Source: a virus (lineage: Duplodnaviria; Caudoviricetes). Taken from it: a DNA stretch of 64,000 bases. The notes beneath the pieces are model-generated. The model saw only the letters and a program-made list of their open reading frames with translations. It ran no database searches and was not told the DNA's origin. The stretch is taken from positions 132,979 to 196,978 of IMG/VR virus record IMGVR_UViG_3300042258_000341; one strand, 5' to 3'. A program made the translations under genes and the position numbers. Each line of letters starts with the position of its first letter. Position 1 is the stretch's first letter. Positions 1-64,000 of this stretch are shown here, one piece after another.

Positions 1-724
1 ACATCTCCAGCGAACAGTAATAACAATTTAATTTATATTCCGTAAGCAGATGATAAATAATGTTTCTTAACAGAAGAGATTTACCGTGAGAGGTGAAGCC
101 CCCGATAACAACAAGATTCCCTCTTACCATTTTCACATCTTTAAATTTATCGTAGCCGAGAGTGTAATACACACTTTCTTCTTCTTTTTTCTGTTCTACA
201 ATTTGCGAGTACATTTCCCTTAAGCTTTCCACAGAATCTTCCCCATAGAGAAGTCCAGAAGTGGAAGCTTCGGTATGTAAAACTTTATTCTTGGATTTAT
301 GTAACCCGGAAATAAGGTCATCGACAGGATTAAAAATACTGTTAATGTCTTTAACATCGGCAGTTTTTAATTGTTGTTGAAATTTCGAAACTTCCCCAAA
401 AACATCTGTTTCGAAAAGAATTCTTTCCACCTTCTTCGAGTGTACTACATATTCCGAATCATCTTGAAATAAAGGAATTTCAATATCCTGTTGTAAGTCT
501 TTCACATACGAAAGAAGGATATTCTGTTGAGTTTCGGTATAATCCTTCTCTATTGCAGAAAAGGAGGCAAAAATCTGATATTTTTGTTGAGCCTCAAAGA
601 AATACTCAGCAACCGCATCGTAATTCTTATCCCGCTCTTTTATCAGATGTTCGTAAATTTCCCGAAAGACCTGTAATTTTGCAACAGAAGGATACAAGAT
701 CAAAGATTTCAAAAGAGTTCGCAT
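1..724 (-). CDS. dnaB: Replicative DnaB-like helicase, N-terminal part (truncated by window edge)
   Basis: Not in ORF track. Manual translation from ATG at 724 (MRTLLKSLILYPS...) gives an in-frame Walker A, NLVVIGGFTSHGKS (GKS at 85-77), and the DnaB motif CSLEM at the window edge. Confidence 0.8.
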   Translation of the reverse strand, partial: MRTLLKSLILYPSVAKLQVFREIYEHLIKERDKNYDAVAEYFFEAQQKYQIFASFSAIEKDYTETQQNILLSYVKDLQQDIEIPLFQDDSEYVVHSKKVERILFETDVFGEVSKFQQQLKTADVKDINSIFNPVDDLISGLHKSKNKVLHTEASTSGLLYGEDSVESLREMYSQIVEQKKEEESVYYTLGYDKFKDVKMVRGNLVVIGGFTSHGKSLLLRNIIYHLLTEYKLNCYYCSLEM

Positions 725-1498
725 TTATTTCTTTCCGTAGTTAGGTTTTTGAAAATGTTGAAGAATATAATTGGAGAGGTTTGTAGTATAAACCGAAGCA
801 AAGTTACGGGATTCCACCCCGTCTCTGTGATAAATCCATGTAATTTTATCATTCAATATTCTTTTTTCGAGCATTGAAGCGATAATCTGCCCGTAACTTT
901 TATTTACCGGCTCCATGCTTAAGAAAATAATCAAAAAATCAATTTCAGAAGCAGCGGTAAATCCCCTTTGTTCCGCATCTTTGTAATGTAAATTGAAAAG
1001 CTCTTGTCCAGATACAGTCAAGTGTTTGTATTTTTGCCCGGTGAGAGTAAGAAAAGCCCTTACAATGCTTCGAAAGACTTCTACAGACATATTTTGCAAC
1101 AACAGGTTTCGCCCTTTAAAAGGAGTCGTATCAAAATTAGGTATTTTATCAGCATTGGCGTATTTAATTGTTAAGTATTGTGCCAATTCTTTTTGCAAAA
1201 TACAAATACACTCCGTTTTTTTACCGTTTTCTTTTAACATCCTCCCGGTTCCATTACAAATATCACACTCTTTATCCGGAAGAAGGGAATATGCGGGTGT
1301 TATCGAGCGTAAAGAATTTACATCCCTACCTAAAATCCCTGTCAAAACAATTTCCGAAGATGTCGGTGAATTATCTGTTTCCAAAGACTCTGTAGGAAAT
1401 AAAGGCTCTGTGTCTCTTTGTGTCTTAATTTGAGTCGTAGTGTCTTTTACAATATCACTTGAAAAATTAGATGCAAGTCCTTTTTTTTCGTATTTCAT
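725..1498 (-). CDS. DnaC/DnaI-like helicase loader-like protein (Zn finger plus degenerate AAA+)
   Basis: CDICNGTG...ECIC zinc ribbon, followed by an AAA+-like region (EIDFLII, LEKR...KITWI); lies immediately upstream of dnaB; no canonical Walker A. Confidence 0.55.
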   Translation of the reverse strand: MKYEKKGLASNFSSDIVKDTTTQIKTQRDTEPLFPTESLETDNSPTSSEIVLTGILGRDVNSLRSITPAYSLLPDKECDICNGTGRMLKENGKKTECICILQKELAQYLTIKYANADKIPNFDTTPFKGRNLLLQNMSVEVFRSIVRAFLTLTGQKYKHLTVSGQELFNLHYKDAEQRGFTAASEIDFLIIFLSMEPVNKSYGQIIASMLEKRILNDKITWIYHRDGVESRNFASVYTTNLSNYILQHFQKPNYGKK

Positions 1499-1538
1499 AT
1501 TTTAAGATATACCTGTCTTTTTTATTTTTTACAGAAAT

Positions 1539-3236
1539 TTATTTTACAAAACTGCTCGAATATTTATCCGCTCTTCTTTTACGTGTGCCTATCAACAAAT
1601 GCGCTACAGACCGGGAAACAAACTCTTCATCGGGAATACCTTCATGCTCCGCCCCACGAAGAACAGAAGTATCAAGTAATCCCTTTTCCACATCCCCGTG
1701 GATAGCTTGAAACAAAACCCCCTGTTTCTGTAAAATACAGTATTCGTCGAAATCTTGACTATCTTCATGCAACAAGAAAACAAGTAAAAGACTTGAATGC
1801 ACAGAACCGATTCTTGAAATTCGACCGACTATCTGAATTAATTGCCCCCAAGTATCCGGAAGAGAGGTTATTATCAATACAGAAGCGGCTTGTAAATTAA
1901 TTGCTTCACTCCCTGCATTATTCAAAACCATAATGTTGTGGATATTATTGTTGGAGAAGTCTTTCATTTGTTGATATCTCACATCTGCAGAAATATCCCC
2001 ACTTATCTCAAGAGGCTTTCGATAGTAAGTGTCTAAATCTTTACAATCTCGAATTGTTTCACAAAGGATTTTAAGATATTTCTTGGAAGGTGTGTATATC
2101 ACGATCTTTTCATCCACAAACTCTTCTTTCAACATTCTTAAAATCTCATCTGTTTTCGGAGAATTTTCATAAAATCTATCCGGAGCTACAATTTGCGGGG
2201 AGGTTAAAGCTCTTTTCACATACCCAACTTCGGTGAGAGCTTCTAAAATCTTTTGTGAATCATTATTTTCAATATTCTCGTAATCAAAACCTTCTTCGGT
2301 AAGAGCCAAAGCCCCGGAATATATTTCTTTCAAAAGACTTTCTTGTTCCGTAGAAAGTTCCAAAAATCTTTTCTGTATTTGAAAGGGGGGTAAATCCGCA
2401 GCTATATCAGATTTCCTTAAAATAAGACTGTAAGGATCTACTTTCTCTTTGAAAAGCTCGACATTTTTAAATCCCTTAATTCGTTTGAGATACCAGATGG
2501 TCGGGTGTTGCCATAAAATACAGTAATTCTTTTCAAAAACCGCTTTACTTGAACAAAGAGAAATCCCGACATTTTTGAATATCCCGTAAATTTCATCCAA
2601 TTTACCTTTCATCAAAGTCGCAGTTAACCCTAATTTCTTATTTACAACAGGAGTTATTGCCGCTACCGCTTTAGATATCTGAGTATTTAAGGCTTTAAAT
2701 GCAGTAGCTTCGTCGAGAATAAAGAAAGTATGAAATCCTTGTTTCTTTAAAGACATAACGGATTTTAAAATTGTTTGTTTCTCTATCCGGAAAATAGCGT
2801 AATTCATGAGAAGTATTTCAGGAGCCTCCGGCTTTTTTATATCCCCCCAAGCGGAAATAAATTCTTTTCTCTGTTTAGGGTATTTAGAAGCAGTTATGTT
2901 CTCCGCTTTATTGTGTATCACCTGTATTCGTAAAGAGTGATTGAAAAACTTATTGAACTCATCGGCAAATTGAAAAAGAGCAGATGCTGTTGTAACAATT
3001 AACAACCGGGAATTAGGATAAACAGTTCGATAATATAAGAAAGAAGAAATACTGCAGAGAGTTTTCCCCGTTCCTGTAGGGAGAGATAAAAAATAAGTAT
3101 CTTTTAATAAAGATTGGTAAATAGCGTAAGCCTGAAAATTAAAGAAATTCATTTCTTCTTTTAATTCAGGCAATCGCTGTAATTCGAAATTATCCCAAGG
3201 TTTAGGTTGTTGTTCGAGAAGTATATCTTTTGTCAT
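1539..3236 (-). CDS. SNF2-family (SF2) helicase
   Basis: Walker A PTGTGKT, LDEA, LTAT, SEAINLQAA, QIVGRISRIG. Confidence 0.9.
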   Translation of the reverse strand: MTKDILLEQQPKPWDNFELQRLPELKEEMNFFNFQAYAIYQSLLKDTYFLSLPTGTGKTLCSISSFLYYRTVYPNSRLLIVTTASALFQFADEFNKFFNHSLRIQVIHNKAENITASKYPKQRKEFISAWGDIKKPEAPEILLMNYAIFRIEKQTILKSVMSLKKQGFHTFFILDEATAFKALNTQISKAVAAITPVVNKKLGLTATLMKGKLDEIYGIFKNVGISLCSSKAVFEKNYCILWQHPTIWYLKRIKGFKNVELFKEKVDPYSLILRKSDIAADLPPFQIQKRFLELSTEQESLLKEIYSGALALTEEGFDYENIENNDSQKILEALTEVGYVKRALTSPQIVAPDRFYENSPKTDEILRMLKEEFVDEKIVIYTPSKKYLKILCETIRDCKDLDTYYRKPLEISGDISADVRYQQMKDFSNNNIHNIMVLNNAGSEAINLQAASVLIITSLPDTWGQLIQIVGRISRIGSVHSSLLLVFLLHEDSQDFDEYCILQKQGVLFQAIHGDVEKGLLDTSVLRGAEHEGIPDEEFVSRSVAHLLIGTRKRRADKYSSSFVK

Positions 3237-3259
3237 GTAATAGATATACTTCTTTTACC

Positions 3260-3655
3260 TCATTTTTTACAAACTTTTTCAAAAATTTCTTTTATCCCCG
3301 GTTTTTTCACTTCGATTTCCAAACCAGATAATGCTTTCTGCAAAGCTTGTGAGATATTGTTTTTTTGTCGTAAAAGTTTTTTCACCCTATTTATAAACCA
3401 TTTTACATCTACAGGGTCTTGTAAGAAAGTGACAACTTCCCCAACAATAAAAGGGTTGTTAATATATCTTGAAAAACAAGATTTCTTAGCCCTCCCGAAC
3501 AAAGACGTTTCAAGAACCTCATTGTTTCCCAGATAAAGAGCAATTTTTGTATATTTAAAACCAGTCAATATTTGTAAGAGTGTCGAAAACACACTGTATC
3601 GAAAAGAATAAAAAATCAAAGACCCGGGTTTTATATCGTGAGCATTATTCAGCAT
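3260..3655 (-). CDS. Degenerate YiiX/YebB-like (permuted papain) paralog
   Basis: Probable start MLNNAHDIKPG. IKPGSLIF...YTKIALYLG..EVLET mirrors the neighbouring YiiX protein but lacks the catalytic His and Cys. Confidence 0.45.
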   Translation of the reverse strand: MLNNAHDIKPGSLIFYSFRYSVFSTLLQILTGFKYTKIALYLGNNEVLETSLFGRAKKSCFSRYINNPFIVGEVVTFLQDPVDVKWFINRVKKLLRQKNNISQALQKALSGLEIEVKKPGIKEIFEKVCKK

Positions 3656-4265
3656 TTGTGGAATCCTTTCGAGAATCGTAAACAACTTCGAAGTTTGCCG
3701 TAAAGATTGTGTCCGGCACAACCGCTTGTCGTTTAAAGAAAAAATAATCCAGTTCTGTATAAGGGATTAAGTTGTCATAATCCTTAAATGCTTCTTTTAT
3801 TACTTCTGTACAGGATAACCGGTCTCCATTATCCTGAAAATCAAAATTAAAATCATATTCTTTTCCGAAAAAAGCTTCCAATCTGTGTCTCACAACATCC
3901 GGAGAGAATGTGAACTTGGGGCGTAAAACACAGATATGGTCAGCTTTCATAAAATCAAAGAGAGTTTCTTCTTTAACTCCTTCAGCCACTGCATGTAAAA
4001 TCCTATCATTAGTATTGTAGATTCCTGCATGGTTCCAAAACCCCGGGATAAACCCATTATCCAAATAATTATCAAATCTCCGCAATAAAACATCGAACGG
4101 CTGAATTATTTTTGAAATTTGATAAAAATCATTCCCTGACAACAAATAGTGTTTGGGATTGTAAACGAAAAAGAAAGGATACGGATGTTTCTCTATATCA
4201 CCGAAAAGAGTTAAAATCCTTTTCTTCAGGTTGTAACTTGCTTTCTGTAATTTCGATAAAAGCAT
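3645..4265 (-). CDS. YiiX/YebB-like permuted NlpC/P60 cysteine hydrolase (C92)
   Basis: PFDVLL, FWNHAGIY, GKEYDFNF, LSCTEV, VVPD motifs. Confidence 0.85.
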   Translation of the reverse strand: MLLSKLQKASYNLKKRILTLFGDIEKHPYPFFFVYNPKHYLLSGNDFYQISKIIQPFDVLLRRFDNYLDNGFIPGFWNHAGIYNTNDRILHAVAEGVKEETLFDFMKADHICVLRPKFTFSPDVVRHRLEAFFGKEYDFNFDFQDNGDRLSCTEVIKEAFKDYDNLIPYTELDYFFFKRQAVVPDTIFTANFEVVYDSRKDSTNAE

Positions 4266-4893
4266 ATTTCCCCTCCTTTAAGAAGAAAGCGTAAGGAGTT
4301 TGCAACCAACTCCCCAGATTGAATATTTTCAAAGACCCCACTTCTTGCATTCCGGGGCAATGTGTGTGCCCTGTAATAAAAAAATCAAAAAGAGAATCCA
4401 ATTCCATTTCTCGAATTTTAGCTTCTTTTTCCGGGAAATGTTTTTCGTAATACCATTCTGTTAAAAAATGTAATTTACTGCGAATATCAATATTGATCAA
4501 TTTCGAAAATTCATAAAAAAATTTATCTGTAAGAAAATTAAACATCGAAACATTCCCATAATCCGAATCCAAAACATGTCCGTGACAAATAAGAAAATTC
4601 TTGGACTCGTAAGAAAAAGCCGCTCTTTCTTTTATACAAGAAGAAACAAAGGTGAGGTTTTTCATCAGACTATCATGATTTCCCAGAAGATATATTATTT
4701 TAGGGAACCCTTGAAAATAATCTGTAAAATCGGGGACATTAATGTTAGATTTCCAAACATCGAAAATATCCCCCACAAGGAATAATTTTTTTGGAGCATT
4801 GGTCTTTAATTCATTCAGAAATTTACCCAACAATGTTGTTTTGGAGAAATGAGAACCTAAATGTGTGTCTGAAATAAAGACCATATCATACAT
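4198..4893 (-). CDS. Calcineurin-like metallophosphoesterase (LpxH-like)
   Basis: SDTHLG, GDIFD, GNHD, HGH, GHTH, NLGSW motifs. Confidence 0.9.
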   Translation of the reverse strand: MYDMVFISDTHLGSHFSKTTLLGKFLNELKTNAPKKLFLVGDIFDVWKSNINVPDFTDYFQGFPKIIYLLGNHDSLMKNLTFVSSCIKERAAFSYESKNFLICHGHVLDSDYGNVSMFNFLTDKFFYEFSKLINIDIRSKLHFLTEWYYEKHFPEKEAKIREMELDSLFDFFITGHTHCPGMQEVGSLKIFNLGSWLQTPYAFFLKEGKYAFIEITESKLQPEEKDFNSFR

Positions 4894-4899
4894 TATTGG

Positions 4900-5856
4900 T
4901 TACACCCCTTTTTCCCTAAACATGGAAATGAAAACAATCGCTTGCCAGTCATGATCTTCCCCTGTGGTTGTGAACATATAATTACATTTCAGATTTGTAG
5001 CCAATTCTGAAGGGTCAGAATTTTCAAATTTAAAAAACCCATCTCCCACTAAACCGACATTGTTTATGTATCTTTTCAAAATAACTTCTTCATAAAAAAT
5101 ATTGTATTTGCCTTCTCCGGTTAAATTCGGAGTTAAGTTTTCGTATTTCCCGGTAGTCGAGTTATAATCCGCATCCCAATACGCAGCGGGGCATAAACCG
5201 CTATCCGTTCGAGGAACGACTGAAACTAAAGTTGTTAAGTTTTCCAAATCAAGAGAAACATCCCCGTTGCCCATTGCCGGGAGAATTATTTTCTTTCCGG
5301 GGTATCTCAAGAAATTTGTTCCTGTCGTTTCTGTAAAAGGGGTTGCTATAGTTGAAATATAAAAACAAAACCTATCAAATTTAGCATTAGAATATTTCAG
5401 ATATCCTTCGAAAATCCAACTTCTATTGTTTTCAACATTAAATTGTTGAACAATTGTTTTTGTTACCGGGTCTCCCATCTTATGGTCAACTTCAATAAGG
5501 TTTTCACCGTTCCCTACATCCCCGGGGACAGCCACATTATCATCTTTCGAAGTAAAATATCCGGTGGTATTTATCGGTCTCACATTTGGTTTCACAATAA
5601 TACGATTATCCGTTGATCTTAACGAGCTGAAAGAACCTTTTAACAAAGGAATAAGTTGGTTTACGGATACGATATCTTGCAACCCATCATTAATCTTGAT
5701 TAAACCGTTTGCCCAATCCGGGATTAAAAGATCGTCTTGTAAAAGCTGAACTTGTGTTACCCCCAAATCAAACAGTTCTTTTGTTTCATCAGGAGGAAAT
5801 TCTATTCCGAAATATATTCGAGTGCTTTCTGTTAAATTTGTAACAAGTATTTGCAT
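4900..5856 (-). CDS. Hypothetical virion structural protein
   Basis: 318 aa beta-rich ORF at the end of the fibre gene run; AGGA-type RBS. Confidence 0.5.
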   Translation of the reverse strand: MQILVTNLTESTRIYFGIEFPPDETKELFDLGVTQVQLLQDDLLIPDWANGLIKINDGLQDIVSVNQLIPLLKGSFSSLRSTDNRIIVKPNVRPINTTGYFTSKDDNVAVPGDVGNGENLIEVDHKMGDPVTKTIVQQFNVENNRSWIFEGYLKYSNAKFDRFCFYISTIATPFTETTGTNFLRYPGKKIILPAMGNGDVSLDLENLTTLVSVVPRTDSGLCPAAYWDADYNSTTGKYENLTPNLTGEGKYNIFYEEVILKRYINNVGLVGDGFFKFENSDPSELATNLKCNYMFTTTGEDHDWQAIVFISMFREKGV

Positions 5857-5869
5857 TTTTAATTTTCCT

Positions 5870-6376
5870 TTACACCCAATGATATTTTAAATAAACAGTA
5901 AAATCCGGATTTTTGATTTTGGTTCCAGAAACATAAGCGACTAATTTCCCGCCATTTGCAATTGCCGTGTTTATCGTGTTGTCCAAAGCATACAAACTTC
6001 CGGTTGGTATCGTTAAAGTCACTAAATCCCCGGATAAAACCCCCGTATCTAAAGTCTTGGTTCTTACAGAAAAGATAACCGCAGCAGCATTCGTAGAAGT
6101 CATAGTGGCTATCAATTCTGTTACGACGAAAGATTTATTTATACTCGGGGAAAGAATGTCAGAAGAAGTCCCATTCAAAGCATATAAATACCGAGAAGAG
6201 GTGTTATTTGAAGCAACCCCGAAGGAATAGGAGTGCGTTTCTACAGAAAGCCATGCATTTCGGGAAGCATCCCAAAACATTAAAATATTCCAACCAGTGT
6301 TAGGGTTGAACCATATATCTCCAGCTTTAGGATTTAAAGGAGGTTGTGTTTGCGAAGCTATTACAAAATGTGACAT
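5870..6376 (-). CDS. Fibre-associated structural protein
   Basis: Start MSHFV after GGAGG. PLNPKAGDIWFN...FWD...W is a typical phage fibre motif. Confidence 0.55.
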   Translation of the reverse strand: MSHFVIASQTQPPLNPKAGDIWFNPNTGWNILMFWDASRNAWLSVETHSYSFGVASNNTSSRYLYALNGTSSDILSPSINKSFVVTELIATMTSTNAAAVIFSVRTKTLDTGVLSGDLVTLTIPTGSLYALDNTINTAIANGGKLVAYVSGTKIKNPDFTVYLKYHWV

Positions 6377-6387
6377 AAAAACCCTCC

Positions 6388-8010
6388 TTAAATAATGAAC
6401 CAATTTGTTCCGTCAGAGATAACGGTTACAGATTGATATCGTTTGCTGAGGTAATAAGTGGAGTCCCCATCGATTGTTCCAGAGACCGAAGTAATTCCTA
6501 CATTATTTTGCCCGGAACTTATTAATTTCAAGACGAAAGATTTCCCTATCTGGGTTGTAGGATCAGGAAGAGTAACCGTAAAAGAAGCGGTTGTAGCATC
6601 TAACAATAAAACGGTATCGGTATCCAGAACAGAATATGTCGTTGTAATTGTTGAAAGAGGCTTGGATCTAGGTTCAAAACCAATATGCCCGGAAGAAGTA
6701 TAATCCAGCCCTTGTAAGCTGGAATGATATGGGGATATTGAGCCTGAAATAGAAGAAGCGGATGTTTGAGTTGTTCGATAGTCAACCACGTCAGCAACAA
6801 TCGCTTTTCTTTCCCCGGCATACGAAGTTTTTGTTTGTAAAATTACCCTATATAAAAGTTTAAATTCTACAAAAAAGGAACCCAAGATTAAAGATTCAAA
6901 AGTGTTATAATCTTTTGCATTTGTCAAAAGATTATCTTGTCGTTGTCCTTGAATCGCAATAACAGGCTCTGTTAATTTATTTGTGGCAAAAATCCAATAT
7001 GCAACGTAATACCCGTTACTGACTTCTGTTTGCCCCCAAGTTGTAGTAAAAGAATTGTAATTTACCAGCCCATTTGTTGTATTTTTGAAATAAAAATCTG
7101 TGGCGGTATCTTTTCGCCATTCCCCGGTTATTCCTTCTTTGTAAAAAACAGGAATTTTTGCAGGTTTCAATAAATACTGTTCAAAAGCATTTATAGGGGT
7201 TGCAGCATGTGCGATATTAATTAAAATATCTTCATCCGCAAGACCTCCGTTAGCCAATTGTATTTGAACTGCAGAATCACTATCGGTATTTAAAGTATAT
7301 CCAGAAATATTAAACCCGTTTCTATATCTCGTACCATTTATGTTATGCAAGTATTCATGAGTTGCCCAGTCCATAACAAGCCCATGTCTTTCTTCACAAA
7401 GAAAAAGAGCTTGGGCTAAAGTAGCATTCCAATAAAGAATACATACAGGAACCGAAGCTGAAAGATCCCAAGCCGTTTGGCTTGCGGTTAAAGTTGTTCC
7501 AACATAATAAATATACCAAATCCCAGAGGTATTTGATATTTGAACAGAATCTAAAACAGTTTTTGTGTATTTTACCGAGTTTTGATAATAATCAAAAGAT
7601 GTCGAAACCGGGGCAATTGAAAAAGTCCTTGTTGCATCGGTAAAAGAGAAAACAGAATCTGTTCTATTAGGAAATCCTGTATATTCCTGCGAAAGACTTG
7701 CAGCAGAAATTAAATTCCCGATATTGGTTGCAGATTGCCCCCCGACTTGAGTGACTTGGGGGGAAGTAGCAGTGCCCCCTAAATCCCCAGTTAATTGGAT
7801 TATCCCTTTTAGAAGAGCAGTTGCTTCATGATTAGAAACTTCATTCCAGACCGAATTTAAAAAAACATAAAGCCGAGGATTCCCCACTTCAGCGTTATTT
7901 ACAAAAACTTGATTTTCAACCGGATTTTCCGGAAAAGTACTTGCAGCTTCAATTACTGCTTTTTGAAGTTCCGCCTGATCTAAATCTAAGTTTGTTCCTA
8001 AAAATTTCAC
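6388..8010 (-). CDS. Head/neck or tail fibre-like protein
   Basis: N-terminal LDLDQAELQKAVI; KGIIQLTGDLGGTA; C-terminal TVTLPDP...IDG...SVTVISDGTNWFII fibre domain. Confidence 0.65.
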   Translation of the reverse strand: MKFLGTNLDLDQAELQKAVIEAASTFPENPVENQVFVNNAEVGNPRLYVFLNSVWNEVSNHEATALLKGIIQLTGDLGGTATSPQVTQVGGQSATNIGNLISAASLSQEYTGFPNRTDSVFSFTDATRTFSIAPVSTSFDYYQNSVKYTKTVLDSVQISNTSGIWYIYYVGTTLTASQTAWDLSASVPVCILYWNATLAQALFLCEERHGLVMDWATHEYLHNINGTRYRNGFNISGYTLNTDSDSAVQIQLANGGLADEDILINIAHAATPINAFEQYLLKPAKIPVFYKEGITGEWRKDTATDFYFKNTTNGLVNYNSFTTTWGQTEVSNGYYVAYWIFATNKLTEPVIAIQGQRQDNLLTNAKDYNTFESLILGSFFVEFKLLYRVILQTKTSYAGERKAIVADVVDYRTTQTSASSISGSISPYHSSLQGLDYTSSGHIGFEPRSKPLSTITTTYSVLDTDTVLLLDATTASFTVTLPDPTTQIGKSFVLKLISSGQNNVGITSVSGTIDGDSTYYLSKRYQSVTVISDGTNWFII

Positions 8011-8285
8011 CCGATCATCCGCCTTAAGGAATTAATAAATTCTTCTGGTATTTCATCAAGAAAAAAAGCCTCTTGTCCATTAACATTTGCAGAAATTTCC
8101 ATTTTTCCATTTTCGTAAGATATCTTAAATTCATATCCGTTACTAAATTTTAATCCCACGCTTTGAGTTATTTTTGCCAACAAAGGAGCAATCTCTTTCT
8201 CTGCAGGGGGGAACGGGGGCGGATTTTCTTTTTTTTCCGTCTTTTTTATATTCGTCAATGAAATTCCCATGTTTTGATACCCCAT
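8007..8285 (-). CDS. Hypothetical protein
   Basis: 92 aa ORF with a start/stop overlap into the next gene. Confidence 0.5.
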   Translation of the reverse strand: MGYQNMGISLTNIKKTEKKENPPPFPPAEKEIAPLLAKITQSVGLKFSNGYEFKISYENGKMEISANVNGQEAFFLDEIPEEFINSLRRMIG

Positions 8286-8309
8286 TATTGAAATAGTGTC
8301 TTTAAGATA

Positions 8310-8355
8310 AAGGTTTCTGTAAGGAAATTCAAGATGATCTCCCTACAGAAACCTT
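8310..8355 (-). terminator. Intergenic hairpin (putative terminator)
   Basis: AAGGTTTCTGTA...TACAGAAACCTT inverted repeat just downstream of 8364..9563. Confidence 0.55.
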
Positions 8356-8363
8356 GTTACATA

Positions 8364-9563
8364 TTACCCAGTTACAACAACACGATACTGGTTAGCAGTA
8401 GGAGCTTTTTTGAATTTTACAGTGATTGTGTCAACACTTGTTGCTTCCCAATCGGTCATAACAGCGGCATATGGGTTTGCAACCTGTCGAATTGCAACTG
8501 TCACATCTTGAGAATTCAAGTTATGTGTAATTACAAAATCTGTGTCCGAAGCATTTCCGATACTTACAGAATATTTCTTAACCAATGGAAGGGTTTGTGT
8601 ATCCCCTACCGCACCTTCAGTAACATTCCATTTATTTGTAGAAACGTCGAAGAAAATCGCAGCATTTGCTTGTTCGGCTACAGAAAAGCTATCTCCACTC
8701 GGATCAGAAGTGAAAGCTTCTTCGATTGTAAGAGCGGTGTCCGAAGTAATTTCTGTAATTTTTCTTCGTTCTCCGCTTACAACAAGAATATCTCCCACAG
8801 CATAACTTGTGAAAGTTGTGCCTGAGCCGGTAATTGCTGTTCCAGTTCCAGATACGGTTCCAGTTCCAGCAGCGTCAGCGGCTAAACGTCTTACTTCAAT
8901 ACCGCCATTTGAATGGCTGGTTGAAACATCGATCAGAGAGTTCAAAAGAATAGAACTGTCTCCGATTTGAACTTCGGTGGAATTAATGTAAGTTAAATCT
9001 CCGGTAATGGTCAAATCATCAACTTTAAGGGGAGCGTAAGCTGAGTCAGCGGCGTTTCTTACTTCGAGAACCCCCGCATTGTCTTTCAATACTACCCCGG
9101 AAGATCCGCTGTTAAGTTGGAAAGTCGCAGAAGTTGTGCCGGTATCTGTGTTCTGATCGTGGGATTTTCCTACGGCAGTTGCGATAGCGTTAGCACTTGT
9201 TGCGTCCCCGGTTCCGTATCCAACACCGGTTACGATAACTGCAGTTGCAGTTCCACCTAAATCCCCCGCTAATTGAACAACCCCTTTACCTGAAGTACTG
9301 GCATCGTCTACAGAAATAGTTACTTGTCTGCTACCGTCTTCGGAAGCATTTATCGGAGAAGTTCCCACAATCGAAAGAACAGCATCTGCATCTGACAGTG
9401 TAACCCACGCAGAACCGTTCCAAGAATACAGGGTAAATTCATCTGTATCATAAGTTAGTTGTCCTCCTACTGGAGTTGCAGGACGAGTGGCGGAAGTTGA
9501 CTTATGAATTACACCATTTAGTAATTCATTCTGGTCAAAATTGAGATTATTTAAAATTAACAT
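8364..9563 (-). CDS. Fibre-like structural protein
   Basis: LNFDQNELLNGVI, GQLTYDT..LYSWNGSAW, KGVVQLAGDLGGTA, ITGSGTTFT, C-terminal ITHNL...YRVVVTG. Confidence 0.7.
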   Translation of the reverse strand: MLILNNLNFDQNELLNGVIHKSTSATRPATPVGGQLTYDTDEFTLYSWNGSAWVTLSDADAVLSIVGTSPINASEDGSRQVTISVDDASTSGKGVVQLAGDLGGTATAVIVTGVGYGTGDATSANAIATAVGKSHDQNTDTGTTSATFQLNSGSSGVVLKDNAGVLEVRNAADSAYAPLKVDDLTITGDLTYINSTEVQIGDSSILLNSLIDVSTSHSNGGIEVRRLAADAAGTGTVSGTGTAITGSGTTFTSYAVGDILVVSGERRKITEITSDTALTIEEAFTSDPSGDSFSVAEQANAAIFFDVSTNKWNVTEGAVGDTQTLPLVKKYSVSIGNASDTDFVITHNLNSQDVTVAIRQVANPYAAVMTDWEATSVDTITVKFKKAPTANQYRVVVTG

Positions 9564-9587
9564 CTGGGGTAATTCTCCTTAATGTTT

Positions 9588-9863
9588 TTAGTTCAAAAAA
9601 GCTTTACCTGTAATAGGTCGAGAAAATGACAAAGTTATCTGATTCTCTGAATCATAGACTTTAAGCCCGAAAACTTCAGTACCATCATCCAATACTACAG
9701 AAACGGAAGGGTATTTACTCATATTGTGTTCAATAACCCAAGTGTTGGAGGGGGTGTCTTGAACATGCTCATAAGTAGATATAACTTCGTTCGGAAATTT
9801 ATCTTCTGCGGGTAATTCCCGTAATCTCCCGTTTATTTGCACTAAGGGGATTCTTATTGCCAT
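9588..9863 (-). CDS. Small fibre-associated protein
   Basis: HVQDTPSNTWVIEHNMSKYPSVSV...FSRPITGKAFLN motif common in phage structural modules. Confidence 0.65.
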   Translation of the reverse strand: MAIRIPLVQINGRLRELPAEDKFPNEVISTYEHVQDTPSNTWVIEHNMSKYPSVSVVLDDGTEVFGLKVYDSENQITLSFSRPITGKAFLN

Positions 9864-9891
9864 TTATACCTGTCCAACCCCTTTCGTGAAA

Positions 9892-10395
9892 TTAGCGTAA
9901 AAGAATAGATTCTTGAAATCGTAATAAAAAAGTAGTCTCTGTTATAGCTTGTCCTACTACCAACATAAGACCTGACGTTGGAGGGGTTGAAGTAATTTGT
10001 CCGTTTTCCCCAAGATAATAAATTTGCCCCGGCAATAAAATACTTACAGGGAATTCTATAAACCCGTGATATTTAAAAAAGATTTCTTGTCCTGAAGTTC
10101 CAGTTCCTTGTGCCATAAAAAAAGTAGGAATAAAATCAGAAAGCAATTCCGGCAATAAATATCCAGCGTTGTAAGCATTATTGTCTGTCTTCACATACAC
10201 GATATTGCCGAAATCTATATCTTCCCCGCAAATTAAATTTAAACCATCCCCCGGGACTCCCGGCAATCCTTGTTGGGCTTGAAAAGCAATTATTTTCTTC
10301 TCGTTCCGCACAACAAGGGCAGGTTTATTATCTTCAACCGTCAATTTCTTGGGTTGAGAAATAATAACAAGTCTTGATTTAGGATCAATAGCCAT
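9892..10395 (-). CDS. Structural protein (capsid decoration / DUF2190-like)
   Basis: Short QGLPGVPG collagen-like stretch; GEDIDFGNIVY...LPGQIYYLGENGQITSTPP...VGQA. Confidence 0.55.
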   Translation of the reverse strand: MAIDPKSRLVIISQPKKLTVEDNKPALVVRNEKKIIAFQAQQGLPGVPGDGLNLICGEDIDFGNIVYVKTDNNAYNAGYLLPELLSDFIPTFFMAQGTGTSGQEIFFKYHGFIEFPVSILLPGQIYYLGENGQITSTPPTSGLMLVVGQAITETTFLLRFQESILLR

Positions 10396-10401
10396 TTTCT
10401 T

Positions 10402-10746
10402 TTAATCCGTCTCGGAAATTGTGGGGGAGTATTTTACATACATATGTCCGTTAAGAATCACTTCGGAATGCCCTAAAGCATTTATCAAAACCATATCGTA
10501 ATGTCCCGCCCCGAGTCTTAAGGTATTTGTTGTTACTTTATCCATAAACAAAGTAATTGTCGCTGTCGGGATATCTATAGATGTCACAAAAGAAACCTTT
10601 GTTTCTTTTTCTTGTTCGTGTCGAAAAGCGGCTTCGATAAAGCAAGCTGATAAATCTACAAGGGTTCCGTCCGGGTTTTTAAAAACAAAAGAAAGGGAAA
10701 AATCCTCCCCCTTATACACTTCAACATCTAAATTCGCAGGATTCAT
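10402..10746 (-). CDS. BppU-like beta-sandwich structural protein
   Basis: KGEDFSLSF...G..VDLS...YDMVL...ILNG pattern. Confidence 0.55.
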   Translation of the reverse strand: MNPANLDVEVYKGEDFSLSFVFKNPDGTLVDLSACFIEAAFRHEQEKETKVSFVTSIDIPTATITLFMDKVTTNTLRLGAGHYDMVLINALGHSEVILNGHMYVKYSPTISETD

Positions 10747-10752
10747 CTGTTA

Positions 10753-11058
10753 CTACCCCACAATTCCTTTTATTGTTTTCCAAGAGTTTTGTATGTAAAT
10801 TAAAGTCGCTAAATACCCGGGGGGAATTATAATGTCTCCAGAGGTTGCTTGAGCATCCCCGTTGTAGATATAGATTATCTGCCCGTTCACCCCTGTTGGC
10901 AAAGACACCGCATTTGCTGCAGAAGCTGAATCGTCTTCGATAATAATAGTAGTGTAATTATTAGGGATGTTGATTGTTTCTCCTGCAGAAACATTTCCCA
11001 CATTTGTTACTAATTTTTGATATATTGGGGGTTGCGCCCCTACGGTTTGCACTGCCAT
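10753..11058 (-). CDS. Small structural/fibre protein
   Basis: LPTGVNGQIIYIYN...W motif. Confidence 0.5.
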   Translation of the reverse strand: MAVQTVGAQPPIYQKLVTNVGNVSAGETINIPNNYTTIIIEDDSASAANAVSLPTGVNGQIIYIYNGDAQATSGDIIIPPGYLATLIYIQNSWKTIKGIVG

Positions 11059-11101
11059 TATTTAAATCTCTCGTCTTTCAAAAGAGTTAAGTCTGAATAA
11101 T

Positions 11102-11148
11102 TTTAAATTTTCCGGGGACATAATATCTACATCCCCGGAAAATTTAAA
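11102..11148 (-). terminator. Intergenic hairpin (putative terminator)
   Basis: TTTAAATTTTCCGGGGA / TCCCCGGAAAATTTAAA, a perfect 17-bp stem directly after the stop of 11154..12998. Confidence 0.75.
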
Positions 11149-11153
11149 TCAGA

Positions 11154-12998
11154 TTAGTTTGAATTCAACAAACCACGAAGTTCAACGGTGAAAGTAGAAC
11201 TTCCTGCATCGGTAACATTGCTGATTTTTACATAAATCTTATTTGTCGCAGTATCATCTGCGTTTCTGAAGATCATGCTTGGCAATGCAAGATTTATCCC
11301 TGTAGAATCTATGTTCTGTACTTCGTATACAAGATTCCCCGCCGGGTTTCCGGTTTTTTCGAAAATCTGCACGGTTGAATCCGAAGTTGCACCCGAAACA
11401 GTGATCTTCAATTGCAACAAAGTAGCATTGTTGGTGAGAACGCCTTCCGTAGTTGAGAATTCGAGAGTTTCTGCACCGGAAGCTGAAAGGGCGGCAGTTG
11501 CCTTACTTCCCGCAAAAGAGGTTGGATATGTAGGTTTAGCGTCGATTGCCGCACGTAACGCATTGAGAGAGTCGGTAGTTGCATCGAAACCACTGCCGTC
11601 ATCAAACAATTTGCGAAGCATACCGGCAATTGTAGCCGCTCCACCGTCAATTGCTGCAGGAGTTCCGATATTGGTTTCAAGAGTATCAACATAAGCATCG
11701 ATTGTAGAAAGAGCTGTGTCGATAGCATCCAATTCGGTAGCAGTGTTTGCAGGAAGATTGTCAGTTTTTGCTTTTATTGCAGTGACATCGCTCTGAATAA
11801 GCCCAACTTCGGTGTCGATAGTTGAAAGAACAGTCGCAGTATCAGCAGGAAGATTGTCGGTTTTAACTTTGATTGCATCAACAACGGTATCAACAGTTGC
11901 AAGGTTGTTAAGAATTGTGGTTTGGTTAGCAGCAGTAGCATCGTTAACAAGCTGAGTAATGAAAACAGAACGATCTTGAGTCAGTTCAACAGCATTTTCG
12001 GTATATTTAACTTGAAGGTTAAGTAACTCGTCTGTTGCAGCATCTGTGGTTTTCAAAAAGAAATAATATCTTCCAAGACTGTCACGAGGGATTACTTTGT
12101 TGCTGGTATAAATTACAGAACCTGTAGCGAGAGCGGTGTCAGTACCGTCTCCATCTTGGAATAAACGAGTAGTTACATCAGTTCCGTCAGGTTGAGTAAG
12201 AATAAGAGCGACTTCGTTTGAATCCGGGTCTTCGTTATTTCCAGCAGAATCAAAAATATTAATAAATACTTTTGTATATGCTGAACCACTTGCCGGGATT
12301 CTAACTTGCTGAGGAAGATTTGTTGTAAAACGAGTGTTGTTTTGAATACCATCAACAGTAGATTGAACACTGTCGATAAGGGCTTTCAAAGCACCAAGAC
12401 CATCAGTACCGTTATCCAAATCAGATTGAATTCCATCTACAACAGTATCAATAGTAGTAAGAACTGAAGCCGTATCCGTAGGAAGATTGTCGGTTTTTGC
12501 TTTTATTGCAGTTACATCTGTCTGAATGTTCCCTACTTCGGTATCGATAGTTGAAATAGCAGTTGCAGTATCCGCAGGAAGATTGTCTGTTTTTGTTTTA
12601 ACAGCATCTACAACTGTTTTTACTGCAGCTATATCTGCAGAAACAGAAGTTACAGGAGTTCCAAGAATTGTAGCTAAATCTGCAGGTAAATTGTCTGTTT
12701 TTGCTTTTATTGCAGTTACATCGGTTTGAAGATTGCCGACTTCGGTATCGATAGTTGTCAATGCCGTTGCGGTATCTGCAGGTAAATTGTCGGTTTTCGC
12801 TTTTATTGCAGTAACATCGGTTTGAATGTTACCCACTTCAGTATCGATAGTAGAAAGAACCGAAGCAGTATCCGCTGGAAGGTTGTCAGTTTTAGCCTGA
12901 ACAACATCCACTTTACCGTGAAGATTTTCAGCATCCCCCACAACTCTTCTTAATTCAATCACTTCGGGGGGCAAAGGAAAAATAATTTTAGCGGCCAT
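11154..12998 (-). CDS. Coiled-coil fibre/whisker-like protein with ~31-aa IKAKTDNLPAD repeats
   Basis: Seven KTDNLP-centred repeats, Ala/Thr/Asp rich; AGGAG RBS. Confidence 0.65.
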   Translation of the reverse strand: MAAKIIFPLPPEVIELRRVVGDAENLHGKVDVVQAKTDNLPADTASVLSTIDTEVGNIQTDVTAIKAKTDNLPADTATALTTIDTEVGNLQTDVTAIKAKTDNLPADLATILGTPVTSVSADIAAVKTVVDAVKTKTDNLPADTATAISTIDTEVGNIQTDVTAIKAKTDNLPTDTASVLTTIDTVVDGIQSDLDNGTDGLGALKALIDSVQSTVDGIQNNTRFTTNLPQQVRIPASGSAYTKVFINIFDSAGNNEDPDSNEVALILTQPDGTDVTTRLFQDGDGTDTALATGSVIYTSNKVIPRDSLGRYYFFLKTTDAATDELLNLQVKYTENAVELTQDRSVFITQLVNDATAANQTTILNNLATVDTVVDAIKVKTDNLPADTATVLSTIDTEVGLIQSDVTAIKAKTDNLPANTATELDAIDTALSTIDAYVDTLETNIGTPAAIDGGAATIAGMLRKLFDDGSGFDATTDSLNALRAAIDAKPTYPTSFAGSKATAALSASGAETLEFSTTEGVLTNNATLLQLKITVSGATSDSTVQIFEKTGNPAGNLVYEVQNIDSTGINLALPSMIFRNADDTATNKIYVKISNVTDAGSSTFTVELRGLLNSN

Positions 12999-13013
12999 AT
13001 CTATTAAACTCCT

Positions 13014-13394
13014 TTAAAGTTTATTATAAAAAATCGCACATTTAAAAGTATGTCCAACTCCCGAAGAAGGGATTACTTTCATGTAACACAAATTATTTGC
13101 TGTCGGGGTGTCGGTGTTCTCAAATTCCAACCCTATTTTGTTGAACATGAGAATTTCCCCGGTGTCATCCGAAATTGCAGAAAAAACTTTATCCGATAAA
13201 GAAACATCCGAATATATTTCAATTGTGAAAGAACCGCTACCTACAAGATGATTTATCTGAATTTGTGTGATTTCCGCATTTTTTGTAATAATTAAATTTG
13301 CAACATCTCCAGAAAGACCCACATTTGTTAATTCAGCTCTCGATCTTCCGGTGAGTCGTTTCGTTATTGTCGGTTCCAGTTGGACGTTAAACAT
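13014..13394 (-). CDS. Hypothetical structural protein
   Basis: 126 aa beta-rich ORF resembling the C-terminal domain of 11154..12998. Confidence 0.5.
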   Translation of the reverse strand: MFNVQLEPTITKRLTGRSRAELTNVGLSGDVANLIITKNAEITQIQINHLVGSGSFTIEIYSDVSLSDKVFSAISDDTGEILMFNKIGLEFENTDTPTANNLCYMKVIPSSGVGHTFKCAIFYNKL

Positions 13395-13418
13395 AATTTT
13401 CTTATTTCCGCCCTATTC

Positions 13419-13793
13419 TCAAGATATCGTAATAGAAGTCACAACCCCTTCCGAATCACGAACAAAAGTGTAAGTTTTGTCGTAAGAGTCGTCCGAATTG
13501 TGAATATTTACAGAAGAAACATAAGAATTAACATCCCGGGCAAAAGTAAAAGTCTTTGTAACACTTCCGAAAGTTGTTTCTATTGTCGAAACCAAGCCCT
13601 CAGAATCCCTATTTATCGTATACGAACTTCCTTCTTGTAATCTCCCGTTCAAATCTGAAACATTTAAAGAATTCTGCAACGTCTCGAACGAAAGTTTCTT
13701 CGAAGTTAATCCTAACATATCCGACAACAGAAACAAATCTTGTAAATCAATTCCAGTTGCCTGTGTTAAATCCGATACTTTTTTAAAAGCCAT
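13419..13793 (-). CDS. Small structural protein with KxSxL fibre N-terminus and YD-like repeats
   Basis: MAFKKVSDLTQA...DLFL...SKKLSF; three T-x-RD-x-x-G/Y-VS repeats. Confidence 0.55.
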   Translation of the reverse strand: MAFKKVSDLTQATGIDLQDLFLLSDMLGLTSKKLSFETLQNSLNVSDLNGRLQEGSSYTINRDSEGLVSTIETTFGSVTKTFTFARDVNSYVSSVNIHNSDDSYDKTYTFVRDSEGVVTSITIS

Positions 13794-13818
13794 TTTTTCT
13801 TTTCCCGAAAAGTCATTT

Positions 13819-13826
13819 TATTTATA
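13819..13826 (-). promoter_or_regulatory. T4-type late promoter-like TATAAATA
   Basis: TATAAATA on the minus strand ~25 bp upstream of 13793, just past a terminator. AT-rich background makes chance matches possible. Confidence 0.35.
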
Positions 13827-13847
13827 TGTTTTTAATCAGGTGAATAT

Positions 13848-13892
13848 AAGAAAAAAAGATGGAGAGTTTTACGCCCCCCATCTTTTTTTCTT
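13848..13892 (-). terminator. Rho-independent terminator (bidirectional type)
   Basis: AAGAAAAAAAGATGG...CCATCTTTTTTTCTT inverted repeat with T tracts on both strands. Confidence 0.75.
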
Positions 13893-13907
13893 ATACAAAA
13901 CTCCGGT

Positions 13908-14486
13908 TTAAATTTCTTCCACTTCAATCAGTTCAAACTGAGCTTTGAATTCCTCGCTGAGTTCTGGAACGATCAAACATTCCTCTACGGCGCGGTCGAG
14001 AAGCCTTTGAGCACACTCAGAAATAGCTGTAGCGGTAAGAGCTTCTTTACAAGCTGCAAGGTCTACATAAGCTTGGACTTCTTGCCCCATCATAGGATCT
14101 TCTGCTCTCACGGTTCGAGGAGTAAGTTCTTCTGCAGGAACTTCTTCGGAGAAATTGCTGTAGAATTCTTTCTTTACAGTGATTTCATCGATTTCCAAGA
14201 TTTGATTCGGTTCAAGTGTTTCGTAACTAATCTCGTTACCTTCTTCGTCAAAGAGAGGAAGAACTTCAACGGTTTCCGCAAAGAGTTCCTTGTGTACGTT
14301 GAGTTCTTCTTCTGTAAAACTGGGAAGACCTATACGAGGAGTCCCGCCATTGCTGTTGTGGACTTGAATTGCTCGATACAGAACAGACTGGGTTCCGTGA
14401 GGAACGTCTTCGGATCCAAAAGTTTTAACGGGGGAATCGGGGCGCATCGGAAGAATTGTCATGCCATTTACTTTAATGTGTAACAT
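13908..14486 (-). CDS. Acidic hypothetical protein (possible tail fibre chaperone)
   Basis: 192 aa, Glu-rich, AAGGAG RBS, downstream of fibre genes. Confidence 0.55.
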   Translation of the reverse strand: MLHIKVNGMTILPMRPDSPVKTFGSEDVPHGTQSVLYRAIQVHNSNGGTPRIGLPSFTEEELNVHKELFAETVEVLPLFDEEGNEISYETLEPNQILEIDEITVKKEFYSNFSEEVPAEELTPRTVRAEDPMMGQEVQAYVDLAACKEALTATAISECAQRLLDRAVEECLIVPELSEEFKAQFELIEVEEI

Positions 14487-14497
14487 TTTTAACTCCT

Positions 14498-15421
14498 TTA
14501 TACTTCAAAAGCAACAGAACCTGTAAATCTAATCGAATCATAGGCTGTCGAAGAAGATAATTTTAAACGGGTCGATCTTAAGAAAGTGTTGTCGAAGTAA
14601 ACCGAGACATTTGCAGAGATATCGCTACCAGAACCACCTTCTATCAAACCTATATTTCCTGTTGTAGCTACGGTAGGAGTTCCTGCCATTTCAGGATGTA
14701 GGAATAAGCTTTTATCACAAAAAGTAGCTAACCCACCGGAGTTTGGTTTTGGGAGTAAAGTTTCAGCTATGTAAAGTTTCTGATAATACCTTTTGCAGCG
14801 GAGGAGGTCGTCTGCGTAAGGCAACATAGCATATTCCGGAGGATTTATGAAAGCTCCGCACAATTCTTGAAAAGACCCCAAAGATAGTGAAAATTCTCCG
14901 TCAGCCATTAGTTCCACAGTAATGTAAGGAGCTATATTAACTCCTAAAGGATTTCCCAATAAAGATATAACTCTGACTGAACTGTCTGATGTCTTTCTAG
15001 AATTAACCTCTGCGTATTTAATATACGACTGGGTATCCCCAGAGCGATATCGAGGACTAGCCAATACTTTGAGAGGGACAGAAGTTGTAGTGCAAGCTAC
15101 TGCTACGGATGCTGTTATTGCCGGAATGGTACCTTTAGGAGATGTTGATGCTATAGGATTTGCATAGTCTTTGTTCTGAATATTTATGTGTTGACCTTTT
15201 TTGCCGTAACCCCTCAAATAAAGTTTCCCATAAGAAGTAGTGTTTTGGCATTCAATAAAATCGACGGTTACCCCAGAAATTCTCCAAGCATCACTAACGA
15301 AATCAAGATATTGAGCTTCAGTCCAAGAACTAAATAGCCCCCTCTGATTGATTCTGAAACTACCATTCGTTGCCAAATTCTGAGGAGCGATAATGTCGCC
15401 AAATCCTTTTACAATACCCAT
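14498..15421 (-). CDS. Tail fibre-associated protein
   Basis: NLATNGSFRINQRG...DAW and YADDLLRCKRYYQ, matching the ELALCQRYY-type phage fibre motif. Confidence 0.75.
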   Translation of the reverse strand: MGIVKGFGDIIAPQNLATNGSFRINQRGLFSSWTEAQYLDFVSDAWRISGVTVDFIECQNTTSYGKLYLRGYGKKGQHINIQNKDYANPIASTSPKGTIPAITASVAVACTTTSVPLKVLASPRYRSGDTQSYIKYAEVNSRKTSDSSVRVISLLGNPLGVNIAPYITVELMADGEFSLSLGSFQELCGAFINPPEYAMLPYADDLLRCKRYYQKLYIAETLLPKPNSGGLATFCDKSLFLHPEMAGTPTVATTGNIGLIEGGSGSDISANVSVYFDNTFLRSTRLKLSSSTAYDSIRFTGSVAFEV

Positions 15422-15522
15422 AATTTTTCTCCGTTCAATTTATTGTCGTTAATCCAGAAACAAAAGTCTGGATTTGTCTAAAGACTGAGAATGTTAAATC
15501 TCTGTCTTATGTCCTGTGTTAG

Positions 15523-15560
15523 GTAAGAGAAATACAGAAATTACTCTGTATTTCTCTTAC
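15523..15560 (-). terminator. Intergenic hairpin (putative terminator)
   Basis: GTAAGAGAAATACAGA / TCTGTATTTCTCTTAC, a perfect 16-bp stem after the tail fibre stop. Confidence 0.7.
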
Positions 15561-15566
15561 GAGAAG

Positions 15567-18500
15567 TTATTTAAGAATTGGTCTGCCGAGGGGTAGATAA
15601 TTTGCACAAAGATTTGTATTCGGATATCCTACAATACTTAATGATCCGTGACTCTTCATCAAATACAAAGATTTATCAAGAGTAAGCATATCTACTTGAA
15701 TTCCTTGTATATAGTTGCTTATGGCTGACCCAGCAATGCCTCTCCAAATAGCTCTTACAGGCAATGCTGTAGGAGCTAACACTGTTTTTACTCCGGCTAA
15801 GGAGTAAGAGGAAGCAAGATATCCTATTTCGGAGTCAAGTAATGAGTCTTGAGTGATTACAGGGTTGCCTTGCACATAAGCGGGAGTTAATCCTTTGTTA
15901 TAATCGACCCACAAGGAGTAAGTAATAACTTCATCAGATTGACTATCCGTAATAAAATTAACTTTTTGACAATTAAACAACGAATTAACATCTTCGCCAT
16001 GAAAAGAATAAGAAACATTATAGGTGTGATTAACAAAAACATCCCTAAATTTAGAGTCTTGAGGATTTCCAGCAACCCCAGTGCCTAATGTAGTCAAATA
16101 CAATTTATCAGCTATCTTTTGAAATGCTGTAACACGCCGAGTAGTGTCAATCAAACTCCTATCCAGCTGATCCGCCATTGCTTCGTAGAACACAACGACC
16201 TGAGAGTTCGCTGCCGGAGCATGGTTCATGGTTCCTGTGGTAGAATAGACTCCTGTAGTTGAACTACCTGTGTTTGCCGTGTCGGTCATTGCAAGGACTG
16301 CGTGAAGGATGCGCCAGTTGGTTCCATTGTAACCGGAAAACCACATTTTGTAAGTGGAACCGTCTTTGATGACTGAGGGGTAGTAGGTGTATGTGGAGTT
16401 GAGCCCATTCGGTTCGGTGCCGATGTCCATTGCAAGAACTGGAGTTGACCATGTAGTGCCGTCGATGGAGGTTGAATAGAGGATTCTGAAGTTACTGCCG
16501 TTGGAGCCTGAGAACCACATTTTGTAAGTTGAGCCGTCTTTGATGACTGAGGGGGTGAAAGAGTAGACGGAATTGTAACCGTTAGGTTCGGTTCCGATGT
16601 CCATTGCAAGGACAGGGGTTGACCATGTGGTGCCGTCTGTTGATGTGGAATAGAGGATGCGCCAGTTGGTTCTGTAACCGGAAAACCACATTTTGTAAGT
16701 GGAACCGTCTTTGATGACTGAGGGGGTGAAAGAGTGGACGGAATTGTAACCGTTAGGTTCGGTTCCGATGTCCATTGCAAGAACTGGAGTTGACCATGTA
16801 GTGCCGTCTGTTGATGTGGAATAGAGGATGCGCCAGTTGGTTCCATTGGAGCCTGAGAACCACATTTTGTAAGTTGAGCCGTCTTTGATGACTGAGGGGG
16901 CGTAAGAGTGGACGGAATTGTAACCGTTGGGTTCGGTTCCGATGTCCATTGCAAGGACAGGGGTTGACCATGTGGTGCCGTCTGTTGATGTGGAATAGAG
17001 GATGCGCCAGTTGGTTCCATTGTAACCGGAAAACCACATTTTGTAAGTGGAACCGTCTTTGATGACTGAGGGGGTGTGAGAGTGGACGGAATTGTAACCG
17101 TTAGGTTCGGTTCCGATGTCCATAACAGCGCCTTTATATTGGAAACCCATCAAATTACTTGTCCTACTATGAGAATCCACTGGGAGGTTTCCGTCATTTA
17201 TTGGATCAACAGTACTTCCAAAAGGAATAAAACCAATACCATTGTTAGGAAGAACCTGTGTTCCATCGACATTGAATTGGCAACCCAAGAAAGAATCATT
17301 GTTCTGATAGGGGATTCTGTTCATGAACCCTGATCCGGGTTGGAAGGTGAGGTATGCTTGGATGTGAATAGGAGTGTTGGTTGGCATTAATGCGTAACTA
17401 ATGCCACTAATAGCAGTAGCTAAACCACTCGCATTAACTTCATAGCCCAAATCAGGATTGTATGCGACTGTAGATGTTAAGGTAGCAGGGCCATCGCCAG
17501 TTGATTTTGTCCATACTCCAAGTTCGGGCTCGGCTTTATAGGTATTAGTATTTGATATAAAACGAATTGTGTTATTAACAATGTCGATTTGAAATACTTT
17601 ATACGTATGTGAGTCTGGGGACACATAAAGGTCGTTTATTTTAACTCCTGCGACAGAAGATACTTTAAGTCTATCCGTTATAGAATGCTTTTTGGTCGTT
17701 GTAGCGGGGCCACTACCACTTATTTTTGTAAATGTGCCAATCGAGGTTGGCACAGTAGAACCAGAAAACCAGCCTGTAATTTGTGTAACTCCTCCCGCTA
17801 TATTGTGTCGAACCCCGGTAATATTAAAATCTACTCCATTTGGAAATTGATAAATATCCCCAATGGCGAAATTAGCATCATAAACCACCGAAATATTCGT
17901 ATATGTTTTATCTTCCAGTGTAAATACTGCAGAATCTCCACCCAAACCCGACCAAGTACCAGAGACATTAAAAGAATCATAAGAAGCTAAATATTCTGCA
18001 CCAGCTCCCCACTTCAGATGTGGTCTGCGTGTTGAGATTTTTGTACGAGAAGCATGAGATGGGTTTTCGTCATTACCGGATTTAAGATCAGAAGCGTCAA
18101 TGGTAAGAGTTTTTGTGGAAGATACATAAGTAAAAATGGATGTTGGATTAACACCATCTACACTCATATCAGGAATGAGTGCGGTAACAGCTTGTTCGCC
18201 ACCAACATCTGAAAAATAGTTTCTGATTCCATCTAAACCAGACTTAACACCATTCTGAGCGGTTGGAACATTGATCACTTCCCAACCTGCATCAAAAGGA
18301 ACAGAGCCAACTAAGCCTTCAGCTCTCATAAGCTTAGTTCCATAAATGTTAAGGTCTTTATATGTTCCATTACCATCAGAATCACTCATAAGAGGTTCAA
18401 AAGTAGTCATCAATTTTGATTCAAGAATCTGATTCAAATTCTTTTCATACATAGAATCAAAATCAAAGTTATTATCAATAACACCATGTTGTCTAAGATC

Positions 18501-19691
18501 ACAAACATCATTGAAATGAATATGGTCACAGAATTTACCATCAGGTCTTCCAGAAACGCCAGAAGCAATAGTTCCAGCGCCATTAGGATTGGTAAGAGAC
18601 CATGCGGTTGAGTTTCTGCGATGAATGATTGCGAGAGGAACGGCTCTTACGATACTATCAAGAGCTAAAGAAGCATCAACTGCAGCAGAAAGACCTGCAT
18701 CTGTAGAAACAAACGAATAAGAGATTGCCGAAGGAGTTGCAAGTTTACCTTGAGCTTTAATGTTGGTTGTATCGCCGTGAGGCATTGAAGTAAGGTATGA
18801 ACTCACACCGTTTACAACACGGACTCTGTATCGGATCTGATAGTAATTACCATCATCACCTTTAATTGTGTTGTTGTCGGGGTTTGCAAGGAATTTTTCG
18901 ATATTAGCATCATTAGCTTTAATGTAAGCACCATGCCCACTTGCAGAGGCTAAGTAAGCAGGGTTATTTCCACCGGAAGCATCTGCAGTATAAAGAGTAC
19001 AACTATTAAAAGTTGTAAGTGCACCTTTGTCGAAGTTTACGGCTCCATTCGGGAAGAGAACATCATCTGCAGCTCCGATAACAACCTTTTCTTTCCATAC
19101 TTCAAGGAAAGCAAAGTCAAGACGACTTCCGGTTGAAGGAGCAGCTCCGAGGTTGATTAACATCGAGGCATTATATTCGGGACGGATATCAAGGTTAAGT
19201 TTATATCCATCCACGTAAATATTCTTTGGAGTTCCGGCAAGAGCTATGTGATTTGCAAAAGTAGTTGTTGCTGAAGCCAAAGGTTGAGTTACAAGAGAAA
19301 AATCAGAAGTTGTTCTTGCTGTAGTAAGATCGATATCCAATTCATACATTTTGTTGAATTGAGCATAATCAAAAGAAGAAGGAATTCGGTCTCTCATTGC
19401 ACGAGCGGCGATTTCAAGGGCTGAATTGTCTTCATAAGTGGATTCGTTTTCCAAATCTGTAATTGCGTTATCGATTGCAGTTAATTTTGCAGAAAGAGAC
19501 GCTTCCCCGTCACGAGCTGTAACAACTTCAGATTCTAAAGCATCGTGTGCGTCACGAACCGCATCTACGTTGTTGTGTAATTGAACAAGAGGTCTGTTCA
19601 ACACGCCGTCAGAATTTCCACTAACTCCACCAGAAACGGGTTCCCCGTTCTGAATATAAGTTAAATTTTCATTCGGAAGAGTGGTAGTCAT
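15567..19691 (-). CDS. Long tail fibre / receptor-binding protein with five-blade beta-propeller
   Basis: NGEPVSGG...NRPLVQL N-terminus, EVVTARDG, RLDFAFLEVW, YQIRYRVR, GRPDGKF, and five 58-aa PSVIKDG..YKMWFSG repeats. Confidence 0.85.
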   Translation of the reverse strand: MTTTLPNENLTYIQNGEPVSGGVSGNSDGVLNRPLVQLHNNVDAVRDAHDALESEVVTARDGEASLSAKLTAIDNAITDLENESTYEDNSALEIAARAMRDRIPSSFDYAQFNKMYELDIDLTTARTTSDFSLVTQPLASATTTFANHIALAGTPKNIYVDGYKLNLDIRPEYNASMLINLGAAPSTGSRLDFAFLEVWKEKVVIGAADDVLFPNGAVNFDKGALTTFNSCTLYTADASGGNNPAYLASASGHGAYIKANDANIEKFLANPDNNTIKGDDGNYYQIRYRVRVVNGVSSYLTSMPHGDTTNIKAQGKLATPSAISYSFVSTDAGLSAAVDASLALDSIVRAVPLAIIHRRNSTAWSLTNPNGAGTIASGVSGRPDGKFCDHIHFNDVCDLRQHGVIDNNFDFDSMYEKNLNQILESKLMTTFEPLMSDSDGNGTYKDLNIYGTKLMRAEGLVGSVPFDAGWEVINVPTAQNGVKSGLDGIRNYFSDVGGEQAVTALIPDMSVDGVNPTSIFTYVSSTKTLTIDASDLKSGNDENPSHASRTKISTRRPHLKWGAGAEYLASYDSFNVSGTWSGLGGDSAVFTLEDKTYTNISVVYDANFAIGDIYQFPNGVDFNITGVRHNIAGGVTQITGWFSGSTVPTSIGTFTKISGSGPATTTKKHSITDRLKVSSVAGVKINDLYVSPDSHTYKVFQIDIVNNTIRFISNTNTYKAEPELGVWTKSTGDGPATLTSTVAYNPDLGYEVNASGLATAISGISYALMPTNTPIHIQAYLTFQPGSGFMNRIPYQNNDSFLGCQFNVDGTQVLPNNGIGFIPFGSTVDPINDGNLPVDSHSRTSNLMGFQYKGAVMDIGTEPNGYNSVHSHTPSVIKDGSTYKMWFSGYNGTNWRILYSTSTDGTTWSTPVLAMDIGTEPNGYNSVHSYAPSVIKDGSTYKMWFSGSNGTNWRILYSTSTDGTTWSTPVLAMDIGTEPNGYNSVHSFTPSVIKDGSTYKMWFSGYRTNWRILYSTSTDGTTWSTPVLAMDIGTEPNGYNSVYSFTPSVIKDGSTYKMWFSGSNGSNFRILYSTSIDGTTWSTPVLAMDIGTEPNGLNSTYTYYPSVIKDGSTYKMWFSGYNGTNWRILHAVLAMTDTANTGSSTTGVYSTTGTMNHAPAANSQVVVFYEAMADQLDRSLIDTTRRVTAFQKIADKLYLTTLGTGVAGNPQDSKFRDVFVNHTYNVSYSFHGEDVNSLFNCQKVNFITDSQSDEVITYSLWVDYNKGLTPAYVQGNPVITQDSLLDSEIGYLASSYSLAGVKTVLAPTALPVRAIWRGIAGSAISNYIQGIQVDMLTLDKSLYLMKSHGSLSIVGYPNTNLCANYLPLGRPILK
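16306..17123 (-). repeat. Five near-identical 174-bp coding tandem repeats (one unit 171 bp)
   Basis: GATGTCCAT recurs at 16422, 16596, 16767, 16941 and 17115. Confidence 0.95.
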
Positions 19692-19744
19692 ATATTCATA
19701 AACTCCTATTTAAATTTTTTCAGAAAAAATGAAAGATGAAAAAG

Positions 19745-20299
19745 TTAAAATAAAATAGACCATTCGAAGGTAATTCTTCGTGTGGAATTTTTTACAATTG
19801 CCGGGAAAGTTTCTCTTGCAAACATTGTTGCATTATCATTACAGAAAAGAGCAGCTTCACAGTATGCAACAGTTCCGCTACCATTACCTTCTGCTTTTTC
19901 TACAACCACTGTAAATTTAACAGAGGTTTCTGCAGGAGGAGTTGGGAGATAAGTGTCATTGCCATGATCGATTGCTTTAGAGAAAGCAGGTTCTTCCAAA
20001 TCAGTATCTGTGATTGTTGGAGAAACGGGAGTAAGGATATCCCCCGGGGCGTGTCCTCCGGTTCCGAGTTTAAAATAATCGATTTTGTAAATAGAATTGG
20101 CATCAGAAATTAAATGTGCCAAAGCTTTTCTCGCCCCATTTACAATCAGATTACTTTTTTCATGATGCAGGGTTTTCACTCCATCTTCTTCTATCCAACA
20201 TTTAACACTACCTTTTAAGGTAAGGGTGTCTTCAATAGATTGAATTTGAGAAGTGCCAAAATCGACTTTGGAGTTTATTTTGTCTTGAATGGCAGTCAT
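19745..20299 (-). CDS. Baseplate / tail-fibre attachment protein
   Basis: NLIVNGAR...LGTGG...EAALF...MFAR.TFPAIVK...FEWSI, a typical myophage baseplate-fibre connector. Confidence 0.75.
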   Translation of the reverse strand: MTAIQDKINSKVDFGTSQIQSIEDTLTLKGSVKCWIEEDGVKTLHHEKSNLIVNGARKALAHLISDANSIYKIDYFKLGTGGHAPGDILTPVSPTITDTDLEEPAFSKAIDHGNDTYLPTPPAETSVKFTVVVEKAEGNGSGTVAYCEAALFCNDNATMFARETFPAIVKNSTRRITFEWSILF

Positions 20300-20399
20300 A
20301 AATCTTTTTCACACCTTTCACAAAAAATAAGTATTCTCATCTTAAGAGAAGAATAAGACAAATCTATCAGATAGAATTAAGAAGAATTTAAAATATTTT

Positions 20400-23300
20400 T
20401 TATGTTTCATCAATTGTATAAGTAAATGTAGTGTTGATGCTATTTGTGGGGTTGAATGTTGGATTAAATTCGTAAGGAACTTCCTCTTCCCCTGAGAGAT
20501 AGACGGGGTTTATTTCATCGGTTGTGGGGGTGAGTATTAATGCTTCCGATTCTTCATTCCCAAGGACAACCGGAACTGTTTCATCGTTTACAATAAATTG
20601 TTCAGAATAATCAAAAGAGGTGTTATTTTCAAATTCCGAAGAGCTATTTACTGTCTCAACAACACTCATAAAATCAGTATCGTCTTCTTCAATAATGCAG
20701 GTTAAGAAACTGCTAACTCCGTATTCAGCAGAAGGATTCGAAGTGGGTTGTCCGACAACTCCTTCGCCCACAACAAACGAGCTTAAAACAAGATCAGATT
20801 CGGAAGTGCTTGTCGGAAGAACAATCGGAGTATTTGTTGCAAATAAACTTTGTAATGCATCTGATTCAAAATCGATTGTTAATTTAGATACTGAGTCTTC
20901 GGCTACATGTTTTTCAGCATCCCCTACAAGCAGAGAATCGGAAACAAGAACTCCTTCAGAAGCTCCGCCGACAAAATTAGAATTTCCGACAAAGATATCT
21001 CCCACGGCATCTGTTTTGCTCACATAATATGAATTACTTACAGAATGATTCCCTATTGTTTCCGGGAATACGATTTCTTCAAAAGCTGTTATTTGTTCTT
21101 CGTAAGAAAGCGTATCCAAAACTGGAATTTCTTCTTCTATAATTTCTTGTGCTGGGGTTATTTCGAAAGTAGAGTAAATATTGTTGGAGTAATCTGTAGA
21201 AACAAATCCTGTTGGAGATTGTGCGACAAAGACATCAACATTTGTTACAGGGTAAGTTTGTCCTGCGATTAAACCGTCCCCGATAAAATAGAAGTCTCCG
21301 ACATTTACAGGCATATCTCCTGCGAAACCAACAACAAGAGAATTATTCCCGACAACGGGGAGTTCAATATTGAAAGTTTCTGTAAATTCAGATGTATCTA
21401 CAGAAACTTCTAAATTACTGTAGGGGTCGGACTCTACATAAGCATTTCCGGTAAATATTCCAAAACCAACTGCCGGAGAATTGCCCACCGAGACCCCTTC
21501 CACGGTGTCAGCAACATTATAATCCCCGACAAAACCCATGCCTATTGTATATACTGTTCCCACAGAGAAAGCTTCGAAATCCCCCACTACCGGGGAAGCT
21601 CCTACAAGTTTATTCCACAAGGAATCTCGAATGTTAGAAGTCAATTCGAAATCCGATAAACTTGTTTCTACGGTGTCGAGAACAGGAATTTCTTCTTCGA
21701 TTACTTCTGCGGTGAGAAGAACATCGGTTGTGGAAGCGATATTCATTTCACTTCCGGTTGCAATTTCATCTGTTGCAGAAACATTTACGAAATGTTCCAC
21801 AGTATTTATGTATTCAGATTGTCCAACAAGTAATCCGTCTCCAACAAGATAAGGATTTCCGTCTATTTCTTCATGCCCTTCTCCGACAACAGAATCATAC
21901 CCAACAAGAACTCCGGTATCCCCTACGGTTAGATATACAAAATGTGAACTTCCGATAAGAGCTGGAATATTTCCGATATATCCAACAGTTATCCGAGGAT
22001 CCCCGACAACCGGCAATTCGAGCAAAAATCTTTCGGTAGAAACAGAGAATTCTTTTTCTACTTCGAGGATGCAATACGGGTCAGAAGCTACATAATCAGT
22101 TCCTGAAAATTCGTAATATCCAACAACAGGAGAAGCCCCTATCAAAATATTTTCTACGGTATCCCCTACGGAGTAATCCCCAACAAAACCGGAGCCGACT
22201 TGATATATGCTCCCAACGGTAAAATAATCAACACTACCTACAGTTGGGGAAGCTCCTACAAGTTTATTCCACAAAGAATCTCGGATGTTAGAAATTAATT
22301 CGAAATCCGAAAGATTTGTCTCTACGGTGTCGAGAACAGGGATTTCTTCTTCGATTACTTCCGGATTTATATCGAATTCCGAAATTTCGTAAATTACATT
22401 TTTGGAGTCTCCAACAAAATTTGTTCCATCCCAAGTTGCCAATTCCCCGACGAAATTGAAACCTTGCCCCACTTTTATTGTGGGGGTTACTGTATTTTCA
22501 CTTCCGACAATTAAACATGTTCCAGTATACAGTAACGGATTTCTATCCTCGTAATGTTGCGGAAGAACATTTTCTCCTACGAAATAAGACTCCCCTACAA
22601 ACAGCTCAATCTGTCCAACAGTTAAGAAATATGTGGTTTCCGGGAAGTAAGCATGACCCCATTCACCCACCTGCAGACAGGAAGTGTAAAATTGTTCTTG
22701 GAACGTAGTTTCGGTATAAGCTTCGAACCAAGTATTGAAATAATCATGTCCGACAAAAAGATTTGTATCCCCGACAAATTTATCAGGGTCTCCAACCAAG
22801 AAAGGTTCGTAAATATCTGAGATATTCGAAGTAAATTTTGTTTCTTTTTCAATATTTGTAATTTCTTCGACAAAAGAAATATTTTCTGTTAAGGAGTTTT
22901 CTGGAGTAATAAACAGCACATCTCCGGGCTGAGTGTCTACAAGGTAACTATCTCCTAAATTGTCCGGAGGTTGTACAAAGTTTTCATACCCGACATAAAT
23001 TCCACGGTGAATATCACAGTTATTTTCAAAAGCCGTTTCGGTATGTGCTTCGATAATAGAAACTTTACAACCGGAAACAATCGGACAACCTTCTGAAATA
23101 TTCCCTTCGTGTAATAAGTTACCCACAGACAACCATGCGGGGTAGGTAAATGAGGAATTATCCAACCAGTAAAATTCTTGACCGACAATTAAATTCCCAT
23201 CTCCAACAATCGGTAAATCGGAAACTGTTTCGGAATATCCGACAAATCCAGTATTTGTCCAACCATCATAATTTATAGGGTCGTTGTATTCTGCAAAAGA

Positions 23301-24119
23301 TCGGACAACAAACGGATACCCTTTGTATTGAAAATCCCCTACTTTTAAACCCGTTTCTCCGATATATGGGTATTCCTGATAAAAAGGGAACCCCACTTGT
23401 ATCATATTGGGGCAATTCATTACATACGGAGAATATTTATCGTAAAAAACTTCTGCGAAATACCAGAAGAAATTCTCAGAAACATCTACGTAATCTGTTA
23501 ATGTTTTAGCCCATCTTATTTCTGTAAGAGTGACACAAATCCAAAGTAATCGAGTTGCAAAGTCTTTAAACTTCCCCTCAGTATCTTCAAAAGCTTCGTT
23601 TTCTCCGAGAAGAGCTTCTTCCGGGGAGCCTGTTCGGGGTAAAGCCCATTTATCGTATTTATTACAAACCCCGATAGGTCTATGTTCCAAACCCAGCTCA
23701 AGAACAATAGAGCATTTAGGAACTTCACTTTCCCATCGAGGATCCCCTTCTTGATACCATTTGTTTATGTCATACCACTCGTAAATAGTGGCTTCCATGT
23801 CGAGGAGACGTAAAAGGTATTTAAGTCCTTTTTTCGTTCCTTTTATTTCGTAAAGGTTAGAGAGAATAATACAAAGAACTTTAAATTGTTCAGAATCAAC
23901 ATCAAAGTCAATAAATTCAGAAGACCCGAGTAAGGATAAGCATTTTTCGTAATCGAAATTTGCATTTTTTATATCGTAAAGGGCTTTGAGAAAATCTATG
24001 TTTTTTGTGTGATAGGCGTCTAAAACATAGTCAAGAATTTCCGTAAGTTTCGGATAAAAATCGTAATTTTGAAGATTCTCCGGTAAGAAATTCTTAGATT
24101 GAATTTGATATTCTGACAT
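20400..24119 (-). CDS. Baseplate wedge protein (gp7 / P2 gpI-like N-terminus) with long acidic VG-rich extension
   Basis: LYEIKGTKKGLKYLLRLL...IYEWY motif; follows the gp6-like gene. Confidence 0.7.
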   Translation of the reverse strand: MSEYQIQSKNFLPENLQNYDFYPKLTEILDYVLDAYHTKNIDFLKALYDIKNANFDYEKCLSLLGSSEFIDFDVDSEQFKVLCIILSNLYEIKGTKKGLKYLLRLLDMEATIYEWYDINKWYQEGDPRWESEVPKCSIVLELGLEHRPIGVCNKYDKWALPRTGSPEEALLGENEAFEDTEGKFKDFATRLLWICVTLTEIRWAKTLTDYVDVSENFFWYFAEVFYDKYSPYVMNCPNMIQVGFPFYQEYPYIGETGLKVGDFQYKGYPFVVRSFAEYNDPINYDGWTNTGFVGYSETVSDLPIVGDGNLIVGQEFYWLDNSSFTYPAWLSVGNLLHEGNISEGCPIVSGCKVSIIEAHTETAFENNCDIHRGIYVGYENFVQPPDNLGDSYLVDTQPGDVLFITPENSLTENISFVEEITNIEKETKFTSNISDIYEPFLVGDPDKFVGDTNLFVGHDYFNTWFEAYTETTFQEQFYTSCLQVGEWGHAYFPETTYFLTVGQIELFVGESYFVGENVLPQHYEDRNPLLYTGTCLIVGSENTVTPTIKVGQGFNFVGELATWDGTNFVGDSKNVIYEISEFDINPEVIEEEIPVLDTVETNLSDFELISNIRDSLWNKLVGASPTVGSVDYFTVGSIYQVGSGFVGDYSVGDTVENILIGASPVVGYYEFSGTDYVASDPYCILEVEKEFSVSTERFLLELPVVGDPRITVGYIGNIPALIGSSHFVYLTVGDTGVLVGYDSVVGEGHEEIDGNPYLVGDGLLVGQSEYINTVEHFVNVSATDEIATGSEMNIASTTDVLLTAEVIEEEIPVLDTVETSLSDFELTSNIRDSLWNKLVGASPVVGDFEAFSVGTVYTIGMGFVGDYNVADTVEGVSVGNSPAVGFGIFTGNAYVESDPYSNLEVSVDTSEFTETFNIELPVVGNNSLVVGFAGDMPVNVGDFYFIGDGLIAGQTYPVTNVDVFVAQSPTGFVSTDYSNNIYSTFEITPAQEIIEEEIPVLDTLSYEEQITAFEEIVFPETIGNHSVSNSYYVSKTDAVGDIFVGNSNFVGGASEGVLVSDSLLVGDAEKHVAEDSVSKLTIDFESDALQSLFATNTPIVLPTSTSESDLVLSSFVVGEGVVGQPTSNPSAEYGVSSFLTCIIEEDDTDFMSVVETVNSSSEFENNTSFDYSEQFIVNDETVPVVLGNEESEALILTPTTDEINPVYLSGEEEVPYEFNPTFNPTNSINTTFTYTIDET
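21593..22361 (-). repeat. Internal direct repeat (~115 bp conserved core, 654 bp apart)
   Basis: EVIEEEIPVLDTVET.LSDFEL.SNIRDSLWNKLVGASP encoded at ~21593-21707 and ~22247-22361; a partial third copy near 21110-21145. Confidence 0.85.
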
Positions 24120-24130
24120 AAATTACTTCT

Positions 24131-25753
24131 TTACAGGTTTTCGTTGTAAATGTCGTATTGTTGCCCAACGACAGTGAAGATGTTTTTATCCAAAACAATT
24201 TCGGTATCCGAAACAATTTGTGTAACGTGTCCGGAAAGTTGTAATTCCGGATTTACAATTAAACTTCCTACAGAAATAGGTTGCATTGTGAAATGCGCCG
24301 CAGAATCAATCAGTCTATTCTGGGTAATTTGTGTGACAGTTGAAGAGCTTAGATAAACCCAGTAACCGTTGTTAGTTGGATCGATATCCACAACATAATC
24401 TTTATTTGCAGTTACAATTACTTCCAAAGAGACCAGCTTGAGATATCTATCAAATTCAAGAGTCTGATCTGAAACAGGTCTTACGAGATAAACCCTGTTT
24501 ACCCCTTCGACTCTCGAAACTTCCGAAGTAACTTGCCCGATGTGAAAGGTAGTGCCTAATTTCATCGTGTACTTACCCACGGTTTCTCGGATTGTTTCTT
24601 CGATAGACGTTTGCCCAACCCCTTCATCCACAATACAAACCATTTTCATTTCTATCCCGATTCTTTTAGGGGCAACCAGAATTATTTGTTCTCCGATCAT
24701 TTTATATGTATCAAGAAACGAATACATAGTTTCTTTTTCGGTAATAGAAGCATAATGTTCATCGTCGAAAAGATAAGAAAGGAGCATTGTGCAGCAACCT
24801 TCCGTATCTTTTTTGTAATTTGCAGAAATCAAAGAGCCTGAGTAGTTCATGAAAATATAAATATGGTCACTACCCGTAACCATTCTTCTTTTTGAAGTTA
24901 AATACCCCGGGGCGACTGCCGCCATTTTAGCAATAGAATCAGCATTGTATCCGGGATTAAGAATTTGCACCGAATTTATTGTGCAATCCAGATTTTTAGT
25001 TAGCTCCGAAGGAGTTATTCCTGTAGCCCCTAAAACACCTTGAGTGTTGATGTAATTAAAAATAACTTCATCATTTACTCTTAATTGATATCCCAAAACA
25101 CCATCTCCGAAAACCAACAAAACCCCACCGCTGTATGTTTTTATCATTACATTTTCCGGTAAGAAATTATCTGCGTATCGAATTAAATCTCGTTTAACCC
25201 CCGCAACATATAATTCAAGGGTGTCTCCGAAAAGATTTGTATCGATCCCGGTGTCAAGAATTAAAGTATTTGCGAATTTATCATTACTTGTGGAAATAAA
25301 AGTTGATTGTTTCCAATCCCCAACAACACATTCCACTTCATTATCCCCACCGAGAAGTGTTTGTGAATACAACAAACTTACACTTCTGCCCCGGTAATAA
25401 AATAAAGGAACTTCTCTATCCCAGAAAGTATTTAAAGAAAGAGTGAAATTAATTTTCAATCTTGGGGCAGAAAGCCTTTGAACAGGATATCCGACAATGT
25501 TACAAATATTTATTGCGGAGGTTTGCAATCTACAAGAATCCAAATACGATTCTCTTCTTGCCCCCATAGAGTGAAAACTTAAATAAGTACCAAGCCCGGA
25601 TAACAATTCTATTTGTGTCATCCCTGCACCGGATTCGTAAAAATCTTTCCATCTTTCTGAATCCGGCAAGTTCTGCACATATTCAACGATGTCTGCTTTT
25701 ATGTTATCGAAAGATAAAGAAGCCGGGTCGATTATTTTAAAATTATTACTCAT
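24131..25753 (-). CDS. Baseplate wedge subunit (T4 gp6-like / baseplate J)
   Basis: LSFDNIKADI...WKDF..SG, RESYLDS, FGDGVLG, RMVT..D. Confidence 0.85.
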   Translation of the reverse strand: MSNNFKIIDPASLSFDNIKADIVEYVQNLPDSERWKDFYESGAGMTQIELLSGLGTYLSFHSMGARRESYLDSCRLQTSAINICNIVGYPVQRLSAPRLKINFTLSLNTFWDREVPLFYYRGRSVSLLYSQTLLGGDNEVECVVGDWKQSTFISTSNDKFANTLILDTGIDTNLFGDTLELYVAGVKRDLIRYADNFLPENVMIKTYSGGVLLVFGDGVLGYQLRVNDEVIFNYINTQGVLGATGITPSELTKNLDCTINSVQILNPGYNADSIAKMAAVAPGYLTSKRRMVTGSDHIYIFMNYSGSLISANYKKDTEGCCTMLLSYLFDDEHYASITEKETMYSFLDTYKMIGEQIILVAPKRIGIEMKMVCIVDEGVGQTSIEETIRETVGKYTMKLGTTFHIGQVTSEVSRVEGVNRVYLVRPVSDQTLEFDRYLKLVSLEVIVTANKDYVVDIDPTNNGYWVYLSSSTVTQITQNRLIDSAAHFTMQPISVGSLIVNPELQLSGHVTQIVSDTEIVLDKNIFTVVGQQYDIYNENL

Positions 25754-25771
25754 TTTAGGATAAAACCTCTT

Positions 25772-26149
25772 TTACCTGTTTTTATAAAGCGTTCCTGAAT
25801 ATGTGTAAAAGTCCGAATCGGACAAACCTCTTACTGTAAAAGTAAGAGAAACATAATAAGTGTGTTTATCGTAATCCGGGGTAATACTTGATTTGGAATA
25901 ATCAAGATCAACTCTTGGCTCCCATTTCTGTATTGCAATTACAATTGTATCGTAAAGAGCAGCTACAGTTAATTCATCCATTGGTTCAAAAAGTAATTCT
26001 TCTATTGCAGAACCAAATTCGGGAAGAAAAAACCGAGAGCGTAAAGAAGTCCCCAAGATATTACCGATTGACTGGTAAATAGAATCCAGATCAGAGACCA
26101 ATGCTCTTTGTGTGGGTGAATATTGATTTACGTCAGAATATATTGCCAT
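25772..26149 (-). CDS. Baseplate wedge subunit (T4 gp25-like)
   Basis: YSD...IYQSIGNILGT...RFFLPEFGS...LLFEPMD...WEPRV. Confidence 0.9.
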   Translation of the reverse strand: MAIYSDVNQYSPTQRALVSDLDSIYQSIGNILGTSLRSRFFLPEFGSAIEELLFEPMDELTVAALYDTIVIAIQKWEPRVDLDYSKSSITPDYDKHTYYVSLTFTVRGLSDSDFYTYSGTLYKNR

Positions 26150-26188
26150 AACAACAATACAAATTCCAACATCAAAATAAAAGTAATT

Positions 26189-26743
26189 CTATTCGATAGA
26201 TTTATTTTCTACTTTTATTCCACACTTCAAAACCCCAGCACTGAACATTGCATGTAATTTAGATGCTGTAATTGTTCTCGGTTTCTGTGAATCCCCCCAG
26301 AAAACCTCAAAAGAATTATCTGCATTTTTTTGCCCAACAACAACCCAATGTTGATACCACAAAGCGGTTATAAAATTAGTTTCGAGTTTCACCAAAATAA
26401 TTAATTTTTTCGGAACATAATTACCAGATTCGATATCTGACCATTTCACATTATCGTCCGGAATAAATCCCAGAGCTTTTATTGCCCTCATAACATTTAA
26501 AGGATTTGACAACAAAGGGCTTTCGAAAAAGAAGGGTAAGTCCCAATGCCACAAAGCTTTATATGCTTTTTCGTAAGTTGTTCCACAAGTTATTGCAACA
26601 ACAGGAACAGCGCAATCTCTTGCTTGTCGCATTGTTGGAATTTCTTCATTTTTCTGTTCTTCAGTAGGTTCCGGGGGGAACCCTAAAATAAATTTAAGTG
26701 CTCTCCAGAAATTTTTGATTGCTTTTTTTAGACTTTCAAACAT
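26189..26743 (-). CDS. C39-like cysteine peptidase
   Basis: Q..DC motif (RQARDCAVPVVA), then QHWVVV and GD. Confidence 0.55.
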   Translation of the reverse strand: MFESLKKAIKNFWRALKFILGFPPEPTEEQKNEEIPTMRQARDCAVPVVAITCGTTYEKAYKALWHWDLPFFFESPLLSNPLNVMRAIKALGFIPDDNVKWSDIESGNYVPKKLIILVKLETNFITALWYQHWVVVGQKNADNSFEVFWGDSQKPRTITASKLHAMFSAGVLKCGIKVENKSIE

Positions 26744-26921
26744 GACTCCAGTCTCCATTCAGATAGCTATTTTTAAATTCAAGAAACATTTCATAAGTAG
26801 TATTTTTCTTTCCGTATTGCTTATGGAATTCATCATGAATTTCTTTCAAAAGTGTAACCGTTTGAATACATCTTTCTCCCAAAATTCGAATATTTTTTTC
26901 ACAAGTAGTTTCTTTTTTCAT
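26736..26921 (-). CDS. Small hypothetical protein
   Basis: 61 aa ORF filling the gap, GAGG RBS. Confidence 0.45.
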   Translation of the reverse strand: MKKETTCEKNIRILGERCIQTVTLLKEIHDEFHKQYGKKNTTYEMFLEFKNSYLNGDWSHV

Positions 26922-26924
26922 GCC

Positions 26925-27245
26925 TCACCCATTGTCTACAGTGTCCGGGCTTCCTGTCACAGTCACGGAAGACCCGCAGAAATCGTTTACCATATCTCCG
27001 ACTCGGTGATCTGGTAAATTATTTGTATAAACATCGGGGGAGCCTGTCATACACATATTTACCGGGCAATGGGGGCATGTATAATGAATAGCTAAATCAA
27101 TCATAGCTCGACTCCCCGGAAGGTTATTTACATATGTGTCATGGCTACCAGTAATACGAATACCGATTAAAACGTGAGGGCAACACGGCGCACCATGCGA
27201 CCCCACGCCGATTGTGATGTCTCCAATCCTTGACCATTGTGTCAT
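26925..27245 (-). CDS. PAAR-like spike tip protein
   Basis: RIGD...CCPH...TGS..YVNN...HRVGD...TGSPD repeats. Confidence 0.85.
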   Translation of the reverse strand: MTQWSRIGDITIGVGSHGAPCCPHVLIGIRITGSHDTYVNNLPGSRAMIDLAIHYTCPHCPVNMCMTGSPDVYTNNLPDHRVGDMVNDFCGSSVTVTGSPDTVDNG

Positions 27246-27269
27246 AATATCATTACCTTCTTCAAAGCT

Positions 27270-27749
27270 TTACAACCGTGAAGGGACATTCGCCAACGGA
27301 TCATCCCCGCCGGACATTTTCCAGTTGTATAAATCTCTCCAAGAGATTTCGGGAATATCTTTATTCGCAAGTTCGGGATTTCTTTGTATCCCGGATAACG
27401 CCGGGGGAAGAAACTCATCAACAATAAATTTAAAATCTAGCCCAAATATTTTACCGTTTCCGTCAGCGTCTTGAAAACAAGCATATTCCTGTGTAAGAGT
27501 AGCGGCATAAGGGAGAGTTGTTGCAACAGAAGCACCTCCCACAACATTTGAAATATCTTCTACAATATGAGGAACATTGTGTAAATGCCCTTCGTGGTAA
27601 TGGTGAATAATTCTCCCTGTTGTTGCAATACTACAGTTATTAGACTCAACATCCCATATTTGACATGCCGCTCCACGACATTCTACGGTTTCTGTAGAAA
27701 TTGCCTGATCATCTCCACTTACATTTGCAAAAAAAGGACAAATACCCAT
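27270..27749 (-). CDS. Cys/His-rich hypothetical protein between spike and PAAR
   Basis: ICPFF...C...C..W...C and HHYHEGHLH. Confidence 0.55.
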   Translation of the reverse strand: MGICPFFANVSGDDQAISTETVECRGAACQIWDVESNNCSIATTGRIIHHYHEGHLHNVPHIVEDISNVVGGASVATTLPYAATLTQEYACFQDADGNGKIFGLDFKFIVDEFLPPALSGIQRNPELANKDIPEISWRDLYNWKMSGGDDPLANVPSRL

Positions 27750-27769
27750 ATTTATTAAAACCTACTTTC

Positions 27770-28564
27770 TTATGTGTTTGTTTTCTTTCCGATATCTTCT
27801 TTTACAGAATCAACCCGAGACTTAATACTTTCTGCAAGTTGAGTTAATTCTTGTAATTTAGACTGTAGTGTGGAGATTGCACTTTCAATCTCAGCAATTT
27901 CTCCTTGCCCCATTCCAAACAATCCTGAATTTTTATGTATCATCGGGGCATCAAAAGTTATTATTTCCCCGGATTGTGTGTGAACACCTCCTGAAGAATC
28001 CAATACTGTCTTACCTCCACATTTTACAGCAAACCCCCCGTCAACTTGAAGCTTTATTTTCCCGCCGACATGCAGAACAATGTCTGTAGGGATATTTATT
28101 ACAAGATTTCCATCTCCATCAAGTTTCAAGAATTTCTTCAATTCATTGCTGAAGAATTCAAGATATTTTTGTTTCTTATTTATTTTCAACCATTCCAGAT
28201 TTGAATTTATCGTTCCGTAACTTTCAGGGTAATCTTCAAGAAAAGGTTCTTTAGGGGCGGTTAATTCATTTAATCTTCTGCCTTGATAGAAAGGGTGATA
28301 AATATCTTTGTTTACCCATGTTACAGAAACTTCAGACCCTATTTCGGGGATAGCAAAAGAAGAGGAGTCCGGTTTACCCCCTAAGCCAGAATCCCCTTTC
28401 GGGAAACACCAAGGGAGTTTATTTACATCCGTTTCTTCATAAATACCTTTAATAAAGACTCGCACCCTCTGTAGAAAACGAGGATCTTTATTATCCACTA
28501 CTTTCCCGACTTGGGCGGTAGATAATAAATCAGGTTGATTTAAATGTTGTAAAACTTTTATCAT
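27770..28564 (-). CDS. Baseplate central spike (gp5/VgrG OB-fold)
   Basis: GKVVDNKDP..L.RVRV.I.G...LPWC...PEIGS.V...F, then a short beta-helix. Confidence 0.9.
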   Translation of the reverse strand: MIKVLQHLNQPDLLSTAQVGKVVDNKDPRFLQRVRVFIKGIYEETDVNKLPWCFPKGDSGLGGKPDSSSFAIPEIGSEVSVTWVNKDIYHPFYQGRRLNELTAPKEPFLEDYPESYGTINSNLEWLKINKKQKYLEFFSNELKKFLKLDGDGNLVINIPTDIVLHVGGKIKLQVDGGFAVKCGGKTVLDSSGGVHTQSGEIITFDAPMIHKNSGLFGMGQGEIAEIESAISTLQSKLQELTQLAESIKSRVDSVKEDIGKKTNT

Positions 28565-29751
28565 CTTCGAGTTGTCACGACATTCATAGATTTTGTTTCT
28601 TCGTTTCGTATTCGGATAGCATTTGGTGTTTCACGACACATTTCAACAAAGGTTTTAAAAACTTTCTTTTCGATGACTCTTGAGACTTTTGTAATTACAT
28701 ACAACCCTGTAATTGTTTCGGAAGAATACTTTCTATTTGCATTTGTCTCTTCTTCTTTAAAATAAACCAAATCAAGAACGTGGATGTCGTGAAAATCATG
28801 AGTATACATAAGAGTCAATTTAACGGTAGAGAAAGTAAATAAATTTACAAGATTTTGTAATTTTGCTTTCCAGAAATTTGCATGGACATTATCTGCAGAT
28901 TGATTGCTGTGTTCGTCGTATCTTGGCTTAATCTCTTTGTCCGTCATACCGTCTTTCGACATTGCAAGAGTGGGATTTATCGGTTCTTGTGTAAGAAGAG
29001 TAAAATCCCCGGCTTCGAGATTTGCAATTAATTTTTCTTTCCCGTAAGCATAAACTTGATTGTTGAAAGTTGAAGAATTTGTGTAATTGTAAGGAAGTTC
29101 GTAAATAATCTCGTTAGGCTTCTTATCTTCTTTTTTCGCAATTTTAAATGTGAATTTCGGAGTTTCTTTTGCAAGTTGATTTATATCCCGGTATCTGAAT
29201 TCCCCTAAAATTGTTGTCCCAAGAGCAGGGAAAGAATTCGGAATATATGTGTGTGTCCAGATGTTATTTATAAATTTCTTGTCGGATATATTTGGTTGAA
29301 TCCAATACATACTGTCTTGAGTTGAAGAAATATTTGTGCTGAAAGTTAAATTAGTGTGTTTTGTAATAACTTCCCGCATAACATCTATCGAAGGTTTTTT
29401 ATCCGATATTTTAATTTTCTTATCTGTAATGTAAGACATAGCGGCATAAATGCCAACCATGTGTAAAATTATTTTATGCTCACCGTCTCTTACCGGGATA
29501 CTTTTTGTAATTCTAAATTTAGAATCTGTTAATTCATTTCGACTTTTGCCGAGAGAAATTATTAATTCTTTACCCTCATTCGCATATTTAAGAATTTTTT
29601 CATCCCAGACATAAATATCGAGTTGGAAAATCGGCAAGATGTTTCCGGTATCTTCAATTATTTTAAAACAAATTAATTGCTCTTCTTTCAAGAAATCTTT
29701 CATTTCCCCAAGAGTAAAAGAAGCAATATATTGTCCTTCAACACCTATCAT
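28561..29751 (-). CDS. Baseplate hub protein (gp27-like)
   Basis: Position between gp53-like and gp5-like genes; WIQPN, GLYVITKVSR; size fits. Confidence 0.65.
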   Translation of the reverse strand: MIGVEGQYIASFTLGEMKDFLKEEQLICFKIIEDTGNILPIFQLDIYVWDEKILKYANEGKELIISLGKSRNELTDSKFRITKSIPVRDGEHKIILHMVGIYAAMSYITDKKIKISDKKPSIDVMREVITKHTNLTFSTNISSTQDSMYWIQPNISDKKFINNIWTHTYIPNSFPALGTTILGEFRYRDINQLAKETPKFTFKIAKKEDKKPNEIIYELPYNYTNSSTFNNQVYAYGKEKLIANLEAGDFTLLTQEPINPTLAMSKDGMTDKEIKPRYDEHSNQSADNVHANFWKAKLQNLVNLFTFSTVKLTLMYTHDFHDIHVLDLVYFKEEETNANRKYSSETITGLYVITKVSRVIEKKVFKTFVEMCRETPNAIRIRNEETKSMNVVTTRR

Positions 29752-29754
29752 TTA

Positions 29755-30129
29755 TTAACTTCCTGTATTCGGAACAACATTATTTTTTTGTAAAGCGTTC
29801 AAAGAAAAATACAACTCTTCAATATCTTCTATTCGAGGGTAATTTATTTCTTGCCCTTCCACAAGATCGAAAGGAGAAATCATTCCATTATATATCAACA
29901 AAAGATACCAGAACTTTACTGTCCCGTAAATTCGATACGAAAGCAAATCCGCCCGGTCTTCTTCTATTTGCACAAAAGTTTTTCCGAAAACAGGCAATTC
30001 GGTCAATTTATTTATAAAATATGAATCCAGATAATCGTAGACATTTTCATTCATTTCCACGAATTTCTGCAAATCATATCTGTCTGTGAAATCCTTTTCG
30101 TTCAACAAATCTAAATTTACAAAATACAT
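29755..30129 (-). CDS. Baseplate wedge gp53-like / LysM protein
   Basis: RADLLSYRIYG...WYLLLIYN...P..L..GQ.I.YP. Confidence 0.85.
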   Translation of the reverse strand: MYFVNLDLLNEKDFTDRYDLQKFVEMNENVYDYLDSYFINKLTELPVFGKTFVQIEEDRADLLSYRIYGTVKFWYLLLIYNGMISPFDLVEGQEINYPRIEDIEELYFSLNALQKNNVVPNTGS

Positions 30130-30147
30130 ATCTGAAAATACCCTCTT

Positions 30148-30831
30148 TTACGTTATTGCAGTTTTTCCGGTATCTTCCGACCCAGTAACCGAAGAAACGA
30201 GGAAATTAGACACTTCTTTTGCAGAAAGCATCCTATACGACATAAATTGCACAGAGCCTTCAGCATACAAGGGATTCCCCCCGGTAATTGTTTCTTTACT
30301 AAAAGCCCATCGGGTATTTTTTATCAAGAACAAAGGCTGAGTTTTAAACCATTTCCCTATTTGCACAGAGATGCAGGTGTTCGGTGTGAAATCATAATTA
30401 TTCGGGGCATGTACCATTCCCGGGACATCGCTTTCGAAAAGAGGGTAAGTACACTCCAAAAATTTCCTTACATTCTGTCTAACATCGATAGTTCTTTCTG
30501 TAGCATAAAACCTTAATTGTAAAGAGAATACAAATTTATCCGAATTTGCCCATGTCGCAATTGTGGATTGAATTGTTTTAAATTGTCGATTTATCATCCC
30601 ATTACCGGAAGCCCCCGCTAAGGCTCCGATTTCATTCATAAATCGGTTTGCGGATTTCATAATCCCGCCGTAAGCATCTTCCCCCGGCTCCCCGTAAGTT
30701 GCACTGCCTTCGACATAAAAAACATCGGAAGCTAAAGCAGACATAGCCTCTCTGCCTCCGTTCGCAGTCGGAAAACAGATAATAACTTTAGCATTTTCAT
30801 TTCTTTTCAGGATATCAACAAGTAATTCCAT
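30148..30831 (-). CDS. Tail tube cap / baseplate protein (gp48-like)
   Basis: Directly downstream of the tape measure gene; tube-fold-like pattern (FSLQLRFY...VQIGKWF...PLYAEGSVQF). Confidence 0.55.
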   Translation of the reverse strand: MELLVDILKRNENAKVIICFPTANGGREAMSALASDVFYVEGSATYGEPGEDAYGGIMKSANRFMNEIGALAGASGNGMINRQFKTIQSTIATWANSDKFVFSLQLRFYATERTIDVRQNVRKFLECTYPLFESDVPGMVHAPNNYDFTPNTCISVQIGKWFKTQPLFLIKNTRWAFSKETITGGNPLYAEGSVQFMSYRMLSAKEVSNFLVSSVTGSEDTGKTAIT

Positions 30832-30833
30832 TT

Positions 30834-33800
30834 TTAATCACCTATAAACATTTTTTGCAATAAATGTAAAGAAATATCATCGATTTCCGGGCTACTTGTG
30901 CCGGGTTGATTCGAAGATCCTGTAGACATTTGCGAAGCCCCGAATAAATTGGACATTCCACTCAACATTTGAGACATGCTTTGTTTCATAGTTCCAGCAA
31001 TAGAAGCTTCCGGGGAATTTGCTTTTGTTACTTCCGGAGTCGGAGCTGCTTTGGACTCCACTTGAGCTTGTGTTTTTGTAGCACTTACCGGAGTAATATT
31101 TGCAGCGGTCGCATATTCTTGCGATACGTCCGGACTTAACTCAGAGAGAGAAGCTAAAAGAGCTTGATTTTTCTCTTTCCATTCCGGAGAAATAAAAGCT
31201 TCTTGTTTATTATCTTGTTTTTTTGCAACCACTTGCGGGGTTTTTCCTGTTTCTTCAACAGGAGTTAATACCGGAGGTGAATATTGTGGAGACACATCAG
31301 GTTGTTTATTATCTTCTTTTACAGAAACAGGGGAAACATCCGGCATGGGTTCGCCTTCAGGGTGTTCTGCGGTATATGCCCCTTTATATTTAAACTCTGT
31401 CGTCGGTTTTTGTTCGTATTTCTTAAATCCCGGCATAAAGGTTTGCACATTTTTCATCTGAAGGTCTCTCCAGTTGAAATTTTCAACTGTCTTTTTATAT
31501 TCTGCACCTATTTCACCCGGTAAAAGACCAGCCGCAGCACCCATAATTCCAGTAACCGCTTGATTACCCCAATCCGCAGCAGAAGTTAAAAAAGATTTTG
31601 CCCCGCTTGCAACCGTTTCAACAATACCTCCGGAGTTTGCAGATGGGTTTCCGGGAGTTACATTTGTATCTTTTGAAGACACCCCTTTATTTAGCCCTAG
31701 TTTCACGCTTTCATCTGCTCTTCGAATTACAACTTGATCAGGGGAATACCATTTTCGAGTAACTTTATTACTGGTATTCCCACCCAAAGCTTCTATTTTT
31801 ATTAAGCCATGATCATCAACTTTAACGGTTCCGGTAGCCAACATAACATGCCCACCGGTTTTCCCGTAACCTTTGTCCCGGTGCTCAACCAAAACATCGC
31901 CTTTTTTTACGTCCAAAGCATCTTCGACTCTTTTACCCCATTTAAGGTAAGAATTAGCAACATTAGAACCTGAACCTTGAATTCCCGCATGTTGTAGAGT
32001 TGACCCTACAAAAGCCGCACACCACGGGGTTGTTGCTGGGTCTAAATTTCGACCACCATCTTTTAAATATTGTTTTACCGCTTGCCTGTCTTTGACTTCA
32101 TGCAACCCCTCCATACTTAATGCGAAATCAAAAGCCTTACTCTGTAAAACTGCAGGGTCTTCCATTGCCTTAGCAATAATTTCAGAAGAAGAAGTTAATT
32201 TGTCGGTTTCTGATGAAGCCTCCGCTTTTTCTATTTCTTTTTTCATATTTTGTAAAGGAGTAGAAGGAACAGCAGGAGTAGAAGGAACAGCAGGAGTAGA
32301 AGGAACAGCAGGAGTAGAAGGAACAGCAGGAGTAGAAGGAACAGCAGGAGTAGAAGGAACAGCAGGAGTAGAAGGAACAGCCACAGGACTTATCGATTGT
32401 GGCTGCATTTCCGGCATTGCGGGAGTTTGTGTATAATTTTGAACTCCTGCGGTCTCCCGGGCGTTCGCTCCCAAAGGGGTTTGTAAATTCTGTGTTTTAG
32501 TTACGGGGGCGGAAGTTTCTTTTCGACCCCTTGTAAGAAAAGACATCCCCAAGAATGCTGCAATTCCTTTTACAAAATCATCTTTCAAGAAAGAATAAAT
32601 TTTATCAAACCATTCTTCTAATTTACGATCTCGGTAATCTTGTTCTCTTTTTGCTTCTTTTGCTAAATCTGCAGATTGTTCTTTTAAAGAAACAACAGCT
32701 TCTGTGGTTTCTTGCACTGCTTTTTGATTTTCCTGAGCAATGGAATCTGCAACTGTTTTTTCTTTCACCGGAGCATTTATGTCTTTAAATTCTTCCCGCA
32801 ATATAGCACGAATTTCTTTTTGCGACTTACCTTCTTTTTTAAGATAGTCGTAAACTTTTTTACGCTCGTCTTTACGGACTTCCACATCCGCCATTTTATT
32901 TATGTCTCCGTATTTTTCCTGTACTTGAGATCGAGCCTCTTTTGTAGAAACTCCTTTCTTTTTTAATTTATCGAAATATGCAGCACGTTCTTCTTTTAAC
33001 TCTTTTCTTTTTTTTGCAACTTCTTTTCTTCTAAATTCGGCAATTAAGTTTTGCTGGACTCTTTCTTGAACTCTTTGACCTATTTCATCATCCCCAGCTT
33101 TTTCTTTTGCAAAAGCCATTTGTTTTTCCCCGAGAGATTGCGGGGTTGCTTTCCCTAACAATTTTTCGGTCACATAAGAAGTAGCCATATACCCGCCGAC
33201 AGCTCCGGCAGCTCCGCCAAAACCAAAAGTGGTCAACCCGCCGAGAGTAGCCCCAACAGCACCCCCAGCATAATTCAATCCGTGTTTCAAAAAAGACTTT
33301 GCCGCTTCTTTGTAATTACCTTCACCTAAATCAGTGGATATTTCATCCACAGCAAATCCTGCCGCGATAGCAGGCCCTAATGCTTTCCCTGCAAATTTAA
33401 AAGCTTGTGTGGCTTTCGAAGCCCCTTTGATAGCTGTTTTAGCTGCAACTTGAGCTTTATTTAAATTCTTTGCCGTTTCTGTAAGAGCCTTTGCTTCCGA
33501 AGATGCTGCAGCGGAAGTTCCTTTCGGAAACACATTCTTTATTTTTTCAATTCCTGTTTTTGCAATATTTACGGTTTTATCTTTTGCAGAAACCATAAGG
33601 TCTTTTGCTTTCGAAACCATCCCCGGTTTTGTAGCTGCTTGTGTTGGAGTGGCAGGGGTGGGGGTCGGAGTTACTGTCGGGGCAGGAGTCGGGGGAGCCA
33701 TGTTCACATTTGTAATCCCGGGAGTATTTGTAATTGTAGAAACTCCCGGAGCTTGTGTCATAACATTTGCAGGGGTTGTAACTGCAGATGTAGGTAATGC

Positions 33801-35060
33801 CGGGGCACCTGCAGGAACCCCTTTTAAACCTTGCACAAAATTCTGAACTTTTTTAGCGGCTACATAACCCGCCCCAACAGCCCCGGCACCCGTTGTTCCA
33901 ACTGCTAATGCTTGTGCTTTATGTTCGTTTTCAGGTCGAGTCATCCACCAAAAAGGCGAATTTAAATACGATTCCCAGCCTTCACCTTTAAAAGCTTTTT
34001 CTTGATCTTTTTCAAGGCGTTCATCTTCTTTCTTTTCTTTTTCTGCTTTTCTTTTCCTGCCTTCTGTAAAATCCACGGCTTTTTGTTTTGCTTCTTTTGC
34101 CGCTTGTTTTTTAGCGGCTTCTTCCCCTAATTGTGGAATTAATTCTTTTTCACGTTCTTTTTGTTCCGCTTTTATTTTGGCAAACGCTTTTTTTTGTAAT
34201 TCGTGTTTTTGTATTTCAAGATTTGTTTCAGCTATTTCTTTATCATTTTCAGCTTCTTCAAGTTCTTTTTTATCTACCAACAACTCTTGCACTTTGTCGT
34301 AAGTAAGTTTAGCCGCAATTGCCACCAACCCTATTTTTGCAGCAATACCGGCATAAGGAATAGCAGCTAACATCCGGAAACCATCAGCAACCCCTCGAAA
34401 GACATTTCCCGCTTCATTCAATCCCAGCATGTTTAAAAGACCCTGCCCCAAACCGCCAGCAGCCGCTTTAAATTCTTTCTTTTGTTTTTCTTGATATTCC
34501 AATTCTTTTTTACGGGAATATTCATTGCTGCTTTCAACTTCTTCGAGTAATTCAGAAGTTAAATCCGTAATTACTTTATTGTGTTTAACAACAGCCTCTT
34601 CTGCAACCCTGTGCCGCATAGCGGCTTGTTCAGAAGAAACTTCTGTGGCTTTCATTAAACCTTCTGTGACTTTTAAGGTCTGCTCACTACTACTTTTCAC
34701 CGGGTTTAAGGTGTCTAAAACCGAAGTTAAAAGAGTCTTTATGTAAGTTACACCCGAGGCGATATCTTTTAAATCTTTACCTGAAGTTGTTTTTGTTACA
34801 CTTTCTTGAGGGAAAACAGAAGTGTCTATTAAATCCCGAGCTGTCTTCTTTTCTTCTTTTTCGGGCTTTTTCTTCAATTCACTTGCAATATCCGACAACA
34901 AAGAATTTGTCTCGAATGAAGTTTCTTTTGTGCCTTGTGCAGAAACAGCAAGAACTTGAACCGCTTTTTCGAGAAGAATATTTGTTTTTTCTTCTCCGGC
35001 ATTAGGCCTAATATTTTCTTCGTTTTCGATTTGTTCAAGTTCTTTTGGAATAAATTTCAT
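30834..35060 (-). CDS. Tape measure protein with NlpC/P60-type (TIGR02594-like) cell-wall amidase domain
   Basis: Long Ala/Gly/Lys-rich helical protein; PWCAAFV...GHV...LGGN. Start probably MKFIPK at 35060 (ORF track extends to 35135). Confidence 0.85.
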   Translation of the reverse strand: MKFIPKELEQIENEENIRPNAGEEKTNILLEKAVQVLAVSAQGTKETSFETNSLLSDIASELKKKPEKEEKKTARDLIDTSVFPQESVTKTTSGKDLKDIASGVTYIKTLLTSVLDTLNPVKSSSEQTLKVTEGLMKATEVSSEQAAMRHRVAEEAVVKHNKVITDLTSELLEEVESSNEYSRKKELEYQEKQKKEFKAAAGGLGQGLLNMLGLNEAGNVFRGVADGFRMLAAIPYAGIAAKIGLVAIAAKLTYDKVQELLVDKKELEEAENDKEIAETNLEIQKHELQKKAFAKIKAEQKEREKELIPQLGEEAAKKQAAKEAKQKAVDFTEGRKRKAEKEKKEDERLEKDQEKAFKGEGWESYLNSPFWWMTRPENEHKAQALAVGTTGAGAVGAGYVAAKKVQNFVQGLKGVPAGAPALPTSAVTTPANVMTQAPGVSTITNTPGITNVNMAPPTPAPTVTPTPTPATPTQAATKPGMVSKAKDLMVSAKDKTVNIAKTGIEKIKNVFPKGTSAAASSEAKALTETAKNLNKAQVAAKTAIKGASKATQAFKFAGKALGPAIAAGFAVDEISTDLGEGNYKEAAKSFLKHGLNYAGGAVGATLGGLTTFGFGGAAGAVGGYMATSYVTEKLLGKATPQSLGEKQMAFAKEKAGDDEIGQRVQERVQQNLIAEFRRKEVAKKRKELKEERAAYFDKLKKKGVSTKEARSQVQEKYGDINKMADVEVRKDERKKVYDYLKKEGKSQKEIRAILREEFKDINAPVKEKTVADSIAQENQKAVQETTEAVVSLKEQSADLAKEAKREQDYRDRKLEEWFDKIYSFLKDDFVKGIAAFLGMSFLTRGRKETSAPVTKTQNLQTPLGANARETAGVQNYTQTPAMPEMQPQSISPVAVPSTPAVPSTPAVPSTPAVPSTPAVPSTPAVPSTPAVPSTPLQNMKKEIEKAEASSETDKLTSSSEIIAKAMEDPAVLQSKAFDFALSMEGLHEVKDRQAVKQYLKDGGRNLDPATTPWCAAFVGSTLQHAGIQGSGSNVANSYLKWGKRVEDALDVKKGDVLVEHRDKGYGKTGGHVMLATGTVKVDDHGLIKIEALGGNTSNKVTRKWYSPDQVVIRRADESVKLGLNKGVSSKDTNVTPGNPSANSGGIVETVASGAKSFLTSAADWGNQAVTGIMGAAAGLLPGEIGAEYKKTVENFNWRDLQMKNVQTFMPGFKKYEQKPTTEFKYKGAYTAEHPEGEPMPDVSPVSVKEDNKQPDVSPQYSPPVLTPVEETGKTPQVVAKKQDNKQEAFISPEWKEKNQALLASLSELSPDVSQEYATAANITPVSATKTQAQVESKAAPTPEVTKANSPEASIAGTMKQSMSQMLSGMSNLFGASQMSTGSSNQPGTSSPEIDDISLHLLQKMFIGD
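32256..32381 (-). repeat. Seven perfect 18-bp tandem repeats encoding (AVPSTP)n
   Basis: AGGAGTAGAAGGAACAGC x7 on the plus strand. Confidence 0.95.
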
Positions 35061-35166
35061 AAAACCATCCCCCGGTATATTTGTATGAAAACTATCACCT
35101 AAATATAGGAAAGAGTGCCAGATATTCCCGGGCACTCTTTCCGTCTAACATGAAGTAAAAATAAAC

Positions 35167-35334
35167 TTACATACTGTTCAATTGCATTTGTCTGTTTTGT
35201 TCTGCAATCATTTTAGAATACTCTGCATTTAAATAACAGATTTCTCCGTAATCCATATCATTCAGATGGTTAGGGCTTATTTTTAGACCCAGAACCAAAC
35301 CGAATTCTATCTTTAGGAGTCCGTCGATCTCCAC
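35167..35334 (-). CDS. Tail assembly chaperone downstream segment (gpT-like), probably frameshift-expressed
   Basis: 55-codon frame VEIDGLLKIEFGLVLGLKISPNHLNDMDYGEI...NSM* overlapping the end of 35270..36196 in the +1 frame, starting right after CCC TTT T. Confidence 0.65.
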   Translation of the reverse strand: MEIDGLLKIEFGLVLGLKISPNHLNDMDYGEICYLNAEYSKMIAEQNRQMQLNSM

Positions 35335-36196
35335 AAAAGGGTTGGACTATTAAGTCCGGATCCCCCAACTCAATTCTGTTTTCAAAGTCACAATGCACTA
35401 GTTTTTCGATCTCAACCCCATCGATAAATTCAGAGGTCGGGGCTTCTTTGTTTTGACATTTAAGTCGAAGAGTCGCCAAGCCGTGATAAAAAACTTTATT
35501 AAGCTCTTCGAGAACCTGCGAATCTTCAGGATTGGCTCCGAAAAGAATATCGTAAGCTTGTTCGAACTCATGTGACCGACACTGTGCAGCAAGGATTGCA
35601 ACTGAATCTTTTTCTTTACCTTCTTTGAAGAGGGTGAAGAAATCTTTTAAAGTAAGAGGGGTGAAAGACATTTCATGATCTTTAATTTCTAAAATTGCGG
35701 GAAGTTCGGGGACTTCTATTTCATCAAAATCCAAAGCATCCAGCATAATATGGTGTTGATTTTTATGTTCGCATTTAAGACAATTGAAAGTAATCAACAA
35801 ATCGTTGTTCCCGACTGAAGACATTTTTCTCAAAAGAGCGATGAATAAAAAGTCTTGGAAGGTTAAATCTTCTTTATCCATTCCGGAGACAGTGATTCCT
35901 TCGAGGATAAATTCATATCTTTGCTTTATTGAAAGCTTGGATTGTGAGAATTTTTTCAGCTCCCCAAATTTGTAAGGAGAGTAAGAAATTTCAACTCCTT
36001 GTGGATAAGGAAGGAATTTAGAAGGTAGTTGTTTAAGATTTACAACGGGAAGGTAGGGTTCTTTTTTTTCAACATTTTTTGTGGGCTTTTCTTCCGTCAC
36101 TTGTGCAGTAACGGTTTCAAGAGAAGGTTGAATAAGAGATTCGGTTTGCGTTTGCAACTCTTGGGGGACAAAAAAAGGTTTTTTAGCTTCCGCCAT
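35270..36196 (-). CDS. Tail assembly chaperone / baseplate hub assembly protein (gp26/gp51-like)
   Basis: LPSKFLPY, L...D..FI.L.R, CxxC; located between tube-like gene and tape measure. Confidence 0.75.
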   Translation of the reverse strand: MAEAKKPFFVPQELQTQTESLIQPSLETVTAQVTEEKPTKNVEKKEPYLPVVNLKQLPSKFLPYPQGVEISYSPYKFGELKKFSQSKLSIKQRYEFILEGITVSGMDKEDLTFQDFLFIALLRKMSSVGNNDLLITFNCLKCEHKNQHHIMLDALDFDEIEVPELPAILEIKDHEMSFTPLTLKDFFTLFKEGKEKDSVAILAAQCRSHEFEQAYDILFGANPEDSQVLEELNKVFYHGLATLRLKCQNKEAPTSEFIDGVEIEKLVHCDFENRIELGDPDLIVQPFCGDRRTPKDRIRFGSGSKNKP

Positions 36197-36250
36197 TTAA
36201 AAAATTCTCCTGTTTTTATTTTCTTACAAATATTTTTGAATTTAAATGAA

Positions 36251-36820
36251 TTAACGTGTTGTTGCAGGAAATCTACTTTGCGCACCTATTATCTCATGCC
36301 CAGCGACAGACAAGGTAATACTAAGTTTCTTTGCTGTTGAGTTGGAATTTTGAGACACATTCAGATTGCCTTTCGGGAATACATAATATCGGTTTGTATG
36401 CATCACTTCTTTTTGCGGAGAGAGTCTTGCGACTTCCAATATTTTTACCACATCCATTAAAGGGGTCACTTCCAAATGATCCGGGAACATACTATCATAC
36501 CAGTAACGCAACCAAGTTTCAAGAGTATGATTGTAATCATCGTAAAATTCTACAGAAATTTGTCTTAACCCTGCAGCTTTAGGTATTTCTGTTTGTATTA
36601 CATGGTGATTAACATTATGCGTTTCAATATTGTATACCGGCTCATCTACCGAAGAAGCTGGAAACCATTTGTCGAAAGGGTAAGGACAAGCACCCCCGCC
36701 TTTAGGTAATAAGGGGTCTGAACTAAAAGGCGAATTTAAAAACCGGATATCCCACAAATATGTGACAGCCCAGTTACCGACTCCTCGAACTTGATCTATA
36801 TCTTTAAGATGAATTGTCAT
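36251..36820 (-). CDS. Tail tube-like protein (gp19/gp54 family)
   Basis: Probable start MTIHLKD; YLWDIRF, ISVEFYDD..H....W..W, YYVFP. Confidence 0.7.
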   Translation of the reverse strand: MTIHLKDIDQVRGVGNWAVTYLWDIRFLNSPFSSDPLLPKGGGACPYPFDKWFPASSVDEPVYNIETHNVNHHVIQTEIPKAAGLRQISVEFYDDYNHTLETWLRYWYDSMFPDHLEVTPLMDVVKILEVARLSPQKEVMHTNRYYVFPKGNLNVSQNSNSTAKKLSITLSVAGHEIIGAQSRFPATTR

Positions 36821-36894
36821 AAAAAATACCTGCCTATCTCTTGTGAAGATAAACAGGTAAATAAAAGAGAGGATACTATGGAAAACTAACTTAA

Positions 36895-37149
36895 TTATTC
36901 TACAGTTATTTTTGTTTTCGGGATACAAGTCTGCATTTTTTTTGCACATTCTTCGCAGTAGCAACTTCGGATATAATTGTCTTCAAGATCAATTATAACA
37001 TGTTTATCTTCCGAAATAGCGTCTGCATTGCACAAGTCACACACAACTTCTGTGCCCATATTTGCAACAACCTCGCCGTTTACAGAAATATTTCTTTCTG
37101 CCGGGGGGAACAGTTCAAAGAAGTTTTCAGCGGTTATTTCAAGTAACAT
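36895..37149 (-). CDS. Small Zn-binding hypothetical protein
   Basis: CDLC...CYCEEC; AAAGGA RBS. Confidence 0.6.
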   Translation of the reverse strand: MLLEITAENFFELFPPAERNISVNGEVVANMGTEVVCDLCNADAISEDKHVIIDLEDNYIRSCYCEECAKKMQTCIPKTKITVE

Positions 37150-37167
37150 ATTTGTATTTCCTTTCTT

Positions 37168-38310
37168 TTAAAGAAGATAGTCGGAAAGTTGAATTCTTCT
37201 CGGAACAGCTATTGCTTCTGAGATTACTTTGGGCGTGGGTGCCCGGTTTTCTCCTTTTTCAAAATAATTTTCGGGGACAAATGCGGTTACAACAATATCT
37301 GCAGCTCCGGGAATTATTTTTGAAATTCCAACAACAAAAGTCACATCGAATCCCATATTTTTTTCCGAAACCATTACATTTTTTACAATAGGTTTCACAT
37401 TTGCCCGGGGATTATCTATTTTTGGTTTTTGTTCAACAGGCACTTCTTCTTTAGAAGGTCGGGCGCACTTTTTACAAGACAAGTATCTCCCAGAAGGGGC
37501 TTTATTATCTCTCCAGAAAGCTTCTAAAGGTTTCCATGTTTCACATTTAGCACAATATTTTGAGGTTTCTGTGAACATGTAAGTAATACCGATTTCTTTT
37601 TTCTCGAATTGTTCCAGCAAATATCTTTGTTTTGTTTTTTCCAAAACTTCAGGCTTGATAGTTACTACCGGAGGTTTCATTGTAACAGGTTTGGTTTCTT
37701 CTTTCTGAAGAGCGGGTGTAGACTTACTGTATTTACTATTAAAACATTTTGCACAGGAATCCGCTCTCCCGGAACAGTTTTTTGGGTTTTTATGAAAATC
37801 CCCCAAAGGTTTCCAAGTATCACAATGTTTACAGTATTTGGTTGTTTCTGTGTAAAGTTTCGCCCCAGAAATTTTTCCAGCCCGATATTCTTGCATGAGT
37901 TGATGTTGTTTAAAGGCGACATCTAAAGAACTATCCTCAACGACAAGGTTCCCGTTATTTATTTCTTTTATTTTTACTTCCATATCTTTTCCTTCTTTCT
38001 TTATTTCTTCAGAGGTGTTGGGGACAATAGGCTTCTTTTTGAATTCGTCTACAATCTTTTCATCATAAACACAAGAATTGCAGACATTTGTGAAATTGAA
38101 AAGAACATTTTTTTCTTTTTTTCGAGAAAATTCTTTGAATGGTTTCCATGTTTGACACTTAGAACATTGCTTCAATTCATTCCCGAAAAGAAGCTGCATT
38201 TTTTCTGCATACTCCGAATCCGAAAGGGGCTGATCAGGTTGTTTTTGCAATTGTTTTATATATGCTTTTTTCAATGCCTGTCCAATTACGGGAATATCTT
38301 TTACCAGCAT
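37168..38310 (-). CDS. Protein with three repeated CxxC/CxxC zinc-finger modules
   Basis: K.C.KC.TWKP...F......C..C three times; AAGGAG RBS. Confidence 0.75.
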   Translation of the reverse strand: MLVKDIPVIGQALKKAYIKQLQKQPDQPLSDSEYAEKMQLLFGNELKQCSKCQTWKPFKEFSRKKEKNVLFNFTNVCNSCVYDEKIVDEFKKKPIVPNTSEEIKKEGKDMEVKIKEINNGNLVVEDSSLDVAFKQHQLMQEYRAGKISGAKLYTETTKYCKHCDTWKPLGDFHKNPKNCSGRADSCAKCFNSKYSKSTPALQKEETKPVTMKPPVVTIKPEVLEKTKQRYLLEQFEKKEIGITYMFTETSKYCAKCETWKPLEAFWRDNKAPSGRYLSCKKCARPSKEEVPVEQKPKIDNPRANVKPIVKNVMVSEKNMGFDVTFVVGISKIIPGAADIVVTAFVPENYFEKGENRAPTPKVISEAIAVPRRIQLSDYLL

Positions 38311-38319
38311 AGAATATCT

Positions 38320-38375
38320 TCTCCTTTATTTCTGTCTTATTTATATATAGTAAAAAATTGAAGAAATTTTCAAAC
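38320..38375 (-). promoter_or_regulatory. Putative promoter sharing a conserved motif with the rIIA promoter
   Basis: Minus strand TTGAAA...TTTTTACTATATATAAATAAGACAGAAATAAAGGAG, near-identical to 60146-60182. Confidence 0.6.
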
Positions 38376-40181
38376 TTTTTTATTTTTCTTTAAATAATTA
38401 ACAGCTATTTCAAAAGCTTCTTCGTTTATCTCTGTTTCCGCTTCCAAATCATTTACAGAAAGCTCTCTTATTTGTATTTCTTCCGGTTTAGCGGGAGTCC
38501 CATCTGTTTTATATAGATTGTCAATAATTTCATCTTGTGTTCTCAATCCCCGGGCATCAAGAATTTTCCCAGAAGGGTCTTTTACGGCATAATGTATGCT
38601 CATTGTATATCCATCAAAATCTTCTTCTTCAAAAGAAACTATTGGGAATCCGGTTTTTTCGTGAAGAGCTAAAGCAAATTCTGCACAATATCCTCTCATA
38701 AACATATCTAAATTAACCGAAGCTTTTTTCCCAAGTCGGATTTGTAAAAGATTTACAAATTCCCGGTATATATCTTGAGGCATTTCCTGATTCATAACAA
38801 AAGCCGCAAAAGCTTCTGCGAAGTCTTCAGAAGGATTATTCTCTCCGTATTCAGTTGTTGAGTGTGGGAGCTTAATTGTTTTATTCACAAAAGAATCCCA
38901 ATAATTAGCCCAATTTCTTATTGCAGAAATCGCTTCTTCGTAAAGAGCCTCTACATTTGCAAACTTAGGGTTTAATCCTTGGCTTTTGTAAAATTCAACT
39001 CTTCCCGGTTTAGGAAGGGCATATCTTGAAACTGCAAAAGCCTTTTCGTTTTCTTCTTTTGTTTCAAGAGTTTCAATTAAGAGAGGCAGATATTTTCCAA
39101 ACCAACCTAAACCCCATGAGGCTTGCGGGTCGAAAATGTTTTTAAAATATTCTCTTCGTAGAGTTTTTATATTCCCCGCTTTCCCCGAGGATTGTAAAAT
39201 AAAATCCAAAGCTTCTTTCATTTCAGAATTCTGTCTTAGTTTATTTGTGAATTTTCGATAATTGAATCTTGAGAAATCCGGGAACTCTTCATTTCGCATA
39301 GGATCATGAATTACCGGACAACAGGAAATTACCAATTTCTTCAATCCAGCAATGTCTTGGGAAGAAATCTTTTTTGTTCTGTTGTGGAAATGAGATGTCC
39401 ATCTTTGTCTTTGCGTTGGAGACAGAAATTTATAATACAGTCTGTGTGCCAATTCATGAGCAAAAGTATTCTCATATTTGTAAGAAGAATTCCATTGATT
39501 CGCCTTCATTACCACTATGTCTTTTGTATAAGAATAATATGCCCCGGCGGATAAATTCTTGTATTCTTTCTGGGATTCATTGTAAACTTGCCCCTCAAGA
39601 GGATTGCTTACAAATACAATAGGATTGTAAAAAACCTTTTCAAATCCCATTCTTTTTATTTTCTCAACAACAGGTTGAAGTTCCTGTAAAACTCTTTTCA
39701 TGTTTTCGTATTGAAATCCAGCATTTAAAACAGAGAAGCCGTTCCATTCAAAAGTGTCTTGTTTGTAACCTCTCCCTTTTAACTCTGTAAAAACAAAACC
39801 ATGCTTTTCAAAAATAGCCGTCAAATCTTCGTTTCGTAAAACAACATCTTGAAAAGTTTCACTTGGAATAGCTGGGTTTTTAGCATCTAACCACATTTCA
39901 ACTTGTAAAACTTTTACTTCAGAAAGAATCCAATCCCATTTTCGTAAAGAATCCAACCCATAAAAACAATACATGTAAAACTGAACTTTTTCATTTTCAG
40001 GATCATTTGCGCCGAGAAAAGTAGATAGTCTTAAATTCCAATTCTTTCGCCATTTCCCCATTTCTTCTTTAAATTCCGGGAAAGAAGAATTAAGACACAA
40101 TGACTTCCCGATTTTCAAAAAATTGGAAACCTTTGTGTAATCCTGTTCTGCTTTATGTAATTGGGAAAAAGATTTGATCAT
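38370..40181 (-). CDS. Tagged cargo: zincin metallopeptidase plus C-terminal Cys-His-Asp (papain/transglutaminase-like) domain
   Basis: MIKSFSQLHKA tag; HELAH and TEYG..N..EDFAEAF; after KKA: GYCAEFALAL...HY...LDARG. Confidence 0.7.
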   Translation of the reverse strand: MIKSFSQLHKAEQDYTKVSNFLKIGKSLCLNSSFPEFKEEMGKWRKNWNLRLSTFLGANDPENEKVQFYMYCFYGLDSLRKWDWILSEVKVLQVEMWLDAKNPAIPSETFQDVVLRNEDLTAIFEKHGFVFTELKGRGYKQDTFEWNGFSVLNAGFQYENMKRVLQELQPVVEKIKRMGFEKVFYNPIVFVSNPLEGQVYNESQKEYKNLSAGAYYSYTKDIVVMKANQWNSSYKYENTFAHELAHRLYYKFLSPTQRQRWTSHFHNRTKKISSQDIAGLKKLVISCCPVIHDPMRNEEFPDFSRFNYRKFTNKLRQNSEMKEALDFILQSSGKAGNIKTLRREYFKNIFDPQASWGLGWFGKYLPLLIETLETKEENEKAFAVSRYALPKPGRVEFYKSQGLNPKFANVEALYEEAISAIRNWANYWDSFVNKTIKLPHSTTEYGENNPSEDFAEAFAAFVMNQEMPQDIYREFVNLLQIRLGKKASVNLDMFMRGYCAEFALALHEKTGFPIVSFEEEDFDGYTMSIHYAVKDPSGKILDARGLRTQDEIIDNLYKTDGTPAKPEEIQIRELSVNDLEAETEINEEAFEIAVNYLKKNKKV

Positions 40182-41959
40182 CTTATTTTCAATTTCCTTA
40201 AAGAAGAAGTGTAAAGGGCTTTTTCTCTTTTGTATTTCATTTCTTCATACTCATTAACATATTTTATTCCAGTTGAGGGATTGATGCCTCCGATATTTCC
40301 ATGTGCCAACTCGATTTGTAAATCTTCCGGAAGAAAAGTTACGCCCGTATCTGTTAAATCTAAATACGAAGAAATTACCATTCCTTTAGGTAAAGTTTTT
40401 AAATTTTTACATCCCCTCAGAATCAATTTTGAACACATAATATTGTCCGGTAAAGAAACGAGATTATTATTATTTTCGAAAGAGACCTCTCCTGAAGTTC
40501 GGATAACTGTGGATTTGGGCACTTCTGAAAAAATAGTATCTTTTGCGTCAAATCGGGAATAAACCCGCAGATTTTCAGGCAATTTTATCAACTTATTACA
40601 TCCCTGAATTATTAATTCACCAAAAGACAAATTATCCGCCATGTGCTTTAATTCGGAAAAAGAAGCATGTAATCCTTGAAAGGAAGCAGTTACTTCTTCG
40701 ACACTTGATTGACTCATATAAACATTGGTGCCAACTTTTAAATCTGAAGGCAATTTCTTCAATTTAAAAGAATGATCTAAATTAAGAAACCCCTCAATCG
40801 TTAATCCTTTTGGAAGTTCTTCTATTTCAGACCATGTTAAATTGAGATACCCTTTTATGGTAAGGTCTTCCGGGAGTGTAATTTTTCGACTCCCGTATAA
40901 ATCAAGGGATTCTCCCACAATTAAAGTTTCCGGTATTTTTTTAAACATACCTTTTAAAGAAACGTCATGAGCCGCTTCTAAGTGTCTGGGGTATTTTTGT
41001 AAGGACTGCCCATCTATTTCAATTTCTATGCTTTTTTTAGACACGATACTTTCGGGCAAAGAAGTTATATAGGGGTTTATAATTCTACAAGTCCCCCCGG
41101 TTTCTAAAAATTTAATTTGAGACAAATCCCCTCGAAAATTGTCTTTTATTGTTAACATTCCTGAAACTTGTAAAAGTTCCGGGAGTTGTTTCATCGGAAA
41201 ATTTAATTTTAAATGCCCCTCCCATATCTCCCGTTTTAACAAGTAAGCTTCTATTTTTTCCGGACATTTTTTAATTAACAAAGGGGTTTCCCCAAAAACT
41301 TTTGCCATAACTTCATAAAGGGTCACATCTATTTGATCAATTGCGTGATCTTTCAAATTCATAAATTGAGACATGTCCCCAGTAATCTGTGCCCATTTTT
41401 CAAGAGAAGTCCCTGTTTTCTTGAAAATAACATAAAGATTATTATTTGTTTCAATATAATGTTCAGCATATCGGGTTCCCGCAGTACACCATTTAGTCCC
41501 AGAAGCTAATTTCGTTGCGGATACAGGATCAATTACTTTTAAAATAAGCCATTCTCTGTTTTGTCCGGCTACAGAAACACCCGGGAGTTGTAAATACTCA
41601 TTCAACTTACTTGAGGTTTCCCCGGAAACTTCAGTTCCTTTTATCTTATCTATCTCAGCTTCAAGATCATGGATTCGTTTATATTGTTGGATATCACGTT
41701 TCTGCAGTTGTTTCTTGTTCGATAAGGTAATAAAATCTTGTAAAACTTGTTTTACACGGTTTCCATCTTCAGGAAGAATTATATTTTGGAAACCCATCTG
41801 CTTAATCACCCAAGCTTCGAATTTCTTTTCTTTTGTAGGATCAACAGCATTTGCCAAAGAAACAACTTGTTCAGGAGTTAATCCTAGCTTCTTGGAAACA
41901 GAATCTATTTGTTGCTGGGTTGCCCCTGCTATTTTGTGTAAAAAGCTTAAATATTTCAT
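40178..41959 (-). CDS. Tagged cargo: WCT-domain (PcfJ-like) protein with degenerate LRRs
   Basis: Start MKYLSFLHKIA (ATGA overlap); GTKWCT; LxLxxxxIxxLPxxL repeats. Confidence 0.75.
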   Translation of the reverse strand: MKYLSFLHKIAGATQQQIDSVSKKLGLTPEQVVSLANAVDPTKEKKFEAWVIKQMGFQNIILPEDGNRVKQVLQDFITLSNKKQLQKRDIQQYKRIHDLEAEIDKIKGTEVSGETSSKLNEYLQLPGVSVAGQNREWLILKVIDPVSATKLASGTKWCTAGTRYAEHYIETNNNLYVIFKKTGTSLEKWAQITGDMSQFMNLKDHAIDQIDVTLYEVMAKVFGETPLLIKKCPEKIEAYLLKREIWEGHLKLNFPMKQLPELLQVSGMLTIKDNFRGDLSQIKFLETGGTCRIINPYITSLPESIVSKKSIEIEIDGQSLQKYPRHLEAAHDVSLKGMFKKIPETLIVGESLDLYGSRKITLPEDLTIKGYLNLTWSEIEELPKGLTIEGFLNLDHSFKLKKLPSDLKVGTNVYMSQSSVEEVTASFQGLHASFSELKHMADNLSFGELIIQGCNKLIKLPENLRVYSRFDAKDTIFSEVPKSTVIRTSGEVSFENNNNLVSLPDNIMCSKLILRGCKNLKTLPKGMVISSYLDLTDTGVTFLPEDLQIELAHGNIGGINPSTGIKYVNEYEEMKYKREKALYTSSLRKLKIR

Positions 41960-42348
41960 TTCTGTTTTTCCCACGCTTTCCAATCCACATCGCTCAATAT
42001 TTCTTCAAGACTGCCAAGTTGTCCCGGATTTTCATCTCTTGTAAGAGTATTCACTACAGAATGTGCTGAAGGAGTCGCTTCATTTCCCTCTATATCAAAA
42101 TAAGTTAATCTCCAATTATTATTGTTTTGAATATCTTTACTTACAATATAAAATTTATCAGGATTTGTTCTTGGCACCCGACCCCCAGCAGGAAGTAATT
42201 TATTATGAATTAACTCTCTTCTACATTTAGTGACATAACGAATTTCTGCAAGATACTCTTCTCTACCCATTGTCTTTCTATCTTCCCTTGTGGGAAAATC
42301 ATATCTGCATTCCTTTTCCAAATAGAGTTGAGAGTATCTTCGGATCAT
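41956..42348 (-). CDS. Tagged cargo: hypothetical protein
   Basis: MIRRYSQL tag; WRLTYFD...P..H. Confidence 0.65.
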   Translation of the reverse strand: MIRRYSQLYLEKECRYDFPTREDRKTMGREEYLAEIRYVTKCRRELIHNKLLPAGGRVPRTNPDKFYIVSKDIQNNNNWRLTYFDIEGNEATPSAHSVVNTLTRDENPGQLGSLEEILSDVDWKAWEKQK

Positions 42349-42824
42349 TTCAATTTTTCCTGTTTGGGTCTTTCAAGAGTAATAAAATTATCACCTAATT
42401 CCGATAAGAATTGAGAGTTGAGCTTTTGAATATCTTCCCGGGAAGCTTGGTATTTAAGGCTGATATGTGGAGAAAAAGTAAAATGCGAATGTTTAAATCC
42501 CTTTCTCAACAAAGAATTATGGAAATCTTTTAATTTATCTGTGGGATCTTTCAGAAGTAAGGTTATTGCTTCCCATTCCCCGGAGCCTAAAGGGAGTAAA
42601 GAACCCGGCAAGACTTTAAAAGACCAATTAGAGTCCATATCTGCAGGAAGATTCGGATCACTTTCATCGTAAATCACCGTGACATGTAATTTTTCAGCCT
42701 TAATCCCATCTTTTACGCCACAGGCTTTTACTGCAGAAACTATTTTTTCTGCATCTTCTTTTTTTACTTTTAAAGAGATGTAACCCCCGAAGGAATTATT
42801 AAGTTGTGAATATTTTTTTATCAT
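42345..42824 (-). CDS. acb1: Tagged cargo: 2H phosphodiesterase, T4 Acb1 (gp57B)-like anti-CBASS nuclease homologue
   Basis: MIKKYSQL tag; two Hx(T/S) motifs, KLHVTVIY and GFKHSHFTFSPHISLKY, with the spacing and context of T4 Acb1 as I recall it. Confidence 0.75.
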   Translation of the reverse strand: MIKKYSQLNNSFGGYISLKVKKEDAEKIVSAVKACGVKDGIKAEKLHVTVIYDESDPNLPADMDSNWSFKVLPGSLLPLGSGEWEAITLLLKDPTDKLKDFHNSLLRKGFKHSHFTFSPHISLKYQASREDIQKLNSQFLSELGDNFITLERPKQEKLK

Positions 42825-43311
42825 TTCTTTTCTCATTTTTCAACAATTCTCGATAGTTAATTGTTGAAAAATAACCCACCATTGCTTTTTCCCCGAAAAT
42901 TAAAATGCACATAGGAAGCCAAAGACCTCTTGGCTCATCATTAAAATTTACTTCCCCGAGTATAAATCTAATTTCTGCTTTTTCAATAACTTCTCCCCAC
43001 CATTTAGTATTAGATCTTACGGGAATCAAACAAACCTTAGTCCCCCCAAATTTATCTGCATCTTCTTGCGCTTTTCTCACCCATTTATTTAAATTCCGGG
43101 TAAAAGGCGGGTTCATCCAACAATTTCCAACCCAGTCTTGTTTTAAAGCGTCTTCTTTTTCCGTAAAATAAGAAGAACATTTAAAGTTGTCCTCATTAGC
43201 ACAAACATCTAAAGAGAAATTAAATTCTTTTTGTAAGAGATTAAAAAGCACAAGGGGGGTGCTATATTCCACTTTATTGCTTATAAAATTATTTTCTTTA
43301 CCAATGCCCAT
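42799..43311 (-). CDS. Phage DNA N6-adenine methyltransferase (phage Dam family)
   Basis: TP..LF..L..EF.F.LDVCA, DAL..DW, WMNPPF, LIPVRSNT.WW, IRFI.G. Probable start MGIGKE. Confidence 0.9.
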   Translation of the reverse strand: MGIGKENNFISNKVEYSTPLVLFNLLQKEFNFSLDVCANEDNFKCSSYFTEKEDALKQDWVGNCWMNPPFTRNLNKWVRKAQEDADKFGGTKVCLIPVRSNTKWWGEVIEKAEIRFILGEVNFNDEPRGLWLPMCILIFGEKAMVGYFSTINYRELLKNEKRNDKKIFTT

Positions 43312-43341
43312 GTCACACCTCTTTCTTAAAATAGTTTTCAA

Positions 43342-43938
43342 TTATTTTTTCACAGGAGGTTGTGGGTCATACCCCCACTCATGCAAAGAATTACCTTCTG
43401 TAAATAAATCCCGGGCAAATACTGTTTTCGAAAGAATTCTGTATTTGCCGTTTAAGTTACTTTTCCCATGATCCACCGCATATTGTTTACAAATAGTCAC
43501 CCAATCCCCCGGATTAATTGTTATTTTTTCATCTTTAGATTCCGGAAGAGCTTTCAGCCTATTTATTTCATCATACAAGAAATCGTAATATTCTGAAGAA
43601 TTTCTCCAGTTATCGACCCCCGGAGGTAATTTTCCGTTCTTTAAAATATACTGTTTGTGTTTCAGAAATTCGTTTATCTTTTCTTCGTTTGTAAGAACTT
43701 TCGGCACGGCTCTGTAAACAGGGATTTTTGCATTCGGTTTATTTCTGTAATATTGGATAATCCCGGCACTTAAATGGTCAAAAGGACTCCCATCCCCATA
43801 ATATCTTGCGGCATTTATACTGTAAATATCTTCAGGATAAATACCAACAGGGTTGTATAAAGGCGCACCATTTGTATGGTCAGGGGCTTCATGCCCTCCC
43901 CGGTAATCTTCTTCAAGTTGTGAATATTTTTTTATCAT
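43342..43938 (-). CDS. Tagged cargo: putative ADP-ribosyltransferase-fold protein
   Basis: MIKKYSQL tag; DYRGGHEAP, VYRAVP, INPGDWVT..Y, EWGY (R / T / E arrangement). Confidence 0.5.
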   Translation of the reverse strand: MIKKYSQLEEDYRGGHEAPDHTNGAPLYNPVGIYPEDIYSINAARYYGDGSPFDHLSAGIIQYYRNKPNAKIPVYRAVPKVLTNEEKINEFLKHKQYILKNGKLPPGVDNWRNSSEYYDFLYDEINRLKALPESKDEKITINPGDWVTICKQYAVDHGKSNLNGKYRILSKTVFARDLFTEGNSLHEWGYDPQPPVKK

Positions 43939-43944
43939 GTTTTA

Positions 43945-44247
43945 CTACCCGGTAAAATATTTTTTGTTCATTACATATTGTTTTTCGAACACTTCTTTAC
44001 CAAATATGGCACAAGCTCCTACGTGATCTGCAATTAAATCTGCGATTTCACAGTGTCCATTTGGATCAAAGAAATCGTAAATTTCTTTTCCCAGTCCGAT
44101 CAACATTGTTAACAAGTAACACAAAGATTTTATCGGAAGATATTTACACATAAAAACAATCCCGGCAGATGTTTTTATGTGTAAAACTTTGTCAGCCTGA
44201 ATTCCTGTAAAATCAAAGTTATTTACAAAATCAGGAATAATCATCAA
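43945..44247 (-). CDS. Small membrane protein (VanZ/YfiM-like)
   Basis: DKVLH...hydrophobic...GKEIYD...DLIAD; no tag. Confidence 0.6.
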   Translation of the reverse strand: MMIIPDFVNNFDFTGIQADKVLHIKTSAGIVFMCKYLPIKSLCYLLTMLIGLGKEIYDFFDPNGHCEIADLIADHVGACAIFGKEVFEKQYVMNKKYFTG

Positions 44248-45001
44248 ATTTCCCTTCAGGGAGTTCCCCTTTTATTTGATGCGTTTTTATTCCGTATTGT
44301 TTATACAATGCATTTTCCATTGTATAGTGCATTGCATCTCCCGACATCCAAAGATATTCATTTCCTTTTTCATCGTAAGTGTGTCGAGATTTAGGCTCCC
44401 CTTTTGGGGCAAATGGAAACTCTTCTCTAAATCTCTTTGCTATTTCAGTATATGCTTCCGGAGAAGGATTTTTATATACGGGGATTTTTCTTTCTACATA
44501 TTTCCCGGGGAGAGAAACTATTAAAAGATTATCTTTTTTAGCCGTGTGTTTATTATGCGCCAATTTCCAGATATATTCATTGAAATCATCCCAAGATAAA
44601 TCCGTTAAAACCGAAAGAGGGTTGTCTTTTATATTAACTTCCGCAAATAAAGGCTTCCCTAAAAGTTTTGCGGCATAATATCTATGGTGCCCATCTTCAA
44701 TATTAAAAACCCCGTTCTCAAAAGAGACTTGGATTGGGGTTTTTAAAGAAACCGTTTTTGCCCATTTTTCAGGAGACAACCCACTTTGCGCTATTTGATA
44801 AAAAACATTATCCATATCCCCCGGGTATTTAATATTTAATTTTTCAGGATTTAATTTTAAAATATCCCCGTCTGAAAAGCCAAAAGCCGCTTTATCCAAT
44901 CCTTCAGTAGAGACCATGAAATTAACAGGATTGTCTATCTTTTCCGCTTCTTTTATTAAAGGTAAAAGTCTTTTCTTAAGTTGAGAATACTTCTTAATCA
45001 T
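44231..45001 (-). CDS. Tagged cargo: ParB/Srx-like domain protein plus second small domain
   Basis: MIKKYSQL tag; PIQV...IEDGHHRYYAA. Confidence 0.7.
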   Translation of the reverse strand: MIKKYSQLKKRLLPLIKEAEKIDNPVNFMVSTEGLDKAAFGFSDGDILKLNPEKLNIKYPGDMDNVFYQIAQSGLSPEKWAKTVSLKTPIQVSFENGVFNIEDGHHRYYAAKLLGKPLFAEVNIKDNPLSVLTDLSWDDFNEYIWKLAHNKHTAKKDNLLIVSLPGKYVERKIPVYKNPSPEAYTEIAKRFREEFPFAPKGEPKSRHTYDEKGNEYLWMSGDAMHYTMENALYKQYGIKTHQIKGELPEGKFDDYS

Positions 45002-45771
45002 CCCATTTCTTCTTTCAAATTCACATACAGATTATACAATCTTTTATTGAATTTACGAGAGTTTTCCGGGGAAAGGTTTTTTATCCAATCTTCTTTAAAG
45101 AAATAAACGATATCTTCTTTGAAAGAGATAAAGTTTTGCATGATGCTGAAGAATCTTTCAGGGTTGAATTCTTTAATTTTATTCAAAACATTCTTTATTG
45201 AAATTGCCGCTTCTTGATAATAAGAATTCATTTCTGCCGGATCGTTAAAATAGTTGTAAGCTTCATCTGAAATATCTAAATCCGGTAAAGGCAAATTTCT
45301 TTTTACTTCCGGGGATTCTAATTTATCTTTTCTTCTACAAGCATCAAGATAATGAATGTATTCATGAACAAAAGTTTGCTTATTCAATCTCGTATCGGCA
45401 TGTTTAAAGTCATAAGGCTTTATCAAGAAATTAAGGATTATTACGGCATATTTTTTATTTGGAGTCCAGCCGAACCCCCCAGTCATAATTGTATTTTGAT
45501 TTTTTTCTCGACTATGCGCAAAAATAAAAATCAAAGGATGTTTCCCCTGTATGTTACCCTCGGCTGAAAACTTTTCTTCTATTTTAGAAGCCTTAACTGC
45601 ATACCCTTCCCTATTATCTACCGGCACAACAAAAGAGGGTAAATGGGGAGTTTCTGACATCTGCTTTAAAAAGTCCCTTACAAGTTCATAAGCAATATTG
45701 GCTTTATTTCTAAAATATAAATCTTGTTCTTCATTCGCAGCAGATTTAAGTTGGGAATATTTTCGGATCAT
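44998..45771 (-). CDS. Tagged cargo: HExxH metallopeptidase
   Basis: MIRKYSQLKSA tag; FVHEYIHYLD...YFNDPAEMNSY. Confidence 0.7.
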   Translation of the reverse strand: MIRKYSQLKSAANEEQDLYFRNKANIAYELVRDFLKQMSETPHLPSFVVPVDNREGYAVKASKIEEKFSAEGNIQGKHPLIFIFAHSREKNQNTIMTGGFGWTPNKKYAVIILNFLIKPYDFKHADTRLNKQTFVHEYIHYLDACRRKDKLESPEVKRNLPLPDLDISDEAYNYFNDPAEMNSYYQEAAISIKNVLNKIKEFNPERFFSIMQNFISFKEDIVYFFKEDWIKNLSPENSRKFNKRLYNLYVNLKEEMG

Positions 45772-46949
45772 CGAAAACCTCTTTGTAGGAAAGTTTCTTT
45801 ATCCCCGAAGAAAGTAGCATCCCCGATAATTACAGAAATGTCGGAGACTTTTTGATGTTTGATAAAATTTTTTATGTTTTTTTCTGCTTTCGGGGATTCG
45901 GAATAAAATTCATGAGTTCCTTTTTTCAAGAAATCCGCTGTTACTTGAGTCCATCCGTTTTCCAACAGATATTCTTTTACCCGGTTTCCTACGGAATCTC
46001 CTTCAAAGAAATCTTCATTTACATCTATTTCCACATCTTGCAGGATTTCTTCCGGGACAGATATTTCCCCGGAATTAAACATTTCCGCCAAAGCTTCTTC
46101 ATGATCTTTCCCGGGAGGCAAAGGCAACCATTTCCCGTTATTATCCAAGAACCCATTGTATTTCTTCTCCGGTAACAGAGCAGATAAATATCCGGAAGGA
46201 GTTTGTGGAGCTGTGAATTGGACTTTATTATCAAGAGTTTCCAAGAGTTGATTGTATTTTTCCTCTGTAATTGAATACGAAGAAAGATTTCGAATATCTC
46301 TTGCAACAGGAATCCCAATTGTTAAAGGACTTGTTGATATTCCCGCATATATAGGATTGTTATATGTCCAACGATATCTCCGAAGCATATCAAAAAACAT
46401 ATGTTCTTTTTCCGGGGTTAAATCCGAAAGATATTTCTTGTTAAGTTTTGCAACAGAATATTGATCTTCCCCTCTTTTTGTAATGAAAATAAGGCTTGCC
46501 GGGATTTTTTGACCACTTACCGGAACGTCTTCGATATCTTCAGAAAGAGGGACATCCACTCCCAGATATTTCAATCTGCGTATTTCATTTTGGAAATAAC
46601 CTTCGTGTCCTGCATATTCTCTCATAAGCCATTTCGGAGCATTAGAAGGAACTTGATTCATAAGATGCACATGAATCATTTCATGAAGCATAATCTTTTC
46701 GAGCAATTCCGGAGTGAATTGATATTTGTTACTGATTTTAATACCTTTTAATTGAACCTCTTTTACCGCCCCGTTAGGAGAAACTATCATCGTTGCATGG
46801 GCTTGCCCGTATGCCTTAGAAATTCCCGCCCATGTTATAGGGACTTCGGGAACTTTATTGTCGAAATATTTTCTGTTCAATTCCCGGAAAAGAGCCGTTA
46901 AATTTGTTTTTCGGATATCATTTGTAAGTTGAGAGTATTTCTGGATCAT
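45768..46949 (-). CDS. Tagged cargo: SprT-like metallopeptidase plus second domain
   Basis: MIQKYSQL tag; F..LN.KYF.N, LHEMIH, GH...F. Confidence 0.8.
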   Translation of the reverse strand: MIQKYSQLTNDIRKTNLTALFRELNRKYFDNKVPEVPITWAGISKAYGQAHATMIVSPNGAVKEVQLKGIKISNKYQFTPELLEKIMLHEMIHVHLMNQVPSNAPKWLMREYAGHEGYFQNEIRRLKYLGVDVPLSEDIEDVPVSGQKIPASLIFITKRGEDQYSVAKLNKKYLSDLTPEKEHMFFDMLRRYRWTYNNPIYAGISTSPLTIGIPVARDIRNLSSYSITEEKYNQLLETLDNKVQFTAPQTPSGYLSALLPEKKYNGFLDNNGKWLPLPPGKDHEEALAEMFNSGEISVPEEILQDVEIDVNEDFFEGDSVGNRVKEYLLENGWTQVTADFLKKGTHEFYSESPKAEKNIKNFIKHQKVSDISVIIGDATFFGDKETFLQRGFR

Positions 46950-48670
46950 TTATCTTTCTCCGGGTTGCTGAATTCAGATTCACTTTCATCAGGGTCATCA
47001 ACCACTTTTAGTTTTCTCAAATCATATCTCGGGCAATGTTCAGGATGCGTATGTGTAAATTCATCTCCATCTACAGATACTTTATGGGGGAAATAATCTG
47101 TTTGTTGTTTTACATATTCCCGGTTTCTTCCGGGGTAAGCATTTCCCGGGTCAGGACGGATATCGTAAATGTTTTGGAAATCTCCGCTGAAATCTGCTTT
47201 TTTTGCATATTGTTTTCTACGCAAACCTTCGGAATAAAATTCTTCAGGAGTTCCTTGAAATAAATACCCCCCTTGTCTTGTTTCTACAAGGATTTTACTT
47301 ACAGAAGGATTGAGTAGTCGGGGAAGTTTAGAATGTAATTTTTTCACAGAATTAAAATCTTCACATTCGAAATTTACAACATTACCTTTCAATCCTTGCC
47401 AACGATTATCTTGCCCCCCAAAATATCGTATCCAGCCGTCAATAAATGCCATTGCGGAATCATCTTCCATTTCAAATTCAGCGTCTTCATATCCCCCGTA
47501 TTTTTCATTTATAACTGAATCTCGGGCTTTTCCAGAGGGTTGATAAACATATTCCATTATTAATTCCCCCAAAACCCGATCATGTTCTGAACCGTTTGTT
47601 AAATAAATGTCACCCTCTGGAGAAAGCCACCCGGAGTTTTCTGAAGAAATTTCAGATCCTTCTGTGATTTGATAGTCCATGCCTTCAAAATCTGCTTTTT
47701 TAACCAATACACTTAAATAGTTCATATTCTTTTTCCCGGAGTACATTTTATATCTGCGAAGGCTTTTCAAGAAATCCCCATCTACTTCTTCCATCGGGAC
47801 ATTGAAATAGTAGGTTTTGGTTTTGTTATCTTGGATGCCAATTTTCATACTGTAAGCATCTTCATCGTAAATCTGCACAAAAGCTTTTCTTATTTTATCC
47901 AACTTGGAAGCATCCAAAGAGCCTACTTCGACTTGATCCTGTGCAATTCGAATGCCGTTCAATTTATTCAAAGCATAGTCCCGAAAATGTTGATTAGAGT
48001 TATACATAAATTCCAATTCTTCAGGATCTATATTTGGATCATTCTCTAAATATTTCTGTATTATTTGCGCATGTCCTTCTTCAGAAGCATCATACAATTT
48101 ATTATGAATATACCAATAATCCCCAACATCTGCTTTTCTTTTTCGAGAAGCGTATTGTTTTCTTCTTAAACCATCTTCCAGAAATTCTTCCTTTGAGCCG
48201 GTGAAATTATAATTAATTTTTTCAACTTCCACCCATATTTTAGGACTGCGAATTCTCACTTTTTCTTGTTTAATAAATTTATGGAGTTTTTTCAAAACTT
48301 CGAAATTATAACATTCAAAGTTTACAACAGCCCCTTCAATTCCTGCCCATCTTCCATCTTCCCCGCCGAAAAAACGTATCCAACCATCAGCCATGCCCAT
48401 TGCAACAAAATAATCGGGAAATATCCCGCCGTTTTCATCCCGGTAATCTTTTTCTTCTCTACCCACAGTAACTTCTTTAAAAGCTCGTTCGGAAGGAGTG
48501 TATTCCCCGGCATCATGGATTTCCATAAGAACATCTGAATGTTCTTGGTCAGGATTATCAAGAAAATAAATAATTCCTGTAGGACTTATCCAACCGGAAC
48601 TTTCAGAATCTAACATATAATTGCCTTTAACGTATTCTGCTTTTTTTACAAGAAACCCTAAATAATTCAT
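46946..48670 (-). CDS. Tagged cargo: multi-module polyprotein-like hypothetical
   Basis: MNYLGFLVKKA at the start and MNYLSVLVKKA internally; duplicated GW.SP.G...EH..VL...DGWIR.FGG module. Confidence 0.7.
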   Translation of the reverse strand: MNYLGFLVKKAEYVKGNYMLDSESSGWISPTGIIYFLDNPDQEHSDVLMEIHDAGEYTPSERAFKEVTVGREEKDYRDENGGIFPDYFVAMGMADGWIRFFGGEDGRWAGIEGAVVNFECYNFEVLKKLHKFIKQEKVRIRSPKIWVEVEKINYNFTGSKEEFLEDGLRRKQYASRKRKADVGDYWYIHNKLYDASEEGHAQIIQKYLENDPNIDPEELEFMYNSNQHFRDYALNKLNGIRIAQDQVEVGSLDASKLDKIRKAFVQIYDEDAYSMKIGIQDNKTKTYYFNVPMEEVDGDFLKSLRRYKMYSGKKNMNYLSVLVKKADFEGMDYQITEGSEISSENSGWLSPEGDIYLTNGSEHDRVLGELIMEYVYQPSGKARDSVINEKYGGYEDAEFEMEDDSAMAFIDGWIRYFGGQDNRWQGLKGNVVNFECEDFNSVKKLHSKLPRLLNPSVSKILVETRQGGYLFQGTPEEFYSEGLRRKQYAKKADFSGDFQNIYDIRPDPGNAYPGRNREYVKQQTDYFPHKVSVDGDEFTHTHPEHCPRYDLRKLKVVDDPDESESEFSNPEKDK

Positions 48671-48697
48671 ATCTGTTACCTATTCCGGGGAAAATAA

Positions 48698-48725
48698 AAA
48701 ACTCTTCTACAAAGAGAAGAGTTTT
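48698..48725 (-). terminator. Rho-independent terminator
   Basis: AAAACTCTTCT / AGAAGAGTTTT stem, with a T tract on the minus strand after 48747..49361. Confidence 0.65.
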
Positions 48726-48746
48726 ATCACTTAATAAACAGGAGGC

Positions 48747-49361
48747 TCATGCTCGATATTCTTTTACACTTCCGTCCGGATTTAATTCAAATTCCGTTGC
48801 AAATTTGTCCCATTCTTCAACAGAATTAAGATGTTTCTGCATTTCTTGTAAAAAAACAATAGCCGTTTTCCAATCTCTTTTCCCAATCGAAACACAAGTC
48901 TGTCGAGCCAACCATTGTGCTCGGTTGTAGACTTTCAGTTTACTATGTTCTTTTGCATAATCTTCAAGAAGACTAAAAACTTTAATTCTTTCCGCTTCTG
49001 GGTCTTTTCCGCCATATTTAGCATTGTTCTTTATATTCTCCAACATTTCACGTTGAAAGCCGTAATCGTTTTGTAAATAATACAAAACATCTCTCACTTT
49101 CTTCGAAACATATTCGAAGCCTGTTCGGTAGGGAGAATCAGAATTCCACTTTAACATGTGTGTCATACGATGAATAATATCCCCAGCATGTTCAACAACA
49201 GGGTTTAAAACTCCGCCCCCGTAAACACGTTGTATTTTCAACATTGCCCCTTCCGGAAGAACTCTTTGTTCTTCTCCTGTAGAAACAAAAGCGTCTCTTA
49301 CTTGTTGTGGAATATCGGGAGCATCATTTGCTTTTTTAAGAGTTGAATATTTTTTTATCAT
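48747..49361 (-). CDS. Tagged cargo: hypothetical protein
   Basis: MIKKYSTLKKA tag; VEHAGDIIHRM. Confidence 0.7.
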   Translation of the reverse strand: MIKKYSTLKKANDAPDIPQQVRDAFVSTGEEQRVLPEGAMLKIQRVYGGGVLNPVVEHAGDIIHRMTHMLKWNSDSPYRTGFEYVSKKVRDVLYYLQNDYGFQREMLENIKNNAKYGGKDPEAERIKVFSLLEDYAKEHSKLKVYNRAQWLARQTCVSIGKRDWKTAIVFLQEMQKHLNSVEEWDKFATEFELNPDGSVKEYRA

Positions 49362-49366
49362 TTTTG

Positions 49367-50731
49367 TTAAACCCCCCAGTCATGTTCCAATAATTCCGGA
49401 AGAAACCCCTCTTTTTTTAAAAGTTTTCGAAATTCTTTAAAGGCTTTGGGGTCTTCTTTCAATAGTTGTAAGATTAAAGAAGAAGATTGTTGGAAGAAAT
49501 TGTAGAATTCAATAAGAAACGCCCTATTTGAAGGTATCTGGATCCGAGAATCTATTTTTCTTTTTGAAAAAATAGTGATAAATAGCTTCAACCAACCTTC
49601 TTTGGTATTAAATTCTTTTGAGTCTTCTTCATTTAATTCCGGAACAACTAACTGTTTAAAATATTCCCAAAGGTCTTCAACATTTAATTCTTGCCAATGC
49701 TTGTCTGTCCAAAGGTCTTCAAATAAAAACTCCTCTAACGATTCTATACGCATTTCCCCGACATTGACAGCATATTGTAAAACAGTGGAAACACTCTCAC
49801 AAGAATAAGGAGAATAATACTCAAAAGCATGATGTTTTACGCCATATTCCACAGCAAAACCCCAGTCAGAGTCTGAAGGTTCTCTACCAGAATACCCCCC
49901 AAATTCGTAGTCAAAGTATTTTTCCACCAATTCTTTACTAGCATTACCATCGTTTAAAAGATACCATATCTCGTCCGTGTCTCCAGTTTTTACAGCTAAA
50001 TTAAATAAAGCAACGTCTGCATGAGGAATATTTCCTGACATAAACATTTTTTGTATATCTTCAACCAAATACCTATCTACTGTGACAGGATAATCATCAA
50101 CATCCATAACCTGATCAAAAGTGTCCTCGAATTGAATTTCTTTTTCAAGACTATTGCCTATATCATCATATACAATATAGACTCGCCCAGTTATTGCTTG
50201 AGAAAGATAATGTTGTGCGTAAGTTTCCCCCCCGTTGTAATCTTTACGAGTACACCATTTCGTCCCCATGCCTAAAGTTTCGAGAGAATCTTTATCTGAA
50301 ATAGCAGCTATGACATAAGAACTTCCTTCGAAGACCTGAACTCCGGGGAATTTCCGTAATCTTTCGATAGTTAAAATTTCTTTTTCATTAAACTCAACCT
50401 TGCTCTTTTCTTCAAGTTCTTTTTCGAGATCATGAATTTTAGGATATTGATTTATATCCCGGAACTTAAGTTGTCTTTTGTTGCTGTAAACGATAAAATT
50501 ATTGAGAACTTGTTGAACCCGGGCATTGTCTTCTGGCAATCGTATGTTTTTATTACTTAACTGTCGAATCAGCCAAGATTCAAATTTCTTCTCTGGGGTA
50601 GGATCTGCGGCATTTACTAAGTTTAATAATTCTTCCGGAGAAGACAACTTTAATTTTTTTACCGCTGAATCTATTTGTTGTTGAGTAGCCCCCGCAACTT
50701 TATTTAAATTCGAAAACTTAAGAATCGACAC
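49367..50731 (-). CDS. Tagged cargo: WCT-domain (PcfJ-like) paralog with acidic helical C-terminus
   Basis: GTG start, SILKFSNLNKVA tag; GATQQQIDS, ADPT, LPED, GTKWCT. Confidence 0.75.
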   Translation of the reverse strand: MSILKFSNLNKVAGATQQQIDSAVKKLKLSSPEELLNLVNAADPTPEKKFESWLIRQLSNKNIRLPEDNARVQQVLNNFIVYSNKRQLKFRDINQYPKIHDLEKELEEKSKVEFNEKEILTIERLRKFPGVQVFEGSSYVIAAISDKDSLETLGMGTKWCTRKDYNGGETYAQHYLSQAITGRVYIVYDDIGNSLEKEIQFEDTFDQVMDVDDYPVTVDRYLVEDIQKMFMSGNIPHADVALFNLAVKTGDTDEIWYLLNDGNASKELVEKYFDYEFGGYSGREPSDSDWGFAVEYGVKHHAFEYYSPYSCESVSTVLQYAVNVGEMRIESLEEFLFEDLWTDKHWQELNVEDLWEYFKQLVVPELNEEDSKEFNTKEGWLKLFITIFSKRKIDSRIQIPSNRAFLIEFYNFFQQSSSLILQLLKEDPKAFKEFRKLLKKEGFLPELLEHDWGV

Positions 50732-50733
50732 TT

Positions 50734-51846
50734 TTAACCCCTTTTTCGTAAGGAAGAATATTTTACAATTCTTTGTGAAGCATTATGTTTATAATAGATA
50801 GGCAAGCCTTTTGTATCGAAAGGGGCTTGAGTTACTTTCTCAAATCTAAATTTCTCCGGTATCTTTTTATATAAATGCGTAGGGGGTTCATCTGGCACGG
50901 TTTCTGAAATTATTTCAGGAGAAGAAATATAAATCTCCATTCCTCTATTTTCTTCAAGAAACGCGGAAAGTAAAACTTCGAAATAATTATCCACATATTT
51001 AGAAAGAGTGTTTTCGATTTCCTGTACTTTTTCTTCTCCCCCGAGTTGTCGCACTATTTGCATATACATTTGTTCCGACATCCCGAAATGTTCCAAACCT
51101 TTTTTTATTCTGTGAAATATTCGATATAAATCTGTTTGGACTTGTTCAATAAACAAAGTGTTTTCATCTATTTCACGATAAAGAACCCATCCGAATGTTT
51201 TTCCGGGGATACCTACAGACTCTTCATGCACACCGTTTGCCAACATTTCATTTACAAAAATATCGAAACTTCGATCTCTTTCTTTACCTATCTCTTTCAG
51301 TAAATCCTTAATAGTAAGAATAAATGTTTTTCGGGGGAATTTTTTAACTGTAGGTAAGGTTTGGATAGATTCCCCGTAAGTCCCTTGCATAACCGTAAAA
51401 TTCTTTCTTTCTGTATAGAAATCCATAAATTGTGAAGCGTCTTGGAAAGAAAGCCCTTTTGGGAATTTCTGCAAGATAAAAGCCTTTACCTCTGGGTTTT
51501 GGAAAAAAGATTGTTTTCTTAATTCAACAGTAGGAACATTTCTGTTTTCTTTCTTAAGGAAAGAGCGTAATTCGGAATATGCTTTTTGCACAGAGAAAGG
51601 TAAAAAGGATTTTTCCGAAACATTCTGACTGGAACGATCAATCCCTATTTGTTTATGTAAACTCATTAATTCTTGAGCCGCATAAGGGGGAATACGATTA
51701 GATTCCCGTTTCATTACTTCGGTAACGGTTTGTATTATCGCTTTAGAAATTGTTTCCGCTAATTCAGGAAAGTCTCTGTAAGCTTTTTTAAAATCAGAAG
51801 TGTTATGTGTTGTCAGAAGTTTTTGTAATAGTTGCTCAGGATTCAT
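50734..51846 (-). CDS. Cargo with C-terminal tag; polyvalent-protein-type domain
   Basis: H....GW...LFIEQVQTD motif; ends HNASQRIVKYSSLRKRG. Confidence 0.65.
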   Translation of the reverse strand: MNPEQLLQKLLTTHNTSDFKKAYRDFPELAETISKAIIQTVTEVMKRESNRIPPYAAQELMSLHKQIGIDRSSQNVSEKSFLPFSVQKAYSELRSFLKKENRNVPTVELRKQSFFQNPEVKAFILQKFPKGLSFQDASQFMDFYTERKNFTVMQGTYGESIQTLPTVKKFPRKTFILTIKDLLKEIGKERDRSFDIFVNEMLANGVHEESVGIPGKTFGWVLYREIDENTLFIEQVQTDLYRIFHRIKKGLEHFGMSEQMYMQIVRQLGGEEKVQEIENTLSKYVDNYFEVLLSAFLEENRGMEIYISSPEIISETVPDEPPTHLYKKIPEKFRFEKVTQAPFDTKGLPIYYKHNASQRIVKYSSLRKRG

Positions 51847-53453
51847 TTATTCACATCCAACTTTCTCAAGAAACTCGAAGTTTTTCTCTTCTTCATTTCA
51901 TTGTATTCTTCTTGATATTTTTTCCCCGTTGCCGGGTTGGTTCCGTATATACCCCATTCAACAGTTAATCCCTCTGGAAGTTTTGTTATTGCTGTTCCTT
52001 CAAGGTCTAAATTACCGCCAACAGTTGTTAAGCTCTCTGGAAGTTTTGTTATTGCTGTTTCTTCAAGGTCTAAATCACCACCGACAGTTGTTAAGCTCTC
52101 TGGAAGTTTTGTTATTGCTGTTCCGTAAAGGTTTAAATTACCACCGACCGTTGTTAAGCCTTCAGGAAGTTTTGTTATTGCTGTCCCTCTAAGGTCTAAA
52201 TAACCACCGACAGTTGTTAAGCTCTCTGGAAGTTTGGTTATTGCTGTTCCTTCAAGGAATAAAGAACCACCGACAGTTGTTAATCCCTCTGGGAGTTTTG
52301 TTATTGAGGTTCCTGAAAGGTCTAAATAACCACCGATAGTTGTTAAGCCTTCAGGAAGCTTTGTTATTTTTGTTCCTCGAAGGTCTAAATAACCACCGAT
52401 AGTTGTTAAGCCTTCAGGAAGCTTTGTTATTGCTGTTCCTTCAAGGAATAAAGAACCACCGACAGTTGTTAAGCCTTCAGGAAGCTTTGTTATTTTTGTT
52501 CCTCGAAGGTTTAAATTACCGCCAACAGTTGTTAATCCCTCTGGAAGCTTTGTTATTTTTGTTCCTCGAAGGTCTAAATAACCACCGATAGTTGTTAAGC
52601 CTTCAGGAAGCTTTGTTATTGCTGTTCCGTAAAGGTCTAAATCCCCACCGACAGTTGTTAAGCTCTCTGGAAGTTTTGTTATTGCTGTTCCTAAAAGGTT
52701 TAAATCTTCTTTAATTTCCGCTCCTTGTTTCTCAAGCCAAGGATAAATTGCATTAGGATTTCTTTTTATAAAACTAAGGGGAACTTCCACAAATTTACTT
52801 TCTATCAAAGAAAACAAACTGTCTGGGATTTCTTTTATTTCATGATCTTTTACGTTCTTAAATTGGCTGAAATCTTCCGCAAACTGTGCGTATTTAACAA
52901 GTTTTCCGTTCTGTTTCTTGAAAGCAACGTATTGTTTTGTATTATCTTCAACAATATACTTGTTAGCCCATTGTAAGTGTCTTGTACACCATTCTGTTGA
53001 ATCTCCTAAAACAGTAAGCGACTTAGGATCGCTTACTTCAAGAATAAACCATTTGTTGTTTTGTCCAAGTACAGAAACTCCCGGAAGCTTCAAGAATTCT
53101 TGAACATCGTAACTGTATGCATCTCCAAGCTCTTTCGGGAGAAGGGTTTCTATTTCATTCTCAAGGTCAACAATGTTTTTGTATTGATTTATGTTTTGGA
53201 ACTTAAGTTGATTCCTGTGATTTAATTGTTCGAACTGTTTAAGAGTTTTCTTAACCCTATCTGCATCTTCGGGAAGGATAATGTTTCTGAAACCCATTTG
53301 TTTAAGAAGCCAAACTTCGTATTTACTTGTTGGATCAACTTCATGGGCAAAAGAAACTACTTGTTCGGGAGTTAACCCTAGTTTCTTGGAAACAGAATTG
53401 ATCTGTTCTTTCGTTGCTTTTGCGATATGAAGTTGGGAATATTTCAGTATCAT
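51843..53453 (-). CDS. Tagged cargo: WCT-domain paralog with 12 leucine-rich repeats
   Basis: MILKYSQLHIA tag; STEWCT; (LTTVGGxLxLxGTxITKLPEG)n. Confidence 0.85.
   Translation of the reverse strand: MILKYSQLHIAKATKEQINSVSKKLGLTPEQVVSFAHEVDPTSKYEVWLLKQMGFRNIILPEDADRVKKTLKQFEQLNHRNQLKFQNINQYKNIVDLENEIETLLPKELGDAYSYDVQEFLKLPGVSVLGQNNKWFILEVSDPKSLTVLGDSTEWCTRHLQWANKYIVEDNTKQYVAFKKQNGKLVKYAQFAEDFSQFKNVKDHEIKEIPDSLFSLIESKFVEVPLSFIKRNPNAIYPWLEKQGAEIKEDLNLLGTAITKLPESLTTVGGDLDLYGTAITKLPEGLTTIGGYLDLRGTKITKLPEGLTTVGGNLNLRGTKITKLPEGLTTVGGSLFLEGTAITKLPEGLTTIGGYLDLRGTKITKLPEGLTTIGGYLDLSGTSITKLPEGLTTVGGSLFLEGTAITKLPESLTTVGGYLDLRGTAITKLPEGLTTVGGNLNLYGTAITKLPESLTTVGGDLDLEETAITKLPESLTTVGGNLDLEGTAITKLPEGLTVEWGIYGTNPATGKKYQEEYNEMKKRKTSSFLRKLDVNK
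51961..52705 (-). repeat. Twelve 63-bp tandem repeats encoding 21-aa LRRs
   Basis: ACAGTTGTTAAG recurs with a 63-bp period (e.g. 52021, 52084). Confidence 0.95.
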
Positions 53454-54037
53454 TTCTTTTCCACCGCTTTTTCGAGAATTCTTTCTATTACAGAAATCAA
53501 CATGTAAATCTTACGTGTTTGTGTTTTTGTAAAATTCCAACGAATTCCGATATTCTTTTTTGCCCAATCCCGGGGGGATTTTCGTTCTCTTTCCCACGCA
53601 ACAGCCGACCAATCACAAACCATTTCAACAAGAGATTTTGTAGGCATATTTGAAGCATCAATTAGTTTACCGGAACTTTTATCTCGATCTTCGGGATTTA
53701 TTTGTGCATTTTCTTTATCCCAAAATTCGGCATGATGTTCATTTTGAGTGATATGTGCGAGAGTTGCTAAATCACATTGTTTCTGCATTTCGTCCGAAAG
53801 AATGTAATCGGGATTTTTATACTTCCATGTAATTTCTACATAAGGTGTTTTTAAAGGTTCTTGCAATTTATCCGCATCGTGTTCGGAGAAATTCCAATCA
53901 TCAGGCAATGCCGGGATTTCTTCTTTCAGCAACTTGTAAAACATATTTACAAGTTCAATATGTTTTTTTGTTCTTTCTATAAAATGTGCTTCTTTTTCTC
54001 TCTCAAAAGACATAGCCCGATATCCTTTTATTCTCAA
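53450..54037 (-). CDS. HD-like (DUF5662-type) protein
   Basis: T.KH, HDADK, H...N.HHAE.W, EMVCDW.A. Start is either TTG 54037 or ATG 54013. Confidence 0.65.
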   Translation of the reverse strand: MRIKGYRAMSFEREKEAHFIERTKKHIELVNMFYKLLKEEIPALPDDWNFSEHDADKLQEPLKTPYVEITWKYKNPDYILSDEMQKQCDLATLAHITQNEHHAEFWDKENAQINPEDRDKSSGKLIDASNMPTKSLVEMVCDWSAVAWERERKSPRDWAKKNIGIRWNFTKTQTRKIYMLISVIERILEKAVEKK

Positions 54038-54039
54038 AA

Positions 54040-56238
54040 TTATTGCCCCGCCGGAACAGGAATATCTATTTTCGGAGTTTCGGTTGGAGCTTCAGTTCCG
54101 CCTTCACCCCCTGCGGGTTCAGGAGCACCCCCGCCCAAGTCCTCGCCCAAGTCCCCGCCTAAATCTTCCATTCCACCACCCATAGGGGGCATACTACCGC
54201 CACCTAAGCCCCCGCCCATATCTCCACCTTCTTCCCCGCCCATTTGTTGAGCAAGTTCTTGTTCGGCTTTCTGGACAGTGGAAAGTTTATTCAATCCTAA
54301 ACCTTCCATGATTTTAAGAGCAAAGTCGGTTTCCTGAGCCATTTTTTCTGCTGCAGCATGAAGCAGGTCTTCAACGATAACATTGAATTTATCATTTTTC
54401 AGTGTCCACAAATCTTGTTTGAGAGCATGGGTAATACCATCTCCGTCAAGATTCAACAGATCATAAATAATATCAATATTCAGAGAGCCTTTCTGATAAA
54501 GGTTCATGAGCATTTCGAAGTATTCCGCACTTCTCAGATTCAATAGACTGAATGTGAGTTTTGGATGATAAAGTCTTAAATTACCCCACTCATCTAAACC
54601 TATAAAACCTTTTCGTAACGCAATGGGCTTCATGAACTTATCTTCGAGAAGATTCTGAAATTTAACTTTAAATGCAAAATACTGGGTGTTAAGGATTTCA
54701 ACTTTGATGTTATCTCCGGTATATTGCGATTCCCCGGATAATAAACTTTCAGGAATTCCCATACCAGTAGCAATAATTTGTTTCAAAGAGTCATTGGCTG
54801 TAATCAGATTGTTCAATTCTTCTTTCAAGAAAGAATTAACTTCCTGCCAATTTATATCGTAATTTGCAACAACGGCATAATTAGGATCTTCAATCATTTT
54901 TGTAACTTCAGCAATTAATGCGTTAAGTTGATCAAGACCTAATTCAGGGGCAGTAACAACCCTTCCTATTCTCCCTATTGTTTTCACTCTCGCTTTTAAT
55001 GCCCTATTCGCAGCATCCCACGCAAGACAGGCATCTAAAACACGATATGCCAAAGAAGTACTTTCATATCTTTTGAAAACTAAAAGAAACGGAAAACCCG
55101 AATAAATATCATTATCGATAATAATATCCCGGCTTTCTCTATTTTGTTTCAATAATTCAACAAAACCTTCCGTGTAACCCAATTCCAATAAACAATCGTA
55201 ATCCTCAACATTTTCATTTGTTCGAGAAAGAGGGACGCTGTGATCTTGTAAAATAGTTTGAACTCCGTCCGAAATACGATGTCGAATAGCTTCAAATCCA
55301 ATCTCATCGTTCGAGAAATATTCCGTAATATCGTAAAACTTCAATACTCGGAACCTTTCAGGGCCTATGTAACCTTGGTTAAAGAAACCTAAGAATTTCT
55401 TTTCAAAGTATTTTTTACGATCTGATAACTCCACTTTATCCGGGTCAGCTTCATATTCTTTTTCAATTCTTTCGATAAATCTTAAATCGTCGTCTTTATA
55501 ATCGAAGGCTTTTGTAGACATGTCATCAATGTCTTGTAATTTCGAAGCATATTTATCGAAATAATCTTCAACAAGCCCATAACCTTCCCCAAGAAGGTGA
55601 TAATGTAAAACAAGGTCTTTAAGATTTTCAGCAAAAGAAAGACGATTAAAAATCTTTTCATAATATTGCATCATGAAATCTCTTACAATTTTCGGACAAT
55701 CTTGCGGAGGTTGTAATCTTAATTTAGAAAGAGGAATTTCTGTATGTAAATCGATAACCCGACCTAAAATGGGATTTGTCCTGTAAAAATAGCGTAAAAG
55801 AATAAATCTCTCGTGCTTGGTTAAATTTGCCAGCTCATAAACTTGCGTGTTAAGTAAAGAAATTATATGTTGGGCGAAAAGATCAAGGGTATCAAAATCA
55901 TCTCTGTGAATGTTAATCCCTTTTCCCGCCATGAAAGTAGATAAATCTTCCATGCTTGCGGAATAAGAAGCAGAGCCTAAATGTTCTTTTCCCGTAAGAG
56001 ACGCAATAGCTGCTCCTTTTTTACCATCTTTCGAAACGATATGTGTTGGGAATATTTCGTCAGCAATTATCCCTTCTGGGGTGAGTTTATTTGCAGCGGT
56101 TTTACTTTGAATCCGTCTGTTTTTTAAATCCGCTTTCATATCGCCCAATTTATTTCGAGTAATAGACTGGTCAGCTATTTTTTTTACACGATTCGGGATG
56201 TTTACAGAAACGTGTTTGATTTTCTTTTTTTTCGCCAC
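54040..56238 (-). CDS. Portal protein
   Basis: RYFYRTNPILGRVIDLHTEIPLSK, Y.L.GE, GMGIPESLLSGE, Gly/acidic C-terminal tail; GTG start after AGGAG. Confidence 0.75.
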   Translation of the reverse strand: MAKKKKIKHVSVNIPNRVKKIADQSITRNKLGDMKADLKNRRIQSKTAANKLTPEGIIADEIFPTHIVSKDGKKGAAIASLTGKEHLGSASYSASMEDLSTFMAGKGINIHRDDFDTLDLFAQHIISLLNTQVYELANLTKHERFILLRYFYRTNPILGRVIDLHTEIPLSKLRLQPPQDCPKIVRDFMMQYYEKIFNRLSFAENLKDLVLHYHLLGEGYGLVEDYFDKYASKLQDIDDMSTKAFDYKDDDLRFIERIEKEYEADPDKVELSDRKKYFEKKFLGFFNQGYIGPERFRVLKFYDITEYFSNDEIGFEAIRHRISDGVQTILQDHSVPLSRTNENVEDYDCLLELGYTEGFVELLKQNRESRDIIIDNDIYSGFPFLLVFKRYESTSLAYRVLDACLAWDAANRALKARVKTIGRIGRVVTAPELGLDQLNALIAEVTKMIEDPNYAVVANYDINWQEVNSFLKEELNNLITANDSLKQIIATGMGIPESLLSGESQYTGDNIKVEILNTQYFAFKVKFQNLLEDKFMKPIALRKGFIGLDEWGNLRLYHPKLTFSLLNLRSAEYFEMLMNLYQKGSLNIDIIYDLLNLDGDGITHALKQDLWTLKNDKFNVIVEDLLHAAAEKMAQETDFALKIMEGLGLNKLSTVQKAEQELAQQMGGEEGGDMGGGLGGGSMPPMGGGMEDLGGDLGEDLGGGAPEPAGGEGGTEAPTETPKIDIPVPAGQ

Positions 56239-56239
56239 A

Positions 56240-56770
56240 AAAACTCTCCTACAAAGATATCAAGAATATATACTCAATTTCGTGTCTTATTACAGAGTAT
56301 TTTACCACGAAATTCACACCAAAAAAAATCACAAAAAACACCGGGGAAAATAAATTTTTATTTATTTTCGAAAATTTTTCTTGACACGCCATTTTTTAGG
56401 TGGTAATAGTAATTAGCCAGTTAATTACTTTTAATAGCTATTAAATAAGTCAATAAACGGCCCTTTTAAAGTCAATTAACTTATTAATAAGCTATTAAAT
56501 GGCCCTTAAAAGTACTTTATAATGACTTTTAAAAGAATTAAAGGCCAATTAATATATATATAAATTAACTAGTTAATTGACAGTACATTAAAAGCTATTA
56601 AATTAATTGACTATTAATTAGCTATAAATTTACTGGTACAGAAACCTGAAAAAACTTTCAATACAGAAATAACTTTTAAAAAACCTTTAAGAAACTTTTT
56701 AATTGGCTCCATATATATAAATAGCTATTAAAAAATTCAAATACAGAAATCCGAAGAAATTACTGAATTT
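56240..56770. other. AT-rich divergent intergenic region with clustered palindromes (origin or divergent control region candidate)
   Basis: Strand switch point; 16-bp palindromes at 56430-56445 and 56563-56578; repeated AGCTATTAA. Confidence 0.5.
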
Positions 56771-56845
56771 TTTTTGAAAAAAAAACCGAAATTTTTCCGA
56801 AAAAAAAGTATATTGGATGATAAGTCTTTTTTAGGAGAAAGAAAA

Positions 56846-57658
56846 ATGGCGGCGTTTCAAGACATGATTTTCGGGGGTCTTTTTTTTGTTGTTGTTGGTG
56901 CGATTATTTGGTTTCTTGTCCAAAAAAATAAAACCCCCCCGACCCCCCGGCAGGATGCGGTGGACACCAAAATCGAAAACACAAACAATCAAGTTGAAAA
57001 GGCTCCGGTTGAAAACGGGCAGGTTTCTGAAGTCGAAGGAAAAATAGATTCTTTGAAAGAAAAAGCGAAAGAGGTTGAAACCGGAATTTCTGAAAGGGAA
57101 AAAGAAATAGCAAAAAAAGAAAACGCCCCTGTAAATTCGGAAGAAATTACCGATCCTGAAAAAGCGGCTGAGTGGGTAAATAAAATTACAAATAAAACCG
57201 CAATTCTTTTATTTCTTGTTCTTTTCCCTTTTTCTGTGTTTGCTGCGGAGCCTGTATATAAAGGCAAACCTATAACCCCTAAATACAATGGGGTTATTTT
57301 ATCTCTTGAAGAAATAAACACAATGAAAATACAAATCGAAGAGGGTAATAAGGCTCAGGATTTAAACAAAGAATATGTCGCCTTACTTGAGGAATACCGT
57401 AAATTGAAAACTTTACAACAAAACCAAATCGAGCAAATGGCAACTTTGGATAAATTAAAACAAGAATCTATTGTTATTTACCGAGACTCTGTTGTTTCTT
57501 ACAAAAACATAATTGAAGAAATGCGTAAAAATAATATCGAAATAGAAAAGAAATTAGGACAACAGCGAAGAACTTCAAGATGGAAAAGAAATCTTAATTT
57601 CTTTTTGGGTTTTATAGCCCCTATTGCTGGAGCTAAAGCTATTCAGTCGATAAAATAA
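56846..57658 (+). CDS. Membrane coiled-coil protein (spanin-like, apparent two-part fusion)
   Basis: AGGAG then ATG at 56846; N-terminal TM, coiled coil, internal signal-like TAILLFLVLFPFSVFA, coiled coil, C-terminal hydrophobic segment. Confidence 0.55.
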   Translation: MAAFQDMIFGGLFFVVVGAIIWFLVQKNKTPPTPRQDAVDTKIENTNNQVEKAPVENGQVSEVEGKIDSLKEKAKEVETGISEREKEIAKKENAPVNSEEITDPEKAAEWVNKITNKTAILLFLVLFPFSVFAAEPVYKGKPITPKYNGVILSLEEINTMKIQIEEGNKAQDLNKEYVALLEEYRKLKTLQQNQIEQMATLDKLKQESIVIYRDSVVSYKNIIEEMRKNNIEIEKKLGQQRRTSRWKRNLNFFLGFIAPIAGAKAIQSIK

Positions 57659-57672
57659 AAGGATATATATAA

Positions 57673-58275
57673 ATGAAAGCAAAAGAAATAAAACAATTGT
57701 TTTTGGATTTGGACGATTTGTATCTTTGGATGGATTCTATTTACAGCGTTAAGTGTGTGAGTAAATGCAATAAATGTTGTGAGCAAGATATTATCTGGAT
57801 GTTGATGCCGGAACTTGTAAGAATAAATTCAATTACTAAGCCTAAAAAAGTTGAATTTGGGTGTCCTTACAGAACAAAGACAGGTTGTTCTATTTACGAG
57901 TATCGTCCTTTGGTTTGTCGATCTTACGGGGCATTACAATTGAAAGAAGTTAAAGAAATAAACATGTTAAGAGTTGTTTTGCCTGACCGAATACAGAGTT
58001 TGGCAGGCCCCGGCTACTGCGATGAAAAAATAAAAGAATCCACCTGTAACGTGGAAGAATTAAATAATATTTACGCATGTTACAACGCTTTAGCGCAAAC
58101 ATGGGGCTTAACTGCGATAGGTTCTTGTCGGGATTTGTCTTTACAAGCATCTCAAACACAAATAATGTCCGAAATGCAAAAAAACATTTCTTCTTACAAC
58201 GTGTATTCCGCAAACGGAGTCTTAAATATGCATACTCGTTTACAAGATATATTTACGCATGTGTTTGTGAAATGA
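57673..58275 (+). CDS. YkgJ-family Cys-cluster (Fe-S/Zn) protein
   Basis: C...CNKCC, CPY....CSIYEYRPLVCRSYG. Confidence 0.85.
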   Translation: MKAKEIKQLFLDLDDLYLWMDSIYSVKCVSKCNKCCEQDIIWMLMPELVRINSITKPKKVEFGCPYRTKTGCSIYEYRPLVCRSYGALQLKEVKEINMLRVVLPDRIQSLAGPGYCDEKIKESTCNVEELNNIYACYNALAQTWGLTAIGSCRDLSLQASQTQIMSEMQKNISSYNVYSANGVLNMHTRLQDIFTHVFVK

Positions 58276-58787
58276 AAAAAAGTCTTTTTTTACAATCTAT
58301 GAGCCACTTACAAAAGAAATCTTTGGAAGAGGAAGTTCTTGTAAATGAAGTTGTCGAACAACCCCCCAATCTTATTGCAGAAACAAAGAAAATCCCTTAC
58401 GCTATTTATTTGGGAAAAGGTGTTTCTTTTTTAAATCCACAAGATGCTTACGATTTCTTGTTGCAGGAAGAAGAGAAGCCTTTGCCGGGGAAATATCGAA
58501 ACTCTCTTACAAAAGCTTTTTTCAACGGAACAGAAACCGGGCAAATAAATTCTTTGTATAAAGATTGGAAAAAATACAAAAAAGGAATTTTTCCTAAAAT
58601 TTCTGCATTTTTCTTGTATATTAAGAATGAATCTGAAAAATGTCCCGTTTGCAAAAAATATGCTTCTTATGTAATATCGGGTTTAACCCCTGCAAACGAA
58701 GAAACTTTCGAAAACGGAGTTGTAGATTTGTTCTTTTTTAAGTTTTGGGTTCTTTTTAAATTTTATGTTGAGAAAGGAAATCGCTAA
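58272..58787 (+). CDS. Hypothetical protein
   Basis: Start MKKSLF at an ATGA overlap; CPVC. Confidence 0.55.
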   Translation: MKKSLFLQSMSHLQKKSLEEEVLVNEVVEQPPNLIAETKKIPYAIYLGKGVSFLNPQDAYDFLLQEEEKPLPGKYRNSLTKAFFNGTETGQINSLYKDWKKYKKGIFPKISAFFLYIKNESEKCPVCKKYASYVISGLTPANEETFENGVVDLFFFKFWVLFKFYVEKGNR

Positions 58788-58793
58788 GTAGTT

Positions 58794-59045
58794 GTGGACA
58801 GTAAAGAAATGTTCAAATTAGGTTCTTTTGTTCGAAGATTGGCAGTTGCTGATTTGGAAATAAGCAATGAATTTGGATTTACTTCACAAACAGACCCTGA
58901 GTATGTCTTGGAGGAGTTGAACACAACCGCTCCGGAAGTTTTACAAGAATATTTAAACTCCGCAAAAAAGAAAGTCGAATTGAAAGAAATTGTAAATAAA
59001 TATGAAAGCGAAAAAATCAAATTCAACGATTCTTTTGTTGGATAA
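58794..59045 (+). CDS. Hypothetical protein
   Basis: 83 aa ORF, co-oriented and gap-filling. Confidence 0.5.
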   Translation: MDSKEMFKLGSFVRRLAVADLEISNEFGFTSQTDPEYVLEELNTTAPEVLQEYLNSAKKKVELKEIVNKYESEKIKFNDSFVG

Positions 59046-59478
59046 TGGTTTCAAACCTTTGAAAGCTATTACACGAAAAAGAGCACTTAAATTGGAATTT
59101 TTACAAAAAGCTTTCTTTTTAACCCCGCACCTTATGCAATTAACAAAACACATTTCTAAACATTTTTTTTGTAAACAATACACGAAGTGGTATGTCTATG
59201 CACGAGACCATAACACTTGCCAGTATTGCGGAAAAGAATTGATTCGCACAGAGAGAACAATAGATCATGTAATTCCCGTAAAATACGGCGGAGTTTCTTC
59301 TTACGAAAATTGTGTAACCGCTTGTAGAAGTTGTAATATATTGAAAGGACATAAAAAAGCCGAGGAAGTAGGCTTGAAATTAAAAAGCACCCCGAGAATT
59401 CCTCTCATCTTAGAGGTATTAAGACAGCAGCATCGGAATTTATTTGAAATTTTTGATGCTTATGTATTTGGAAATTAA
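59002..59478 (+). CDS. HNH endonuclease (McrA-like, Zn-binding)
   Basis: RD..TCQYCG...TIDHVIP...GG...ENCVTAC.SCN..KG. Confidence 0.9.
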   Translation: MKAKKSNSTILLLDNGFKPLKAITRKRALKLEFLQKAFFLTPHLMQLTKHISKHFFCKQYTKWYVYARDHNTCQYCGKELIRTERTIDHVIPVKYGGVSSYENCVTACRSCNILKGHKKAEEVGLKLKSTPRIPLILEVLRQQHRNLFEIFDAYVFGN

Positions 59479-59499
59479 TTACCGAAAGGAAAAAAATAA

Positions 59500-60066
59500 A
59501 TGGCAAGACCTAAAAAGAAAAATATTATCACTCTGTTCGAAACAAAACCTCCTGAAACCTCTTTGGTTTCAGGAGACTTGAAAGGGGAGAGTTACGAAAT
59601 AACAATTATTTCCCCTGAGACAATGCCAGCTCCAATAGAACCTATAAAAACAACAATGAATGTTCCCGGCGGGATTCTTTGGACAGCAAATGCTTTTGTA
59701 GATAATCCTTCTTTCTTGAATAAGAAAACAAATAAAATGGCTCTTTGTTTATCTATCGTTACAGAAATAGATAAAGGACACAATGGGTTCTTTAATAACG
59801 ACTATTTCTTGAATTGTGATAAAGCAACCCCTAATTTAAAACAATTTGAATTTTTCAAAACACAATTCTTGAAATTGTGGAAACAACCTGAAGCCCCCAC
59901 AGAAGAAATGTTAATAAAACAATTCGGGGGGCAAATGCGACTTTATCTTAGAGGGATTGCGTTTAGATGGTTTTCTTATTATCATATGGGATATACTCTT
60001 CAATTTACAGAAATTGTTTCAAAACCAAGTAACACTGTTGAAGAAGCGAAAGAGATTGCTGCTTAA
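59500..60066 (+). CDS. Hypothetical protein
   Basis: 188 aa, AAAGGA RBS, followed by a terminator. Confidence 0.65.
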   Translation: MARPKKKNIITLFETKPPETSLVSGDLKGESYEITIISPETMPAPIEPIKTTMNVPGGILWTANAFVDNPSFLNKKTNKMALCLSIVTEIDKGHNGFFNNDYFLNCDKATPNLKQFEFFKTQFLKLWKQPEAPTEEMLIKQFGGQMRLYLRGIAFRWFSYYHMGYTLQFTEIVSKPSNTVEEAKEIAA

Positions 60067-60090
60067 GTCGCTTTTCAACCTCTTCATAGG

Positions 60091-60128
60091 AGATTCGAGA
60101 TTTTTTCTCGAATCTTTTTTCTTTTTTT
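60091..60128 (+). terminator. Rho-independent terminator
   Basis: AGATTCGAGA / TCTCGAATCT stem followed by T tracts. Confidence 0.75.
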
Positions 60129-60182
60129 GTTAAAATTTTTCTTTCTTTTTACTATATTTAAATAAGACAAAAATATAGGAGG
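60127..60182 (+). promoter_or_regulatory. Sigma70-like promoter and RBS of rIIA
   Basis: TTGTTA-17 bp-TACTAT, then TAAATAAGACA and AGGAGG. Confidence 0.65.
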
Positions 60183-60189
60183 CTTAAAT

Positions 60190-62340
60190 ATGAAATTAGA
60201 TATTCAATCTCCAGCGGTTGAAAAATCGGCGGAATTCGAAGAACAATTTTTCGGTGTGGGAAATCTTGCAGTTGTTCTCACAATTCTCAGGAGTAAACTC
60301 TATTCCAACCCGATAAAGATTGTGGTTCAAGAAATATTGAGTAATGCTCGGGATGCCCATCGAGAAGCGGGAAAAGAAGACGTTCCAATACAAGTAACTC
60401 TCCCTACCGCTATGAACCCTAATTTTGAAGTAAAAGACTTCGGAGTTGGGATCACCCCGGAAAGAATGTCAAACGTGTTTCTGCAATACGGCATGTCTAC
60501 AAAGAGAGACGATAATGTCCAAACCGGGGGATTCGGGCTGGGGGCAAAATCTCCTTTCAGTTACACAGACTCTTTTGTAATAGAATCTGTTACCGAAAAA
60601 ACAAAAAGAATTTATGTAGCATACATTGATGAAACTTCCGTAGGAAAAATGTCGTTACTTTCTTCTGAACCAACTGAAGAAAGTAATGGAGTTACAATAA
60701 AAATTCCGGTAAAAGAATCGGATTTCTACAGTTTTCGAACCGCTTTTACCGATATAACTACGTATTGGGATGTCCGCCCGGAAGTAGAGGGTGTTTGTCT
60801 TTATTATCCCGATATAGATTCTTATTTGAAAAGAACTGAAAATTTCTGGCTTACGGGAGACGAAGATGTTTTGCGAATTTTAATAGATAAAATCCCGTAT
60901 ACTATGACAAAATATACTTTATTGGGGGTGGACTTCTCCAAATATCCCGAAGTGGATTATGAAAAAATACTTCAAACGCTTTCTTTCGGGGTGGGTTTTG
61001 AAACCCCGTGCGGTCTTCTTTCTGTTGCGGCAAACAGGGAACAAATAGAATTGTCCGAAAAGAATTTACGGATAATTTTTAAGAATCTAACTCAAATCTC
61101 CGGGAAAATTTTAGATTTATTCAACAAAGAGCTGCAGATGAAAAAGAATTATTTTGAAGCTGTTTCTTTCTGCAAAAGCTCTAAAATTTTCAATGCTTTT
61201 AATGAAAATTTTGATTTTTTGTGGAACGGTATTAAAATACCTAAAGATTTAACTTATGATTTTAAGAATGATTTTGCCCAGTTTTTTTGTTACAAGGTGA
61301 ATAAGAGAACAACAACCTATACAAAAAAAACAATAGAACGCTCTTCCCTACATAAACCTGTTGTGTTTATCCTTGAAGATATAAAAAAACAATATCGGGC
61401 TAAATTGGAATTTCTTCGAACGCAAACAGAATCCGATTTTATTTATCTTGTCCCTAAAATACAAGTGTTTGGACAAGCTATGGATAAAGCAGCATTAACC
61501 TTGGCTCTGTCTGAAATCTTTGAAGCTTATGGCGGGTTTGCTGAAAACGAGAATAATATTTACTTCCTTTCTGAAATGCAATGTGAAAAGAAAACCCCTA
61601 CATCTCGGAAATCGTATACAGGACTTAAAAGATATGTTAAATATCTTAATTCCAATTTTAACTCCCAAACACAGGATTTGGAAAAATTGGAAGCTGATCC
61701 TGAAGTGAAAGTTCTTTTTGTTCCTACACGATACTCGGTTATTACTTACACTCCCTTGCACAAGACATATCCTATAGAAAGAGAGATAGATGTTGGGAAA
61801 ATATTGATAAAAAGATTACATTCTTTGATTCCACCGGAAACACAAAAGATTGTAGTATTCGGGTGTTCTGTGACCAAGCTGAAAAAGTATTTAACTCCTG
61901 AAAATGACTTCTTTGCATATATTCAAAAACAACTCGAAAAAACATTACCTAAATTTGTATACATGCAATTGTTCTCACGCACTTTTATTGAAAATAAACA
62001 TTGGCTGGGAGGTTCTTATCACGATTGTTTAGCGACTTTACAGCATTTTATTGCTAAAAACACGGTTAAAAATAAAACAATACACAATGTTTTCCTGCAA
62101 TATTACAAAGTTCTTAAGTATTTTTATGCGGCAGATTTGCATTATGTGTTGCGAGAGATTCCTGCTTTTTTTGAACTCCCGGAAATAAATGAAAGTTTCG
62201 GTAAAACAATCCAGAAATTACATAAAAAATTTCCGATGCTGGATTATATCTGTAACGGGAATACAAATACGGAATCTTTGAATAAATTAACTTCTGACCT
62301 TTCGGAATACTTTAATTTGAAAAAATTTAAAAATCTGTAA
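60190..62340 (+). CDS. rIIA: RIIA-like protein (GHKL ATPase N-terminus)
   Basis: LYSNP...EILSNARDAH, VKDFGVGI, STKR, GGFGLGAKSPFSY, NGVTI; followed by an rIIB-like gene. Confidence 0.85.
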   Translation: MKLDIQSPAVEKSAEFEEQFFGVGNLAVVLTILRSKLYSNPIKIVVQEILSNARDAHREAGKEDVPIQVTLPTAMNPNFEVKDFGVGITPERMSNVFLQYGMSTKRDDNVQTGGFGLGAKSPFSYTDSFVIESVTEKTKRIYVAYIDETSVGKMSLLSSEPTEESNGVTIKIPVKESDFYSFRTAFTDITTYWDVRPEVEGVCLYYPDIDSYLKRTENFWLTGDEDVLRILIDKIPYTMTKYTLLGVDFSKYPEVDYEKILQTLSFGVGFETPCGLLSVAANREQIELSEKNLRIIFKNLTQISGKILDLFNKELQMKKNYFEAVSFCKSSKIFNAFNENFDFLWNGIKIPKDLTYDFKNDFAQFFCYKVNKRTTTYTKKTIERSSLHKPVVFILEDIKKQYRAKLEFLRTQTESDFIYLVPKIQVFGQAMDKAALTLALSEIFEAYGGFAENENNIYFLSEMQCEKKTPTSRKSYTGLKRYVKYLNSNFNSQTQDLEKLEADPEVKVLFVPTRYSVITYTPLHKTYPIEREIDVGKILIKRLHSLIPPETQKIVVFGCSVTKLKKYLTPENDFFAYIQKQLEKTLPKFVYMQLFSRTFIENKHWLGGSYHDCLATLQHFIAKNTVKNKTIHNVFLQYYKVLKYFYAADLHYVLREIPAFFELPEINESFGKTIQKLHKKFPMLDYICNGNTNTESLNKLTSDLSEYFNLKKFKNL

Positions 62341-62352
62341 AAAAGAAAAAAT

Positions 62353-62377
62353 CCCGGTATATCTAAAATATACCGGG
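62353..62377 (+). other. Hairpin between rIIA and rIIB
   Basis: CCCGGTATAT / ATATACCGGG stem without a downstream T tract on the plus strand. Confidence 0.5.
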
Positions 62378-62397
62378 GAAAAGAAAGGAACTTTTTT

Positions 62398-63123
62398 ATG
62401 TCTACATATAAAAACCATATACTGACAGAGAAGAATATCATAATCCTTTTCGACGACAAAACCGTTTCTTACCCAAGAAGTCATGCCTTCTTTCAAGAGA
62501 TAAAAGAACGTCTGGACAATATGGAATTCGATGCCTTGGACATGGACACTGCAATCGAAAACACCTTTAAGAAGTCTCACATCCCTGAAGGTGTTACAAT
62601 TCGTAAAAACATTGTCCGGGTCGATAAGAAAAGACTTCCTGAAATTCTCGAAAATAAAATTCTTGAGTTCTACAAGAAAGGGCACCCTCTTTATCCGATT
62701 ATTAACTTTTACAGAAACCTGATGAAAAATCCTTCAGAGGAGTCCCGGAAAGACTTGTTTACTTTTTTGATGCACAACAATATTCCGCTAACTGAAAAAG
62801 GTTTTTTTCGAGCGTATAAAAAAGTTACTCATGATTTTACAGATTGCAAAACAGGTACTTACGACAATTCGGTTGGAAAATTTGTAGTAATGCCTCGTGA
62901 AGACGTGGATGCTGATAGAACGGTTACTTGTTCTACCGGATTGCATGTTGCGGCTTGGGATTATGCTAAATATTTTTCGAGTGGAATTATGGTTGAAGTT
63001 CAAGTAAACCCAAGGGATGTTGTTTCTGTTCCTATTGATTACAACAATCAGAAAATGCGTGTGTGCAAATACCGTGTTATCCGAGTAGTAACCCGACCTA
63101 ATGAAAGAATTTTGGAGAAATAA
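62398..63123 (+). CDS. rIIB: RIIB-like protein
   Basis: NLMKNPS...LF.FL, GFFRAYKKV, MPREDVD.DR..TCSTGLH, VNPRDVVSVPIDYN..KMRVC.Y. Confidence 0.9.
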   Translation: MSTYKNHILTEKNIIILFDDKTVSYPRSHAFFQEIKERLDNMEFDALDMDTAIENTFKKSHIPEGVTIRKNIVRVDKKRLPEILENKILEFYKKGHPLYPIINFYRNLMKNPSEESRKDLFTFLMHNNIPLTEKGFFRAYKKVTHDFTDCKTGTYDNSVGKFVVMPREDVDADRTVTCSTGLHVAAWDYAKYFSSGIMVEVQVNPRDVVSVPIDYNNQKMRVCKYRVIRVVTRPNERILEK

Positions 63124-63124
63124 T

Positions 63125-63382
63125 ATGCACAATCTAATTTACAATCAGCACGGAAAATCTTGCGAAGATCGTTGTGTCGTGGGGCTTTTTTCAGGAAGAG
63201 TTGAAAATTTAGATATTGTTAAATTAATATTGGATGGGGAAGTTATTTCAATGCGAAAATTTGCTGGAGAAGCAGTCACTGTAGAATTATTTAATTTCTG
63301 TCCGAGATGTGGGCAAGAATTGAATACTTTTAGACAGGAATTAGACGAAAAGATAGCTATCCGAAGAGTGTTGAAAGAATGA
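63125..63382 (+). CDS. Small Zn-ribbon hypothetical protein
   Basis: C...C and NFCPRCG. Confidence 0.6.
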   Translation: MHNLIYNQHGKSCEDRCVVGLFSGRVENLDIVKLILDGEVISMRKFAGEAVTVELFNFCPRCGQELNTFRQELDEKIAIRRVLKE

Positions 63383-64000
63383 AACATACAATAACAATAA
63401 AATACCAATGTCCTCTATGTAACTGCGTTATAACAGAAAGATTTGACAGAGTTAGAGATAATGTTATGGCTTATTTCTGCCCTGTTTGTGTCCCCGTTCT
63501 TTCCGAAGAACTGCAAATTAAAAAAGACAAGTTATTTCTTCAAGATGCTTTTGTTGAATACGACGAGCCTTACATATTCATGGAGCCTATTGGATTAATT
63601 CAAGAGATCGAATCTTCTCTTGTGAATCAAGAAGAAGTTGTGTTTATTCCTTCCGGATTACAACATGCTGATATTAACGACGATATCCGGGCGGCTTGCG
63701 ACGATTGCAATAAGTGCGAAGATTGCCCACAAATGGATGAAGAAGATAGGACATATAAAACATATTGCTCCTCTTTCCGACCGTTATGTAAAACAACGTG
63801 TCTGACTTGTACTTCAACCCTTACAAATAAACTCCAATATCTCGAAAAGAATCATTTTTCTTATGAAGAAAACTGGAGTTTAGATCACGCTATTTGTAAA
63901 TTCATACTCCCCCGGTTGAAAGAATTCCGAGAAAATTGCATCGGGTTCCCTTCTGAATTATCCGAAGAGCCGGGAGGCTTTGAAAAATGGAAACAAATCT
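63379..64000 (+). CDS. Cys-rich hypothetical protein (truncated at window end)
   Basis: Not in ORF track. ATG 63379 MKHTITIKYQCPLC...CPVC...CDDCNKCEDC...WSLDHAICKFILPRLKEFRE, open to the edge. Confidence 0.65.
   Translation, partial: MKHTITIKYQCPLCNCVITERFDRVRDNVMAYFCPVCVPVLSEELQIKKDKLFLQDAFVEYDEPYIFMEPIGLIQEIESSLVNQEEVVFIPSGLQHADINDDIRAACDDCNKCEDCPQMDEEDRTYKTYCSSFRPLCKTTCLTCTSTLTNKLQYLEKNHFSYEENWSLDHAICKFILPRLKEFRENCIGFPSELSEEPGGFEKWKQI

Follow-up and report, generated by a model that had tools for sequence, protein, structure and literature searches.

Ten minus-strand ORFs between positions 38370 and 53453 of the window (the whole 64,000-nucleotide stretch of phage DNA analyzed here) begin with one short peptide, M-I-x-[KR/S]-[YF]-S-x-L (class A), and our results indicate that this tag forms a class of its own and precedes, as a free extension, the N termini of otherwise unrelated proteins encoded in presumably late operons. 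Comparison with related phages suggests that the tag probably acts as a head-loading label, resembling in kind the phage T4 capsid targeting sequence (CTS) and working with a head that is not of the T4 type. The window belongs to a 197-kb IMG/VR record of an uncultured phage that is 82% complete (G000); it was compared with a sister phage (G001; 224 kb, 90% complete) and with two environmental phages, G002 and G003, the latter a complete phage with an S77 protease.

The tag and the proteins that carry it

Besides the class A starts, two ORFs begin with a variant form (class B), and one carries a tag copy at its C terminus (Table 1). All thirteen copies counted in an earlier sequence-only reading of this DNA (ten class A, two class B, and one C-terminal) were recovered in place, and a further internal copy lies in the 574-aa fusion protein. 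The tag spans about 8 to 11 residues, often continuing as [KRH]-x-A to about residue 11. A chance origin is excluded: in the set of 485 ORFs with a length of 90 aa or more from G000 and G001, a loose form of the motif was found at 42 starts against 0.14 expected, and in a PSSM all tagged starts scored at least 15.9 bits and all other starts at most 1.0, with no intermediates. Every one of the 42 tags has Y or F at position i and L or I at i+3.

Table 1. Features of the tagged cassette and its surroundings (A and B, tag classes)
Position	Strand	Feature	Tag and its position	Match or remark
24131-25753		Baseplate wedge protein		
35270..36196	-	T4-type baseplate protein		Pfam T4_baseplate 1.3e-07; cassette, then baseplate and tail genes, on the same strand
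38370..40181	-	603-aa protein, HExxH zincin-like core	A, 40181	Pfam MPTase-PolyVal, weak (0.0031)
40178..41959	-	593-aa protein, ~200-aa N-domain and repeat-rich C terminus	B, 41959	Paralog-family member
41956..42348	-	130-aa protein	A, 42348	Tagged homologs in G001
42345..42824	-	Predicted Acb1-type 2H phosphodiesterase (anti-CBASS family)	A, 42824	Pfam Acb1 3.7e-13
42799..43341	-	Dam-type N6-adenine methyltransferase	Untagged, within cassette	Pfam Dam 3e-28
43342..43938	-	198-aa protein	A, 43938	Matches C-terminal part of phage ParB-type proteins; phrog_2579 2.6e-33
43945..44247	-	100-aa ORF	Untagged	VanZ match, weak
44231..45001	-	256-aa ParB-like protein, DGHHR motif	A, 45001	PHROG ParB-like nuclease 6e-4, weak
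44998..45771	-	257-aa protein, HExxH motif	A, 45771	Motif from translation; no family match
45768..46949	-	393-aa SprT-like metallopeptidase	A, 46949	Pfam SprT-like 1.7e-07, domain from residue 18
46946..48670	-	574-aa protein, two class B tagged units fused in tandem	B, 48670; second tag, internal, 47725	
48698..48725	-	Terminator-like hairpin, 11-bp stem and T tail		3' of the 204-aa gene
48747..49361	-	Conserved 204-aa all-helical protein	A, 49361	Ortholog linking to G002
49367..50731	-	454-aa protein of the N-domain family	A, 50731 (GTG start)	
50734..51846	-	370-aa ORF	No N-terminal tag; tag-like C terminus, I-V-K-Y-S-S-L, 50749-50769	
51843..53453	-	536-aa protein, N-domain and leucine-rich repeats	A, 53453	Pfam LRR_1 6.8e-08
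53450..54037	-	DUF5662 protein	Untagged	Pfam DUF5662 2.2e-22; between portal gene and first tagged gene
54040..56238	-	Portal protein		phrog_16240 8.3e-14; tblastn versus annotated portal of Tunturi_5, 2e-26; first gene of leftward structural operon

Conservation lies at the peptide level, as had been proposed from the synonymous codon variation. Ile is encoded by ATT, ATC, or ATA, Ser by TCT, TCC, TCA, or TCG, and Leu by five codons; third codon positions have an entropy of 1.5 to 1.8 bits, first and second positions are invariant, and the DNA upstream of tagged starts is purine-rich and otherwise without conservation. Behind the tag, [KRH]-x-A is present in only about half of the copies and is therefore not established as a cleavage site, and the tagged starts of G000 and G001 share no uniform cleavage motif.

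The tag stands apart from the domains that it precedes. Pfam domains begin just after it, at residue 18 in the SprT-like protein and at residue 13 in the Acb1 protein, where the match starts at profile position 2 and scores 49.9 bits against a gathering cutoff of 27; by this score and by the presence of both H-x-[TS] motifs in the translation, the latter ORF is a predicted member of the Acb1 family. In the AF2 model of the 204-aa protein (pLDDT 88.5; below 50 for residues 1 to 12), the tag is predicted to be disordered and to lie outside the fold; a Foldseek search with this model gave no convincing fold match. Among homologs of the 204-aa protein, the tag persists in sequences that are only about 49% identical, the G001 ortholog of the 603-aa zincin-like protein is tagged as well, and the G001 homolog of the 574-aa fusion protein bears a class A tag.

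The proteins behind the tag each have one recognizable domain and are encoded by separate genes. They had been described as mostly unrelated, which holds for about 10 distinct bodies in the window; three of the window proteins are, however, paralogs with a common N-domain of about 200 aa and belong to a 12-member family. The 2H phosphodiesterase and the leucine-rich repeat protein both have Pfam support. As for the ParB-like proteins, the assignment is well supported for the 198-aa protein but weak for the 256-aa protein, and no ART-like protein was confirmed in the window: a tagged ART-PolyVal protein is encoded outside it, at G000 32781 (Pfam 1.3e-11).

Tagged genes and the type of head

The sequence-only reading called the cassette portal-adjacent. 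One cluster, that of the window, does lie between the portal and baseplate genes, but the description is too narrow because equal clusters adjoin other structural genes: one is located directly upstream of the protease, scaffold, and major head protein genes, and another upstream of the tail sheath gene. The tag is found genome-wide, on about 26 to 27 ORFs of G000 (roughly one-tenth of its proteins) and on about 20 of G001, whose main tagged cluster adjoins the protease gene too. When the proteome and its relatives were scanned for the motif, as had been suggested, 22 tagged genes of G000 fell into these three co-oriented, tightly packed clusters within structural operons, five lay away from structural genes, and none of the tagged genes of G000 and G001 encoded a replication or metabolic core protein. 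At least 17 body clusters unrelated by BLAST bear the tag in G000.

Exact-pattern scans of IMG/VR and metagenome contigs yielded G001 as the only large relative, along with in-frame tagged starts on a few small contigs (L143, L144, L149, L171, and L190); the remaining matches were mostly due to chance or to one unrelated secreted protein. Proteins P0002 to P0013 are tagged homologs. In phages with the same head-module type (35 to 42% protease identity), no common tag was seen in the DNA examined, and a literature text search for the first six residues of the tag as a string gave no match.

The head genes of G000 differ from those of T4; the protease, the scaffold, a 172-aa protein, and the major head protein are encoded at G000 35485-38932. 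Neither S77 nor Gp23 was detected by Pfam in G000 or G001 (82% and 90% complete), gp22 was not found in G000, and the major head protein is a 286-aa protein (phrog_2522) accompanied by an unrelated protease. The protease family gave an hhalign probability of 0.15% against S77, and a profile search of PDB sequences gave no match; the AF2 model is poor (pLDDT 55.6). As this protease is not S77-like, the processing rules of T4 are not transferable to it. Its C terminus may resemble the tag, judged by eye. The scaffold N terminus had also appeared tag-like by eye, and this candidate was dropped since it did not rank within the top 25 untagged starts by PSSM score.

G002, which encodes an S77 protease (2e-17) and gp23 (2e-74), has an ortholog of the 204-aa protein (E value of 2e-47) that starts with M-I-S-F-[KR]-x-[FY]-[LI]-x-E, as do two ART-PolyVal proteins and about 18 ORFs of this phage altogether. 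These starts agree with the T4 CTS at residues 4, 7, 8, and 10, and G003 has T4-type starts on the same protein family. The numbers of class A and T4-type starts are 20 and 0 in G000, 17 and 0 in G001, 0 and 14 in G002, and 0 and 3 in G003, the T4-type pattern including hydrophobic-x-Glu at residues 8 to 10. In these four genomes, the tag types are mutually exclusive and follow the type of head genes. Since homologous proteins of a relative whose head genes are of the T4 type bear a T4-type CTS instead of the tag, the tag is probably a second, differently spelled head-loading label.

Possible functions of the tag

If the tag is such a label, the tagged proteins would be produced late, from the structural operons; a promoter scan, in which sites were not above those in shuffled sequence, is silent on timing. 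The tag would dock its cargo on a component of the procapsid (the scaffolding core, the portal, or the inner capsid surface), and the cargo would become enclosed in the head, after which the prohead protease encoded beside one cluster may trim the tag. At the next infection, the cargo would exit with the DNA and be active before any phage gene expression. We infer each of these steps, docking, enclosure, trimming, and injection. Injected Acb1 would destroy CBASS signals, and the ADP-ribosyltransferases, metallopeptidases, ParB-like proteins, and leucine-rich repeat proteins may act on host or defense targets. The putative cargo repertoire (ART, zincin, 2H, ParB-like, and methylase) matches that of known or predicted packaged and injected proteins. 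Counting against head loading are the large load that some 26 different proteins, the longest about 600 aa, would place on one head, the five tagged genes away from structural genes, the lack of a uniform cleavage motif, and the absence of the tag from the DNA examined of more distant phages with the same head-module type. The fuller proposal is that the tag is a second, independently spelled capsid-cargo code in a head without T4-type protease, scaffold, and capsid, by which about a tenth of the proteome, with an Acb1 nuclease, ADP-ribosyltransferases, and metallopeptidases among it, would be injected as a premade counter-defense arsenal; we put this forward tentatively, as slightly less likely than not.

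It is unlikely that the tag is read by another phage-encoded machine instead of the procapsid, for example a chaperone, an adaptor, or a modifying enzyme, or that it directs loading into the tail or the ejection apparatus. Two of the three tagged clusters adjoin tail sheath and baseplate genes, which would suit such a reader, but the conserved untagged neighbors include no radical-SAM or other modifying enzyme, and the T4-type CTS found in place of the tag on homologs, with a tag type that tracks the head-gene type, points back to the head. A host factor that reads the tag as a degron, chaperone signal, or export signal is less likely again. The tag does vary between phage lineages, as expected if hosts differ, and, being basic, looks like a signal-peptide n-region; the same first eight residues open a secreted 163-aa protein from low-GC organisms that is unrelated to the tagged ones. 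The tagged phage proteins, however, have no hydrophobic core behind the tag: residues 9 to 18 are polar or charged, and a Sec-type hydrophobic core with a cleavage region was not found. Moreover, G002 and G003, both environmental, follow the tag pattern of T4, an Escherichia coli phage, which is better explained by shared head genes than by a shared host.

The tags could also be functionless leftovers of duplication and of cassette recombination at gene starts. The C-terminal copy in the window is probably a vestige of a lost tagged gene, ORFs fused with two tags occur, and some tagged proteins are paralogs; nevertheless, eight residues are fixed over more than 40 genes and in the diverged orthologs, while synonymous sites and bodies diverge, and the carriers are unrelated in so many cases that we regard this explanation as improbable. 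Least credible of all is conservation through an mRNA translation-initiation element or a nascent-peptide effect, the first of which the sequence-only reading had itself raised: AAA-rich codons 3 and 4 could help initiation, but the free third positions, the retention of Y-S-x-L through different codons, the nonconserved upstream DNA, the internal and C-terminal copies, and the quite different peptide on homologous genes of a related phage all speak against it.

The exchange of tags on orthologous proteins makes the head-loading idea directly testable. If it is correct, head loading by a short N-terminal tag would not be specific to T4 but a portable principle, spelled differently for each head type, and some large phages would devote a tenth of their genes to tagged cargo. 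Injected proteins, otherwise invisible for uncultured phages, could then be listed from sequence alone; enzymes such as Acb1 would arrive premade with the DNA, before phage transcription; and new short tags would become available for packaging and delivering foreign proteins in phage heads.

Comparison with known cargo systems

The CTS of T4 internal proteins was reportedly treated by Mullaney and Black in 1996. It is reviewed for IPI, IPII, IPIII, and Alt (PMC9026906, PMC3012670) and reads MKTYQEFIAE (PMC8442874), with residues 4 and 7 important for targeting and residues 8 and 10 for processing (PMC9026906); Alt is a packaged ART (PMC5512222). Like the tag, the T4 CTS is an N-terminal peptide of about 10 residues on unrelated, fast-changing counter-defense proteins, and an ART is among the cargo of both. 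The tag had been called distinct in sequence from the T4 CTS, and it is indeed basic, with an invariant Ser and without a hydrophobic-x-E site, but its Y5 and L8, an aromatic and a hydrophobic residue three apart and offset by one residue, mirror residues 4 and 7 of T4 (PMC9026906). The broader idea of an address label analogous to the T4 CTS gains partial, comparative support from the free extension, the exchange for a T4-type CTS on homologs, and the cargo repertoire. About 26 candidate cargo genes stand against a handful in T4.

In giant phages of the phiKZ/SPN3US type, many internal head proteins, the ejection proteins, are loaded via N-terminal regions, and the paralogs gp53 and gp54 have an identical 15-residue start (PMC5694885). 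Their propeptides are mostly 80 to 130 residues long, with A/S-x-E ends and a protease homologous to T4 gp21 (PMC5694885), whereas the tag has about 11 residues. Polyvalent proteins, in which 2 to 15 conflict-type domains are present per polypeptide, are predicted to be delivered with the DNA (PMC5512222; Iyer, Burroughs, Anand, de Souza, and Aravind, 2017). The same repertoire (ART-PolyVal, zincin MPTase, 2H, ParB-like, and methylase) and a late or virion gene context recur here, but the domains that polyvalent proteins string together in a giant polypeptide are found on separate small proteins, each with a short tag.

Encapsulins offer a further parallel, as a short terminal peptide sends diverse cargo inside an HK97-fold shell. 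These cargo-loading peptides are usually C-terminal and are spelled differently from the tag; the 286-aa major head protein of G000 is of encapsulin size. If the tag does load the head, short-tag loading would be a general, reinventable feature of heads with the HK97 fold and would connect the T4 CTS with the encapsulin peptides.

Conservation and genomic placement of the peptide tag

All 13 peptide copies listed by the sequence-only reading were located in the window (ten class A, two class B, and one C-terminal), the class A starts as M-I-x-[KR/S]-[YF]-S-x-L and the class B starts as M-[KN]-Y-L-x-x-L-x-K-x-A. The two classes swap on homologous bodies: a 574-aa protein, in which two homologous units are fused head to tail and a class B tag opens each of them, has a class A homolog in the sister phage G001. 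A G001 ORF is comparable to this fusion, having a class A tag internally, at residue 147. The C-terminal copy lies 11 codons ahead of the stop of a 370-aa ORF without an N-terminal tag, with the next tagged gene just beyond, and seems to be the remnant of a tagged gene that has been lost.

In the record under study (G000) and G001, which together have 485 ORFs of 90 aa or more, the loose motif was observed at 42 starts against 0.14 expected, and a position-specific score derived from the tagged starts was sharply bimodal (tagged starts, at least 15.9 bits; best untagged start, 1.0). In the codons for I2, Y5, S6, and L8, positions 1 and 2 were invariant and third positions had 1.5 to 1.8 bits of entropy; three codons were used in the tag for Ile, four for Ser, and five for Leu. 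Since third positions are free and the 20 bases 5' of tagged starts are purine rich and nothing more, the conserved object is the peptide and not a DNA or RNA element, as had been proposed from the sequence alone.

G000 (IMG/VR) comprises 196,978 bp, is estimated to be 82% complete, and has the window as its last 64 kb. Here, a tightly packed leftward operon begins with the portal gene, passes through the cassette, and continues into baseplate and tail genes. The cassette, earlier described as portal adjacent, is real, but the tag is genome wide, found on about 26 of ~247 ORFs (~1 in 10); 22 of these fall in three clusters, each inside a structural operon and in the same orientation, the two further clusters lying by the protease/capsid and tail sheath genes. 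The motif was not equally common on replication or metabolic proteins: every polymerase, helicase, recombinase, reductase, and terminase lacked it.

Coordinates of features in G000, the window, and related phages
Feature	Location	Strand	Remarks
Tagged cluster 1	G000 32781-35451		Directly upstream of protease, probable scaffold, 172-aa protein, major head protein
Tagged cluster 2	G000 49767-61098		Upstream of tail sheath gene (phrog_23)
Tagged cluster 3 (cassette)	Window 38370-53453	Minus	Between portal and baseplate
Portal gene	Window 54040-56238	Minus	phrog_16240, 8.3e-14; tblastn to annotated portal of Tunturi_5
T4_baseplate	Window 35270-36196	Minus	Pfam
Baseplate wedge protein	Window 24131-25753	Minus	Same leftward operon
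DUF5662 gene	Window 53450-54037		Untagged; separates portal from first tagged gene of window cluster
DUF5661 gene	G000 32083-32784		Untagged; immediately precedes first tagged gene of protease-side cluster
380-aa zinc-ribbon protein	Window 37168-38310		Downstream end of cassette
204-aa protein	Window 48747-49361	Minus	Tagged
Fused 574-aa ORF	Window 46946-48670		Internal class B copy at 47725
C-terminal tag-like copy	Window 50749-50769		In 370-aa ORF
ORF with internal tag	G001 137359-138480		Class A
Major head protein	G000 38072-38932 (L042:18072-18932)		286 aa
Cluster of T4-type starts	G002 (L060:9267-18012)

The portal protein ends in a low-complexity, Gly/Asp/Glu/Met-rich tail of ~70 residues, and the 380-aa protein contains three CxxC...WKP zinc-ribbon repeats with Stc1 and SBP matches, both weak.

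G001 (224,066 bp, 90% complete), whose capsid protein is 90% identical to that of G000, has about 20 tagged ORFs, and its largest cluster adjoins the protease gene, as in G000. Further tagged genes occur on a handful of small contigs from metagenomes (L143, L144, L149, L171, and L190), and homologs of the 204-aa protein retain M-I-x-[KR]-Y-S-x-L-[KR]-x-A down to ~49% identity. Low-GC (25 to 31%) organisms encode a conserved secreted protein of 163 aa (L139, L140, L150, and ~25 others) whose first eight residues are identical to the tag; behind them comes a classical signal-peptide core, hydrophobic and ending in A-S-A. We rejected this protein as a coincidence and a source of false matches in pattern scans.

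Tagged proteins and the position of the tag

Tagged proteins in the window include an Acb1-type 2H phosphodiesterase (3.7e-13, above the cutoff, with both H-x-[TS] motifs), a SprT-like metallopeptidase (1.7e-07), two more HExxH proteins (of which one matched MPTase-PolyVal weakly), and ParB-related proteins (phrog_2579, 2.6e-33; the other a weak ParB-like nuclease match); leucine-rich-repeat proteins have a ~200-aa N-domain in common. The bodies first assigned to the window were recovered, apart from the ART-like one; ART-PolyVal (1.3e-11) is encoded outside it, as are a tagged PARP-like protein (weak match) and a tagged class I methyltransferase. Iyer et al. assigned the same domain repertoire to proteins delivered with invading DNA, and the ADP-ribosyltransferase Alt of T4 is the classical head-packaged, injected enzyme (PMC5512222).

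In the structural predictions, the tag is located outside the protein folds. The AF2 model of the 204-aa protein (mean pLDDT, 88.5) is confident save for residues 1 to 12 (<50), and Pfam domains begin just past the tag (Acb1 at residue 13, equal to profile position 2; SprT-like at 18; ART-PolyVal at 33). Tag conservation and modeled disorder both stop at about residue 11 or 12, the same length as the capsid targeting sequence (CTS) of T4.

Exchange with a T4-type start

Loci with relatives of the 204-aa protein were taken from IMG/VR and screened for shared N termini without prior assumption. G002 (IMGVR_UViG_3300025012_000028, loci L109 to L119; 214,553 bp, 90% complete) carries head genes of the T4 type (S77 protease, 2e-17; gp23, 2e-74; a gp24-like paralog), and ~18 to 20 of its ORFs open with M-I-S-F-[KR]-x-[FY]-[LI]-x-E, with F at position 4, F/Y at 7, and L/I at 8 in 19/20 starts each and E at 10 in 17/20. 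The T4 CTS is MKTYQEFIAE (PMC8442874), in which mutational work linked residues 4 and 7 to targeting and 8 and 10 to processing (PMC9026906); judged by sequence, the G002 pattern is that of the T4 CTS. As candidate internal proteins, the G002 ORFs far outnumber those of T4; ART-PolyVal and ART-GNAT proteins are among them, and they lie on either side of gp24.

The G002 ortholog of the 204-aa protein (45% identity, 2e-47) has the T4-type start, as do two ART-PolyVal proteins (3.2e-19 and 1.1e-07); a third family in common is supported weakly. In G003, a complete 181-kb phage with an S77 protease (1.6e-38), this start is found on the 204-aa family and two other ORFs. Strict class A/T4-type counts were mutually exclusive (G000, 20/0; G001, 17/0; G002, 0/14; G003, 0/3). 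S77 and Gp23 gave no matches in G000 (82% complete) or G001 (90% complete), and the G000/G001 protease family did not resemble S77 in a profile comparison (hhalign probability, 0.15%). At the level of sequence, then, the tag stands on homologous proteins where the T4-type CTS stands, and tag type tracks head-gene type in the four genomes; this is our strongest argument that the tag serves the purpose of the CTS in combination with another kind of head.

The G000 head genes encode a maturation protease (phrog_18299), a probable scaffold, separate and acidic, a 172-aa protein encoded between scaffold and capsid genes, and the major head protein (phrog_2522, 1.7e-50), which is short for a phage of ~200 to 240 kb: 286 aa is encapsulin sized and unusually small for a jumbo-phage head protein. 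More distant phages with this head-module type (L049 to L054) have the protease fused to a long C-terminal extension (544 to 972 aa) and keep an invariant R-x-x-L-[ST] motif at the scaffold N terminus. Elsewhere, in L069 (IMGVR_UViG_3300033388_001351), which holds the 204-aa family, three ORFs share M-N-E-M-R-K-L-M-E-x-I-E, and several other loci with the family (L072, L065, and L070 among them) show a short M-R-L-x-E-I start.

Proposed role and relation to known systems

Starting from what was observed directly (the tag, peptide-level selection, structural-operon placement, disorder of the tag when modeled, and the tag swap), we consider it reasonably probable that the tag is a head-loading address working with a non-T4 head. 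Tagged proteins would be synthesized late, and the basic tag, with I2, Y5, L8, and often A11 three residues apart and K/R at 3, 4, 9, and 10, would dock onto a procapsid component; the docked cargo would become enclosed in the head. The tag might then be trimmed; a candidate cleavage site, [KRH]-x-A, occurs in no more than about half of them. The cargo would be ejected together with the DNA, which would let the enzymes act ahead of phage transcription.

It appears unlikely that the tag is read by a different phage machine or enzyme or serves for tail loading, as this accounts less well for the swap, and a search of the conserved untagged neighbors revealed no enzyme of this kind. Recognition by a host factor is a still more doubtful proposal, given that the tag has no hydrophobic core behind it and that the pattern of T4, an Escherichia coli phage, reappears in environmental phages with T4-type head genes. 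Relics of recombination or duplication do exist (the fused ORFs and the copy at a C terminus); as a general origin, however, they are quite improbable when eight residues are kept in >40 genes despite drifting synonymous sites. A translation element is excluded by the codon data, leaving it hardly any credence.

Under head loading, the tag would act like the T4 CTS; it lacks the hydrophobic-x-E site, and its genome lacks the S77/gp22/gp23 head of the CTS system. With these two defining features failing, we do not file it as a T4 CTS member. Polyvalent proteins have their repertoire and gene context in common with the tagged set but not their architecture, since each activity in G000 has a small gene, and a tag, of its own. 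In another phage, an ejection protein reportedly acts as a virion-borne CBASS inhibitor, through a mechanism that differs (bioRxiv 10.1101/2025.07.23.666291). The first six tag residues, as a string, had no match in the literature text searched. Reviews describe T-even internal proteins as a diverse defense-countering set with the CTS as sole unifier (PMC3012670), and the principle of short-tag head loading is therefore already known; what is new is the different spelling, the use with a non-T4 head, the scale (~10% of genes), and Acb1 as a cargo.
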